Counted from the first letter of the stretch, positions 1 to 64,000 are shown. The stretch is 64,000 bases of DNA from Rhynchopus sp. YZ270_cl-10 (GCA_964035575.1 OZ037847.1:372001-436000); one strand, 5' to 3'. Numbers and translations are program-made. The notes: generated from the sequence alone by a model not told the origin.

Positions 1-2275
1 TTATCTGGGGGGGAGAAAATTTGAAAGATTTATGGCCGTTTTTGCCATGGTAGGTCTTCAAGAATTTCAATGGATAAAAAGAGGTTGAAAAGTGCAAAAA
101 AAAAACAACGTCACATACGGGGGAGACGCAGGCACTACATAAAACACGACCAAAAAACCGGGCTGACACTTTACCCAGCCGTTGAACAGAACAGAACAAA
201 GCAGCTGAAACAAAAAATAAACGGATGATAACTTAGAGAGAGAGACTATGTGTAACACTCTACACAGGCACCGTAAACCCGTAAACCCGCAAAACCTACA
301 AATTTGCAGGTTTTGTGCGATCAGACACAGACAGAGGTGTATGCGAGTGGGGGAAAAAAAAAGGAATGATTTTTGCTAATCAGATGCCGGCAGTAACACC
401 TTTTGGTATCTGTAGTTATTAGCTGTTGTTTGCTTCAGCAATAAGGGTAAAGCCGAGACAAGAGAAAAAAATAAAATACTTTGATAATAAAATGTGCTTC
501 TTGCGCACATCAAACGTAAAGGTTCGCAAGAATAAACTGAAGCCTCATGTGTGCTCAATTATCTTGAAAAAAAATAAATTCATATACAGGGGATGGGAAA
601 CGTACCGTAAGGTAGCAACAACATTAATGACACTTTTTTTGACGCGCTTATTTTTCCCCAGGGGGTTTTACAGCATTTAGTGAAGCGAATGCACGACGAA
701 ATCAAATAAAATTTGAAAGATGCCTCTTGTTCACACATCAGTCATCAAAATTTGAGCCCCCCCGGTGGGCGATCATTTTTCTTGAAATAAATTCCCCCCA
801 CTTACATTCCACTCAGGAGGAGAAGAACATGAGGGTAGAACAACTACTTTCCATTTGGATTTTTCTCGATAAAATGAACATTTCTCGAGGTAAAAAAATA
901 ATAGTAACAACGTGAGAGACACATGCCGGCAACGTGCACATTTTTTTTCAAAAGAGGGAGCGCAGAAGGACTGTCAGATACAAAAGCCCTTCGGGGCACA
1001 CCTCAAAATAAAAAGGTGATAAAAGTTGTAAGATGAACGGTGCTTCACATGCCTCACTTTCACTGCACACAACACACTTGGTTTTTTTTTAAAATTGACA
1101 CATAGTCCAACTAAAGAGCGTTCTGTACTAAAAAAAAGTCACCCGAAGAGGGGTTAGGGTCGTGCGGCAAAACCAAACCAAAAAACCCCAAAATAGGTGT
1201 TTATGATTCGTGGCACAATCACTCTTCGAAATGACTATTTGGTCCAAACATTCGGGACCAAAAAAAGACAGAAAAAATACTTCTGCACATTTTTACACGA
1301 TATTGAGAGGGGAAAAATATGGAAGACAAATGTGACATCACAAACATTGGATGATGGGATAAAAGGGGGGTGTGAGAAGGGGGGAGGGAAAAGGCAACAA
1401 CAACCTCCCCGAGATGATTCTTCCCAAGGGGGAAAAGCTTTAGAGGGAAGGGCTTTTCATTCCCTTCTTTCTTATTCATTGATTGAAAATCGTGTGGAAT
1501 TTTCTAAAAAAGACTTGTATAGGTCCATATTAATAAAAGGGTGAAGTTGATAACGTCCGGGCACCTCTTGTGGATGCAGGTCCGTAAAAATACCTTGATT
1601 TTCACACAAAGTGAACTGAGGCATAGGGGCACAAAAACTAAAGAGAGAAAAGTGGAACGGTACTGACACTCCATGGGTCATCGATCCGGGGAAAAAGACT
1701 AGTGATTCTTCGCAACGTTTTTGATACAAAAAACAACACATAAACACTGTTTTAAATGGCAGGAATTGCATAAGACTTATAGTGAAGTTGATAGTGCAAA
1801 CGCCTCTGGGGCGCAGGCACTGACACTTAAAACCTTTGGTTATTCTTCTATTAATGAACACCAAATTTGTCGTGACGTTTTTCTTAACTAGAAGCACCCA
1901 TCCCAAATAGAAAGAGCTGAGAGCATGCGCACACCCCCCTGACGAATAACACTAAACACATAACCAATCGTTTGCGCAACTTTTTTCCACACGCAAACCT
2001 TTAACGCAAACTCAAAGAAATACAGCTTTAAAACCAACAACACACGCTTCAACTTTTCTTGAAGAAAATGTTGGAATAACAACACAACACAGTTTCGAGA
2101 ATAGCACTCGCCTCTCACACACCTCTACAAAAGGAAGGAAGGGTTGCAAAGTACAAAACACTGCACTAAACCGCCACATGAAACCTCCCCTCACAGAAAA
2201 CCACCTCTTTTGCTTTTCCGATGCACTCTCTTCCTCCCACCTCCCTCCTCTTCCAAGCCCATCTCACCGTATCCT

Positions 2276-2683
2276 TCACTCTACAACCTCTATGGAGAGT
2301 TCCGGCTCCGTAGGGACCTTTGGGAGGATGGACGGGTCGTCAACTTTCCTTCCTTCATGGTTAAGTTCGACAAGACAACTGTTCACGTGGCCACGGATTT
2401 CTGCACGCTTACGAAGCCTTCTCCGTACGAGAATCGCTATGGCACCGCCCACTACGACCACTCCACCAGAAATGACAAAGACGATGAGCCAGATGGGGTC
2501 ATGCCCACTTCCTTTATGTTTCAAATGTCCGGACGGGCTAATCGCAGGGAAAGGTGTCGACAGAGGAGCGGTCGACTCATCGGTAAAGTTGCCCAAAAGC
2601 TCTTCATCCGTCTCACCAGCATCCACCACAACCAAACAGACACAAAGGAGTGCTGCTGTCACAAAAACTGTGGATCGGTTCAT
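2276..2683 (-). CDS. Small single-pass membrane protein with signal peptide (135 aa), unknown function
   Basis: From ATG at 2683: MNRSTVFVTAALLCVCLVVVDAG (signal-like), S/T/P-rich linker, hydrophobic IWLIVFVISGGVVVVGGAIAILV followed by basic RRRLRKR. The upstream part of the ORF track is spacer-like. Confidence 0.7.
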   Translation of the reverse strand: MNRSTVFVTAALLCVCLVVVDAGETDEELLGNFTDESTAPLSTPFPAISPSGHLKHKGSGHDPIWLIVFVISGGVVVVGGAIAILVRRRLRKRAEIRGHVNSCLVELNHEGRKVDDPSILPKVPTEPELSIEVVE

Positions 2684-2942
2684 CGTTAATTCTTTTTGTT
2701 TTTTTTTCCCCCCCTCAACTCTGGTTCTATAAAAGGTTCTTGATGTTAAAATGAGCAAAAAGTGGAATAAAAAAATGGGCGAGGGAGAGAGGGAGAGAGG
2801 AGGGATATTTGGAGGATCAAAGGACCCTTTCGAGAAAAGAAACCCCATAAAGTATTGAGATGACCAACCTAAGCCTCTCACAAACTGCGCATGTTAATGT
2901 ACAGTTTTCAAAAAAAAAGGCACAATGAAAACATTGTGAAAA

Positions 2943-5852
2943 TCAGGTCTCAACCGAATTAACCTTGAGACAGGGGAAGCGGGGGACCGTGGCAGACTTA
3001 CGCCCATTTGCTGCTTCTATTTTCCGCATTATTTCGGGGGCACCTTTTTCGGAGAACCCTTCTCCTTTGTGGAGTACTGTTACGCCTGGGAGGACGTCGA
3101 GACTGATGTCGAGGGGTTCATTCAGGGCGGGGGAGTTGCTCCGGATGTCGCACCCCCCTCCTGGGGTTACCGAGGGCGCGTACGGACTGCGCTGTCGATG
3201 CCTTGGGGAGAGCCGCATCATGCCCTCCTCATGCGCAAGCTTTTCCTGCTGTTTGATGAGCGACTCCTTCTTTTTATACAATACACCCCGCTTCTTCTGC
3301 TCCACTACTGAGCTTGCCACATAGTAGTACTGAGGTGTCTGAGCCTCAGGCAACCGAATCACCGCCTCAGGAGCATCCTCTGTTGTAGTCGCAGCATCAA
3401 CCCCTACACTCTGCGGGGGTGCTGCTACAGTGCAATGTGCTGTCCGCCGTGCCACCTTCTTAGGCGCAACCTTCTTCTGTGCAGGGAACACACCCTTGAG
3501 GAGCCCCTTAATGCCGTTAGTACTCAGCACCTCTTTCCAGTCAAGCTTTTCAACAGGATCGCCGGATTCGGAGGAGAGGGGGATACGTTGCGGGATGGTG
3601 GTGGGGAGGTCTGGGCTGTGGCCTCGTTTTGCAAGCTTGGTGACTTCTCTTTGGTAATGTTCGTGGAGGAGGGGGATGACGGTTGGGCTGGTTAAAACGA
3701 GGCGGCCTGCTGCAGTGGGGCCGTTTCCGTCTGAAAGGGCGTGGGCCATGAAGCCGGCTGATTTGTCGGTGTGGATGTCGCCGTCGTTGTCGTCGTCGTT
3801 GGAGTGCGCACCTGGTTGGGGTGGTGCAGTGGTGTTCTTGACGTTCTTTACAGCTTCTTCAAGTGCTGCCAGCTTCGGCGGCGCATCCCGCACAACCCTC
3901 CCCGAAAACCGCAGCAGATCCATCATCTTGCGTAAAGTGCTGTTATGCCGCTCCCAGCACTCCACCTTCAGCAGCTCCACCGCGTTTATTTTTTGTTTCA
4001 CCAAGGATAGCTCCCGGATCAACTCCAAGGGGTACATCGATTCCAACCTATCTGAGTACATACACTCCACGCACGCCCTCGGCAGACGGCATATGGTGCA
4101 GGTGTCCTCCTGGATCGTTTGCGACCCGGTCCCGGTTTCGACAGTTTCTGGCTCCTTATTAGCTGCTTTGATGTCTTTTCCTTGGAGTCGCCGTTTGAGT
4201 TTGCTTTGTGTTGTGATGAGAGAAGAGACGTCCATGAGGCAGAGTTTCTTCTTTTTTTTGTCATTTTTGTCGTTTTTGTCATTTTTCGGGGATGGTGCTG
4301 AATCCTTCTCAGCAGTGGGTACAGAGATGGAGGCTCGCTTTGGGGCACCACCGCCACCAAAGGTCTTCAGAATTTTTGTCTTTTGAACAGACTTCTGGAA
4401 TCTATTCCGAATCGCATCCTTCGGCTTCGCAGGAGGTGGCGGCGAGCGCGGCGATGCGACGGGAGACAGTGGTGGGCTCTCTGAAGGCTCCTCCTTTTTC
4501 GCCAACTTCGCAGCCTTCATCATCCGCAACCCCAGAGTCGGCTTGACTGCCTCAACAGAGGGCTTCCGTGGTACCAGCTCATCATCCTTTCTTGACTTTA
4601 TCCTTTCGATCTCTAGCTTCAATGCAGCAGCGTACTCTATTTTGCATGCTGCCTGAACCTTCTGACAGCATGCAGTAGTACGGCCAAAGCGCACGCTGTT
4701 CCTTCGCAGAACGTTGTGCGATGTTTTGAGAACGATGCATTGGCAGTTGAGGGTGGTCAGCTCAGAGGGGATGTCTTGTGAGGATTGTACGAGGAATTGG
4801 ACGGTGGTGACCTCAGTGGGGCTGGTGTCGATGCAGGCGCGTTGGAAGGCGACGCCTGCGGTGCGCATGGAGGTTGCAGCAGCATCAAGGTTGTCGTGAA
4901 ACCACTTCAGCAGAATATGTGCCTCCTTCTTCAGCGCCTCCAGCAAACGCTGCAGGTCTATTGAGCGTAGTTGCTGGCCCTGAAAGGAGCGTTTGTACAC
5001 CAGCGCCTGCTCCAAAGACTTCATCCGTCCTGCCACCTCACGAATGACAAGAAGCTGTCTGCTGAAGGCGTCAATCCGTTCCCGTTCCTGCGGCTCTGCC
5101 ATGATCTCCAATGCAAACTCTGACCCAGACACTACCGGGGTAACCTCCTCAGGGCGTAAGGAGGGCATTTGGATGGTGACTGCAGAGGCGTCGGTGCTGA
5201 AGGATTCGCGTCGGTAGGTGTCGAGCATTGAGTTGGTCTCCTGCACCAACTCGGCAACGTGCCCTTGCAAGACGCGGGCGTCGTGTTGTACATCCCAGTC
5301 AACGGAGTGGAGGAGCTGTGCCTTTGCAAAGAGGGCACGGCTTTGGACGTTCATCCAGTGTCGCATTGCTTGGACTTCGTTGTGGACGCAGTTGCGCACC
5401 TCAGAGACGGAGTGCTGTGCGATTTTGACCCGTGTGTCGAGGTACATGAAGAACTCTTTGTATTTGCCACGCAGGGCGTAGTATTTGTCCTCAAGGTTGG
5501 TGATGCGGATGAGGAGAAGGTGTTTGCTTGCCTGGAGCTGGTGCATCTCGGAGTCGGGGTCGCCTGCCTGCAGGCATTCGTTGTTCTTCTGCTCGTAGTA
5601 GCGGATGCGTTCCCGGAGTACACGGCATTCATTGCGTGCCTCCTCGCGCTCTGCCTTGTAGAGACCGAGCTGCAGCTTCTGGTGCAGATACTCCTTCTTC
5701 GCTGCTCTCGCCTCATGGTCTGTAGACTGCCTCAAAGCATCCATCTCTCGCGTAAGAGACGCAATCCGGTCGTCCTTCTCCTTCAAAAGCTTCCCCATCA
5801 TATCCACTTTGTTGGCCTTCACAATGCCCCATAGGCCGGCGGGTTTCTCCAT
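2943..5852 (-). CDS. Large coiled-coil protein (969 aa), unknown function
   Basis: Long uninterrupted ATG-initiated ORF. Heptad-rich N-terminal half, Pro/Lys-rich disordered C-terminal half, one CxxC..CxxC cluster. Confidence 0.8.
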   Translation of the reverse strand: MEKPAGLWGIVKANKVDMMGKLLKEKDDRIASLTREMDALRQSTDHEARAAKKEYLHQKLQLGLYKAEREEARNECRVLRERIRYYEQKNNECLQAGDPDSEMHQLQASKHLLLIRITNLEDKYYALRGKYKEFFMYLDTRVKIAQHSVSEVRNCVHNEVQAMRHWMNVQSRALFAKAQLLHSVDWDVQHDARVLQGHVAELVQETNSMLDTYRRESFSTDASAVTIQMPSLRPEEVTPVVSGSEFALEIMAEPQERERIDAFSRQLLVIREVAGRMKSLEQALVYKRSFQGQQLRSIDLQRLLEALKKEAHILLKWFHDNLDAAATSMRTAGVAFQRACIDTSPTEVTTVQFLVQSSQDIPSELTTLNCQCIVLKTSHNVLRRNSVRFGRTTACCQKVQAACKIEYAAALKLEIERIKSRKDDELVPRKPSVEAVKPTLGLRMMKAAKLAKKEEPSESPPLSPVASPRSPPPPAKPKDAIRNRFQKSVQKTKILKTFGGGGAPKRASISVPTAEKDSAPSPKNDKNDKNDKKKKKLCLMDVSSLITTQSKLKRRLQGKDIKAANKEPETVETGTGSQTIQEDTCTICRLPRACVECMYSDRLESMYPLELIRELSLVKQKINAVELLKVECWERHNSTLRKMMDLLRFSGRVVRDAPPKLAALEEAVKNVKNTTAPPQPGAHSNDDDNDGDIHTDKSAGFMAHALSDGNGPTAAGRLVLTSPTVIPLLHEHYQREVTKLAKRGHSPDLPTTIPQRIPLSSESGDPVEKLDWKEVLSTNGIKGLLKGVFPAQKKVAPKKVARRTAHCTVAAPPQSVGVDAATTTEDAPEAVIRLPEAQTPQYYYVASSVVEQKKRGVLYKKKESLIKQQEKLAHEEGMMRLSPRHRQRSPYAPSVTPGGGCDIRSNSPALNEPLDISLDVLPGVTVLHKGEGFSEKGAPEIMRKIEAANGRKSATVPRFPCLKVNSVET

Positions 5853-6391
5853 GGGAGAAAAAAATGGGGGAAAATGGGGTAAAAGATGATCCTGAGCCTG
5901 AAGAAGCTCGGGGGCTATCTCACCTAAAGAAAAAAGTGTTGTTGAGTGTGGTGGAAAGTGTGGGTAGGAGGGGGGGGAATAAAGTGTGGAGGAGAAGTCG
6001 TTTTTGAGGGAATTGCAGTTTTTTTTGTGGCGGGGGCACTTTGGTTGCCTTCGCCAAAAGAAGGGGGGGAAATATAGAAGTGAAAAGGTACCCTCACGGC
6101 CCCATTCAAAAAGAGAAGTTCAAAAAAGTGCAAAACACCTCGGTGTAAACGCCTCTGTGGAAGCAAAGACACCTCAAAAAAAGACAGCCTAATATTATAT
6201 CACCCCCACCCGATTCCCCCACTGGAAAACCCCTATTGTTAGTTGAGATAGAAATATTTCAACCACAATTCTCTATAAACTTTTGCCATATTGTGGTGAT
6301 GCTTCTCACACCCCCCACCAAGCCTCCCCCTCCCCCTCCCTTCCCCTCATAGATTCATTCAATTTGAAGAGAAATGGTGCAAGAGACATTT

Positions 6392-7576
6392 TCACGCAAC
6401 CGGCCGTTCACGAACCCAGGTTATTGCGACCCATTTTTCGAATCCTTCGTGTGGTGGGACTGCTTCGTGTTCGCTTTTTCTGTCAACCTTTCCGTTTCGC
6501 ATGATATTGTAGAAGAGGGCGAGTGTGCCAGCTTCTGGTGTGAACCCGACCGGCTCTGGTTTGGCATAGACGAAGCGGGTGTCCCCGCCTTTCCCTTCGG
6601 GGACGTCATTGAGGAAGACTATTGCCGTTGCAATGCGGTTGCCAGAGTTCCCCAGGTAGTCCTTCATGTTCGCTTCGAAGAAGTCGCTGTGGTGTATGTA
6701 CTTCTCCCCGGGTGAGTAGTGAAGGATCTGGAGAGACTCAAAGTGGGTTGTCGGCACACCGACCAACTCACTCACGACGTTCCGGATGTGCCGTGCTGGC
6801 GCAACGTTCTCATTCATCCACATCCCACTGCTGGTCCGCACGTCGTCCACCCCTTCGCTAGAATTTGTCGGGTGGACAACCTTTGAACGTTTCATTTTTG
6901 GTGCAGCTCTTTTGAGAATTTCTCGCATCTGTTCTTTGTTTAGGACGTTTTTTGCGGAGACAACGCGGGGTCGTGATTCGTGCCATTTTTTCCAGGAAAC
7001 TTCGGGGTATTTCTGCAGGGTTCCGTGGTCCTGCCCTTCACGCTCCCAGATGGTTTCGATGGACTTCGCTTCGCCAGAGGAGTCTTCGATGGGGATGCAG
7101 ATCCCGCAGGTTGCTTGGCAGGAGGACTTCATGAAGCCGCCTTCGCAGGGTTTGCCTTGTTCGGCGCAGTCCTGGGCACTGCATTTGGTGCCTTGGTGGG
7201 CGATTTCACCAGGGCAGCAGTCCTCCCATGCAGGGCAACCCTCGTAGTTGTCTTTGCAGTTGGGGTCGGGCTCCAGCTTGGTTTGGGTTGGCTGTTGTTC
7301 GCTGTGTTCGGAGTGCATCTGGGCCTCGCCGTGCCGTGCCGCCAACTGGTCGTTGTGTGCCTGCTCCAGATGTGCACCCTCGCGCTCTACGAGCTTGTCC
7401 AGCAGGTGCTGCTGACGCTCCTGCAGTGACTGTAACGAACGCAACTGTTTGTCCAGTTGTGCCCGTGCTGCACTGTCCGTCTGCTTCTTCTGTCCAAGCA
7501 TAAACATCGGTACAGTAGCCATCACACCAAGACCACCAAGAACTGCAAAAATGTACTTCGCATTTCGGGACAACAT
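6392..7576 (-). CDS. Type II membrane prolyl 4-hydroxylase (2OG-Fe(II) oxygenase) with ShKT-like Cys-rich domain
   Basis: N-terminal TM anchor and coiled stem, then CKDNYEGC..W..FMKSSCQATCGIC, then P4H motifs VRTSSGMW, ESLQILHY..YIHHSDFF (HxD), GNRIATAIVFLNDV, GGDTRF, SEHEAVP (distal His), EKWVAITWVRE (2OG Lys). Confidence 0.9.
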   Translation of the reverse strand: MLSRNAKYIFAVLGGLGVMATVPMFMLGQKKQTDSAARAQLDKQLRSLQSLQERQQHLLDKLVEREGAHLEQAHNDQLAARHGEAQMHSEHSEQQPTQTKLEPDPNCKDNYEGCPAWEDCCPGEIAHQGTKCSAQDCAEQGKPCEGGFMKSSCQATCGICIPIEDSSGEAKSIETIWEREGQDHGTLQKYPEVSWKKWHESRPRVVSAKNVLNKEQMREILKRAAPKMKRSKVVHPTNSSEGVDDVRTSSGMWMNENVAPARHIRNVVSELVGVPTTHFESLQILHYSPGEKYIHHSDFFEANMKDYLGNSGNRIATAIVFLNDVPEGKGGDTRFVYAKPEPVGFTPEAGTLALFYNIMRNGKVDRKSEHEAVPPHEGFEKWVAITWVRERPVA

Positions 7577-7697
7577 TTTTCTTTTTTGTACTGTCAAAGA
7601 GAGTGAGAGATATGGGGAATAAAGGAGTGCGCAACCTTGAAACAAATCCTTCTTTTTTTTTGTAAATACAAGAACAAACAGTGTTTTTTTCTACAAA

Positions 7698-8891
7698 TCA
7701 CATCCCAATAAACCGCATTCCTGTCCGCACTGACTTTTGACTGGAACTGCGGGTCGGCATGAAGAGCGACTTGGTCACCCTCTTCTCCTCTGTCGCGCCT
7801 TCCACCCCAAAGGGCGGACGCGTCCCCCCTGCCTCTACCGACCCCTTCCGCCTCTGCGGGCTTGCCCGCCCCACCCTCTGCTCCACCTTAGGCTGTGGTG
7901 GCGGTGCGTGCCGCTTCCCTGTTATATCCACCGCATGCGCACCCACCGGCCCTGTGTACGCCTGCGGCGCTGCGTCCCTTAGAAAGGTCTTGCTAGGAGA
8001 CAACACCTCATTAGGGTTGCCACGCACCGGACGGGAGACAGGCGACGCAGCACGCCTTCCTAACACACGCCGCTCTGTGGACGCACTGCGCACACCGTAC
8101 TGCCGTTTGCTTGACGTCCACTCCGATGCCGCAGTGGTGGTGGCGGTGGTGGTAGTTGTGGTAGCTTCACTCCGCACACCACACCACTGCCCCCTCTGAT
8201 GCGCCGCTGCCGTTGGCGACAGAGACCGAATCGTAGCCGCTTCTCCCGCACCCCCGGCACTCCCTCTAACGTACATCCTCCGTGAAGGCGATGCAGAGTG
8301 ATGCATCGTCACCGAAGAAGGGTCCGACCGCGCTGCAGGCTCTTCAGAGAGACGCCGCCTTCGTTGCATGGAGGGGGAAGGTGGTGCGGTGGGGATCTCA
8401 AATGGTGCAGCATGCACGGCACGACCGTACACTGCGACGGTGGAGGTCGAGGTGGGGTGGGAGGGGGCAGACATCTGAGAAGCAGAACGCCGTGCAGGGG
8501 GGATCGGAACACTGGTGCTTCTCCGAGAGGTGCTTCCCGTGGTGCTGCCCTTAGCCCGAGAGGAGGAAGGTGTACGGCGTGAAGGTGTCCCTCCTGTTGC
8601 CATGGAAGCCAACGATGTGACGGAGGGGCTTCGGATGTGTGAGGCAGCAGCCTTCGGGGTGGTGGAGGTGGAGGGTGTAGGGCGTGCAAGAGAGGTAGTT
8701 GTCTCAAGGCGGCCGCCGCCTAAGACACGCCATTGGATTTCTACCCGTGCGCGTGCTACAGCGCTGGCCACTCCATATTCAGGGAGAAGCTCCTGAAGCG
8801 CCTTCAAGGAAAGCCCAAGAAGCTCGTCTTTGGTGAAGTCGTCTCCTACCTTTGTCGTAAACTGTTCCCATGCGGTAGCGCTGGCAGACAT
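7698..8891 (-). CDS. Ser/Thr/Arg/Pro-rich low-complexity protein with short N-terminal helical (possibly SAM-like) domain
   Basis: 397-aa ORF co-oriented with neighbours. The first ~55 aa look globular and the rest is disordered. Confidence 0.65.
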   Translation of the reverse strand: MSASATAWEQFTTKVGDDFTKDELLGLSLKALQELLPEYGVASAVARARVEIQWRVLGGGRLETTTSLARPTPSTSTTPKAAASHIRSPSVTSLASMATGGTPSRRTPSSSRAKGSTTGSTSRRSTSVPIPPARRSASQMSAPSHPTSTSTVAVYGRAVHAAPFEIPTAPPSPSMQRRRRLSEEPAARSDPSSVTMHHSASPSRRMYVRGSAGGAGEAATIRSLSPTAAAHQRGQWCGVRSEATTTTTTATTTAASEWTSSKRQYGVRSASTERRVLGRRAASPVSRPVRGNPNEVLSPSKTFLRDAAPQAYTGPVGAHAVDITGKRHAPPPQPKVEQRVGRASPQRRKGSVEAGGTRPPFGVEGATEEKRVTKSLFMPTRSSSQKSVRTGMRFIGM

Positions 8892-9287
8892 CAAAGCCCG
8901 CCAGGGTTTGTCTGAGGTTTGTGAAAATGTGGGGAGGGAAGAGGGAGAGGAAGAGGAGAAGGGATAAAAATAAAAGAAACGGGTTGGAGTGTCGTTTAAG
9001 CGTGCTGTGTAAATGAGCGTGGGGTGGGGGGGTAGGGTGCGTCCTCCAATACGACTAAAAGGAGGTGAGGTGGATAAAACCTCGCATGGGCTAGATGGTT
9101 TTTTTTTTTTTTTTTGGTTTTTTTTTAGAAAAGGAAGACGTTAAAAGACCCTCTTTTGGTGCAGAAAAGTTTTTTGTATGAGAGACCCCTCTTTGACTAC
9201 AATGCTTTCTACTCCAGGTCACATCACAAAAGAGGGTCGGAGGTCCCCAACACCGGAGACTCATAGGGAGGGTTCCTCTCTCTCCGT

Positions 9288-11051
9288 TCACCCTGAGAAC
9301 GACACACACGAAGCACCCCGAGAGGGACTCCGCCGCACAGTACCTGCAGGGGGTTGGAGGTGCCCTGCTGTGCTTGCTACTCGCTCCCTCGCTCCTCCTC
9401 CTCCTCCTCCTCTTCGCTGATCCGCTTCAAGAAAGGCTTTAGAAACGCATGGCGAAGCGCTATGTGGACGGCGTATAGGGGACGACTCTCTTCGGTTGGG
9501 GGGTGCCGGGTGTTTTGCGGACTGTTGCATTTGCTGCAGTTCTTCGCACTGTGACATAAAGGTTCGGGTCTGTTGCCGTGAGGTGGAGAGCTCGCTACGC
9601 AGCTCTGCTACATTGAGCATAAGCGCCTGCCTCTTATTTTCAGACTCCGACAGCAATGCTACACTCTGCCGCCATGCAATCTCTAAGGTGCTCTGGAATC
9701 GGTCCACCTCCTTAACTCTCCCTTGCAAAGCTACTTCTTTATTCGACCTCACCAAGGTCCCCCGAGTAACCGCAGCTAACGTCCCAGCGCGGTGCATCAA
9801 GAGCGGTGGGTATTGTGTGCTGACAGCAGAAGGGACTGCTGCGGCAGCGTCGTGTGGTGTGAAAGGGACGTTGGAGGAAAGGGGTTGGTCGATAGGGCGG
9901 GGCGGTGCTTGGAAGGAGTCTTTGAAATTGCTGAGAATATGCGAAATGACGGAGGCGCCGGAAAGCGCGGTGGCTTCATCATATTCGCTGAAGCAGGTTC
10001 CTGGGGCGCCTACCTTATCGAAAAGCTGTATCGCCCCAATGCACTCTCTGACATACGCCTTGAAGCGAACCGGGATGGGGACAAGCAACGTTGTGGGCAT
10101 GTCTTGGTCGCTGACTTTTGGTTCCCCCCCTCCTTCCTCATCGGATTTGAGCGTTTTGAGGTTTGTTACGACGGCTTCTGCGACAGATTCCGATCCGGTT
10201 GTACCCTGGGTGTGTGCAGGGGCACGCTGCTCAACACCAACGTTGACACCCACTCCGGTCCCTACCACCGCACCGACAACGCCTTGAGAGAGGGGCCGCC
10301 GTGTGGGCTCCTCCTTGCCTGAGACGGAGAAGTTCCCCATGCATACCAACGGCACAATCTCGTCGCCTGCTTCAGACAGCAGGGCCCCCTGCACCCTCCC
10401 CCACAGCACCGCCCGCGAGGCACCTACCTGCTCCGCAACAGACTCCGCAACAAGATACAGAGCAGACATAATCTGCACCCCTACACCCACCGCAGGCGCG
10501 ACACCACGCTGTCGAGACAGTTTCGGACCAGAGACCTGCTGTCCAAACCTATTTGTGACAACACGCTGCGTCTGTTTTGGGTTGAATTTGGTGTATTTAG
10601 TGCCGCGAGAATTGGTGCGAACGGTAGGTTCCTCCGAAGACACGCTGTGTGCTTTGTGTTGGGGTTTTTGTGCTTTGGGGCTGCGTACGGTGGCGCCTTT
10701 GGTACGTACATGGCGGGTTGTGCTGTCGTCGCGGATGCTGTTGTGGAGTTCAACGGTGCGTTTGCGTGCTTCTGCTGCAGCTGCGTTTGCAAGCTCTCGT
10801 TCACTATGCAGCATCGCTAAGGAAGCTTGCAGGTCGTGTATTTCCTGATGTACTTGGCTTGCAAGCGTGTTAAACGCCTCTTGCAATGTTGCTGCCACCT
10901 TCGAAAGTTTCGTCGACTGCGGTTTCAATTCACTCAAAGAAGAAATATTCACCCTCACATCCTGAAACAAAGACTGCAAACCCCCCTCAATGCACAATGA
11001 TTGCACATTCGATTCGGTAAAGGGGTGCAAGCACCCCCAGCACATATGCAT
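9288..11051 (-). CDS. Coiled-coil protein with GAF-like domain (587 aa)
   Basis: GAF-like pattern LYLVAESVAEQVGASRAVLW...GVVGAVVGTGVGVNV...TLLVPI...CIGAIQLFDK...FSEYDEATA, flanked by coiled coils. Confidence 0.75.
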   Translation of the reverse strand: MHMCWGCLHPFTESNVQSLCIEGGLQSLFQDVRVNISSLSELKPQSTKLSKVAATLQEAFNTLASQVHQEIHDLQASLAMLHSERELANAAAAEARKRTVELHNSIRDDSTTRHVRTKGATVRSPKAQKPQHKAHSVSSEEPTVRTNSRGTKYTKFNPKQTQRVVTNRFGQQVSGPKLSRQRGVAPAVGVGVQIMSALYLVAESVAEQVGASRAVLWGRVQGALLSEAGDEIVPLVCMGNFSVSGKEEPTRRPLSQGVVGAVVGTGVGVNVGVEQRAPAHTQGTTGSESVAEAVVTNLKTLKSDEEGGGEPKVSDQDMPTTLLVPIPVRFKAYVRECIGAIQLFDKVGAPGTCFSEYDEATALSGASVISHILSNFKDSFQAPPRPIDQPLSSNVPFTPHDAAAAVPSAVSTQYPPLLMHRAGTLAAVTRGTLVRSNKEVALQGRVKEVDRFQSTLEIAWRQSVALLSESENKRQALMLNVAELRSELSTSRQQTRTFMSQCEELQQMQQSAKHPAPPNRRESSPIRRPHSASPCVSKAFLEADQRRGGGGGGARERVASTAGHLQPPAGTVRRSPSRGASCVSFSG

Positions 11052-11435
11052 TGTGTGAGAGAGAGCGTAGAGGGTTGAATCAAATCACTCAAAAAAAAAT
11101 GAAGAGAAAAGTTTGTAATGATGAACCTAAGCCTCTCGTGCTTCCATCAAAGAAAGGTGAGTTCTGTTAAAGTATCGCAAAAAAGGGAATATGGGTGTGA
11201 GAGAGAGAAGGTTCTTTTCTGGGTTAGTGAGGGTAGTGAGAAAGAGAAGGATGATAATTTAAAACAAAATATTCTGTGGATGCGTGACCGGGACACACAC
11301 CGGAGGGTTTTAGATACGTTTTCATTTCCTCCCCTACTGCAAGGCAGTTGTCTCAAAAAAAGGGGGGTGGGGGAAGAACTGTAGGAGCTATTTTTTTATC
11401 GTACTTCGAAAAACACTGGGTTAGAATGAATAAAG

Positions 11436-12360
11436 CAGGGTCCTAGCTCAGTAGAACGGAAAAGGTGGCCCACCTTTTCCGTTGTTTTTTTTTTTTTTTT
11501 TTTGGGATTTTTTTTTGGGTTTTTTTTACACGGTGCAAAAAACCGGTTGGCCAAGGAGGTCCTCAGTGTCGTCAGCCAGTCCCCTTTGCTGTTAAAAACA
11601 GCGACTTGGCGTGGTCAATTTTTCCGCGCGAACAGGGATTACGCTCCACGTGTGGAACGTATGGAAATCCATACGTGAATTGTTTTTGAAAAGGTGGAAT
11701 CCATACGTGTCCATACGTAGGTAATTTGGGTTTTGGATTGGTGCTGGGGTGGGGTAGGTGAGGAGTGGGGCTCCGCCCCCACCTCTCACCTACCCCCTAC
11801 AGAATTCTATTTGTAGGAGACAATTTTCTATTTTACCGGAAAAGGAGCATGCAGCATGGCGAAAGAAAAAAGTAGCGTACCGTGCGCCTGCGGCGCTAGA
11901 TTGTAATACACCCTTCCCATGACATAATAGGCAATTTTAAGCGCAATTTTTAGAAATGTTGCGTACCGTGGCTTCGCCAGAAACTTTCGTTTTAGCAAAA
12001 TATGGAAGTAAAGTTTACGGAACTGGACCATAGTTACCAACGAAAGTGCCATTTTATGTCAAGATTTTTTAAAAATGTTGCGTACCGTGGCTTCGCCAGG
12101 AACATTTGGATGCCATGACTGATGATTTCTCCAGTTCTTCGAACTTTCACAACCCTTCTCAACCAACTTTGCCAGGGAGAGCGCGCGCGAAGCGCGCGCG
12201 GTTTTTAATTGTTTTTGCTTAGAATTGTACGTGTTGAAAATCCATACGTACTTTTTTTATTTTTGGGGGAGCTGCGTAATCCCTGCGCGCGAAGCGCAAA
12301 AAATTTTTTTTTGAGCCACCTTTTCCGTTTCTTTTTTTTTTCTTCTGAGCTAGAACCCTG
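11436..12360. mobile_element. Non-autonomous hAT-like DNA transposon (~925 bp)
   Basis: Left end CAGGGTCCTAGCTCAG and right end CTGAGCTAGAACCCTG. Flanked by direct repeat AATAAAG (GAATAAAG if the terminal G is counted). Subterminal repeats GCCACCTTTTCCGTT and TCCATACGT. No transposase ORF. Confidence 0.8.
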
Positions 12361-12556
12361 AATAAAGGTCCGTTTTTTTTTTTACCGCCCTTCTGGAACA
12401 ATACAATATTGTAACGGTATGCTCTGCTACATCCCCTTTGTAAAAAGGGGTCTATGTTAAAGTACCTTGGTGCATGACCGGCTGTACCGAGGTGGACACC
12501 CAACCATGCAGTCCTACATCCATTTCGTGGTTTCCATCTGCTGATGTAAATAAAAA

Positions 12557-13852
12557 TTACGAACACAACTTCTTTCCATCAATTTGCCGGAGTGATGGGA
12601 GTGCGTCCATCAAATCCTCCTCGAAGCCTACTATTTCACAGATGGGATTTCCTTTTAGATGAAGCGATTTGAGACGAGGAAATTTATCTGATGTGAGACC
12701 ACTCGTATTCATTATGAAATTACCAGAAACATACAGGGTAAGAAGGTTTGGCAGCCGCGGGAACGCCGCCCAACTCACAATTTGGTTTCGACTGATATAG
12801 AGCACCTCGAGCTTCGGCAAATACAAATCAGCTATGGTGGACAACTGACTGTCCGTCAGCGACAAGGTTTTGACACCTCTGTTTAGGTCTAAATATGCTT
12901 GAAGATGCTGCATTTGGTACGGATCTCCTAGATCTTGGTAACCAAGGTTCAACACTTTGACAGTCGAGATATCCGCATCTTTGATCGAAAGCGCCTTAAC
13001 CTTGAGCACTTCAACATTCGCCTTCCTCCATTTCCATTCATCCGGTGCAAGCCTTATCCTCGGAGCCCTAAGATCCTCTACAGGAAACCTGACCCCTTCC
13101 ACATCTACCCACCTTGCAGGTATCGCTCCACTAGGGTTACTATGATACGACGGAAACGGAAGACCACTCTTCAACGTGAGATACCCCTCAGAGGATTTAT
13201 CCTCAACACTTCGATACCGTTTGTACGTCAAATTGTAGGCACGTTCCTGCTCAGGGTCTTCTGGAGGTGTAATATGAATTCTTCGTGGAGAGTTTGGGGT
13301 TTCTACCCGATTAAACAACCCTTCCAAAAAATCGCTGGAAGTGGCGAGAAGTGCGTTAAGGTTATTTCCAAATGTTGTTGAAAACATTTGAGAGGCAGAA
13401 CGGAGTAGTTTGGTTCCTTCTGTCAGCCAATGTGTAGGTTCTTCTTCGATTGAATCACAAAAAGGGTTTTCATCTGGAGAAGGAGGATCAGAAGCGGGTG
13501 ACGGATCTGAAACATCGGTTTTAATCTCATCCTCTAACGCAGAGAGAAGCGTGGGTGGTGGTGGTGTGGTCTTCTTTTTGGATCGTTTCTTCTTTTTTGG
13601 TGTGCCATCAGGGGTCGTAGATGCAGCATCAGAAGCGGCTGGAGAAGGCGTCCGTCTCTTATGCTTCTTCGATGAGGACGCAGAACCAACAGAGGTGGTG
13701 GTGGTGTTGTTCACCTCCGCCTGCAGTGCACCCCGCACCCCACCGCCACGCTTTTTACTCTTCTTCACCTTTTTTTGTGGCAAAACCGATTCCTGGTTGA
13801 CCAAACCATCTGGGGAAGGTGGGGTAGGTGGTGGTGGTGGTGGTGAATCCAT
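12557..13852 (-). CDS. Leucine-rich repeat protein (SDS22/U2A'-type LRRs) with Pro/Lys-rich N-terminus
   Basis: C-terminal repeats LPKLEVLYISRNQI, LPNLLTLYVSGNFI, FPRLKSLHLKGNPIC and an LRR-cap-like LPSLRQIDG. ATG at 13852 (MDSPPP). Confidence 0.85.
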   Translation of the reverse strand: MDSPPPPPPTPPSPDGLVNQESVLPQKKVKKSKKRGGGVRGALQAEVNNTTTTSVGSASSSKKHKRRTPSPAASDAASTTPDGTPKKKKRSKKKTTPPPPTLLSALEDEIKTDVSDPSPASDPPSPDENPFCDSIEEEPTHWLTEGTKLLRSASQMFSTTFGNNLNALLATSSDFLEGLFNRVETPNSPRRIHITPPEDPEQERAYNLTYKRYRSVEDKSSEGYLTLKSGLPFPSYHSNPSGAIPARWVDVEGVRFPVEDLRAPRIRLAPDEWKWRKANVEVLKVKALSIKDADISTVKVLNLGYQDLGDPYQMQHLQAYLDLNRGVKTLSLTDSQLSTIADLYLPKLEVLYISRNQIVSWAAFPRLPNLLTLYVSGNFIMNTSGLTSDKFPRLKSLHLKGNPICEIVGFEEDLMDALPSLRQIDGKKLCS

Positions 13853-14920
13853 TCTGTTATGTGTTTTTTTTCGAAAAGAAAGAAATACAAAAAAAATATG
13901 CAATTCAAAGAAGAAGAGGGAGAAATTCACTTTATACTGAGGGCCGGGGGGGGGAGTAGGTGAGGGGGTATTTTGTAAGAACTTTGGGGAGTGAGAGAGA
14001 GAGAGTGTGTGTGTGTGCGGGAATTCTGTCCTGATGCAAAAGGCATCTTGCTGACGATTGTGCATTTTACTTTTTTTGCTTTTTACAGGGCTATATTTTC
14101 AGAAGAAAAATACAAAAAAGGTGGATGTGCATCCAGAGTTTGTCACCCCAACAAGACGCAAACATCTCAGCGGGGAGGTAGACAATCCACGACACTGATT
14201 CACCCTGGAGACGTTGTACTGTTACGAAGTAAAAAAAAGTATAAATATGCAACGAAATATTTCCTTCATCTCAAAAAATGGGCGTTTTTTTTGTAGTTTC
14301 AACAATCACCTGTCCAAGGACAGGGTTGTGTTCAAATTCGCCCAGGCAAGGCTAATGAAGTTCAAAGGTTTTCATCCAGACCCTTTTGCTAAATATGAAG
14401 ACCAACCCCAATAGGTTTTCTTTTCCATATGGGGTATATTTCCTCTCCCTCTCTTGTACCTCAGCATTGTGTATAAAATTACGTCAAAAAGTAAACCTGA
14501 GATAGGTCTTTGCGTACAATGCAATTGCACACCCATTGAAGGCTAGAATTGCGTACAGTACAAACGACATGCCTCGTCCAAAAAGACTCTTTGCCAACTA
14601 CACTGGAGACATTGAAACTCTGACCATTTCTCCCCATTGCCGCAATGTTACAAAAGGTGTTTTGGGCGCATTTTGAATGAAACAAATGATCCGGGGTTTT
14701 TGAAAAAAATAAATAAAAAAGTGAAGTTTTTAAATGACACCTTATCAAAATGAGCATTATCACGGACTACAGTTACAACCTGGTTCCGTAGGAAGGTGTG
14801 GGGAGGGGGGGGGGAGGGGGAAAGATTAAATTTATAAGTGCTTTCACAAAATAAAAAATGTGAGGCGATCCGAAGGCTGTTTACAAATTGGTATCAAAAA
14901 TTGGGGAACTAAAAAGGGGG

Positions 14921-14959
14921 GTTTATAAGATGAACCTAAGCCTCTCGTGCTTAGCCATC
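14921..14959. repeat. Best copy of dispersed hairpin motif family M1
   Basis: GTTTATAAGATGAACCTAAGCCTCTCGTGCTTAGCCATC. Related copies at ~2857, 5883, 11111, 18568, 22043, 30462, 35136, 35468 (split by a transposon), 38058, 39636 and in each array spacer. Confidence 0.8.
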
Positions 14960-14972
14960 TCACACAAAAAAG

Positions 14973-15045
14973 AGAAGTTGAAAGTGCAAACGCCTCACCG
15001 TTCAGCGGACTGCAGGCACTGGTTCTCCGCGGGTTATCGAACCCC
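14973..15045. repeat. Copy of dispersed motif family M2
   Basis: GAAGTTGAAAGTGCAAACGCCTC...GCAGGCAC...GGTTATCGAA. Related copies at ~1783, 6113, 18438, 20418, 38524, 45027, 51319, 57611, with short heads at ~82, 30891, 63683. Confidence 0.75.
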
Positions 15046-16330
15046 CCAGAGAGCACTTCGGGGAAAATACAGACACACTATTGGCAACTGCTCTGGTCTC
15101 ACTCTCCAATACATTGTGTCAACAAAGAAGGGGCGGGGAAGGGGAAGGGCTGTGTTCACCCTGGATCGCTTCAGGGTAGCGCCTCAGGGGCACCTCCTCC
15201 AATCAGTTCAAGGGCCGTGGGGGGGTGGAGACGTCGCTTCAGATAAAAAAGTAGAGTTGAAATAACAAATACAAAGCCCTCTCGTGAACAGCGTATTTAA
15301 AATAGGTGGGATACCTCTGGGGGTGGTGTTACGTTTCCCCAAACGTTACTTTTTTTTTCTCTGAAAACTTGGTTATTTTTTTTGTTGCCATTTGCTGGCG
15401 AAGGTTGAAAAAAAAAAAACAAAAATACACTACTCAGGTACCAAACCCCAGTTTATCATTGAAATAAGAGAAATCCAAAACATGGAAGGGGGGGGGAGAT
15501 GAATGTGCTCTGTGCTCTGCACAAACATCTAAAAAAAGGGAAGGAGGGGATGCTGCAATACAGTATATTTTTGTGTGAAAATAGTGAAAATTTGCACACC
15601 CTCCGAAGACAAGGGCCTTTTTTTTTCTCGTGTGGAATAGACACAATACAAAAAAAAACCATAAAAATGAACAAAAAGAAAGCTTTTAGACTTAAATAAT
15701 CAATGCATTACATTACAAACAGTTTTCAAACTACTCGACAAATGACGAGCAAACGGCAAAACCTACATGTGGCTATTTGAAGAGGAAAAAAAGAGGCAGT
15801 TACAACTGCCTCCTCCTTCCTCACCTTCAATTGATTTTTTCCCGTTGTGGGGAGAGGGGGGGGATGAAGTGAGTAAAACACAACAACAGTGGAAGATGGT
15901 TTTCAGTGATTCATTTCGCATCGACAATCACCCGACTCTGTAAACCATGCACCACAATGGGGGGGGGGGGGGGGAGAACAAAATTAGAAAAGGCGAGAAC
16001 CTTTTTTTGACACTATTTTTATTTTTTTTACTTTTTTCGTTTCGTTGATTTCCCTCCCCCTTCCCCTTCCCATCCCCATCCCCCAAAAACCACCAACCAT
16101 CCATCAAAATCCATCAACCACCTTCAGCCTTTGAATATGAATACGACAACCTTTTTTTTTGACCATATTAGTTAGTCCTCCTCCTCTCTTCTCTTCTCCT
16201 CTCCTGCTTGCTAAATTGAAAAAATGGTGATTTTTAATCCAACCATTTTCACCCTTTTAATTGGAGTTAGCACAAAAAATACAAGAAGTTGAACACTCGA
16301 AAAACTTTGATGTTCCCGGGGGGTTATTAA

Positions 16331-17833
16331 TTATGAAGGTGGATGGCCGAAATAGTAGAGTCCAAGGCACCATGAGGCAAAGGAGACGCAGACAACGTCG
16401 TTTGCTCTGAGGAGGGGGAGGAAGAAGGAGGCGATGTCGGACTCATCCCAGGCCACTCCTGTGGCTTCGGAGTCGAGGGGGTCTTTGCACTTCATGAAGG
16501 CGGCAACCCCGCTCACGACGAGATCGTTCATGGCCGCATCGCAGTCAGCCCAGCTCCTCATTGTCAACAAAATCATTATCACCGAAAACTTCGACGTTTC
16601 AAACTCCGGAGAAAACAGCAACGACGACACCACCTCACCGACCCCCATCCGGCTCAACACCCTCCTCGTCATTGGATGGGCTAATAGGTTAAACACATTG
16701 CCCAATACGTTCTGTACTATTAGCCCCTTTTCAACAAACCCCACCTCACCGTTTAACACAATCCGCAATCTTTCCGTTGAAAAGTGAAGAAGTTGGGCCA
16801 CCGTTTCATCCTTTACCAGCACCGCCGAAGGACCAAGCAAATTGAACAAAGCTTGGAACACCTCTACTCGCAGCTCCTCTGAAGTCCCCGGGTCGCCACT
16901 AAGGAAGACCAGACTGTCCACATTGCAGTCCGAGGTTTTCACAAAATTGCACCCAACCTTACGTTTACAACGCGCAATCTCAAAAATCGCCCGGCAGTAC
17001 CCAACCTTCACAACATCACTCTCCACCTCCACCCCTTCCCCTCCACTGAGAACCGGAGGGGTCAACAGGTTGTAGTAAGGGTTCAATGGTAGTGCGAGCT
17101 CGAGGGCGAGGGTTAAATTGATTTTGATGAGAACTTCGGATTTCATTGCGTGCTCGGGGGGGAAGTCGGATGTCATGAACGAGAACGGCTGGGAAACATC
17201 TATGTCGATATGCTGTTCGGGAATTACATCCATTGTGTTGAGCGAATCGCGGACGGACATCACACAGTACGCACCAAAGTAATGTTCGGCAGAGGTTGCG
17301 GTCCATTCGTTTGTCGTCCATAAACGGAGTGCAGCAGGTTGCGCAACGCCTTCCTGCGCACGGTTCGCAACCCGCCCCGTAGAATGCGGGATGGTCTCGC
17401 CCACATCAAATTCCATCTGCCATCGGATCTGTTCTCCCAACGCATCGTCTGCAAATCCAAATTCTCGTGACCTCACAGTAATAGGATTCCCTTCCCCCCC
17501 CAAGGCTACCCGCCAATATAAAGTGCAAGCCCCGTACGCCTCTTTGTTGTGTACGCGGACCCGGATTTCTCGTTCATATGTCGCAAGGTATGCTTTCCAC
17601 GAAGAAGGTTCGACGCGAGGCGCGCTCCATCCATGCGCAGTTACGTTGTGGAGGAAGACGCGTCTCCAGACGTTGCCTCGTGTGATCAACTCATGCAGGG
17701 CAACGCACACCTCCTCGACAACCCGTAGAGTAGCGGGAGGCAAATACGCAAAGCATAGCAAAGCAACGTTTGTGTCCAGCCCCTTAAAAGGCAGGCGCGC
17801 GATAGGCAAAGACGTCACACGATCCGCTTCCAT
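16331..17833 (-). CDS. F-box protein with helical (ARM-like) C-terminal region
   Basis: F-box pattern LDTNVALLCFAYLPPATLRVVEEVCVALHELITRGNVWRRVF followed by WKAYL. ATG at 17833. Confidence 0.75.
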   Translation of the reverse strand: MEADRVTSLPIARLPFKGLDTNVALLCFAYLPPATLRVVEEVCVALHELITRGNVWRRVFLHNVTAHGWSAPRVEPSSWKAYLATYEREIRVRVHNKEAYGACTLYWRVALGGEGNPITVRSREFGFADDALGEQIRWQMEFDVGETIPHSTGRVANRAQEGVAQPAALRLWTTNEWTATSAEHYFGAYCVMSVRDSLNTMDVIPEQHIDIDVSQPFSFMTSDFPPEHAMKSEVLIKINLTLALELALPLNPYYNLLTPPVLSGGEGVEVESDVVKVGYCRAIFEIARCKRKVGCNFVKTSDCNVDSLVFLSGDPGTSEELRVEVFQALFNLLGPSAVLVKDETVAQLLHFSTERLRIVLNGEVGFVEKGLIVQNVLGNVFNLLAHPMTRRVLSRMGVGEVVSSLLFSPEFETSKFSVIMILLTMRSWADCDAAMNDLVVSGVAAFMKCKDPLDSEATGVAWDESDIASFFLPLLRANDVVCVSFASWCLGLYYFGHPPS

Positions 17834-18905
17834 GAAAATGAAAACAACAAAAAGGGGAAGACAGAGAGGGGAGCTAGGTGCGTGTCTTCCTGCGGAGAAG
17901 TGGAAAGGTAATGGATAAAAAAGGGAAATGCGTAAAGAACACTCAGATGAATAACCTCTCGTTGCCCACAACAGCTTTACTGCTATTGGTATGTTGGAAC
18001 ACTCACGGGTTTTGAAATAGCTGTGTAGTCATCGTGATAACCTCTGATGCGATGTCATCACCCCATTTTGCTAACTACTCTGGTATCAGGGAGCGTATGG
18101 ACAGAAGATGCAAATATTTGATCCTGCGGTGAAAGAGAGGTAAGTGTATAACGTTCGTTGCAACACCACTGTCAATGCGGTTTTGTCGGTAGTCGTGATC
18201 AATACGACCACAATAAACGAACGACGCAGTCTCACTGTATTGCATTGATCTAACTATTCCATCGTAATACATAGGTCAAAGAAGGGCAGTGGTTAAGATG
18301 TACGTCACGATGTTGAGAAAAAAAGAGAAAAAATGGGAGGGTGATTATGGGTTATGGTAGAGGAGATAGTCTTGAGAGGGAAACAAACGTTGTCATGTCA
18401 CAGCGAAGGTCACAGGCTGAACAGAAAAAAAAAAAAGAGAAGTTGAAAGTGCAAACACCTCACCGTTCATCGGCGGACGCAGGCATTGGCTAAAAATGCT
18501 TGAAAGATGAACGTCCCCCGCAATGCACGTTGAAAGAAAAATTTGAGGTTAAAAGAAAGAAAGAAACGTTTATAAGATTGAACCAAAGCCTCTCGTAGGC
18601 ACCTTTTAAAAGGGCTCCACTTTGTCCAGTACACGGCAATTTCATTAAAAAGCCCTCTGACGCCGGCTGTACAACTGTACGCCGCAAACGAGCTATTTTG
18701 GCACCCCCCACCCTTCGTGAGTACTCTGAACATGCCAACATTAAGTGCACCAACAACTTGAAAGATAGAGCTCTCATAACAGAGAAGCAATGCAAAAACA
18801 ACACTCTCTGAAAACACATTTCTGGCCAGATCTGACCAGAGGAGAGCAACTGTGTTGAACGTGCAAACATATTACTAAACGGCAGAACCTTTTTTTTTGG
18901 GGGCC

Positions 18906-19979
18906 TCAAAGCTTCGCCACAACCATGGTATCGACCTTGCTCTGCAGAAGCTTTGCCGCACCGTGTGTCATCCCGTCCACAATTTCCTTCGCGGACAGCA
19001 CCTTGTCGATACTGCCGACGACCTGCCCTGCAAGGAGCATGCGTGTCTTGGCTATGCTGAAGGGTGTGCCCTCCTTCATTGCCCGATCCCTTTGGTCAGC
19101 GTAGGGAATCACACCACGTGTGGTCAGCGCTTTGATGGTGTCCTGTTTGTTGTCCTCCCAATCTTTGACGAAAGGGGTTTTGACCGTTCTGAGCGGGCGT
19201 CCAGAGTAGATGAGGGTTCTGACTGTGTCCGTGGGGCCGGATTTGAGAACCGCGTCAACGTGTTGCTTGCTTGCAGTGGATTCTTTGCAGGCAATGAATC
19301 GGGTGCCGACCCAGACAGCGTGGGCACCCATCGCCAGCATCGCTGCCATGCTTCTGTCATCGTAGATCCCCCCAGCGGCCACTACCTGCACCTCCTTTCC
19401 AGTCAGCTCACTGCGCGACCCCTTTACCGCGTCGAGACACATCGGAATCAAAGCGAGCGTTCCAATCTCTCCGGTGTGCCCTCCAGCCTCATAACCTTGA
19501 CAGCACACAATGTCCATTCCGATGTCAATCGCCTTTTTGACGTGCTTTGGATGTCCAACCATGTTCATGCAGAGGATGCCTGCTTTGTGAAGCTTCTCGA
19601 CCACCCAGCGTGGAGGAACTCCGACAGCGCTGATGAAGAGGCGGGCCTTCGATTCAATGATGACGTCGATCAGTTCGGGGAGTTGCCCCTCTGTGTAGTC
19701 GTAGTTGGTTTTGCGTGCACTGCCGCCCAGTTGGGGGAGCAGCAGGTCAACGCCGAAGCAGGTTTTGTCATCAAGAAGGCTCTTCAATAGAACAAGCTCC
19801 TTCCGCAGCTGGTCCGGTGTCATCCGCAGCCCGCCAATGCTGCCAAGACCTCCTGCATTGGAGACTGCTGCCGCAAGAGTCGCGGTCGACACATTGTTCA
19901 TCCCAGCCAACAAAACTGGGTGCGTAATACGAAGCATCTTTGTCACATCTGTGCTCAAAACCTGCTTTGAAATGGACAT
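18906..19979 (-). CDS. Nitronate monooxygenase / 2-nitropropane dioxygenase (FabK-like FMN TIM barrel) family protein with PTS1
   Basis: Motifs ITHPVLLAGM, LAAAVSNAGGLGSIG, QGYEAGGHTG, VVAAGGIYD, GAHAVWVGTRF, AGQVVGSI. C-terminal AKL. Confidence 0.92.
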   Translation of the reverse strand: MSISKQVLSTDVTKMLRITHPVLLAGMNNVSTATLAAAVSNAGGLGSIGGLRMTPDQLRKELVLLKSLLDDKTCFGVDLLLPQLGGSARKTNYDYTEGQLPELIDVIIESKARLFISAVGVPPRWVVEKLHKAGILCMNMVGHPKHVKKAIDIGMDIVCCQGYEAGGHTGEIGTLALIPMCLDAVKGSRSELTGKEVQVVAAGGIYDDRSMAAMLAMGAHAVWVGTRFIACKESTASKQHVDAVLKSGPTDTVRTLIYSGRPLRTVKTPFVKDWEDNKQDTIKALTTRGVIPYADQRDRAMKEGTPFSIAKTRMLLAGQVVGSIDKVLSAKEIVDGMTHGAAKLLQSKVDTMVVAKL

Positions 19980-20571
19980 CTTTTTTGTAGTGCTCACTGT
20001 GGTTGTAGTTGTAAAGGGTGTTGGGTAGAAAGGCTAAGGGAGTGGAAAAAGGGTATGGGTTTTTCGCTGTTGGGATAGTGAAGTATTTTTTTTTGTTTTT
20101 TTGCTCGGCTCAGCAAAAAGAAAAAATGCAGCAAAGTTCGAAAGTTGAATAAACAGCGAAGAAATGAAATAAAAAATGTGAATGCAATTCAACATCAAGA
20201 ACAAAGATGAAGAAGAACAGTAGTAGGAACAAGAGAGAAAGTGAGATTTTTTTTGAGTGCAGCAAAGACATCAAAGGGAAATAAAGGTGGACTTCTCTCT
20301 TAGCTTTTTTTGGGAAAAAAGGGATGGCACCCAGCTAGATCAGGTGCGAGGAAGGGGGAAACATTCTGAGAAATATAAACTTACGTCATTACGTTATCAC
20401 CCTTTTTAAGAAAAAAGTGAAGTTTGATACAACAAACGCCTCTGGGACACAACACTGACCCTTCATTGGTTATCGAAGCACACACAAATGCACACAAAAA
20501 AAAAAAATAACCAAAAATTCATCGGATCTACAAAGTGACCTTTTTTTTGGGATTACCCCCATCCTCTCTTC

Positions 20572-21552
20572 TCAGGATGTCACCCGAAACGACGACTTCA
20601 CCGCCGCAAGACAAAATGACCCAATCAACCCCCACTCCTGTCTGAGCCCTTCGCTGGCGTATTGGTAGGCTTGGGGGTTTTTTTTGATGGCAGCGTGGAT
20701 GAAGTCGCGATCCGCCAACAAAATTTGAGGACAGAGCGAAAGAAGACGCGCTGTGTCCGGGGTGACGCAGGCGAGCGCGATATCACGATCTCCACGGAGC
20801 TCTTCTATTACAGAAGCATAGCCCCAATGAGACTCTTCTACTAGGCTGAGAACGAAGTTCCGGTCCTGCTTCACATTATCCCCAGCAAGCTGCAAAGCAA
20901 CGTGCGACAGCCGATATGCATCCCGGACAAACTCCTTATCACACCTCAACCTCTCGCTAGCGTGACCTACAGCTGCCTGACACCTTCTCATCGCTGAGGT
21001 AACCACCTCTGCACAATCCTTCATTTCATCTGAAGCAAATTCCAACGCTTTTCCATCACATTTCACCGCATGCAGCACCATCTCTCTGTCTCCCTGAAAC
21101 GCAGGAAGATACTCCAAAGCTGCAGGAAACTTCGTTAACAGCAATTTCACAATTTGTTTATCGCTACGCAACTCTTCGGTTGCGTATTGCAGTTCAGGGA
21201 GACTGTGACGTACGGCGGAGTTGACGCACAGTGGGTCACCTTGTATCCATGAAGGCATGCCCTTTAGAGTGGCGCCAGCATCGAGCTGCGCGAGGTAGGT
21301 GCTGTGGAAGGTCGGGAGGACGTCGATCCTGCACCCCGCCTCGATGCTGCAGTTGCGGAGCTCCTCTGTGTCCATCGTTGCGGGCAGCGTGCTCCCCTGG
21401 AGGGTCAGCTCCACATTCTCCCCCGCCACCACCTCCATCTCCCCCGCAAACACCCGAATCGCCTCCTCCCGTACCGACCCCACAGTAGCATCAACCGATA
21501 TAACAATGCATCTCTCCTCTAGGTTGTGTTTGTTCACAAGGGTTACTTCCAT
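20572..21552 (-). CDS. Ubiquitin-like N-terminal domain plus DUF4116-type helical repeats
   Basis: N-terminal beta-grasp pattern (ISVDATVGSVRE...LTLQGSTL...LRNCSIEAGCRIDV). Repeats LQYATEELRSDKQIV, ALEFASDEMKDCAEVV, ASERLRCDKEFV, YQYASEGLR. Confidence 0.8.
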   Translation of the reverse strand: MEVTLVNKHNLEERCIVISVDATVGSVREEAIRVFAGEMEVVAGENVELTLQGSTLPATMDTEELRNCSIEAGCRIDVLPTFHSTYLAQLDAGATLKGMPSWIQGDPLCVNSAVRHSLPELQYATEELRSDKQIVKLLLTKFPAALEYLPAFQGDREMVLHAVKCDGKALEFASDEMKDCAEVVTSAMRRCQAAVGHASERLRCDKEFVRDAYRLSHVALQLAGDNVKQDRNFVLSLVEESHWGYASVIEELRGDRDIALACVTPDTARLLSLCPQILLADRDFIHAAIKKNPQAYQYASEGLRQEWGLIGSFCLAAVKSSFRVTS

Positions 21553-22291
21553 TTTGTTTTTATTTTTTGAAAATTTGGACGTAGAAGGAGAAGAAGAAGG
21601 ATTAGAGTGTAAACCACCCAAGGATAAACTCCACTATTTATTCCTGAGGGGAAATGGTGGAATTTTAGAGTAGGGGAAAAGGTGTTAGAGGGGGAAAAAG
21701 TGAAGGGTAGAAGAAGAGGGGGTTTTGCCGTTTTCAAAAAGAGAGAAAAAAAGAACGGAAAAAACGAGAGTACACGAACACATGAGTAAGTTGGGTTTTT
21801 TTGTGGGGGGGAAAACGATGTTCTGAAGAAAAAAACTGTTTCTTCTTCAGAAAAAAATAATAGTAAATTGATGAAACTGCCGTTTTATCATCTTAAAAAG
21901 CCGTTTGAAAAAAAAAGCTGCGTCCTTGAGAAGCGAAGACTACTTTGGAGTGAGTACAAAACTTCGAAGGAGGGCCGGTCTTTTTTTTGCGATTCGGTAA
22001 TAAATGTCATAAGAACAAGATAAAAAAAGAAAAAAGAAAACGATAAGATGAGCAGAAGCCTCTCCAACGCTTCGCCACCTTCAGAGCAACGTAGTTGAAA
22101 ATACCCCTTGAAATGCAAAACAAAGAAAAGCCATGGGTGCCATTTAACACCCCCTAATAACCTTTTCTTTTTCCGCAGGGTCAGCAACTATAAAGTAAGC
22201 GGAGTCTTTTTGACAGACTACACTCAAAACAAAAACAAAAATAATCGAAAGAAAAAAACAGACAATTTCACAAAAAGAAAAAAAACCAAAA

Positions 22292-23443
22292 CTACAAGGC
22301 AGTGTAGATCCCAGCACCGTGAGAAGGGATCACTGCGGTAAACTCCTTGAAGGACCCGAGATCTACACGCACCCAGAGGTCTCTCACCTTCTTTTCTGCT
22401 GTGAAGGTGATGGTCACATTGAGGGCGGCTTCTGTGGGGTTGTACAGAACAAAGGCGGTGCCGTAGACAAGCTCTCTGTTCCAAACCTGTCCGCCGTCTG
22501 CGTTCCATACGGAGCGGATCCCCTGCTTGCCGAGGGCGTCCTGGTTGACGGCAATGACCTCGGAGTTCAGAAGGATTTCGCGGTGTGTTTCGGGGACAGT
22601 TCTGAGGTCGTTGCCCATGATGAGGGGTGCTGCAGAAATCGACCAAATCGCCATCTGCGAGCGCGCCTCGTCATCCGTGATGCAGGTGTTTCCAATCAGA
22701 AGCATGTCAGGGTCGTTCCAGCGCCCCGGACCAGATGCATTCGCCAGCACCTCGCTGTAGTTCCCCCAGTGCTCAATGACGTCAGCGAGAGACCCCCAGT
22801 TGCATTGGATGTCACGGTAGTTGCGCCAGAGGTTGCAGTGTGCGGCAGCGAATTGGTCGAAGGGCTTTGCACTCTCGTTGTGCCCGAAGGAGGCGGCCCA
22901 TTCGCAGGAGAAGACAATGTCGCGCTCGCCTGCCACCAAGGCGTCACCCATGGCGGGGTAGCCCTTAGGGTAGTAGGAGTCGCTGCCGCAGCCGTCTGCC
23001 TTGAGGTAGTCGACGCCCCATGCGGCGAAGGTGTCTGCGTCGGTCTTCTCGTTGTTCTCGGACCCGGGGTACTTCCCGCAGGTCTGTGTGCTCTCGGCAG
23101 TGTAGATCCCAAGCTTGATGGAGTTGTTGTGCATGTATCCCGAGAGTCCGTCGATGCCGTTAGGAAAGCGTGCAGGGTCGGCAACAAGCTTGCCGGAGGC
23201 GTCGCGTGGAGGTGTCTTCTGCTGCCAGCAGTCGTCAATGTGGATCGTGTCGTACCCTACAGCCGCATACCCCCCAGCAACAAGTGCGTCCCCCTGCGCA
23301 CGGTACAGCGCCTCATTCACGCACGCCTCAGGCTTCGCAGTGCAGTTCACCTCACACCGGAACACCTCCCAGCTCATCCACCCCATAGGGGGTGTGGCTG
23401 CAAGCAGCGCAGAGGACATCGTGAAGGTCAAAGCGGCCAACAT
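22292..23443 (-). CDS. Glycoside hydrolase family 27 (alpha-galactosidase / alpha-N-acetylgalactosaminidase), secreted or lysosomal
   Basis: Signal peptide, then TPPMGWMSWE, IHIDDCWQ, WGVDYLKADGC (nucleophile Asp), CNLWRNYRDI (acid/base Asp), GPGRWNDPDMLLIGN, APLIMGNDLR, VIAVNQDALG. Confidence 0.95.
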   Translation of the reverse strand: MLAALTFTMSSALLAATPPMGWMSWEVFRCEVNCTAKPEACVNEALYRAQGDALVAGGYAAVGYDTIHIDDCWQQKTPPRDASGKLVADPARFPNGIDGLSGYMHNNSIKLGIYTAESTQTCGKYPGSENNEKTDADTFAAWGVDYLKADGCGSDSYYPKGYPAMGDALVAGERDIVFSCEWAASFGHNESAKPFDQFAAAHCNLWRNYRDIQCNWGSLADVIEHWGNYSEVLANASGPGRWNDPDMLLIGNTCITDDEARSQMAIWSISAAPLIMGNDLRTVPETHREILLNSEVIAVNQDALGKQGIRSVWNADGGQVWNRELVYGTAFVLYNPTEAALNVTITFTAEKKVRDLWVRVDLGSFKEFTAVIPSHGAGIYTAL

Positions 23444-23555
23444 TGTTGTAATGAAAAATCTGTGTTTTGTGGGGGGTATTTTTTGGGCGGACATCAGATG
23501 CGATAACAAAACACTGACTCTCTTTTTAAATGCTTATGTTAAACTGACCCCCTTT

Positions 23556-26285
23556 TCAACTCTCTGAGGATAGTGCGGCCTGGAGGGCACCTAAGGCGGA
23601 GTTCCACTGTGTGGTGCTGGAGGAAGACGTCTGGCGCAGTTCTGTCGTCAATGCAAGCATCTGCTCGGTCACGTCGCCCCTCCCCTGCAGAGCGACCTCC
23701 ACAGCTTGGCAGGCGAGCTGTGCATCTGGGGTTGTGGTGAGACCTCCGGACACCATGAGCAGTGTGGCGGTCAGCTTCTCTGAGTGCAGCTCGGACCGCA
23801 GTCTGAGCGTGGCAATGCGGAGTGCAATCTGCTGCCTCTCTTGCATCGAACACAGTGTTGAGAAGAGCTGAATCGCCTTCTCCATCTGCGCCATCCATGT
23901 CAAGAAGAAGAACAGCTCGCTTGGCTGCGTCGCCTCCGCATACAACGGACGCAACGCTGCTGTCACCAACGAAGGGAATGCGGCCACCTCTGCCGGCGGC
24001 TGGATGATGCTTTCCTCCGGATGGTACTCAATCACACTGCAGATCAACCTTACAAACGCTTCATTCGCTGCAGCCGGGAACTGTTCACTGGAGGGCAACA
24101 TTCTGCATATCAACAAACACGTATCTTTCACATGCGGCGACTTCGCGGGTCTCACAAGAAGCTCCAACAACTCAAACAGACTAACCAACGTCTCCTCCGA
24201 GAGTTGTCCTTGAGCAGAGTTTGACAGCACGGAGACAACCTGCGCTTCAAGCTCCTGTCCTACCTCACGGTGCATCCATCGGAAGAGACAGCGAAGGAGC
24301 GACACTATCCCGGAGACAGAGCGGTTGTCTTCAGACTGCAGTGCCTTTTGAAGCGCCCCTCCGATGCCGTTCATATGGGGCTGCAGGGCACGCCACACTC
24401 CTTGTCTACGTGCCGCGTCGCAGTCTGTCTCTGCCGTAATCCCTTCCACCGCGGCAGCAAGGATCGCCACCCCCTCCGGCCCCGTCATGATATGCGCGAT
24501 CACCCCAGCAAACCGCTCCGTACAGCTCGGATACGCTGCCATCACCTTGCACACCGCGACATAGTATCCTGAGAACTGTGCACCCACCGCCCCCTTCTCC
24601 AATCCTTCAATGATACTAAAGAACGACTCAGTAGCAGCAAGAATAGGTAGAAGCGAGCGAGACGCATAATCTGATAACATTTGCCCCGCATACTTAATGA
24701 TATTAGTATCGTCTGAGGTGCTAACAGCCAGAGCGACGCCACAAAGAAGCCCAATTAAATCGGCCTGAACCACATCCGGCATTTTCTTCACAATACTACA
24801 AAGCGCCGAAATCACTCCAAAGGTGTGACACAACAGACTGACATCCCCCATCCCTTCTCTCCCAATCACGGTGACTGCATGGTGTGCCAACACCTCCACT
24901 ACAAAGTCATGCGCAACTTCCCCCATCCCCAAGAGGTCTGGAGAAACCGACGCAATAACCTGCATCATAACGTCTCTTTCCTTTACATCCTCTGATCCCT
25001 TTAACCGGTCGAGCGAGACTCTCATGATACTCCCTTTTGCGATCATCGAGGACACACAGTAAACACCACATATCCGAGAGGCGGTGAGAACGTAACGTCC
25101 AGACAACCCTGAATACCATGATTCTGCGTCTGTGTCAACTGATACGACGTCTTTGGGAATGCATCTCCCCTCTCCAGGAAGAACGGCAGAGAGAAAGGCA
25201 AACAGCATCGGACGAAGCGAGGTGACGATGGGGTCAGAGGATTCGGGTGAGTCACGAAGGGAGGAGCCTTGGTCTGCTCTGGTAGAGGCAAGATCGGCAA
25301 GGACATCCCAGATGCTGACGCACAGCTCGAGAACGTCATCGTCATAAGAGGCCAGCATGCGGTCGTGCACCGCACGCATTATATTCGTAAAATTCTGTGC
25401 CGCTTCAATAAGACGAATCAAATGCCGTTCCACCAGAGTCAACACTACACGCAAAATGCTGGCATCGTCGCACCCGGGGTCTGCTGCAGCCTTCACAACA
25501 ACAAGAAGACAGGAATCAAATAGAACACTCCACGGTCCTCCCGGAGGTACTGCTCTGACCTCCACAACTTCGTGGCAAATTGGAAGAAGGGCCATAGGGT
25601 GGTCACAGCGTTGGAGAACTTCAAGAAGACCTAGTTCTGGTGCTGCGAGGTGGGTGGGGTCTGCGAAGTGGAGAAACGCTGCGGCAACATCGATTCCAGC
25701 GTCGGAAGGAATGCGGAGAGCGGTTGCCATGCAGGTTGGTGCTGCGTCTTTTAGAAGTGTTTGCAGCTCGGTGTATCGGCGTTGTCCGACAGAGGCGGCG
25801 TTTAGAGTCACTTCTTCGCAGGTGCCCTGTAAAATTTTTGCGCCAAATCTCGCAGAAGAAGGGTCCAAAGAAGAAGCTAGAGAGTTTGCCCAAGAAATGT
25901 GGTCTCCCCATATTTCAGGCCATTCGCTCATGACGGCAGCGCAGGATAGAACGTCGGCAGCCTTGTTGCGAAGGAAATGGGGTGCGTTGGTGTCACCCAT
26001 CAGGGTGGCCAGGGTGTTGCGTACTGTGTTGCTTTGCTCGTTGAAGGAGCTGCGCCAGCGGCATTCCTTGGCAGCCTTCTGCCAGACCCCAAGGATGTAG
26101 AAGAGAATTCGCCCCTGAGATTCGGTACGGCATTCATGTCCGTGGCGCTGTACCAATCCTAAGGCATCTGCAGCGGCACTGCGGTCTGCCTGGATACGGA
26201 GAAGCTGTGCATCAGAGGAAGCAATGCGCACTGGGTCACCACTGTGCAGACCATCCAATAGGCACTCTAAGGTGGCCCAGTCCAT
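23556..26285 (-). CDS. Importin-beta/exportin-like HEAT-repeat protein (909 aa)
   Basis: IBN_N/Xpo1-like N-terminus (LECLLDGLHSGD...LFYILGV...PHFLRNKAADVL...EWPEIW). All-helical composition throughout. Confidence 0.75.
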   Translation of the reverse strand: MDWATLECLLDGLHSGDPVRIASSDAQLLRIQADRSAAADALGLVQRHGHECRTESQGRILFYILGVWQKAAKECRWRSSFNEQSNTVRNTLATLMGDTNAPHFLRNKAADVLSCAAVMSEWPEIWGDHISWANSLASSLDPSSARFGAKILQGTCEEVTLNAASVGQRRYTELQTLLKDAAPTCMATALRIPSDAGIDVAAAFLHFADPTHLAAPELGLLEVLQRCDHPMALLPICHEVVEVRAVPPGGPWSVLFDSCLLVVVKAAADPGCDDASILRVVLTLVERHLIRLIEAAQNFTNIMRAVHDRMLASYDDDVLELCVSIWDVLADLASTRADQGSSLRDSPESSDPIVTSLRPMLFAFLSAVLPGEGRCIPKDVVSVDTDAESWYSGLSGRYVLTASRICGVYCVSSMIAKGSIMRVSLDRLKGSEDVKERDVMMQVIASVSPDLLGMGEVAHDFVVEVLAHHAVTVIGREGMGDVSLLCHTFGVISALCSIVKKMPDVVQADLIGLLCGVALAVSTSDDTNIIKYAGQMLSDYASRSLLPILAATESFFSIIEGLEKGAVGAQFSGYYVAVCKVMAAYPSCTERFAGVIAHIMTGPEGVAILAAAVEGITAETDCDAARRQGVWRALQPHMNGIGGALQKALQSEDNRSVSGIVSLLRCLFRWMHREVGQELEAQVVSVLSNSAQGQLSEETLVSLFELLELLVRPAKSPHVKDTCLLICRMLPSSEQFPAAANEAFVRLICSVIEYHPEESIIQPPAEVAAFPSLVTAALRPLYAEATQPSELFFFLTWMAQMEKAIQLFSTLCSMQERQQIALRIATLRLRSELHSEKLTATLLMVSGGLTTTPDAQLACQAVEVALQGRGDVTEQMLALTTELRQTSSSSTTQWNSALGALQAALSSES

Positions 26286-26685
26286 TTTTTGTTTTTTTCT
26301 CTTTTTTTTCGTATTTTCTGGAATTTTTGTGTGAAAATTGAGAGGGGTGTGGCGTGAATAATACATCATAACAGAATAGACATTGGAAGTTGAAGTTGCT
26401 CTGAGACTTCCACACACTATTGGGTGGTGGTATTGCGGTTAGGTGAGTGAATGATGTGACACTTTCCGCTCAAAGTAGTGTGCGGTTATGGGGGAAAAAG
26501 TGAAGGTGATAGTGCAAAAAAATATGGGGAGAGGAGGAAAAGTAAACCTTGGTATTGAAAGAAAACAGAGAAAAACAACAACGCACAAAGTGATGAGATT
26601 TTGAAGAGAGTAAAAAGAGAAAAAAAACCCCCTGGAAAGATGATGGGAAAGAAAATGATGTATCACGCACGACCAACGTTAGGGG

Positions 26686-27765
26686 CAGGGGTTAAGTTAG
26701 GGCGGGTTTCTGGGTTTTCAAAACCCGGTTTTCGGGTTTTCGGGTTTTTCAAAAAAAAAAAAAAAAAATGGAATCCGAAAAAAAAAATCCAAATTTTTGG
26801 GTGGTGTAGGCTGGGAAGGTGGGGTAGGGGTGGGGGCGGAGCCCCCACCCCACCCTCTAAGAAAAAAAATATCCTCCCGACCCAAACAAACCCCCGGTCA
26901 GAACTGGGAATTATTCATATGGCAGCGTCCGCGAAAGACCCCCCCCTAAAGCTAACATCCATGCTTATTGGTATTTCACTAATTAAAATTTTGGTATTTT
27001 ATAAGATCTTTTTTTTGAATGAACTCAGAGTTAAGTTTCTGAGTTCATTAAAAAAAAAATCGGTGAAAAATTCCGAGTAGGTATTAAGTTAGATGGGAGA
27101 AGCTATGTCAACAGCTATGTGTCCCCTTATTTTACCTGTATTTTACTAAGGACCTAAATCCTTGGTATTTACAGGTAAAATAAGGGGACACATAGCTGTT
27201 GACATAGCTTCTCCCATCTAACTTAATACCTACTCGGAATTTTTCACCGATTTTTTTTTTAATGAACTCAGAAACTTAACTCTGAGTTCATTCAAAAAAA
27301 AAGATCTTATAAAATACCAAAATTTTAATTAGTGAAATACCAATAAGCATGGATGTTAGTTTTAGGGGGGGGTCTTTCGCGGACGCTCCCATATGAAGAG
27401 GCAACAGGGATCTCTGGCGAACTTCGGGTTCAGTACTAGTGTTGCGAGAGTGCGGGTGAAGCAGGACGTGGGAACTGAGGTCGGTGAGGGGTACACCAGT
27501 CCTGTTCTTCAAATTTATGCTCCAAAATTGTTAGGACAAATCCAAAAATCCCCAGCCCCCCATTTTTTGGTGGGATTTTTGAACTTTGCCCAAAAATCGC
27601 GGAATTTTTTTTTCGCTCGCTACGCTCGCGGAGGTGCACCTTAAAATTTTCCCGCTCGCTGCGCTCGCGGAGGGGATTGGTTATTTTTCGCAAAATCCAG
27701 AAAAATCGAAAAAAACCCAGAAAACCCGACTCAGCGAGAAAAAAAAAAAGCTAACTTAACCCCTG
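26686..27765. mobile_element. Non-autonomous hAT-family DNA transposon (1080 bp including nested element)
   Basis: Perfect 15-bp TIR CAGGGGTTAAGTTAG / CTAACTTAACCCCTG. Exact 8-bp TSD GTTAGGGG at 26678-26685 and 27766-27773. Subterminal GGGTTTT/AAAACCC repeats. Confidence 0.92.
26921..27390. mobile_element. Foldback (palindromic) MITE nested in the hAT element
   Basis: ~220-bp near-perfect inverted arms (26921-27140 and 27170-27390) with a 29-nt spacer. ATAT on both sides (26917-26920, 27391-27394). Confidence 0.85.
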
Positions 27766-27971
27766 GTTAGGGGGGTTCGTGGTAAAAAAAAGCAAGAAAA
27801 AAGGCAAGGGTAAATAAAACCGCTAAAAATCAAGCAAAAACTACACTATAAACAAAACGTTTCCAATTTCCTGAGAACACGACAAAACACACATAGACTA
27901 CGCACAAAAAAATTTTTGATGATGTCTTGATTTTTGCTGTCATAATATTCAAACAACATTTTTCGAACACC

Positions 27972-29072
27972 TTACTCCCCCTCAACTCCACTTTCCAGCA
28001 TCTCAGCTTCAACTACATCCACCTTGGGTAGAAAAACCACCCGCCCACAAGCACTCACCTCCACCCCCATGGAAATGAATGTATGTCCAGGGAGGTCAGC
28101 CAGCTTACGGGTCTGCTCCGTATCGATGTTGCACAGGAAGACACCTTTGTCGGACTGCACAATCACCACATTCGTGGCCGCGGCAATCCTCGCACAAATA
28201 CCGTCAAATGTAAAAACCCGGAGGCACCTCTCTTCCTCTAGACTCCATACCCGAACAGATCTGTCAGAAGATGCGGACACCAGATGCACACTGTCCTCCG
28301 ACAGACGCAGGTCATGCACCTTCTTTTCGTGACCGTGCAGGCTCCTCTGGGATGACAGATCCTTCAGGGAGATGGCCACGATATCGGATCCTCTGGTAGC
28401 ATAGGCTTTCAGCTCCGAGACCACCACTGCAATGCCGTCAGTCGCAGAATCTGTGACTCTACAGGGTTGCTGATCTGCTTCGATATCCCATACTCTGACC
28501 TCTCCGTTCAACGATGCAGCGACCACCCATCTACCACAAAGCGACCACCCTGTTACAGACCGGAGACGTGCAGACAGTGCAAACCTCTTTGCACCGCTTT
28601 GTGTATTATAAATCAATACCGCAGCACCACAGCCGCAGGCCAACCAATTACCGCACGGTGAAAATGAGGGGATGGTGTTCGAGTAGATGTCAAAGGAGGT
28701 GATCTTCTCGCCGGATTGGGTGTCGTATTGGCGCATCGTGGAGTCTACCCCGAGAATGTATAGATGCTTGTTGCATGGTGACAGCACTGCCCTCGTGGAG
28801 GTATGGCCGTAGGTCGCGTAGGTGGAAGGGGTCTTGATGCGTACGTTGCTGTGCACTACCTCGACTGTGTCGCCTGCGGTCAGGCTTGTCTCGCTGAGGA
28901 GCTCTTCGTCATCCCCCAACGGTGCGCCCCCAAAGCGTAGGTCAGTAGAGCGTACGTTCATCCCACCTCCGATCAATCGCACTGCCTTTCCCCGTAGGGT
29001 GAACACCGTGTCCTCAGGCTCTACAGGAACAACGCAACAGCCGCCATCCTCAGAAAAGCATGTGACATCCAT
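27972..29072 (-). CDS. Ubiquitin-like N-terminal domain plus WD40 beta-propeller
   Basis: Ubl pattern VPVEPEDTVFTLRGK...LRFGGAPLGDDEELLSETSLTAGDTVEV. WD repeats such as AASLNGEVRVWD and LHGHEKKVHDL...LVSASSDRSVRVWS. Confidence 0.88.
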   Translation of the reverse strand: MDVTCFSEDGGCCVVPVEPEDTVFTLRGKAVRLIGGGMNVRSTDLRFGGAPLGDDEELLSETSLTAGDTVEVVHSNVRIKTPSTYATYGHTSTRAVLSPCNKHLYILGVDSTMRQYDTQSGEKITSFDIYSNTIPSFSPCGNWLACGCGAAVLIYNTQSGAKRFALSARLRSVTGWSLCGRWVVAASLNGEVRVWDIEADQQPCRVTDSATDGIAVVVSELKAYATRGSDIVAISLKDLSSQRSLHGHEKKVHDLRLSEDSVHLVSASSDRSVRVWSLEEERCLRVFTFDGICARIAAATNVVIVQSDKGVFLCNIDTEQTRKLADLPGHTFISMGVEVSACGRVVFLPKVDVVEAEMLESGVEGE

Positions 29073-29113
29073 CTCGAAGTGTTAAATCTGAAGTATGTGA
29101 GGGGTAAAAAAGA

Positions 29114-29213
29114 AGAGTTGAAATACAAAGCCCTCTCGTAAACAGTGTACTTTGGTATGACCGGCATGTACCGTAAGTGGAGTCCTACATCCATTTCGTG
29201 GTTTACATCTGAT
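29114..29213. repeat. Copy of dispersed motif family M3
   Basis: GAGTTGAAATACAAAGCCCTCTCGT...TTGGTATGACCGG...CCTACATCCATTTCGTGGTTT.CATCTGA. Related copies at ~12460-12546, 15253-15292 (head only) and 30221-30354. Confidence 0.8.
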
Positions 29214-29857
29214 ATGAAAGAAAGAAACATCTTGAAAGAAGCGGTAGGGAGAGAGACGGAAGAGGAATGGGTTTAAAAAAAATGCTTTGCAGATTGGGAG
29301 GGGAAGGGGAAGGGTGTCTTTTGTTTGCATCAACAAAAAGAATTGCTACTGCGTTGCCATCTTGTTGTCAACCTTTTGGTCCAGATGCACGTTTTTTTTT
29401 TCCATTTGAACAGAAGGGCAGATGGTTCTATCCTACGGAGTGTGGAAGAGACAAAGCATCATTTGAATGCATTCTTGCACCATTTTCGTTTTTCAACAAC
29501 AGTAGGTTAATTACCCCCTTTTTGCTGTGGCCAATCACTTTACACAAATATTCTGTGTTTATTGGGCGAAGCCTTTCTGTGGTTGTGTTTGCGCCAATTG
29601 CTGTGGGCTGAAAGAGGAAACTCTTGATAAATGAGCATCTCGTAAAAAGGGGGAACAGAGGAAAACAAAAAAACAGAACACACACACATACACGCACACA
29701 AATGGAAAATCGATTTCACTGTAACCTACCTGGTAGGCGTGACGCTGACTAGTGTGCTGGGTTTTTATTAAACTCACAAAGTTGTGTGTGGTTGGGCGAC
29801 TCGAATACGTTGTGGACGCAGTCACGCGACAAAAATTAAAAAAAAAAAAAAAACAAA

Positions 29858-30034
29858 GGGAACAGGACAGTCTGGGCCTACTACGTCTGTCTTTGGATAG
29901 TGGGCCCAAAATCTTTGCAAGAAAGACAGTTCGGGCCCAAACCTTTGCCATAAAGACAGCTGTCTTTATCAAAACCCGTTTTCGGTCCATACTGTCCAAA
30001 AGACACACTTAGTGAGCCAGGCTGTCCTTATCCC
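29858..30034. mobile_element. Mutator (MULE)-like MITE, 177 bp
   Basis: GGG...CCC termini with ~50-bp degenerate inverted repeats (GGGAACAGGACAGTCTGG vs reverse complement GGGATAAGGACAGCCTGG). 9-bp direct repeat AAAAACAAA on both sides, though this is low complexity. Confidence 0.65.
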
Positions 30035-31135
30035 AAAAACAAATGAACAAGGCGCCGTGGGGTTTGTGAAGAAAGAAAGACATAACAAAAACACACACAC
30101 ACACACACATACAATAGAAAGAGTACTATGGTGTCCTCTCTCTCTTTTGGTTGCATTAGTGTGGACACCGATATAATGTGCTCACCACTAGCTTTGAAGG
30201 GAAAAAAAAAGAAAAAAACCGACTTGAAATACAAAAAAACGAAAAAGAAGAACAAAAACCCCTCTCGTGACTGTGTCTTGGTGTGATGACCAGTACACCG
30301 AGGGTGGGTGCAACCACGCTTTCCCTACATCCATTTCGAGGTTTTTAAATCTGATTCGCCCTCCGCCCGCTTCTCATCAGATTGAACGGGAATCATTGGA
30401 GACACAGGTTAATAAGGTCTGTGTGATGTAGGTTCCGGTTAGGGGCACACAAAAAAGAAAAGTTTATAAGATGATCCTAAGCCTCTCGTGCTTAGTCACC
30501 TTACAAAAAAAATTAAGTGATGAATACAGGGGTTCCCCTCGTTGCCGTTCAACAAAAATTGCCAAAAAATCCCAAAAAAAGGCGTAAAAAAAACAAAAAA
30601 ACAAAAAATGAGCATGGGAAACCTGGCTGAATGTGTCTCTCATGTATGGTTGCAGTGAAGGATTTACCCAGGCAATGCTTCGATGCAAAGGGGACAGATA
30701 GTTGTGTTTCCTTTTTTCCTTTGATAAATCGGTTGGTTTAGTGTAGCTGACGGAGAGTATCCACTATCCACAGTATTTTTGGTTTGCTTTTTGGAAGCAA
30801 ATAGTAAGGTGAAACCTTATTTGTAAAGTTTTATCAACCCTCATCTCAAGAAACAAAAACCCTCAAGAATATCTCAAAAAAAAAAAAGAATAGTTGAAAA
30901 GTGCAAAAACGACAAGAAACAAAAAACCTCGGGGAGAAAAAAAAATCAAAAAAAAAAGGGATTCGCACCCTTCAATACGTGCCGTCGCAAAATGCAGACA
31001 GCCCCTTTTTCTTCGTTCCAACACATCATAATACTTACGACAAAAAATCTCCAAAAAAAAAGGTCTACCTTAGCAATTTCGACCTACAGCAAACGCCACC
31101 GGGATAGGATACACGACACATTTTTTTTAAAGCGA

Positions 31136-32812
31136 TCACAACTTGCTCTCGTTTGCAGATCCTCCTTTCGACCTTGGGGTGACGTCGAACATCTTGAAGT
31201 TGAGCGTCTTTTGGCACATGAAAAGAAACTCTGTGACAGTTCCTGGGAAGAGAACGTCAATTCTGCCGTCCTCATCTTTGTACCAGCTGGCGCAGCTGTC
31301 CCAGATACTGCCCTTCAGACGGCTTTGGAGGGAATCGTTGTAACGCTTAGCGGTTTGCTCGGTAGGGACAACCTCTACATCTTCTTCGACAATCTTGGAC
31401 AACACCTGCTCCACAACCAACAACTGGGCCTCCATCATTGCAACCACACTGTTATGCCCCAACCCCGTGTTCGGCCCCATCAGGGTAAAGAAATTCGGGT
31501 AATTCGTTGACATTGTACCAAGGTAGAACGACCCACTGCTCTTCTTCGCATCCTCATCCGTTGCCACCACCCCCTTCGGCCCTTCCATGACATAGGGAAT
31601 GCCACGTGGCGAAAACCCCGTTGCCCAGACAATGCAGTCGGTCTTGATGGAGACCTCTGTGTTGTCGTGCTTCTTCACGATGAGGTCGGTTGCGGTGGTG
31701 GCGTGGACCTGCCCGGGGATGACCTCCACGTTGTCGCGTGCCAAAGACTTCAGGTATTCATTTGAGACTAAAGCGCGTTTGCATCCAACTGGGAAGTTAG
31801 GAATCATAGCGTCTGCAAGGGCAGTGGGGTAGAGGGAGTTGACATAGGTCTTGTAGTCTGCCATCATCTTGCGGGTCACGAAGCTGCCCCCAAAGCGTAC
31901 CATGACAAAGTATACGGCCTCGTTTCTGAGGAAGACAAGAAGCCTCATAAGACTGCGCATGCCAGGCAGTGAAAGGAAGGTACGAAGCATCCCGCTAAAC
32001 TCCATGTCTGACCGCGGAAGAACCCAACCCGGTGTGCGCTGTACAACGTACAGTTTTGCTACCTCCTTCTGAAGTTCGGGAATTGCCTGTACCGCGGACG
32101 CGCCTGTTCCTACCAGGCACACGGTTTTCCCTTTCATCGTGTAATCGTGGTTCCAAGTCGCAGTGTGAATCTTCTCGCCCTGGAACACCGCTCTCTTCTC
32201 CTCAGACATAGGGTAAGAAGGAATATGCAGCCCCCCCGCACCACTCACCACCGCAAATCCTTCTCTCGTCCCAGAGCTGGTCTGGACAACCCACATCGAC
32301 CGCTTGGCGTCCCATTTGATGGATTCGATCGTCGTTTTGAAGGTAATGTACTGGCGCAGCTTGAAGTGGTCGACCAGCTCCTTGATGTACTCGAGAACCT
32401 CAGGCTGGCGGGAGTACTGCCGTCCCCACCCCCCCTTCGGGCAAGGGTAGGAGGAGAGGCCGTAGAGGAAGGACATCACGTCCACCTGGCAGCCGGGGTA
32501 TTGGTTGACGTACCAGGTGCCCCCGACCTCGTCCTCCTTCTCGATGATCTCGAAGGGGATGCCCATCTCGAGGAGCTTGATCGCAGTGGCCAGGCCGGAG
32601 AACCCGCTGCCCACAATGATGACCTTGTGGTTGCGCTTCTTGCACACAGCGGCGAGGCGGGCCCTCTTGTTGTTTTTGTCCCGTGCCTGCTTCAAGCGGA
32701 GCAGAACCGCAAGTGCTGCAACCCCTGCTGCAGCAAGTGCAGTATCCCTCGCACTCCGAAACGTCATCACAATCACCGGAATGGCGGCCGCAACCAGAAA
32801 GGGGACCGACAT
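31136..32812 (-). CDS. Baeyer-Villiger monooxygenase (type I BVMO) with N-terminal membrane anchor and PTS1
   Basis: GSGFSG Rossmann, GGTWYVNQYPG, fingerprint FQGEKIHTATW (FxGxxxHxxxW), second Rossmann GTGASA, ATGF, PNFFTLMGPNT. C-terminal SKL. Confidence 0.95.
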   Translation of the reverse strand: MSVPFLVAAAIPVIVMTFRSARDTALAAAGVAALAVLLRLKQARDKNNKRARLAAVCKKRNHKVIIVGSGFSGLATAIKLLEMGIPFEIIEKEDEVGGTWYVNQYPGCQVDVMSFLYGLSSYPCPKGGWGRQYSRQPEVLEYIKELVDHFKLRQYITFKTTIESIKWDAKRSMWVVQTSSGTREGFAVVSGAGGLHIPSYPMSEEKRAVFQGEKIHTATWNHDYTMKGKTVCLVGTGASAVQAIPELQKEVAKLYVVQRTPGWVLPRSDMEFSGMLRTFLSLPGMRSLMRLLVFLRNEAVYFVMVRFGGSFVTRKMMADYKTYVNSLYPTALADAMIPNFPVGCKRALVSNEYLKSLARDNVEVIPGQVHATTATDLIVKKHDNTEVSIKTDCIVWATGFSPRGIPYVMEGPKGVVATDEDAKKSSGSFYLGTMSTNYPNFFTLMGPNTGLGHNSVVAMMEAQLLVVEQVLSKIVEEDVEVVPTEQTAKRYNDSLQSRLKGSIWDSCASWYKDEDGRIDVLFPGTVTEFLFMCQKTLNFKMFDVTPRSKGGSANESKL

Positions 32813-32935
32813 TTTATGTTTTACTTTTTTTTCCCTGTAGATGGTGGGTGGTGGGGGGAATAATGGGTGGGGGAAATGGTTAAAATGACGTCGGCTGATT
32901 TTTACTTTTAGAATTTAAAACGGCCGCCCCATCCC

Positions 32936-34870
32936 TCAAAACTGCCCATCCCAGGTCTCCGCAGTCAGCTCCTCCCCTTCCTCTACACAGGGGCACAGCC
33001 GCATGGCGTCTGGATCTGCCGCATCGCAGCTGGGCGGCGCCCTCTCATCGAGGAGCAGGTGGTATGTGCATTGCACGTATTTGAGAGGCGGCTCTGTGGT
33101 TGCGTCTTTCTTCTTCTTCTTGCGCACCAACAGCACCGAGGGGTGGATGTCGCCCTTCCGCTGTTTCGTGTAGATCCCAGGCTCGCACGATGTGCACACA
33201 GTGTTCAGAACCTCCCCGGCTGCGTTCTCCAGAACGCGGTCGCTTGCTTCGTACCTCCCGTCGCCTTTGACGCCTTCAACGCCATACCCAGAGACGTGCT
33301 TGATGAAGTTACACGAATTCAGCTTTGTGGAGTTGAGGGATAAGAGGTGGCAGGTTTCGTGGTGTTTCTTGCATGTTTCTGTGCAGGACTGTCCATAGTC
33401 GGAGCGGCGTACAGTTACACCGGAGTAGGTGAGATTGCGTTTTGCGGCTAATGCATCAGAGTAGGGTTGGACGTACGCTTCGTCTGTGTGTCGCAGCATG
33501 TGGACGTGGGTTTTGTGTGACGCAGGTTCGATCTGTTCTTCATCGGAAAGCCAGACGCGTTCGATGTCTTCTGCAGCGGAGGGGCTAGGCCAGAAGTCGG
33601 TTTTGCCTTTGCCTTTGGTTTTGAAGCGGCTGCTGGAGAGAAACCTTTGCATTTCTTCGTTGAGCTTCCACCAATGCAAATAGGCATAGCCAAAGTCCTT
33701 TCGGGTGTCGTCCTGAGCTGGGTCTACACCCTTTAATCGTGTCTGCTTCGGCTTTGCACGGTTAAACCACGGTTTATACCCACCACGATAGTGCACCCCA
33801 ACGACACCTTCAATTTTCTTGCGCGGATCGATATTGCGTGAAAACTTATCCGGCAGAGAGCTGTAGTGGGGGCCGAAGAATTCGCGGAGCAGTGCGCCGT
33901 CTCTTCCGTTGACGGTGTTGTAGGACATAAGGTCCTTTTCGAACTTCCCCCAGATCTGTTTGTGCATAGCGACTGTAGGGCGGAAGACCATCATTCCCGT
34001 TTGGAAGTAGTTTTTCCTACCTTTGGATGGTTTTGACCCTATCGCGATTACATGAGGGTTGTCGCTGTCTTGTGGTATTTTCAAGGAGAAAACGCCGTTA
34101 GGATCGTCGGCAATCGCCATGTCTGAGTCCCAGTATGCTACTTTGTCGTATTCAGTGAAGTTGAACATATGCAGCTTCACAAAGGAGTCCTTCCACATCG
34201 ACCGTTTCAGAGTGTGTGCAAAGGAGTCGACCGAAATGACTCTGTCCCACCCAACCCTCTCCAGGCGTGTGATGCTCTCCTTGTGTACCTTCCCCTCGGT
34301 TACCAGGCATACTAGTTCTTGTGATTTTGTTTTGTATTTGTTGAGCGACCACCCCATCACCAAGGCGCCGTCAACATATTTCTCATTTCCGACAACGACG
34401 ATGTGCGCGCTTTTCTTTGTGGGGTGCGGGTCCTCGGTGTCTGCGTGGGTGTTGCTGTCTGGGGAGGTGTCTTCACTGTGGTCGCCTTCAGAGGACTCTG
34501 AGGCGTCGTGGTGGGGTTTGTGTTTTGTCTCTTTGTGTGCGTGCAATGCGTTGTGAGTTTTGTGTTTTGAATCGGTGTTATCATGCTTCTTTTTTTTGTG
34601 CTTTTTATCGGATTGGTGATTACCGTGTTGATGAACGGTGTGGTGTCTCGCGTGGTTGTCTTCTTCGTTGTCGTCGCTGTCAGAGTCTGGCGTTATCGTA
34701 TGGTGTTTTATAGAAAGCTTTTGTCCGTGTCCTTTATGCAAATGTGCAAGCTTCTCCTTCTGCCTCTCCTTCTTAATAACCTCCCCTTTCCCATCACCTA
34801 TCAACGCAAAGGGTACAACAGTCAACCCGACCATCCCCATTATCGCAACCGCCGCTATGCTTTGCTTCAT
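32936..34870 (-). CDS. Type II membrane glycosyltransferase family 8 (glycogenin-like) with His-rich stem and Cys-rich C-terminal domain
   Basis: TM anchor, then YVDGALVMGWSL, FVKLHMFNFTEYDKVAYWDSDM (DxD), FQTGMMVFRP, VHYRGGYKPW. C-terminal GQSCTETC...SCDAADPDAMRLCPC. Confidence 0.88.
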   Translation of the reverse strand: MKQSIAAVAIMGMVGLTVVPFALIGDGKGEVIKKERQKEKLAHLHKGHGQKLSIKHHTITPDSDSDDNEEDNHARHHTVHQHGNHQSDKKHKKKKHDNTDSKHKTHNALHAHKETKHKPHHDASESSEGDHSEDTSPDSNTHADTEDPHPTKKSAHIVVVGNEKYVDGALVMGWSLNKYKTKSQELVCLVTEGKVHKESITRLERVGWDRVISVDSFAHTLKRSMWKDSFVKLHMFNFTEYDKVAYWDSDMAIADDPNGVFSLKIPQDSDNPHVIAIGSKPSKGRKNYFQTGMMVFRPTVAMHKQIWGKFEKDLMSYNTVNGRDGALLREFFGPHYSSLPDKFSRNIDPRKKIEGVVGVHYRGGYKPWFNRAKPKQTRLKGVDPAQDDTRKDFGYAYLHWWKLNEEMQRFLSSSRFKTKGKGKTDFWPSPSAAEDIERVWLSDEEQIEPASHKTHVHMLRHTDEAYVQPYSDALAAKRNLTYSGVTVRRSDYGQSCTETCKKHHETCHLLSLNSTKLNSCNFIKHVSGYGVEGVKGDGRYEASDRVLENAAGEVLNTVCTSCEPGIYTKQRKGDIHPSVLLVRKKKKKDATTEPPLKYVQCTYHLLLDERAPPSCDAADPDAMRLCPCVEEGEELTAETWDGQF

Positions 34871-36241
34871 TGGATTTGAAAAGAGCAAATATTTTTTAGC
34901 GATTTCGAGAGAGGGAGCCAAAAGGAAAACAAAAATAAGAGGATAAAACAAAGCGCACCCCTGATATCCAAGTTGTCTCAATATGTGGGATAAAAAGGAA
35001 AATAAATGTGTTATGTAAACATTGTGTAAAAAATGGCTGGTAGGAGGGGGGTTGGAGGAGGGAGGATGTAAAAAGGTGGGAGAATTTTATTGTGAGTCAA
35101 AAAAAAGGGGGGGAGGGGAAGGGGGAGGGGAAGATTTTGTAAGATGAACTAAAAGCCTCACCGTTGCTTGGTCATCAGATCAAAAAAGAGATTTGTAAAA
35201 AAAGACAAAAACACAAAACACAAAATCTCACATCTGTGAGTGGAGCGAGAGAGAGAAAGTAAGTCGGTAAACGTGGCCAGAACCTTCGGATTGAAGAAGC
35301 CGACACGTGGTAGAAAGAAAAGAATAATGGAGTTGAGATGAAGTGCGCCTCGTTGTACGCACACATCTCTGTTGTTGTAAAAAGCTTGAAAGATAAAATG
35401 AGCCTCACAGCAACACAATAAAATCCAAGCGTTAGTTTAAAAAAAAAACGAGAAAAACAAAATAAAAGTTTATAAGATGACCCTAAGCCTCTGCTTACTG
35501 GGGGGGGGGGGGGGGGGGCTAATAAAGTATACGGTGCTAATAAAGTATACGGGGGTAATAAAGTATACGGCGCGGAAACCCATTTTGAGCGTGGCAATCT
35601 GTGAAATAAAGTATACGGTTTTTGTGTACATTTTTCTTACTAAAAATTTTTTTCAGCATTTTTTGCACAAAAAATCGGAATTTTTTTTTTTTTGATTTCG
35701 GTGGTCCGGATTCTGTGCGTGCTGCGATGGGGTCACTTTGCGCTGAGAAATGAGTATTTTTGACCTAAAACGCGTGTATCAGTTTTTACACGATTGGTGC
35801 CTGATGGGGTTCAGATTTGTGAAAATTTAAGTCACCAAAAAATTGTTCATTTTTCCACATTGACCCCACCACTGGCTGGGATTGGCCCAAAAATGTCAAT
35901 GGTGGTGTTTTCGCGAGGTTTCGGCCACTAGAAACCCCAAAATAACAGTGATTTTTTTTTTTTTTCCCTTTTCGTTTTTTCACGGGTCGGGAAAGATTTT
36001 TTTTTTTTTTTTTTTTTCGAGAAAAAAAATCCTCTTTTCCCGAAAAAAAAAAAAAAAAAAAAAGATTTTTCAAAATCCCAAAAATCTTTTTTATCTTTTT
36101 TTTGAAAAAAAAAAAGATTTTCAAGATCTTTTTCATCTTTTTTTCTCTTTTTTTCCTTTTTTTCCTTTTTTTTTCAGGATTTTTCAAAGATCTCAAAGAT
36201 CTCGAGAGATCCTGAAAAAAAAAGACAAAAATCCTGAAAAT

Positions 36242-37116
36242 CACGTATGGCAAATGATAATATATTATGCGCTATTATGAGATCTCATAATACATGTGAT
36301 ATTATGCGCTATTATGTGCTATTATGTGCTATTATGTGCTATTATGTGCTATTATGTGCTATTATGCGCTATTATGCGCCAATTATGCGGCGTTATGCGC
36401 TCATTATGTGCCGTACCCCCCACCCCCCCACCCAAAAAAAGTCGCTCAGAAGTGGTCAAAAGTGCCCAAAACCGGGCGGAATTCGATTTTTGGGGTACAA
36501 ATGGGCCTATGGTGTGGTTTTTATTGACTTCAGGGGGGTTTCTTTGATTTATTACCTACTTCACGTTTTTTGACGGCTTAAGATACCTTGGGTGGGAAAA
36601 CCTTTGGTACCAGGTGCTTGACACTTTTTGAAACATGGTTCTAAGTTCCACCAAGTCCCTCTAAACACCCCGAAACCGCCTGGGTACCCCTCGGGATAGG
36701 TTCTGGGGTGAAAATATGTGGCTTTGGGGGCTTTTCTGGCCCCTGGCTCACACTGAGGCGTGATGGATGTGTGAGTTGCTCTATCTACGAGGGGTGGGCA
36801 GGTACAAGTTGTATGTACATTTTTGAAAAAAGCAGATACGGGGCTTCTTGAGGCTCAAAACTGCTCAAAACCGGGCGCAGATGGATTTTTGGACATCTGA
36901 GGGTGGTACTTTCTGGTTTGGGGCATTGGGGTCGGGCACATAATGAGCACATAATGAGCACATAATAGCGCATAATCATTATGCGCTATTATGTGCTATT
37001 ATGTGCTATTATGCGCTATTATGCATTATGCGATTATTATGAGCGCGCATAATAGCGCATAATGATCTCATAATTTATTATGAGATCTCATAATAAATTA
37101 TCATTTGCCATACGTG
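36242..37116. mobile_element. Nested non-autonomous element with CAC termini and 6-bp TSD
   Basis: 20-bp perfect TIR CACGTATGGCAAATGATAAT / ATTATCATTTGCCATACGTG. GAAAAT on both sides. An empty-site paralogous sequence ATCCTGAAAATCTTGATTT lies at 37581-37599. Confidence 0.85.
36264..36410. repeat. 10-bp minisatellite (ATTATGTGCT/ATTATGCGCT)n, subterminal in the nested element
   Basis: Directly visible tandem units. A second block in both orientations at ~36938-37095. Confidence 0.9.
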
Positions 37117-40100
37117 GAAAATCTTGATTTTTTTTTTTTTCTCTCGAAAAAACACGGGTCGGGAAAGATCTTTTTTTTTTTTTTTTTTTTCGAGAAAAAA
37201 AATCCTCTTCTCCCGAAAAAAAAAAAAAAAAAAAGATTTTTGGGAGAAAAAAAAAAAGAGAAAAGATTTGAAAATCCTGGGAAAATCCTGAAAAAATCCT
37301 GAAAAATCCTGGAAAAATCCATGAAATTTCATGAAAAATCTCGAGATCTTGAGAAATCTTTGAAAAAAAAAAAAAAGATTTTCAAAATCTTTTTTTTTTT
37401 TTTTCCCCAAAAAGATTTTTCAAAATCCCAAAAATCTTTTTTATCTTTTTTTTGAGAAAAAAAAGATTTTCAAGATCTTTTTCATCTTTTTTTCTCTTTT
37501 TTTCCTTTTTTTTCCTTTTTTTTTCAGGATTTTTCAAAGATCTCAAAGATCTCGAGAGATCCTGAAAAAAAAAGACAAAAATCCTGAAAATCTTGATTTT
37601 TTTTTTTTTTCTCCCGAGATTCTCGAAAAAAGACAAAAGATCTTTCCTGACCCGTGAAAAAAGACAAAAAAAGACAAAAGATCTTTCCTAACCCGTGTTT
37701 TTTGGCCATTTAAGCAGTAATTCCCGCCGAATAAAGTATACGTATACTTTAATAGCTCCCCCCCAGTAGTCATCGGGTTGTTTGTGCGTTGATAAAACAA
37801 CGTTGGCCAAAAAAGAGAAAAAAAAGAAGAAAAACTTGAAATAATGAAGGATGCTGTCTGCTCCTAGCCACATCTTTCAAATAATTTCAGGTTTTGGTAA
37901 GAGAGTAAGAAAAGAGGAGTATTGCGTATGAAAAAAACGCCTTTTTTTGAATACTTGGTTGTATTAGTGTAGATATCCGAGGATGAAATCCACTGTTCTA
38001 CATACGTTTTGTATTTTGTTATTTTTTTTTTTGAAACTCCCTCGATAAAGACAAAGCTTGTAAGATGAACCAGACGTTGTTGAAAATAAAATTTGGAAAT
38101 AAAAACAAAAAACCTGAATGTGTCTCCCAGATAAAAAAGCAACTAAACAACAAAGTGGATGAAAAAGGGAATGTATGAAGGGGTACTCGCATCCTACAAC
38201 TGATAGAGCACATCACAGAAATGTTTCTCTTTATAGTTCCCACCTCTGTGATACAGTGTCTATCAGCTAAGGTACGACATGCCAACGCTTCCTTGCAGAA
38301 TACAAGAAAGAAAGGTGGCAATATGGGTTGTAAAGCCTTTTTGACGGCAAAAACAAGGCAAACACAAAAAAAAACTAGATGAACAAATATGTATGGGGTA
38401 TTCGATAGTGTAGCCTATCAATACTAAAATGCTTGAAAGATTGAATGCGTCTCACGAGGGTGCGCACATCTTTCTAACGAATCAAAACATACGAAAAATG
38501 ATTTTTGTAAAACAATATGGTAAAAAACGCCTCTCGCAGGCACACAGACCATCCGTGGGTTATCGAAGCACGGAGTGTTGCTGCGCTTTTGGGTGTTGCT
38601 TGACAGAGGCACACAGCATTCCTTGGATTCAAGGTGCTGTACGAAAAAAGAAAAAGTAAGATGTGCCGCTAAATGCACCTACACATCTTTAAACACGAGC
38701 AAAAAATAGAATCGCCGTTTTGCAATTGTTGCGCATCGCTCAAACCGGAGAAACTGTTGTGTGAAGAAAACTTCAAGAAGAAAAAAACGGATACCGTTTC
38801 AAAACAAAGTTGGCAAAAAGTACCACACTCGAAAAAAAAACAAAAACAAAAGTTGTTTCCAATACTTTCGATTCTACAGAAGAGAACGATACTACAGAAC
38901 TTGATAGATGAATGTGTCTCACGTCCACACAGACACAGAGTTCTTTTCTTATCATTTTGCATGCGTGTCGTTTAACACATGCAGGGGGGTAAACACTTTC
39001 TGGGATATTTCTACTCGGTAAAGTGGTGGGTAGAAAATATGCCGAAAGCTGTCTCTTCGGAACCACGTTTGTTGAACGGTTCACTGGGAACGGAAACAGG
39101 GAATGGAGGAAAGGGGGAAAATAAAAAAAAGAGACCCTCGCTGACGCGAGAGCAAACTATTCGTTGGATGTAGGTTACAGTGAAGAAAAATAAAAAACGT
39201 TGGTATGTTGGTACAGATGCTTAGGATGAATTGCTATACTCCAAATATGTTTTGTGTCCAAAAACGTCGCCAAATTACATCAAAATCCGAAATCTGCTAA
39301 ACTTATCTGCACGCAAAACTATTTGGAGTACAGAATGATGGAGGTGTCCATCAGTATGTTGATCGTGCAATACGGGGAGCGGGATTTCACAACTTTTGAC
39401 AATTTTTCACACCCAAAAAAGTCAAGCAAAGCTGACAAAAGTTGGTGCACAGATGTGAAGAGTTGTGAAACCCCACCCTCGTACAGCATCAGTTGATGTA
39501 CAAAAATAAAATGTTAGCCTGCAAACACCCATGGGTATATGCAGGCACAAACCAAAAGAAAGCAAATAAGAAATGTAAAATTCATTGTGCAGCGCACAAC
39601 ATCTAATCGATCGAGAGTAAAAATAAAAAACAGTTTTGTGTAAGCTGAACCTAAGTCTCGCTCATCAAAACAAAAGGGGCGGGGGGGTGTTTGGTTGGTA
39701 TGAGCTGGAACCAGTCGACGATACCACGTCCAGCTGCAAAAACGTTGGCCTACAAAAAAATAGGAAAAAACAGGGGGGAAGCTTGCAAGATGAATGAACC
39801 ACACAACACAGGGGTACAGACATCATGGGTAAAGATAGGGTACAGTCCAGGAGACACAAAAACACCCCCATCCCCAACTTGACAACTTTCGGGAGTGTGT
39901 TCTCGGTTTCTCTCTCTCCCATCTGAGAGGGTGGTAAAAGAAACCGCGACACACCCCGAACAACAGACCATCTCCGACAAATCTGTTTTCAGAAAAAGAA
40001 GTACATTCCCTTTTCGGGTTCAAAGCTGGGGCGGTGTCTCAAATAAAAAAAGCTATTTTTTTGTTTGTTTTTTGGATCAATGTGTTTGGCTGCACATTCA

Positions 40101-40166
40101 TCAGTAAGATAGGCGTCACCTTACAACGTTGGTAGGTTGAGAAATGCTTCGAATATCAAACCCTTT

Positions 40167-43100
40167 CTAAGGCTCGTTCGCGGCCACAGGGGTTTGCACA
40201 TCGAATTCAAACCAGAGCTTGTCGCAGGTGATGATGTCGGTGGGTTCGAAGACGGTGTGGGTGCCGACCTGGGTGCCGTGGGTGGGTCCGCGGCAGTGGG
40301 AAGCATCGACACCGAGCTCGAGGAGGAACTTTGCGCCGACCTTGCCTTCGTCCTGCCAGCAGGGGAAGACGGACTTGGAGCAGGATCCGCTGTAGGCGTA
40401 GAGGCCGGGGGTCGTGCGTGAGACCTTCTCGCAGATGCCCTCGTTGTGGTGTGCAAGGCTGCCGTTGTACGTGAACTTCAGCGTCGCCTGCCCAGCGTCA
40501 AACGGCTTGTCCCTTGGCGCAAGAATCACCATGGCATCACCGTCCCAGTTCAACACAGGGGTGAAGGTGTCGTCACCCTGCGTCACCTCCAACTTCACAT
40601 TCGACAGATGCTTTGTGTTCAAGGTGAAGTCCCAGGCACGGTGGTTCAGCACCAAGTCCATGGTGCATTCCGCACGGAAGGTCTTCGTCGCAACGTCAGG
40701 GTCAATGCGGAGGCGGGTGTTCAAAGGGTACATCATCTGCGATGCGTTCGCTGCCGTTCTCGGGTCTGTGCCCCAAGAGAAGTCGCCGTTCTCGATGTTG
40801 ACAATCTGTGGGGCCGGGATCCCGTACTTCGCTTCGAGGATCTTCTCCATCTCCGTGAAGGCACCTTCCACCCAGCCTTGGGCTCCACTGTAGGCCTCAC
40901 CTGCAACGAAGACAGAGTCCCAGATGTGGGGCTGTCTGATGAAGGGCATCTTGTCGGGCACGAGGAAGCCTGCCTTCCATGCGTGGTAACCTCCTCCGAA
41001 GGGGTCGGATCCCCAGTCCTGGAAGGCAGCGGCGTAGGGGGTGCCGATCTTCTCCGCAACCTCTGGGGGGTGCATCTGCCTGAGCTGTGCAAGCCCCACC
41101 TCCACCATGCGCTGCGAAGGGACCGGGTACGACGGCAGGCTGTCGTGCGCCGCCTGAAGACGTGCGCTCTTCGCAATTGCCTTCGTCGGTGTCCCCTTGA
41201 AGGACTGCTCCGTCCCCTTGCTTGCAAGGATGTCCTTTGCCTTCTGCAGAACAGACTTCGTAAGCTTCTCCTTCAACACCTTCACCAGATCGCATCCGTG
41301 CTTCTCTGTGAAGTCACGCTGGATCGCAAGCCACTCCTTCAGGCTCGTCACCGCCTCCAGCACCTCAAAGATCGCAGCATCGTCGACAGTGCCGCTCATC
41401 GCAGTGTACAGACGGTCTGCAGGGGCGCCAGGGCATGTTGTGTTGTTGAAGTCGATCTTCTTGGCCGCAAGGATGTCCTTTGCTTTCGTCATTTCACATG
41501 CTGTGAGCTCCTCGGTGATGGCCTTGAGGAGGCTGCCGTCGTAGAAGGTGGGGTACTTCTGGGCGAAGTCGCGTTGCGTGGCACGCCAGTCGGCGGCACT
41601 GCGCATGGCAGAGAGCTCGTTGTAGAGGCCGTCCTCGTCGGTGCCGAAGCCCTTCATTGCCTTGTAGAGGCGGTCTGCCTTGCCGCTGTCGTGCTTGAAG
41701 ATGTCTGCTGTGGTGCTGGTGCTGGTCTGCACTCCGGTGTTGCCCACAATGTTGTATTTGTCAGAGCCGTAGCCGGTCTGGCTGTTGTAGCTCCCAGCGT
41801 CGCTTTCGAGCTGGATGCCCTCTGTCGACTCAAAGGTCTTCCAGAACGGCACCGTGCGCATGTCGTTGTAGGACGCAAGGAGGAGACCGTGCTGGTTCGT
41901 CTGGTCCACACCGAAGTAGTACGTCTGGCGCAGGGGAAGCGTCGTCACAGAGTGCGGGATGTTCGTGGTGGCGGAGTCGTCGCCAGGCTTGAGCCACCAC
42001 GGCTTCTCAAAGGCCATGAGCAGCTTCAGTGCTGGGGACGGGATGACTGCCTCAATGTTGCTGCGCCACTCCGCGTTGGCCGGGTTGTACTTCGAGAAGA
42101 ACGGCATCTCCTGGTCAAGGAGCTCAAGGGCACGGCGCGGCATCGCCAGGATAATGCTCTTGGCACGCACCTTCGAGGTCTTCGGGTGCTCCCCGTCGCG
42201 CAGGAACTGCGGTGGTGTCTTGAAGGTCAGCTCGTAGATGGGCTTCCCCGCCTTCGCACACCACACCTTCTCGAAGGACACCAGCGCGTTGCGTGTCGTG
42301 ATCGACCCGCCGTAGGAGAGGTACTTGCTTGCAGGCACCTTCAGCAGGTTCTCGAACCCGCCTGCGACAGTCTTGTACGTCGCGTCTGCGCCAAAGTCAC
42401 CCAAGATGTACGGGAAGGCCTCCGCCGCGTTCCAGTTCAGCGTGTTGCTGTAGTAGCCTCCCGAGTCTGCCACGAAGTTGTACGTCTCCTGGTCAAGCAT
42501 CTCAAGCATCAGGTTCCAGAACCCGATGGAGTACAGGAACTGGCCCGCGTAGATCGAGTCGCTCCCGTTGTCGGCCTTCACAAGGTACTGCACGGTGCGC
42601 TTGATCTCGTCCCACACACTCGTCTGTTCCTTCGTCGGCAGGCTGGTGATCTCGGCCATGTTGCACACAGTGTCCCCGTTGCAGAGCGTGTACTGGAAGT
42701 TTGCCGCACACAGGATGCGGTCCATCTGTGCCTTCAGGATTGTCTCCATTGTGTCGGTGATCTTGTTTCCAGACTCAGGGAAGTAGCGCACATCTGCAGT
42801 CTTGTTCGCAAAGTCCTCTGCCGTGTAGCGCGAGCCACGCAGGTAGAAGAGCGACTGGTCATCGGAACCCATCGGGAAGTTGATGGAGCGGAGCGAGCCT
42901 TCGGACTGGAACTTCTCGATGTAGCCGTTGACAAGCGTCTGCTGGTTCAGGTAGCGCATGCCGCCAAGCTCTGCCGCAACGTTCATGTTCGGGAGCTTGA
43001 TGGACCAGAGACGTCCGCAGACACGGTCGCTCATCTCGTAGATGCCTGTGGTCTGGTAGGGCAGCTCCGATGTGCCGCCTGCGTGCTCATCGGGCACAAC

Positions 43101-44492
43101 CATGCGCATGCCTGCGTACAGCCCTGCCGCACCTGCACCAATGATCGCCACGTCAACCTCCTCGTCCTGCGCAATCTCTGTCTTCATGTTCTTGTGCGTG
43201 TCAAACACGTAGTCCCAGTCCACCTTGAACTGCGCCGTCAGACGCTGCTCCAGGTTCGGGTCCGTTGCCTGCACCGGTGGTGTCGTGTCGTACTGGTTGA
43301 GTGCGTCGTACGGCTTCCCCTCGAGCATGTGTGCAATCCATTCTCCAAGTGTGGGGATGAACTTCCCTGCCCATCCCGACGTGTAGAGCACAATGTCCTT
43401 GTTGTTGGGCACCGTGCCAGGAAGGGTGTCGAGGAGCATTGCCTTGCTGGGGTCCAGCGGGAGGCCGATGATGCAGTAGGTGGTTGGGGTCCTGTCGTCC
43501 GCGTCAAGACCGGGCATGTGGTTGCGCACGAAGTCGACTGTGTACTTGATGGTCTCCGTCCCGTCGCTCTGGCGCTGCGAGGGGTCGGTGAGGATGCGGT
43601 CCTGCCAGCCGGGGCACACACGTGCGTAGCCGGGGGTGTCCCAGGAGGCTGACTCGGTGAAGCCGTAGAAGACCTTCTGGTCTGCTGCAGTCGGGCTGTC
43701 GGGCTCGTCAAAGACGTACCAGGTGTTGTCCGGCACCTTCGTCCTGTCCTTGATCTTGAAGTACGTCGACGACATCTCCCACGTCGTGATCGGTGCCTGC
43801 AGCCCCCACTCCGAGAGGATGCTGCGGTTCACGTACGCACCCCCCGCAATGACAAGCTTCTTTGTGGGGAACGACTGCGTCACGCCGCCGTTCTCTGCGA
43901 TGACGGTGATCCCACCCTCGACAGTCGAGGTGAAGGTGTTCACAGTCTGGTTTGCCATCAGGGTCACATTCTCCATCTCCCCCAGCACCTTGATCAGAAG
44001 CGCCTGGGTACCGTGCAGGTCGACCGACCCTCCGTCCTTCTGCAGGAACCCTGCATAGCTCTCAGGGAGGTTTGCCACGTACGGGTGCGCTGCAGTGATC
44101 TCAGCACCGTTCTGGTAAGGCGTGTACGCAAGCTTCGCCTCGTCCATGGCCTCCTCGGCAGCAGCGACGCCACCCTCCTCAGAGACAATCTGCGAGTTCC
44201 CGAACCAGAGCGAGCCCTCCTCATAGAAGACGGGGGGGAGACCATGCGCCTTCGCAAGCGCGTTGAACTCATCCCACTGCTCACGGGCCAGCTGCGCCAT
44301 GTTGATCATGTCCGGCTCGGTGTACTGCAGGCGCATCTGCCTGCTCTGTCCCGCAGAGCTCCCCTCCTGGTTCTCAAACTCAAACTGCTCCAAAACCAGA
44401 ACCTTCCTCTGTGTGCTCTCCTTCATCACAGCGTAGGCCGCAGAAAGACCAACAGGCCCTCCTCCGACAATCACAACATCGTATTTCTCCAT
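40167..44492 (-). CDS. Chimeric di-flavoprotein, copy 1: sarcosine oxidase-like + L-amino acid/amine oxidase with two inserted annexin repeats + M1 peptidase N-terminal domain (1441 aa)
   Basis: DVVIVGGGPVG..GSSAGQSRQMRLQY..YCIIG..SGWAGKFIP (MSOX/PIPOX family); DVAIIGAGAAG..EMSDRVCGRL..ELGGMRY..GEAYS..GWVEGA (flavin amine oxidase); LYKAMKGFGTDE (annexin); FTYNGSL..KSVFPCWQDEG..AKFLLEL (M1 N-domain). Confidence 0.93.
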   Translation of the reverse strand: MEKYDVVIVGGGPVGLSAAYAVMKESTQRKVLVLEQFEFENQEGSSAGQSRQMRLQYTEPDMINMAQLAREQWDEFNALAKAHGLPPVFYEEGSLWFGNSQIVSEEGGVAAAEEAMDEAKLAYTPYQNGAEITAAHPYVANLPESYAGFLQKDGGSVDLHGTQALLIKVLGEMENVTLMANQTVNTFTSTVEGGITVIAENGGVTQSFPTKKLVIAGGAYVNRSILSEWGLQAPITTWEMSSTYFKIKDRTKVPDNTWYVFDEPDSPTAADQKVFYGFTESASWDTPGYARVCPGWQDRILTDPSQRQSDGTETIKYTVDFVRNHMPGLDADDRTPTTYCIIGLPLDPSKAMLLDTLPGTVPNNKDIVLYTSGWAGKFIPTLGEWIAHMLEGKPYDALNQYDTTPPVQATDPNLEQRLTAQFKVDWDYVFDTHKNMKTEIAQDEEVDVAIIGAGAAGLYAGMRMVVPDEHAGGTSELPYQTTGIYEMSDRVCGRLWSIKLPNMNVAAELGGMRYLNQQTLVNGYIEKFQSEGSLRSINFPMGSDDQSLFYLRGSRYTAEDFANKTADVRYFPESGNKITDTMETILKAQMDRILCAANFQYTLCNGDTVCNMAEITSLPTKEQTSVWDEIKRTVQYLVKADNGSDSIYAGQFLYSIGFWNLMLEMLDQETYNFVADSGGYYSNTLNWNAAEAFPYILGDFGADATYKTVAGGFENLLKVPASKYLSYGGSITTRNALVSFEKVWCAKAGKPIYELTFKTPPQFLRDGEHPKTSKVRAKSIILAMPRRALELLDQEMPFFSKYNPANAEWRSNIEAVIPSPALKLLMAFEKPWWLKPGDDSATTNIPHSVTTLPLRQTYYFGVDQTNQHGLLLASYNDMRTVPFWKTFESTEGIQLESDAGSYNSQTGYGSDKYNIVGNTGVQTSTSTTADIFKHDSGKADRLYKAMKGFGTDEDGLYNELSAMRSAADWRATQRDFAQKYPTFYDGSLLKAITEELTACEMTKAKDILAAKKIDFNNTTCPGAPADRLYTAMSGTVDDAAIFEVLEAVTSLKEWLAIQRDFTEKHGCDLVKVLKEKLTKSVLQKAKDILASKGTEQSFKGTPTKAIAKSARLQAAHDSLPSYPVPSQRMVEVGLAQLRQMHPPEVAEKIGTPYAAAFQDWGSDPFGGGYHAWKAGFLVPDKMPFIRQPHIWDSVFVAGEAYSGAQGWVEGAFTEMEKILEAKYGIPAPQIVNIENGDFSWGTDPRTAANASQMMYPLNTRLRIDPDVATKTFRAECTMDLVLNHRAWDFTLNTKHLSNVKLEVTQGDDTFTPVLNWDGDAMVILAPRDKPFDAGQATLKFTYNGSLAHHNEGICEKVSRTTPGLYAYSGSCSKSVFPCWQDEGKVGAKFLLELGVDASHCRGPTHGTQVGTHTVFEPTDIITCDKLWFEFDVQTPVAANEP

Positions 44493-46458
44493 GGTTTGTT
44501 TGTTTGTATGTGGTTTTCTTTTAGCTGCGAGGTGTGGAGTGGGTGGAGGGTGTGCTGGGCGTTGAGGGCGACAACAGTGTGAAAAGGTTGTGAGAGAGAG
44601 CTTCGGGTTATTGAAGGAAAAAAAACAAGAAAAAGGTTGTAATACGTGTCTCAAAGAATAAGAGCAAAGGGAATGTATGCAGGGGTACTCGCATCCTACA
44701 ACTGATAGAGCACATCACAGAAATGTTTCTTTTTATAGTTTCCACCTCTGTGATACAGTGTCTATCAGCTAAGGTACGACATGCCAACGCTTCCTTGCAG
44801 AATACAAGAAAGAAAGGTGGCAATATGGGTTGTAAAGCCTTTTTGACGGCAAAAACAAGGCAAACACAAAAAAAAACTAGATGAACAAATATGTATGGGG
44901 TATTCGATAGTGTAGCCTATCAATACTAAAATGCTTGAAAGATTGGATGCGTCTCACGAGGGTGCACACATCTTTCTAACGAATCAAAATATACGAAAAA
45001 TGTTTTTTTGAAAAAAAAATATGGTAAAAAACGCCTCTGGGACGCAGGCACACAGACCATCCGTGGGTTATCGAAGCACGGAGTGTTGCTGCGCTTGGGT
45101 GTTGCTGACAGGGAAACTGAACCCCCGTCATCACCGTCTTGCGTCTGTGGCATCTGACCTGAACGAGGAAGCCTCGAAAAATGGAACTAACGAAGTATTG
45201 CCAGGCACACAGCATTCCTTGGATTCAAGGTGCTGTGCACGAGAAAAGAAAAGAAACGAAAAGTAAGATGTGCCGCTCAATGCACCTACACATCTTTAAA
45301 CACGAGCAAAAAAAATAGAATCACCGATTTGCAATTGTTGCGCATCGCTCAAACAGGAGAAACTGTTGTGTGAAGTGTCGTTTAACACATGCAGGGGGGT
45401 AAACACTTTCTGGGATATTTCTACTCAGTAAAGTGGTGGGTAGAAAATATGTCGAAAGCTGTCTCTTCGGAACCACGTTTGTTGAACGGTTCACTGGGAA
45501 CGGAAACAGGGGGAATGGGGGAAGGGAAAAGAAAACTTCAAAAACAAAACAAAAAAGACCCTCACTCACGCGAGAGCAAACTATTCGTTGGATGTAGGTT
45601 ACAGTGAAGTAAAATAAAAAAACGTTGGTATGTTGGTACAGATGCTTAGGATGAATTGCTATACTCCAAATATGTTTGGTGTCCAAAAAAGTCGCCAAAT
45701 TACATCAAAATCCGAAATCTGCTAAACTTATTTGCACACAAAACTATTTGGAGTAAAGAATGATGGAGGTGTCCATCAGTATGTTGTTGTACAAAAAGAA
45801 AACAGTTAGCCTGCAAACACCCATGGGTATATGCAGGCACAAACCAAAAGAAAGCAAATAAGAAATGTAAAACTTGTTATGCAGCGCACAACATCTAATC
45901 GATCGAGAGTAAAAATAAAAAACAGTTTTGTAAGCTGAACCTAAGTCTCGCTCACCAAAACAAAAGGGGCGGGGAGGGTGTTTGGTTGGTATGAGCTGGA
46001 ACCAGTTGACGATACCACGTCCAGCTGCAAAAAACGTTGGCCTACAAAAAAATAGGAAAAAACAGGGGGGAAGCTTGCAAGATGAATGAACCACACAACA
46101 CAGGGGTACAGACATCATGGGTAAAGATAGGGTACAGTCCAGGAGACACAAAAACACCCCCATCCCCAACTTGACAACTTTCGGGAGTGTGTTCTCGGTT
46201 TCTCTCTCTCCCATCTGAGAGGGTGGTAAAAGAAACCGCGACACACCCCGAACAACAGACCATCTCCGACAAATCTGTTTTCAGAAAAAGAAGTACATTC
46301 CCTTTTCGGGTTCAAAGCTGGGGCGGTGTCTCAAATAAAAAAAGCTATTTTTTTGTTTGTTTTTTGGATCAATGTGTTTGGCTGCACATTCATCAGTAAG
46401 ATAGGCGTCACCTTACAACGTTGGTAGGTTGAGAAATGCTTCGAATATCAAACCCTTT

Positions 46459-49400
46459 CTAAGGCTCGTTCGCGGCCACAGGGGTTTGCACATCGAATTC
46501 AAACCAGAGCTTGTCGCAGGTGATGATGTCGGTGGGTTCGAAGACGGTGTGGGTGCCGACCTGGGTGCCGTGGGTGGGTCCGCGGCAGTGGGAAGCATCG
46601 ACACCGAGCTCGAGGAGGAACTTTGCGCCGACCTTGCCTTCGTCCTGCCAGCAGGGGAAGACGGACTTGGAGCAGGATCCGCTGTAGGCGTAGAGGCCGG
46701 GGGTCGTGCGTGAGACCTTCTCGCAGATGCCCTCGTTGTGGTGTGCAAGGCTGCCGTTGTACGTGAACTTCAGCGTCGCCTGCCCAGCGTCAAACGGCTT
46801 GTCCCTTGGCGCAAGAATCACCATGGCATCACCGTCCCAGTTCAACACAGGGGTGAAGGTGTCGTCACCCTGCGTCACCTCCAACTTCACATTCGACAGA
46901 TGCTTTGTGTTCAAGGTGAAGTCCCAGGCACGGTGGTTCAGCACCAAGTCCATGGTGCATTCCGCACGGAAGGTCTTCGTCGCAACGTCAGGGTCAATGC
47001 GGAGGCGGGTGTTCAAAGGGTACATCATCTGCGATGCGTTCGCTGCCGTTCTCGGGTCTGTGCCCCAAGAGAAGTCGCCGTTCTCGATGTTGACAATCTG
47101 TGGGGCCGGGATCCCGTACTTCGCTTCGAGGATCTTCTCCATCTCCGTGAAGGCACCTTCCACCCAGCCTTGGGCTCCACTGTAGGCCTCACCTGCAACG
47201 AAGACAGAGTCCCAGATGTGGGGCTGTCTGATGAAGGGCATCTTGTCGGGCACGAGGAAGCCTGCCTTCCATGCGTGGTAACCTCCTCCGAAGGGGTCGG
47301 ATCCCCAGTCCTGGAAGGCAGCGGCGTAGGGGGTGCCGATCTTCTCCGCAACCTCTGGGGGGTGCATCTGCCTGAGCTGTGCAAGCCCCACCTCCACCAT
47401 GCGCTGCGAAGGGACCGGGTACGACGGCAGGCTGTCGTGCGCCGCCTGAAGACGTGCGCTCTTCGCAATTGCCTTCGTCGGTGTCCCCTTGAAGGACTGC
47501 TCCGTCCCCTTGCTTGCAAGGATGTCCTTTGCCTTCTGCAGAACAGACTTCGTAAGCTTCTCCTTCAACACCTTCACCAGATCGCATCCGTGCTTCTCTG
47601 TGAAGTCACGCTGGATCGCAAGCCACTCCTTCAGGCTCGTCACCGCCTCCAGCACCTCAAAGATCGCAGCATCGTCGACAGTGCCGCTCATCGCAGTGTA
47701 CAGACGGTCTGCAGGGGCGCCAGGGCATGTTGTGTTGTTGAAGTCGATCTTCTTGGCCGCAAGGATGTCCTTTGCTTTCGTCATTTCACATGCTGTGAGC
47801 TCCTCGGTGATGGCCTTGAGGAGGCTGCCGTCGTAGAAGGTGGGGTACTTCTGGGCGAAGTCGCGTTGCGTGGCACGCCAGTCGGCGGCACTGCGCATGG
47901 CAGAGAGCTCGTTGTAGAGGCCGTCCTCGTCGGTGCCGAAGCCCTTCATTGCCTTGTAGAGGCGGTCTGCCTTGCCGCTGTCGTGCTTGAAGATGTCTGC
48001 TGTGGTGCTGGTGCTGGTCTGCACTCCGGTGTTGCCCACAATGTTGTATTTGTCAGAGCCGTAGCCGGTCTGGCTGTTGTAGCTCCCAGCGTCGCTTTCG
48101 AGCTGGATGCCCTCTGTCGACTCAAAGGTCTTCCAGAACGGCACCGTGCGCATGTCGTTGTAGGACGCAAGGAGGAGACCGTGCTGGTTCGTCTGGTCCA
48201 CACCGAAGTAGTACGTCTGGCGCAGGGGAAGCGTCGTCACAGAGTGCGGGATGTTCGTGGTGGCGGAGTCGTCGCCAGGCTTGAGCCACCACGGCTTCTC
48301 AAAGGCCATGAGCAGCTTCAGTGCTGGGGACGGGATGACTGCCTCAATGTTGCTGCGCCACTCCGCGTTGGCCGGGTTGTACTTCGAGAAGAACGGCATC
48401 TCCTGGTCAAGGAGCTCAAGGGCACGGCGCGGCATCGCCAGGATAATGCTCTTGGCACGCACCTTCGAGGTCTTCGGGTGCTCCCCGTCGCGCAGGAACT
48501 GCGGTGGTGTCTTGAAGGTCAGCTCGTAGATGGGCTTCCCCGCCTTCGCACACCACACCTTCTCGAAGGACACCAGCGCGTTGCGTGTCGTGATCGACCC
48601 GCCGTAGGAGAGGTACTTGCTTGCAGGCACCTTCAGCAGGTTCTCGAACCCGCCTGCGACAGTCTTGTACGTCGCGTCTGCGCCAAAGTCACCCAAGATG
48701 TACGGGAAGGCCTCCGCCGCGTTCCAGTTCAGCGTGTTGCTGTAGTAGCCTCCCGAGTCTGCCACGAAGTTGTACGTCTCCTGGTCAAGCATCTCAAGCA
48801 TCAGGTTCCAGAACCCGATGGAGTACAGGAACTGGCCCGCGTAGATCGAGTCGCTCCCGTTGTCGGCCTTCACAAGGTACTGCACGGTGCGCTTGATCTC
48901 GTCCCACACACTCGTCTGTTCCTTCGTCGGCAGGCTGGTGATCTCGGCCATGTTGCACACAGTGTCCCCGTTGCAGAGCGTGTACTGGAAGTTTGCCGCA
49001 CACAGGATGCGGTCCATCTGTGCCTTCAGGATTGTCTCCATTGTGTCGGTGATCTTGTTTCCAGACTCAGGGAAGTAGCGCACATCTGCAGTCTTGTTCG
49101 CAAAGTCCTCTGCCGTGTAGCGCGAGCCACGCAGGTAGAAGAGCGACTGGTCATCGGAACCCATCGGGAAGTTGATGGAGCGGAGCGAGCCTTCGGACTG
49201 GAACTTCTCGATGTAGCCGTTGACAAGCGTCTGCTGGTTCAGGTAGCGCATGCCGCCAAGCTCTGCCGCAACGTTCATGTTCGGGAGCTTGATGGACCAG
49301 AGACGTCCGCAGACACGGTCGCTCATCTCGTAGATGCCTGTGGTCTGGTAGGGCAGCTCCGATGTGCCGCCTGCGTGCTCATCGGGCACAACCATGCGCA

Positions 49401-50784
49401 TGCCTGCGTACAGCCCTGCCGCACCTGCACCAATGATCGCCACGTCAACCTCCTCGTCCTGCGCAATCTCTGTCTTCATGTTCTTGTGCGTGTCAAACAC
49501 GTAGTCCCAGTCCACCTTGAACTGCGCCGTCAGACGCTGCTCCAGGTTCGGGTCCGTTGCCTGCACCGGTGGTGTCGTGTCGTACTGGTTGAGTGCGTCG
49601 TACGGCTTCCCCTCGAGCATGTGTGCAATCCATTCTCCAAGTGTGGGGATGAACTTCCCTGCCCATCCCGACGTGTAGAGCACAATGTCCTTGTTGTTGG
49701 GCACCGTGCCAGGAAGGGTGTCGAGGAGCATTGCCTTGCTGGGGTCCAGCGGGAGGCCGATGATGCAGTAGGTGGTTGGGGTCCTGTCGTCCGCGTCAAG
49801 ACCGGGCATGTGGTTGCGCACGAAGTCGACTGTGTACTTGATGGTCTCCGTCCCGTCGCTCTGGCGCTGCGAGGGGTCGGTGAGGATGCGGTCCTGCCAG
49901 CCGGGGCACACACGTGCGTAGCCGGGGGTGTCCCAGGAGGCTGACTCGGTGAAGCCGTAGAAGACCTTCTGGTCTGCTGCAGTCGGGCTGTCGGGCTCGT
50001 CAAAGACGTACCAGGTGTTGTCCGGCACCTTCGTCCTGTCCTTGATCTTGAAGTACGTCGACGACATCTCCCACGTCGTGATCGGTGCCTGCAGCCCCCA
50101 CTCCGAGAGGATGCTGCGGTTCACGTACGCACCCCCCGCAATGACAAGCTTCTTTGTGGGGAACGACTGCGTCACGCCGCCGTTCTCTGCGATGACGGTG
50201 ATCCCACCCTCGACAGTCGAGGTGAAGGTGTTCACAGTCTGGTTTGCCATCAGGGTCACATTCTCCATCTCCCCCAGCACCTTGATCAGAAGCGCCTGGG
50301 TACCGTGCAGGTCGACCGACCCTCCGTCCTTCTGCAGGAACCCTGCATAGCTCTCAGGGAGGTTTGCCACGTACGGGTGCGCTGCAGTGATCTCAGCACC
50401 GTTCTGGTAAGGCGTGTACGCAAGCTTCGCCTCGTCCATGGCCTCCTCGGCAGCAGCGACGCCACCCTCCTCAGAGACAATCTGCGAGTTCCCGAACCAG
50501 AGCGAGCCCTCCTCATAGAAGACGGGGGGGAGACCATGCGCCTTCGCAAGCGCGTTGAACTCATCCCACTGCTCACGGGCCAGCTGCGCCATGTTGATCA
50601 TGTCCGGCTCGGTGTACTGCAGGCGCATCTGCCTGCTCTGTCCCGCAGAGCTCCCCTCCTGGTTCTCAAACTCAAACTGCTCCAAAACCAGAACCTTCCT
50701 CTGTGTGCTCTCCTTCATCACAGCGTAGGCCGCAGAAAGACCAACAGGCCCTCCTCCGACAATCACAACATCGTATTTCTCCAT
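46459..50784 (-). CDS. Chimeric di-flavoprotein, copy 2
   Basis: Translation identical to copy 1. Confidence 0.93.
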   Translation of the reverse strand: MEKYDVVIVGGGPVGLSAAYAVMKESTQRKVLVLEQFEFENQEGSSAGQSRQMRLQYTEPDMINMAQLAREQWDEFNALAKAHGLPPVFYEEGSLWFGNSQIVSEEGGVAAAEEAMDEAKLAYTPYQNGAEITAAHPYVANLPESYAGFLQKDGGSVDLHGTQALLIKVLGEMENVTLMANQTVNTFTSTVEGGITVIAENGGVTQSFPTKKLVIAGGAYVNRSILSEWGLQAPITTWEMSSTYFKIKDRTKVPDNTWYVFDEPDSPTAADQKVFYGFTESASWDTPGYARVCPGWQDRILTDPSQRQSDGTETIKYTVDFVRNHMPGLDADDRTPTTYCIIGLPLDPSKAMLLDTLPGTVPNNKDIVLYTSGWAGKFIPTLGEWIAHMLEGKPYDALNQYDTTPPVQATDPNLEQRLTAQFKVDWDYVFDTHKNMKTEIAQDEEVDVAIIGAGAAGLYAGMRMVVPDEHAGGTSELPYQTTGIYEMSDRVCGRLWSIKLPNMNVAAELGGMRYLNQQTLVNGYIEKFQSEGSLRSINFPMGSDDQSLFYLRGSRYTAEDFANKTADVRYFPESGNKITDTMETILKAQMDRILCAANFQYTLCNGDTVCNMAEITSLPTKEQTSVWDEIKRTVQYLVKADNGSDSIYAGQFLYSIGFWNLMLEMLDQETYNFVADSGGYYSNTLNWNAAEAFPYILGDFGADATYKTVAGGFENLLKVPASKYLSYGGSITTRNALVSFEKVWCAKAGKPIYELTFKTPPQFLRDGEHPKTSKVRAKSIILAMPRRALELLDQEMPFFSKYNPANAEWRSNIEAVIPSPALKLLMAFEKPWWLKPGDDSATTNIPHSVTTLPLRQTYYFGVDQTNQHGLLLASYNDMRTVPFWKTFESTEGIQLESDAGSYNSQTGYGSDKYNIVGNTGVQTSTSTTADIFKHDSGKADRLYKAMKGFGTDEDGLYNELSAMRSAADWRATQRDFAQKYPTFYDGSLLKAITEELTACEMTKAKDILAAKKIDFNNTTCPGAPADRLYTAMSGTVDDAAIFEVLEAVTSLKEWLAIQRDFTEKHGCDLVKVLKEKLTKSVLQKAKDILASKGTEQSFKGTPTKAIAKSARLQAAHDSLPSYPVPSQRMVEVGLAQLRQMHPPEVAEKIGTPYAAAFQDWGSDPFGGGYHAWKAGFLVPDKMPFIRQPHIWDSVFVAGEAYSGAQGWVEGAFTEMEKILEAKYGIPAPQIVNIENGDFSWGTDPRTAANASQMMYPLNTRLRIDPDVATKTFRAECTMDLVLNHRAWDFTLNTKHLSNVKLEVTQGDDTFTPVLNWDGDAMVILAPRDKPFDAGQATLKFTYNGSLAHHNEGICEKVSRTTPGLYAYSGSCSKSVFPCWQDEGKVGAKFLLELGVDASHCRGPTHGTQVGTHTVFEPTDIITCDKLWFEFDVQTPVAANEP

Positions 50785-52750
50785 GGTTTGTTTGTTTGTA
50801 TGTGGTTTTCTTTTAGCTGCGAGGTGTGGAGTGGGTGGAGGGTGTGCTGGGCGTTGAGGGCGACAACAGTGTGAAAAGGTTGTGAGAGAGAGCTTCGGGT
50901 TATTGAAGGAAAAAAAACAAGAAAAAGGTTGTAATACGTGTCTCAAAGAATAAGAGCAAAGGGAATGTATGCAGGGGTACTCGCATCCTACAACTGATAG
51001 AGCACATCACAGAAATGTTTCTTTTTATAGTTTCCACCTCTGTGATACAGTGTCTATCAGCTAAGGTACGACATGCCAACGCTTCCTTGCAGAATACAAG
51101 AAAGAAAGGTGGCAATATGGGTTGTAAAGCCTTTTTGACGGCAAAAACAAGGCAAACACAAAAAAAAACTAGATGAACAAATATGTATGGGGTATTCGAT
51201 AGTGTAGCCTATCAATACTAAAATGCTTGAAAGATTGGATGCGTCTCACGAGGGTGCACACATCTTTCTAACGAATCAAAATATACGAAAAATGTTTTTT
51301 TGAAAAAAAAATATGGTAAAAAACGCCTCTGGGACGCAGGCACACAGACCATCCGTGGGTTATCGAAGCACGGAGTGTTGCTGCGCTTGGGTGTTGCTGA
51401 CAGGGAAACTGAACCCCCGTCATCACCGTCTTGCGTCTGTGGCATCTGACCTGAACGAGGAAGCCTCGAAAAATGGAACTAACGAAGTATTGCCAGGCAC
51501 ACAGCATTCCTTGGATTCAAGGTGCTGTGCACGAGAAAAGAAAAGAAACGAAAAGTAAGATGTGCCGCTCAATGCACCTACACATCTTTAAACACGAGCA
51601 AAAAAAATAGAATCACCGATTTGCAATTGTTGCGCATCGCTCAAACAGGAGAAACTGTTGTGTGAAGTGTCGTTTAACACATGCAGGGGGGTAAACACTT
51701 TCTGGGATATTTCTACTCAGTAAAGTGGTGGGTAGAAAATATGTCGAAAGCTGTCTCTTCGGAACCACGTTTGTTGAACGGTTCACTGGGAACGGAAACA
51801 GGGGGAATGGGGGAAGGGAAAAGAAAACTTCAAAAACAAAACAAAAAAGACCCTCACTCACGCGAGAGCAAACTATTCGTTGGATGTAGGTTACAGTGAA
51901 GTAAAATAAAAAAACGTTGGTATGTTGGTACAGATGCTTAGGATGAATTGCTATACTCCAAATATGTTTGGTGTCCAAAAAAGTCGCCAAATTACATCAA
52001 AATCCGAAATCTGCTAAACTTATTTGCACACAAAACTATTTGGAGTAAAGAATGATGGAGGTGTCCATCAGTATGTTGTTGTACAAAAAGAAAACAGTTA
52101 GCCTGCAAACACCCATGGGTATATGCAGGCACAAACCAAAAGAAAGCAAATAAGAAATGTAAAACTTGTTATGCAGCGCACAACATCTAATCGATCGAGA
52201 GTAAAAATAAAAAACAGTTTTGTAAGCTGAACCTAAGTCTCGCTCACCAAAACAAAAGGGGCGGGGAGGGTGTTTGGTTGGTATGAGCTGGAACCAGTTG
52301 ACGATACCACGTCCAGCTGCAAAAAACGTTGGCCTACAAAAAAATAGGAAAAAACAGGGGGGAAGCTTGCAAGATGAATGAACCACACAACACAGGGGTA
52401 CAGACATCATGGGTAAAGATAGGGTACAGTCCAGGAGACACAAAAACACCCCCATCCCCAACTTGACAACTTTCGGGAGTGTGTTCTCGGTTTCTCTCTC
52501 TCCCATCTGAGAGGGTGGTAAAAGAAACCGCGACACACCCCGAACAACAGACCATCTCCGACAAATCTGTTTTCAGAAAAAGAAGTACATTCCCTTTTCG
52601 GGTTCAAAGCTGGGGCGGTGTCTCAAATAAAAAAAGCTATTTTTTTGTTTGTTTTTTGGATCAATGTGTTTGGCTGCACATTCATCAGTAAGATAGGCGT
52701 CACCTTACAACGTTGGTAGGTTGAGAAATGCTTCGAATATCAAACCCTTT

Positions 52751-55700
52751 CTAAGGCTCGTTCGCGGCCACAGGGGTTTGCACATCGAATTCAAACCAGA
52801 GCTTGTCGCAGGTGATGATGTCGGTGGGTTCGAAGACGGTGTGGGTGCCGACCTGGGTGCCGTGGGTGGGTCCGCGGCAGTGGGAAGCATCGACACCGAG
52901 CTCGAGGAGGAACTTTGCGCCGACCTTGCCTTCGTCCTGCCAGCAGGGGAAGACGGACTTGGAGCAGGATCCGCTGTAGGCGTAGAGGCCGGGGGTCGTG
53001 CGTGAGACCTTCTCGCAGATGCCCTCGTTGTGGTGTGCAAGGCTGCCGTTGTACGTGAACTTCAGCGTCGCCTGCCCAGCGTCAAACGGCTTGTCCCTTG
53101 GCGCAAGAATCACCATGGCATCACCGTCCCAGTTCAACACAGGGGTGAAGGTGTCGTCACCCTGCGTCACCTCCAACTTCACATTCGACAGATGCTTTGT
53201 GTTCAAGGTGAAGTCCCAGGCACGGTGGTTCAGCACCAAGTCCATGGTGCATTCCGCACGGAAGGTCTTCGTCGCAACGTCAGGGTCAATGCGGAGGCGG
53301 GTGTTCAAAGGGTACATCATCTGCGATGCGTTCGCTGCCGTTCTCGGGTCTGTGCCCCAAGAGAAGTCGCCGTTCTCGATGTTGACAATCTGTGGGGCCG
53401 GGATCCCGTACTTCGCTTCGAGGATCTTCTCCATCTCCGTGAAGGCACCTTCCACCCAGCCTTGGGCTCCACTGTAGGCCTCACCTGCAACGAAGACAGA
53501 GTCCCAGATGTGGGGCTGTCTGATGAAGGGCATCTTGTCGGGCACGAGGAAGCCTGCCTTCCATGCGTGGTAACCTCCTCCGAAGGGGTCGGATCCCCAG
53601 TCCTGGAAGGCAGCGGCGTAGGGGGTGCCGATCTTCTCCGCAACCTCTGGGGGGTGCATCTGCCTGAGCTGTGCAAGCCCCACCTCCACCATGCGCTGCG
53701 AAGGGACCGGGTACGACGGCAGGCTGTCGTGCGCCGCCTGAAGACGTGCGCTCTTCGCAATTGCCTTCGTCGGTGTCCCCTTGAAGGACTGCTCCGTCCC
53801 CTTGCTTGCAAGGATGTCCTTTGCCTTCTGCAGAACAGACTTCGTAAGCTTCTCCTTCAACACCTTCACCAGATCGCATCCGTGCTTCTCTGTGAAGTCA
53901 CGCTGGATCGCAAGCCACTCCTTCAGGCTCGTCACCGCCTCCAGCACCTCAAAGATCGCAGCATCGTCGACAGTGCCGCTCATCGCAGTGTACAGACGGT
54001 CTGCAGGGGCGCCAGGGCATGTTGTGTTGTTGAAGTCGATCTTCTTGGCCGCAAGGATGTCCTTTGCTTTCGTCATTTCACATGCTGTGAGCTCCTCGGT
54101 GATGGCCTTGAGGAGGCTGCCGTCGTAGAAGGTGGGGTACTTCTGGGCGAAGTCGCGTTGCGTGGCACGCCAGTCGGCGGCACTGCGCATGGCAGAGAGC
54201 TCGTTGTAGAGGCCGTCCTCGTCGGTGCCGAAGCCCTTCATTGCCTTGTAGAGGCGGTCTGCCTTGCCGCTGTCGTGCTTGAAGATGTCTGCTGTGGTGC
54301 TGGTGCTGGTCTGCACTCCGGTGTTGCCCACAATGTTGTATTTGTCAGAGCCGTAGCCGGTCTGGCTGTTGTAGCTCCCAGCGTCGCTTTCGAGCTGGAT
54401 GCCCTCTGTCGACTCAAAGGTCTTCCAGAACGGCACCGTGCGCATGTCGTTGTAGGACGCAAGGAGGAGACCGTGCTGGTTCGTCTGGTCCACACCGAAG
54501 TAGTACGTCTGGCGCAGGGGAAGCGTCGTCACAGAGTGCGGGATGTTCGTGGTGGCGGAGTCGTCGCCAGGCTTGAGCCACCACGGCTTCTCAAAGGCCA
54601 TGAGCAGCTTCAGTGCTGGGGACGGGATGACTGCCTCAATGTTGCTGCGCCACTCCGCGTTGGCCGGGTTGTACTTCGAGAAGAACGGCATCTCCTGGTC
54701 AAGGAGCTCAAGGGCACGGCGCGGCATCGCCAGGATAATGCTCTTGGCACGCACCTTCGAGGTCTTCGGGTGCTCCCCGTCGCGCAGGAACTGCGGTGGT
54801 GTCTTGAAGGTCAGCTCGTAGATGGGCTTCCCCGCCTTCGCACACCACACCTTCTCGAAGGACACCAGCGCGTTGCGTGTCGTGATCGACCCGCCGTAGG
54901 AGAGGTACTTGCTTGCAGGCACCTTCAGCAGGTTCTCGAACCCGCCTGCGACAGTCTTGTACGTCGCGTCTGCGCCAAAGTCACCCAAGATGTACGGGAA
55001 GGCCTCCGCCGCGTTCCAGTTCAGCGTGTTGCTGTAGTAGCCTCCCGAGTCTGCCACGAAGTTGTACGTCTCCTGGTCAAGCATCTCAAGCATCAGGTTC
55101 CAGAACCCGATGGAGTACAGGAACTGGCCCGCGTAGATCGAGTCGCTCCCGTTGTCGGCCTTCACAAGGTACTGCACGGTGCGCTTGATCTCGTCCCACA
55201 CACTCGTCTGTTCCTTCGTCGGCAGGCTGGTGATCTCGGCCATGTTGCACACAGTGTCCCCGTTGCAGAGCGTGTACTGGAAGTTTGCCGCACACAGGAT
55301 GCGGTCCATCTGTGCCTTCAGGATTGTCTCCATTGTGTCGGTGATCTTGTTTCCAGACTCAGGGAAGTAGCGCACATCTGCAGTCTTGTTCGCAAAGTCC
55401 TCTGCCGTGTAGCGCGAGCCACGCAGGTAGAAGAGCGACTGGTCATCGGAACCCATCGGGAAGTTGATGGAGCGGAGCGAGCCTTCGGACTGGAACTTCT
55501 CGATGTAGCCGTTGACAAGCGTCTGCTGGTTCAGGTAGCGCATGCCGCCAAGCTCTGCCGCAACGTTCATGTTCGGGAGCTTGATGGACCAGAGACGTCC
55601 GCAGACACGGTCGCTCATCTCGTAGATGCCTGTGGTCTGGTAGGGCAGCTCCGATGTGCCGCCTGCGTGCTCATCGGGCACAACCATGCGCATGCCTGCG

Positions 55701-57076
55701 TACAGCCCTGCCGCACCTGCACCAATGATCGCCACGTCAACCTCCTCGTCCTGCGCAATCTCTGTCTTCATGTTCTTGTGCGTGTCAAACACGTAGTCCC
55801 AGTCCACCTTGAACTGCGCCGTCAGACGCTGCTCCAGGTTCGGGTCCGTTGCCTGCACCGGTGGTGTCGTGTCGTACTGGTTGAGTGCGTCGTACGGCTT
55901 CCCCTCGAGCATGTGTGCAATCCATTCTCCAAGTGTGGGGATGAACTTCCCTGCCCATCCCGACGTGTAGAGCACAATGTCCTTGTTGTTGGGCACCGTG
56001 CCAGGAAGGGTGTCGAGGAGCATTGCCTTGCTGGGGTCCAGCGGGAGGCCGATGATGCAGTAGGTGGTTGGGGTCCTGTCGTCCGCGTCAAGACCGGGCA
56101 TGTGGTTGCGCACGAAGTCGACTGTGTACTTGATGGTCTCCGTCCCGTCGCTCTGGCGCTGCGAGGGGTCGGTGAGGATGCGGTCCTGCCAGCCGGGGCA
56201 CACACGTGCGTAGCCGGGGGTGTCCCAGGAGGCTGACTCGGTGAAGCCGTAGAAGACCTTCTGGTCTGCTGCAGTCGGGCTGTCGGGCTCGTCAAAGACG
56301 TACCAGGTGTTGTCCGGCACCTTCGTCCTGTCCTTGATCTTGAAGTACGTCGACGACATCTCCCACGTCGTGATCGGTGCCTGCAGCCCCCACTCCGAGA
56401 GGATGCTGCGGTTCACGTACGCACCCCCCGCAATGACAAGCTTCTTTGTGGGGAACGACTGCGTCACGCCGCCGTTCTCTGCGATGACGGTGATCCCACC
56501 CTCGACAGTCGAGGTGAAGGTGTTCACAGTCTGGTTTGCCATCAGGGTCACATTCTCCATCTCCCCCAGCACCTTGATCAGAAGCGCCTGGGTACCGTGC
56601 AGGTCGACCGACCCTCCGTCCTTCTGCAGGAACCCTGCATAGCTCTCAGGGAGGTTTGCCACGTACGGGTGCGCTGCAGTGATCTCAGCACCGTTCTGGT
56701 AAGGCGTGTACGCAAGCTTCGCCTCGTCCATGGCCTCCTCGGCAGCAGCGACGCCACCCTCCTCAGAGACAATCTGCGAGTTCCCGAACCAGAGCGAGCC
56801 CTCCTCATAGAAGACGGGGGGGAGACCATGCGCCTTCGCAAGCGCGTTGAACTCATCCCACTGCTCACGGGCCAGCTGCGCCATGTTGATCATGTCCGGC
56901 TCGGTGTACTGCAGGCGCATCTGCCTGCTCTGTCCCGCAGAGCTCCCCTCCTGGTTCTCAAACTCAAACTGCTCCAAAACCAGAACCTTCCTCTGTGTGC
57001 TCTCCTTCATCACAGCGTAGGCCGCAGAAAGACCAACAGGCCCTCCTCCGACAATCACAACATCGTATTTCTCCAT
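52751..57076 (-). CDS. Chimeric di-flavoprotein, copy 3
   Basis: Translation identical to copy 1. Confidence 0.93.
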   Translation of the reverse strand: MEKYDVVIVGGGPVGLSAAYAVMKESTQRKVLVLEQFEFENQEGSSAGQSRQMRLQYTEPDMINMAQLAREQWDEFNALAKAHGLPPVFYEEGSLWFGNSQIVSEEGGVAAAEEAMDEAKLAYTPYQNGAEITAAHPYVANLPESYAGFLQKDGGSVDLHGTQALLIKVLGEMENVTLMANQTVNTFTSTVEGGITVIAENGGVTQSFPTKKLVIAGGAYVNRSILSEWGLQAPITTWEMSSTYFKIKDRTKVPDNTWYVFDEPDSPTAADQKVFYGFTESASWDTPGYARVCPGWQDRILTDPSQRQSDGTETIKYTVDFVRNHMPGLDADDRTPTTYCIIGLPLDPSKAMLLDTLPGTVPNNKDIVLYTSGWAGKFIPTLGEWIAHMLEGKPYDALNQYDTTPPVQATDPNLEQRLTAQFKVDWDYVFDTHKNMKTEIAQDEEVDVAIIGAGAAGLYAGMRMVVPDEHAGGTSELPYQTTGIYEMSDRVCGRLWSIKLPNMNVAAELGGMRYLNQQTLVNGYIEKFQSEGSLRSINFPMGSDDQSLFYLRGSRYTAEDFANKTADVRYFPESGNKITDTMETILKAQMDRILCAANFQYTLCNGDTVCNMAEITSLPTKEQTSVWDEIKRTVQYLVKADNGSDSIYAGQFLYSIGFWNLMLEMLDQETYNFVADSGGYYSNTLNWNAAEAFPYILGDFGADATYKTVAGGFENLLKVPASKYLSYGGSITTRNALVSFEKVWCAKAGKPIYELTFKTPPQFLRDGEHPKTSKVRAKSIILAMPRRALELLDQEMPFFSKYNPANAEWRSNIEAVIPSPALKLLMAFEKPWWLKPGDDSATTNIPHSVTTLPLRQTYYFGVDQTNQHGLLLASYNDMRTVPFWKTFESTEGIQLESDAGSYNSQTGYGSDKYNIVGNTGVQTSTSTTADIFKHDSGKADRLYKAMKGFGTDEDGLYNELSAMRSAADWRATQRDFAQKYPTFYDGSLLKAITEELTACEMTKAKDILAAKKIDFNNTTCPGAPADRLYTAMSGTVDDAAIFEVLEAVTSLKEWLAIQRDFTEKHGCDLVKVLKEKLTKSVLQKAKDILASKGTEQSFKGTPTKAIAKSARLQAAHDSLPSYPVPSQRMVEVGLAQLRQMHPPEVAEKIGTPYAAAFQDWGSDPFGGGYHAWKAGFLVPDKMPFIRQPHIWDSVFVAGEAYSGAQGWVEGAFTEMEKILEAKYGIPAPQIVNIENGDFSWGTDPRTAANASQMMYPLNTRLRIDPDVATKTFRAECTMDLVLNHRAWDFTLNTKHLSNVKLEVTQGDDTFTPVLNWDGDAMVILAPRDKPFDAGQATLKFTYNGSLAHHNEGICEKVSRTTPGLYAYSGSCSKSVFPCWQDEGKVGAKFLLELGVDASHCRGPTHGTQVGTHTVFEPTDIITCDKLWFEFDVQTPVAANEP

Positions 57077-59042
57077 GGTTTGTTTGTTTGTATGTGGTTT
57101 TCTTTTAGCTGCGAGGTGTGGAGTGGGTGGAGGGTGTGCTGGGCGTTGAGGGCGACAACAGTGTGAAAAGGTTGTGAGAGAGAGCTTCGGGTTATTGAAG
57201 GAAAAAAAACAAGAAAAAGGTTGTAATACGTGTCTCAAAGAATAAGAGCAAAGGGAATGTATGCAGGGGTACTCGCATCCTACAACTGATAGAGCACATC
57301 ACAGAAATGTTTCTTTTTATAGTTTCCACCTCTGTGATACAGTGTCTATCAGCTAAGGTACGACATGCCAACGCTTCCTTGCAGAATACAAGAAAGAAAG
57401 GTGGCAATATGGGTTGTAAAGCCTTTTTGACGGCAAAAACAAGGCAAACACAAAAAAAAACTAGATGAACAAATATGTATGGGGTATTCGATAGTGTAGC
57501 CTATCAATACTAAAATGCTTGAAAGATTGGATGCGTCTCACGAGGGTGCACACATCTTTCTAACGAATCAAAATATACGAAAAATGTTTTTTTGAAAAAA
57601 AAATATGGTAAAAAACGCCTCTGGGACGCAGGCACACAGACCATCCGTGGGTTATCGAAGCACGGAGTGTTGCTGCGCTTGGGTGTTGCTGACAGGGAAA
57701 CTGAACCCCCGTCATCACCGTCTTGCGTCTGTGGCATCTGACCTGAACGAGGAAGCCTCGAAAAATGGAACTAACGAAGTATTGCCAGGCACACAGCATT
57801 CCTTGGATTCAAGGTGCTGTGCACGAGAAAAGAAAAGAAACGAAAAGTAAGATGTGCCGCTCAATGCACCTACACATCTTTAAACACGAGCAAAAAAAAT
57901 AGAATCACCGATTTGCAATTGTTGCGCATCGCTCAAACAGGAGAAACTGTTGTGTGAAGTGTCGTTTAACACATGCAGGGGGGTAAACACTTTCTGGGAT
58001 ATTTCTACTCAGTAAAGTGGTGGGTAGAAAATATGTCGAAAGCTGTCTCTTCGGAACCACGTTTGTTGAACGGTTCACTGGGAACGGAAACAGGGGGAAT
58101 GGGGGAAGGGAAAAGAAAACTTCAAAAACAAAACAAAAAAGACCCTCACTCACGCGAGAGCAAACTATTCGTTGGATGTAGGTTACAGTGAAGTAAAATA
58201 AAAAAACGTTGGTATGTTGGTACAGATGCTTAGGATGAATTGCTATACTCCAAATATGTTTGGTGTCCAAAAAAGTCGCCAAATTACATCAAAATCCGAA
58301 ATCTGCTAAACTTATTTGCACACAAAACTATTTGGAGTAAAGAATGATGGAGGTGTCCATCAGTATGTTGTTGTACAAAAAGAAAACAGTTAGCCTGCAA
58401 ACACCCATGGGTATATGCAGGCACAAACCAAAAGAAAGCAAATAAGAAATGTAAAACTTGTTATGCAGCGCACAACATCTAATCGATCGAGAGTAAAAAT
58501 AAAAAACAGTTTTGTAAGCTGAACCTAAGTCTCGCTCACCAAAACAAAAGGGGCGGGGAGGGTGTTTGGTTGGTATGAGCTGGAACCAGTTGACGATACC
58601 ACGTCCAGCTGCAAAAAACGTTGGCCTACAAAAAAATAGGAAAAAACAGGGGGGAAGCTTGCAAGATGAATGAACCACACAACACAGGGGTACAGACATC
58701 ATGGGTAAAGATAGGGTACAGTCCAGGAGACACAAAAACACCCCCATCCCCAACTTGACAACTTTCGGGAGTGTGTTCTCGGTTTCTCTCTCTCCCATCT
58801 GAGAGGGTGGTAAAAGAAACCGCGACACACCCCGAACAACAGACCATCTCCGACAAATCTGTTTTCAGAAAAAGAAGTACATTCCCTTTTCGGGTTCAAA
58901 GCTGGGGCGGTGTCTCAAATAAAAAAAGCTATTTTTTTGTTTGTTTTTTGGATCAATGTGTTTGGCTGCACATTCATCAGTAAGATAGGCGTCACCTTAC
59001 AACGTTGGTAGGTTGAGAAATGCTTCGAATATCAAACCCTTT

Positions 59043-62000
59043 CTAAGGCTCGTTCGCGGCCACAGGGGTTTGCACATCGAATTCAAACCAGAGCTTGTCG
59101 CAGGTGATGATGTCGGTGGGTTCGAAGACGGTGTGGGTGCCGACCTGGGTGCCGTGGGTGGGTCCGCGGCAGTGGGAAGCATCGACACCGAGCTCGAGGA
59201 GGAACTTTGCGCCGACCTTGCCTTCGTCCTGCCAGCAGGGGAAGACGGACTTGGAGCAGGATCCGCTGTAGGCGTAGAGGCCGGGGGTCGTGCGTGAGAC
59301 CTTCTCGCAGATGCCCTCGTTGTGGTGTGCAAGGCTGCCGTTGTACGTGAACTTCAGCGTCGCCTGCCCAGCGTCAAACGGCTTGTCCCTTGGCGCAAGA
59401 ATCACCATGGCATCACCGTCCCAGTTCAACACAGGGGTGAAGGTGTCGTCACCCTGCGTCACCTCCAACTTCACATTCGACAGATGCTTTGTGTTCAAGG
59501 TGAAGTCCCAGGCACGGTGGTTCAGCACCAAGTCCATGGTGCATTCCGCACGGAAGGTCTTCGTCGCAACGTCAGGGTCAATGCGGAGGCGGGTGTTCAA
59601 AGGGTACATCATCTGCGATGCGTTCGCTGCCGTTCTCGGGTCTGTGCCCCAAGAGAAGTCGCCGTTCTCGATGTTGACAATCTGTGGGGCCGGGATCCCG
59701 TACTTCGCTTCGAGGATCTTCTCCATCTCCGTGAAGGCACCTTCCACCCAGCCTTGGGCTCCACTGTAGGCCTCACCTGCAACGAAGACAGAGTCCCAGA
59801 TGTGGGGCTGTCTGATGAAGGGCATCTTGTCGGGCACGAGGAAGCCTGCCTTCCATGCGTGGTAACCTCCTCCGAAGGGGTCGGATCCCCAGTCCTGGAA
59901 GGCAGCGGCGTAGGGGGTGCCGATCTTCTCCGCAACCTCTGGGGGGTGCATCTGCCTGAGCTGTGCAAGCCCCACCTCCACCATGCGCTGCGAAGGGACC
60001 GGGTACGACGGCAGGCTGTCGTGCGCCGCCTGAAGACGTGCGCTCTTCGCAATTGCCTTCGTCGGTGTCCCCTTGAAGGACTGCTCCGTCCCCTTGCTTG
60101 CAAGGATGTCCTTTGCCTTCTGCAGAACAGACTTCGTAAGCTTCTCCTTCAACACCTTCACCAGATCGCATCCGTGCTTCTCTGTGAAGTCACGCTGGAT
60201 CGCAAGCCACTCCTTCAGGCTCGTCACCGCCTCCAGCACCTCAAAGATCGCAGCATCGTCGACAGTGCCGCTCATCGCAGTGTACAGACGGTCTGCAGGG
60301 GCGCCAGGGCATGTTGTGTTGTTGAAGTCGATCTTCTTGGCCGCAAGGATGTCCTTTGCTTTCGTCATTTCACATGCTGTGAGCTCCTCGGTGATGGCCT
60401 TGAGGAGGCTGCCGTCGTAGAAGGTGGGGTACTTCTGGGCGAAGTCGCGTTGCGTGGCACGCCAGTCGGCGGCACTGCGCATGGCAGAGAGCTCGTTGTA
60501 GAGGCCGTCCTCGTCGGTGCCGAAGCCCTTCATTGCCTTGTAGAGGCGGTCTGCCTTGCCGCTGTCGTGCTTGAAGATGTCTGCTGTGGTGCTGGTGCTG
60601 GTCTGCACTCCGGTGTTGCCCACAATGTTGTATTTGTCAGAGCCGTAGCCGGTCTGGCTGTTGTAGCTCCCAGCGTCGCTTTCGAGCTGGATGCCCTCTG
60701 TCGACTCAAAGGTCTTCCAGAACGGCACCGTGCGCATGTCGTTGTAGGACGCAAGGAGGAGACCGTGCTGGTTCGTCTGGTCCACACCGAAGTAGTACGT
60801 CTGGCGCAGGGGAAGCGTCGTCACAGAGTGCGGGATGTTCGTGGTGGCGGAGTCGTCGCCAGGCTTGAGCCACCACGGCTTCTCAAAGGCCATGAGCAGC
60901 TTCAGTGCTGGGGACGGGATGACTGCCTCAATGTTGCTGCGCCACTCCGCGTTGGCCGGGTTGTACTTCGAGAAGAACGGCATCTCCTGGTCAAGGAGCT
61001 CAAGGGCACGGCGCGGCATCGCCAGGATAATGCTCTTGGCACGCACCTTCGAGGTCTTCGGGTGCTCCCCGTCGCGCAGGAACTGCGGTGGTGTCTTGAA
61101 GGTCAGCTCGTAGATGGGCTTCCCCGCCTTCGCACACCACACCTTCTCGAAGGACACCAGCGCGTTGCGTGTCGTGATCGACCCGCCGTAGGAGAGGTAC
61201 TTGCTTGCAGGCACCTTCAGCAGGTTCTCGAACCCGCCTGCGACAGTCTTGTACGTCGCGTCTGCGCCAAAGTCACCCAAGATGTACGGGAAGGCCTCCG
61301 CCGCGTTCCAGTTCAGCGTGTTGCTGTAGTAGCCTCCCGAGTCTGCCACGAAGTTGTACGTCTCCTGGTCAAGCATCTCAAGCATCAGGTTCCAGAACCC
61401 GATGGAGTACAGGAACTGGCCCGCGTAGATCGAGTCGCTCCCGTTGTCGGCCTTCACAAGGTACTGCACGGTGCGCTTGATCTCGTCCCACACACTCGTC
61501 TGTTCCTTCGTCGGCAGGCTGGTGATCTCGGCCATGTTGCACACAGTGTCCCCGTTGCAGAGCGTGTACTGGAAGTTTGCCGCACACAGGATGCGGTCCA
61601 TCTGTGCCTTCAGGATTGTCTCCATTGTGTCGGTGATCTTGTTTCCAGACTCAGGGAAGTAGCGCACATCTGCAGTCTTGTTCGCAAAGTCCTCTGCCGT
61701 GTAGCGCGAGCCACGCAGGTAGAAGAGCGACTGGTCATCGGAACCCATCGGGAAGTTGATGGAGCGGAGCGAGCCTTCGGACTGGAACTTCTCGATGTAG
61801 CCGTTGACAAGCGTCTGCTGGTTCAGGTAGCGCATGCCGCCAAGCTCTGCCGCAACGTTCATGTTCGGGAGCTTGATGGACCAGAGACGTCCGCAGACAC
61901 GGTCGCTCATCTCGTAGATGCCTGTGGTCTGGTAGGGCAGCTCCGATGTGCCGCCTGCGTGCTCATCGGGCACAACCATGCGCATGCCTGCGTACAGCCC

Positions 62001-63368
62001 TGCCGCACCTGCACCAATGATCGCCACGTCAACCTCCTCGTCCTGCGCAATCTCTGTCTTCATGTTCTTGTGCGTGTCAAACACGTAGTCCCAGTCCACC
62101 TTGAACTGCGCCGTCAGACGCTGCTCCAGGTTCGGGTCCGTTGCCTGCACCGGTGGTGTCGTGTCGTACTGGTTGAGTGCGTCGTACGGCTTCCCCTCGA
62201 GCATGTGTGCAATCCATTCTCCAAGTGTGGGGATGAACTTCCCTGCCCATCCCGACGTGTAGAGCACAATGTCCTTGTTGTTGGGCACCGTGCCAGGAAG
62301 GGTGTCGAGGAGCATTGCCTTGCTGGGGTCCAGCGGGAGGCCGATGATGCAGTAGGTGGTTGGGGTCCTGTCGTCCGCGTCAAGACCGGGCATGTGGTTG
62401 CGCACGAAGTCGACTGTGTACTTGATGGTCTCCGTCCCGTCGCTCTGGCGCTGCGAGGGGTCGGTGAGGATGCGGTCCTGCCAGCCGGGGCACACACGTG
62501 CGTAGCCGGGGGTGTCCCAGGAGGCTGACTCGGTGAAGCCGTAGAAGACCTTCTGGTCTGCTGCAGTCGGGCTGTCGGGCTCGTCAAAGACGTACCAGGT
62601 GTTGTCCGGCACCTTCGTCCTGTCCTTGATCTTGAAGTACGTCGACGACATCTCCCACGTCGTGATCGGTGCCTGCAGCCCCCACTCCGAGAGGATGCTG
62701 CGGTTCACGTACGCACCCCCCGCAATGACAAGCTTCTTTGTGGGGAACGACTGCGTCACGCCGCCGTTCTCTGCGATGACGGTGATCCCACCCTCGACAG
62801 TCGAGGTGAAGGTGTTCACAGTCTGGTTTGCCATCAGGGTCACATTCTCCATCTCCCCCAGCACCTTGATCAGAAGCGCCTGGGTACCGTGCAGGTCGAC
62901 CGACCCTCCGTCCTTCTGCAGGAACCCTGCATAGCTCTCAGGGAGGTTTGCCACGTACGGGTGCGCTGCAGTGATCTCAGCACCGTTCTGGTAAGGCGTG
63001 TACGCAAGCTTCGCCTCGTCCATGGCCTCCTCGGCAGCAGCGACGCCACCCTCCTCAGAGACAATCTGCGAGTTCCCGAACCAGAGCGAGCCCTCCTCAT
63101 AGAAGACGGGGGGGAGACCATGCGCCTTCGCAAGCGCGTTGAACTCATCCCACTGCTCACGGGCCAGCTGCGCCATGTTGATCATGTCCGGCTCGGTGTA
63201 CTGCAGGCGCATCTGCCTGCTCTGTCCCGCAGAGCTCCCCTCCTGGTTCTCAAACTCAAACTGCTCCAAAACCAGAACCTTCCTCTGTGTGCTCTCCTTC
63301 ATCACAGCGTAGGCCGCAGAAAGACCAACAGGCCCTCCTCCGACAATCACAACATCGTATTTCTCCAT
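59043..63368 (-). CDS. Chimeric di-flavoprotein, copy 4
   Basis: Translation identical from MEKYDVV onward. Sequence upstream of the ATG diverges from copies 1-3. Confidence 0.93.
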   Translation of the reverse strand: MEKYDVVIVGGGPVGLSAAYAVMKESTQRKVLVLEQFEFENQEGSSAGQSRQMRLQYTEPDMINMAQLAREQWDEFNALAKAHGLPPVFYEEGSLWFGNSQIVSEEGGVAAAEEAMDEAKLAYTPYQNGAEITAAHPYVANLPESYAGFLQKDGGSVDLHGTQALLIKVLGEMENVTLMANQTVNTFTSTVEGGITVIAENGGVTQSFPTKKLVIAGGAYVNRSILSEWGLQAPITTWEMSSTYFKIKDRTKVPDNTWYVFDEPDSPTAADQKVFYGFTESASWDTPGYARVCPGWQDRILTDPSQRQSDGTETIKYTVDFVRNHMPGLDADDRTPTTYCIIGLPLDPSKAMLLDTLPGTVPNNKDIVLYTSGWAGKFIPTLGEWIAHMLEGKPYDALNQYDTTPPVQATDPNLEQRLTAQFKVDWDYVFDTHKNMKTEIAQDEEVDVAIIGAGAAGLYAGMRMVVPDEHAGGTSELPYQTTGIYEMSDRVCGRLWSIKLPNMNVAAELGGMRYLNQQTLVNGYIEKFQSEGSLRSINFPMGSDDQSLFYLRGSRYTAEDFANKTADVRYFPESGNKITDTMETILKAQMDRILCAANFQYTLCNGDTVCNMAEITSLPTKEQTSVWDEIKRTVQYLVKADNGSDSIYAGQFLYSIGFWNLMLEMLDQETYNFVADSGGYYSNTLNWNAAEAFPYILGDFGADATYKTVAGGFENLLKVPASKYLSYGGSITTRNALVSFEKVWCAKAGKPIYELTFKTPPQFLRDGEHPKTSKVRAKSIILAMPRRALELLDQEMPFFSKYNPANAEWRSNIEAVIPSPALKLLMAFEKPWWLKPGDDSATTNIPHSVTTLPLRQTYYFGVDQTNQHGLLLASYNDMRTVPFWKTFESTEGIQLESDAGSYNSQTGYGSDKYNIVGNTGVQTSTSTTADIFKHDSGKADRLYKAMKGFGTDEDGLYNELSAMRSAADWRATQRDFAQKYPTFYDGSLLKAITEELTACEMTKAKDILAAKKIDFNNTTCPGAPADRLYTAMSGTVDDAAIFEVLEAVTSLKEWLAIQRDFTEKHGCDLVKVLKEKLTKSVLQKAKDILASKGTEQSFKGTPTKAIAKSARLQAAHDSLPSYPVPSQRMVEVGLAQLRQMHPPEVAEKIGTPYAAAFQDWGSDPFGGGYHAWKAGFLVPDKMPFIRQPHIWDSVFVAGEAYSGAQGWVEGAFTEMEKILEAKYGIPAPQIVNIENGDFSWGTDPRTAANASQMMYPLNTRLRIDPDVATKTFRAECTMDLVLNHRAWDFTLNTKHLSNVKLEVTQGDDTFTPVLNWDGDAMVILAPRDKPFDAGQATLKFTYNGSLAHHNEGICEKVSRTTPGLYAYSGSCSKSVFPCWQDEGKVGAKFLLELGVDASHCRGPTHGTQVGTHTVFEPTDIITCDKLWFEFDVQTPVAANEP

Positions 63369-64000
63369 CGTTTGTTTGTTTGTTTGTTTGTTTGTGAGGT
63401 TTTCTTTTAGCTGCAAGGTGTGGAGTGTGGTGGGCGTTGAGGGTGACAACAGCGAGAAGAAGGGGTGGTTAGAGAGAGATTCTAATTATTGAAGGGAGAA
63501 AACAAGAAAAGATTTTGAAAGACGTGCCTCATGTGAGAACATTACAAATAATAATAGGGGAAAAGCAGAGGAACTGAAAAAAGGACGACAATCGAGACCC
63601 AATATTCAAGAAAAATGGAGGTTTTTACAACATTTCCTTAAATAGTAGTTAGGATCAAACTTCACACGAAGCTGTCAAAGAAGTGAAGTTGAAAGTGCAG
63701 AAAAGAAAAAGAAAACATGATTTGGCTCCATAAACTTTCAAACCAAGCGAAGAGAAAATTCAAGAATGTTCGACAGCTACATCCATTCGCATACTGCTCG
63801 AGCGACTCGTTGCTCTTTGCTTGTTGGCTCAAAAGACTACAAAAGAACATTATACCTAGAGTCGTAAATTAAGTGTACACTTTCCCAAACCCCACAAACA
63901 TGATTTATTAGGCAAAACAGATAGCCAACCATTGTTCCTTTTTGTTTTTATTTACCACCTACTTTTGTAACCCGCCCTTACCCCCCGGGATTCTCACACC

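Follow-up and report, generated by a model that had tools for sequence, protein, structure and literature searches.

The gene at positions 40167-44492 on the minus strand of the window, the whole 64,000-nucleotide stretch of Rhynchopus DNA that was analysed, encodes a 1441-aa protein with two flavin oxidase domains, and their sequence matches tip the balance slightly towards a two-step enzyme that would convert lysine, or a close diamino analogue, to picolinate (or the matching pyridine acid) and peroxide. Because the second domain is of the L-lysine α-oxidase type and the N-terminal domain of the NikD type, the reaction most likely begins at the second domain. In the proposed first step, oxidation of the α-amino group by the second domain would set free NH3 and H2O2, and the resulting compound would cyclize to piperideine-2-carboxylate (P2C); the N-terminal domain, whose FAD is predicted to be attached at Cys340, would then oxidize P2C twice to picolinate and release two more H2O2, giving three for the whole route from lysine. 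Without catalase, AncLLysO yields mainly decarboxylated 5-aminopentanoate (66%) according to the available part of PMC8405998, and fusing the two domains would hand on an intermediate otherwise decarboxylated by free H2O2. An earlier note on this DNA had proposed that an N-methyl or cyclic imino acid is turned first into an amino acid and then into a keto acid, an order that the two assignments reverse; its passing mention of lysine and pipecolate is closer to the matches found, and peroxide production is, as it held, predicted from both oxidase families.

The NikD-like domain spans aa 1-430 (43203-44492, minus strand), as placed by PDB sequence match and residue alignment, with Pfam DAO at aa 5-388 (E 2e-24) and one of the two GxGxxG FAD sites that had been claimed, at aa 10; the other is at aa 452. 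The best PDB match of aa 2-389 is NikD (2OLN/2Q6U, E 1.8e-52), to which the whole domain is nearer than to MSOX or MTOX (E 2.2e-12, the best sarcosine oxidase match, and 2.2e-9). The cut-offs of the curated models are missed (soxA_mon at 101 of 480 bits, MTOX at 87 of 257, AmaA at 24 of 600), the sarcosine-oxidase GHGFK motif is absent with GWAGK in its place, and NikD-type Trp and Glu stand where sarcosine oxidase shows His and a gap. Placement in the MSOX superfamily therefore holds, whereas the proposed sarcosine, MTOX or pipecolate oxidase identity gives way to the NikD type (E 2e-52 against 2e-12). Residues R50, R53, E101, Y258, C321, W355 and K358 of NikD correspond to R51, R54, E106, Y276, C340, W374 and K377 here; the Cys of TTYCIIG and the Lys of GWAGKF that had been pointed out are C340 and K377, the latter motif also holding W374. 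In NikD, Cys321, Trp355, Lys358, Arg53, Glu101 and Tyr258 presumably have functional roles, and the NikD pocket residues are conserved across the four diplonemid proteins. Asp276 of NikD, which we take to lie near the substrate, is Gly295 in the same four proteins, Ala in four sister-clade bacterial proteins and Asp in the other bacterial sequences aligned. The identity of the fusion protein to NikD is distant, and no assayed member was found in its NikD-like clade.

The second oxidase was correctly foreseen as a member of the amine-oxidase superfamily (Pfam Amino_oxidase at aa 484-875, E 1e-15), and the L-amino-acid/amine oxidase family can be sharpened to the L-lysine α-oxidase type by the best PDB sequence match, L-Lys oxidase 7EIH (E 2e-101). 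The predicted model of aa 436-1441 finds its best structural match in 7EII (TM 0.85 by target length). The span of about 780 aa first given to this domain does contain it, but it is split by an annexin-like insert into an N-terminal part recognized by sequence and fold (aa 443-888; 41829-43166, minus strand) and a C-terminal part (aa 1107-1229, or aa 1099-1232 in its wider delimitation; 40797-41198, minus strand). The former keeps R513, the plug loop GGYY (678-681), Y695 and K823, and the latter Y1169, Q1205, G1206 and W1207; the AncLLysO positions R76, GGYY plug loop, Y268, K387, Y516, Q552, G553 and W554 are retained. Glu493 of AROD is absent, its position being Ala1171 here, the same as in AncLLysO. 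The ε-amine anchor, Glu383 in AncLLysO and Gln357 in AncLLysO2, is replaced by Ser819 (42036-42038, minus strand).

In bacteria, the NikD-like/lysine-oxidase pair quite probably makes picolinate from lysine. Among the bacterial-type matches, the two-oxidase core is seen as a fusion 34 times; 14 further loci have it as a two-gene operon. Among loci found by patterns from the lysine-oxidase half only, a NikD-like gene accompanies 16 of the 20 close ones with upstream DNA (2 fused, 14 directly upstream) and is fused or upstream in 2 of the 32 distant ones; the remaining 4 of the 20 are without an intact NikD-like partner, which counts against the explanation preferred here. The 16 include a locus labelled Rhizobium (L006), which is read as staphylococcal DNA because gene lengths and identities equal those of S. 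pasteuri plasmid genes, followed by mobC and a relaxase. With the NikD domain as the query, each of the six genome matches either is joined in one gene with a lysine-oxidase-family partner or lies immediately upstream of a gene of that family (two were already in the earlier set and one is the unpublished G006). At four loci, the partner belongs to the AncLLysO2-like subfamily with its Gln anchor, and both genes are adjacent in five of six plasmid matches. No conserved third gene, reductase included, was found among the flanking genes scanned at bacterial loci. A weakly linked gene group lies beside the pair in five loci and has at most a faint THAP4-like match. In a search for shorter proteins, none among the 120 of 125 matches listed exceeds 44% identity or is named as eukaryotic, and a literature search, made largely outside subscription papers, found no description of the pair. 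The architecture had been called unrecognized from any described protein; this stands for the four-module form, found only here, but not for the two-oxidase core, with its many bacterial fusions and operons.

The diffusible pigment of staphylococci was reportedly first described in 1985. A 5.7-kb ClaI fragment of the S. aureus plasmid pWBG4 is stated, in the part of the source available, to confer such a pigment. The only 5.7-kb ClaI fragment of pWBG4 (5713 bp) contains a NikD-like gene and, after it, a lysine-oxidase gene; every site checked is intact, including the anchor Glu and the NikD-type Asp, and in the staphylococcal operon a short-chain dehydrogenase gene lies directly upstream. From the fragment size and gene count, we infer that dipA-C are these three genes; as judged from the sequences, the pigment trait of Staphylococcus plasmids likely rests on the same oxidase pair.

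Standing against the lysine-to-picolinate explanation for the diplonemid protein are the Gly in place of NikD Asp276, the distance to NikD, a FastTree lysine-domain tree without the expected sister grouping and, above all these in the pocket itself, the lost anchor: AncLLysO E383D has no measurable activity, and AncLLysO2 Q357N drops in kcat/Km from 57.4 to 1.6. The anchor position is Ser in 4/4 diplonemids, against Glu (125) or Gln (13) in 138/138 bacterial homologues, so the diplonemid substrate may have changed. Five acidic positions are specific to diplonemids; they are not placeable in the pocket, and none was identified that compensates for the lost anchor. The order of steps, lysine oxidase and then NikD, is probably kept, and the chances appear evenly balanced that plain lysine is still the main substrate. 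It is unlikely, though conceivable, that Ser819 widens the pocket for a modified lysine with the same step order, whereby 5-hydroxylysine, N-ε-methyl-lysine, diaminopimelate or thialysine would give hydroxypicolinate, homarine, dipicolinate or a sulfur ketimine product. The Ser is fixed while R513, K823, GGYY, Y695, Y1169 and W1207 are all conserved, and both AncLLysO and CaLLysO accept 5-hydroxylysine as their second-best substrate. The NikD-like domains of diplonemids share 74-80% identity, so the formation of a cyclic substrate has probably continued. Set against this, the NikD-side pocket has no diplonemid-only change at the checked sites, free modified lysines are generally scarce, and a literature search for homarine biosynthesis returned only animal metabolomics, going by titles. 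Supplements for D. papillatum, a species not among the orthologue matches, hold no picolin, homarine or pipecol entries.

Loss of the anchor might instead have produced a general L-amino-acid oxidase, the two domains acting independently as a broad peroxide generator, the second option of the earlier note, but this is improbable. When arginine oxidase loses its acidic anchor (E493A), its range broadens to Phe, Leu and Met, as the available part of PMC11694665 describes, and the fourfold amplification of the gene and its GC3 of 0.81, against 0.44-0.73 in nine neighbours, fit high demand. However, the pocket-narrowing aromatic residues are kept, all four diplonemid proteins retain an intact, fused NikD-like domain, and the sequence shows neither a signal peptide nor a PTS1, in contrast to secreted defence LAAOs. 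The analogy with escapin and achacin offered earlier is weak, because the chain, read by eye, opens with a Rossmann strand and no signal peptide.

Quite improbable as well is lysine catabolism, in which a separate reductase would convert P2C to pipecolate and the N-terminal domain, as a pipecolate oxidase, would form P6C, leading to aminoadipate. Membership of the MSOX/PIPOX superfamily and the staphylococcal short-chain dehydrogenase gene agree with such a route, but the pipecolate oxidase model AmaA gives a short match (aa 426-464) far below its cut-off, the Trp and Glu described above are of NikD type rather than the His and gap of sarcosine oxidase, and the scanned flanking genes hold no conserved reductase; with its middle step missing, there would also be less reason to fuse the domains.

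The ORF is uninterrupted, in agreement with the single intron-free frame first claimed, and is copy 1 of a tandem array of four copies on the minus strand with identical coding sequence and a period of 6292 bp. Repeat comparison places copies 2 and 3 at 46459-50784 and 52751-57076; copy 4 is at 59043-63368, and its upstream DNA departs from the repeat near 63531. The array is bounded at both ends, with degenerate spacer remnants at its downstream edge (38164-39578, pieces 90-96% identical), and the spacers between copies differ slightly. Single contigs from two runs of different studies, one of which may be the source of the window, span the ORF from end to end with 0 differences, and a contig of 6295 bp is self-closing, as expected of a tandem unit. 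An assembly artefact or bacterial contaminant is therefore very improbable: the four coding copies are identical and the closest relatives outside diplonemids are bacterial, but apart from the contigs and the spacers, there are orthologues in the transcript assemblies of Rhynchopus humris and Diplonema japonicum, the neighbouring genes are eukaryotic (Xpo1, F-box and WD40 by Pfam), and the best relatives of the insert include diplonemid proteins. An Rfam scan of 35000-46500 gave 24 matches, all below the gathering score, and no tRNA.

The diplonemid orthologues, two of them from these assemblies, have both oxidases and the M1-N tail. Midpoint-rooted trees of both domains place diplonemids with a Kordia-containing fused clade (SH-aLRT 99-100 and 95); the FastTree lysine-domain tree lacks that grouping, and long branches (1.4-1.9) lead to the diplonemids. 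A Flavobacteriaceae-like bacterium is the likely source of the gene, the two oxidases being joined before the transfer; a diplonemid ancestor would then have added the M1-N tail, and in this lineage the gene would have received two annexin-like repeats of host origin and risen to four copies. In the text available, a recent diplonemid preprint describes transfers as mostly piecemeal and single-gene, and the transferred 'sarcosine oxidase' listed in a diplonemid preprint could be this gene.

The annexin repeats of the earlier note are present and are additionally located inside the second oxidase: the insert of about 200 aa (41199-41822, minus strand) consists of a low-confidence linker and two annexin-like repeats at aa 935-1094 (Pfam Annexin at aa 939-996, E 1e-6), and the four-repeat annexin core is absent. 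The consensus type II Ca2+ site of annexins combines a GxGT loop with a cap acid; in the first repeat, MKGFGT (946-951) and cap Glu995 align with annexin VI, while the second is without both. The repeats are up to about 40% identical to those in Namystynia, Lacrimia, Sulcionema and Hemistasia proteins, and two further matches to the insert carry C2 or ferlin domains too; an Atlas search with the insert gave no usable match. The repeats would confer Ca2+-dependent membrane binding. The protein likely serves as a cytosolic or membrane-recruited source of metal chelator and peroxide. The non-catalytic M1 aminopeptidase domain of the earlier note corresponds to a putative Peptidase M1 N-terminal-like β domain (aa 1256-1441; 40167-40727, minus strand), common to 4/4 diplonemid proteins; all lack the HExxH zinc motif, and the chain stops before any catalytic domain. 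Pfam Peptidase_M1_N at aa 1256-1398 falls just below its cut-off (E 2.5e-5, 24.9 bits against 25.8), the Atlas score to Peptidase_M1_N clusters is 0.95, and there is no significant PDB sequence match. The model of the tail has pLDDT 70-89 in its first half and <50 in the remainder, and a single-sequence model of aa 865-1441 (pLDDT 38) was unusable. A search for longer proteins with the tail yielded only this protein and that of R. humris among 396 candidates.

If the two-step reading is true, bacterial operons and fusions labelled only 'FAD-dependent oxidoreductase' gain a specific function that is cheap to test, the characterized Chryseobacterium-type lysine oxidases a physiological partner, and the pWBG4 pigment genes a proposed chemistry; a single-chain, aminotransferase-free picolinate synthase would also be useful in biocatalysis. 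Diplonemids, which are abundant marine protists, would have gained a whole two-step pathway in one transfer and then reshaped it by adding host domains, altering the pocket and amplifying the gene in tandem. A bolder and rather speculative picture is that of an unrecognized, oxygen-only route from lysine to picolinate, scattered over several bacterial phyla, which makes the staphylococcal pigment precursor; diplonemids would have acquired it as one fused gene and adapted the pocket to a modified lysine, with a marine pyridine compound (such as hydroxypicolinate or homarine) as a possible product, and in this lineage the protein would have become a source of chelator and peroxide that Ca2+ recruits to the membrane.

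Among known systems, nikkomycin synthesis offers the same logic as proposed for the fusion, lysine to P2C to picolinate, through NikD with NikC/SanL, and the available part of PMC4021061 describes NikD-type enzymes as turning lysine-derived P2C into picolinate. In that pathway, a PLP aminotransferase supplies P2C and a CoA ligase takes up the picolinate, whereas the NikD-like domain of the fusion has an oxidase as partner within one chain, and no such ligase was seen among the scanned neighbours of the bacterial pair genes; NikD also has D276 where the fusion has Gly. AncLLysO and CaLLysO (7EIH, 7EII) have Glu383, whereas the fusion protein has Ser, the 200-aa insert and a fused partner; PMC8405998, in the part available, does not mention the NikD-like gene upstream in the Chryseobacterium and Flavobacterium loci. 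At the dipA-dipC locus of pWBG4, the two oxidase genes, annotated only as FAD-dependent oxidoreductases, are separate and accompanied by the short-chain dehydrogenase gene, in contrast to the fused diplonemid version. None of 34 diplonemid annexin-like repeat proteins scanned has an oxidase domain, and unlike them, the fusion has two repeats, one degenerate; among the diplonemid orthologues and bacterial fusions, such repeats inside the lysine-oxidase domain are seen in this protein only. The uncharacterized bacterial fusions of Aquimarina, Tenacibaculum, Kordia, Echinicola and Saprospiraceae (956-1055 aa) have the same domain order and are about 36-41% identical to the N-terminal 60% of the diplonemid chain, which makes them the likely donor group; nothing in them matches the annexin insert or the M1-N tail, and they keep the anchor Glu in 33 of 34 cases, with Gln in the other.

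The fusion protein, 1441 aa encoded by a stop-free ORF on the minus strand (40167-44492), matches NikD over residues 2-389 at E 1.8e-52, against only 2.2e-12 for sarcosine oxidase. Residues 443-888 together with 1107-1229 match the ancestral L-lysine oxidase AncLLysO (7EIH; E 2e-101), and 7EII is the best fold match of the predicted model for residues 436-1441 (mean pLDDT 75). The two halves of the lysine-oxidase domain are split by an insert of ~200 aa that is missing from three other diplonemid proteins and from bacterial homologues; it contains two annexin-like repeats, the first retaining MKGFGT and the cap glutamate and the second neither. Its best relatives are repeat-rich proteins, four of ten looked up being named diplonemid proteins. 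The large-protein family P0197-P0293 carries 1-10 divergent annexin-like repeats per protein, in some cases with C2, ferlin, WW or aminotransferase domains, and its named members are diplonemid. The C-terminal tail, common to all four diplonemid proteins, resembles the N-terminal domain of M1 aminopeptidases without any catalytic part. Inspection by eye revealed no signal peptide or PTS1. The fusion protein is predicted to bind Ca2+ and membranes.

The product of lysine alpha-oxidase is established to cyclise to piperideine-2-carboxylate (P2C). PMC9854754 describes this ring closure following transamination, and PMC4021061 gives lysine-derived P2C as the NikD substrate in nikkomycin synthesis. 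The lysine-oxidase domain would thus supply a product cyclising to P2C, which the NikD-like domain would oxidise to picolinate, possibly with channelling between the two domains.

The NikD-like and lysine-oxidase genes travel together. A full-length search returned 37 matches, namely the fusion protein, two diplonemid proteins and 34 two-domain fusions whose taxon-named members are bacterial. Patterns from the lysine-oxidase half retrieved 55 genome loci, 21 with close relatives; where upstream DNA was available (20 loci), a NikD-like gene accompanied the close lysine oxidase in 16, fused in two and directly upstream in 14, and one further locus held a remnant. Among 32 distant loci, only 2 had such a fused or upstream NikD-like gene. 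Individual NikD-domain queries matched 3, 2 and 1 genomes out of 401, and in all six cases the match is either part of a fusion with a lysine-oxidase-family gene or lies immediately upstream of one (two of the six were already known; one is the unpublished genome G006). In four loci the partner belongs to a separate AncLLysO2-like subfamily. The pair is rare and patchy, at about one in 200 sampled genomes.

Several loci show further features. Flavobacterium sp. FlaQc-48 (L014 8001-8126 and L057) retains just a short piece of the NikD-like gene before an intact lysine oxidase, and L049 (277-5413) holds a NikD-like gene between two distant amine-oxidase genes with no adjoining close lysine oxidase. 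A weakly linked five-locus group of uncharacterised operon-flanking proteins (L005 371-1264, L013 7101-7946, L014 10033-11598, L018 10998-12542, L049 5456-6742) includes one member with a faint THAP4-like heme-binding match, and in L064 a tyrosinase-domain gene (4498-5808) is convergent with the pair.

The positions of the NikD active-site residues R50, R53, E101, Y258, C321, W355 and K358 are retained in the fusion protein, and FAD is predicted to be covalently held in this domain. The D276 site carries Gly in the diplonemid proteins and Ala in those of their bacterial sister clade. The lysine-oxidase residues named in the accessible text of PMC8405998 are likewise retained, with the sole exception of Glu383, an epsilon-amine anchor, replaced by Ser819. 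At the anchor site, 125 of 138 bacterial homologues have Glu and the other 13 have Gln; all four diplonemids have Ser. According to the same text AncLLysO E383D is inactive, and the available part of PMC9730747 reports a ~36-fold drop for AncLLysO2 Q357N. Ser819 is the main result arguing against plain lysine as substrate, and this replacement is what motivates the rival reading of a shifted substrate; Glu493 of arginine oxidase, as given in the accessible text of PMC11694665, is also missing.

Both genes stand side by side in five of six plasmid matches, these five being staphylococcal, and the anchor Glu and the Asp at the D276 site are intact in both staphylococcal pairs checked. According to PMC4993578, E. 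coli gains a diffusible pigment from a 5.7-kb pWBG4 ClaI fragment that bears dipA-dipC. Among the six ClaI fragments mapped on pWBG4, the sole one of that size (11286-16999, 5713 bp) carries a regulator, a short-chain dehydrogenase, the two oxidases, a small toxin-antitoxin gene and one hypothetical gene. The dehydrogenase and oxidase genes (L068/L069, 11978-15508, NZ_KX149096.1) are likely dipA-dipC. This link makes it likely that the product of the pair is a small diffusible molecule, without saying which one. Four other staphylococcal plasmids carry the same pair. L006 (1-8295), labelled Rhizobium sp. CSW-27, is a probable contaminant of that assembly, as its gene lengths and identities equal those of an S. 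pasteuri plasmid and it carries mobC and a relaxase. On the Scytonema plasmid L070 (1-6632), a lysine-oxidase-type gene lies near NRPS and JmjC genes without a NikD-like neighbour.

Rhynchopus humris and Diplonema japonicum supply the closest relatives of the fusion protein, at 78% in alignment for the former and 68% for the latter, which makes it very likely that the host is a diplonemid. In both domain trees, which are unrooted and long-branched, diplonemids form one group (SH-aLRT 100) and join a fused clade including a Kordia protein (support 99-100 in the NikD-domain tree and 95 in that of the lysine-oxidase domain), a join that FastTree did not recover for the lysine-oxidase domain. Fused and unfused forms are interleaved, suggesting repeated fusion or splitting of the pair, and the taxonomic distribution points to transfer from bacteria to diplonemids. 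Two diplonemid orthologues (1244 and 1253 aa) are single ORFs in Trinity transcript assemblies, which supports a single transcript encoding the oxidase fusion in these relatives; the insert-bearing version is known here from DNA.

Three further gene copies have identical coding sequence at a period of 6292 bp, in units 99.9% alike with slightly different spacers. The array looks bounded at four, because degenerate spacer pieces (38164-39578) lie on one side and the repeat ends on the other near 63531, upstream of the last copy. In four runs examined, the ORF is spanned without any difference by contigs of two studies, and a contig of 6295 bp is self-closing. Short spacer motifs at 45029-45263 recur in many other contigs of all four runs, suggesting a dispersed repeat. 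A 1014-aa plus-strand frame (40608-43652) probably only mirrors the high GC3 of the coding strand opposite. The genes flanking the array are eukaryotic and share its strand; nearby nitronate monooxygenase (18906-19997), alpha-galactosidase (22292-23509) and FMO-like (31136-32812) genes are possible further bacterial acquisitions. The interval 35900-37600 is AT-rich, hairpin-like and of low complexity, with sub-threshold Rfam matches only.

What is shown directly comprises the ORF and its array, the domain identities and residue states, the coupling of the genes and the restriction map. The protein might act in defence, feeding or metal handling. The literature searched, which covered few subscription papers, gave no description of the oxidase-only coupling, the fusion, the diplonemid form or the pigment link; the transferred 'sarcosine oxidase' of a diplonemid preprint may be this gene. 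Both enzyme types and the logic leading from lysine through P2C to picolinate are already known.
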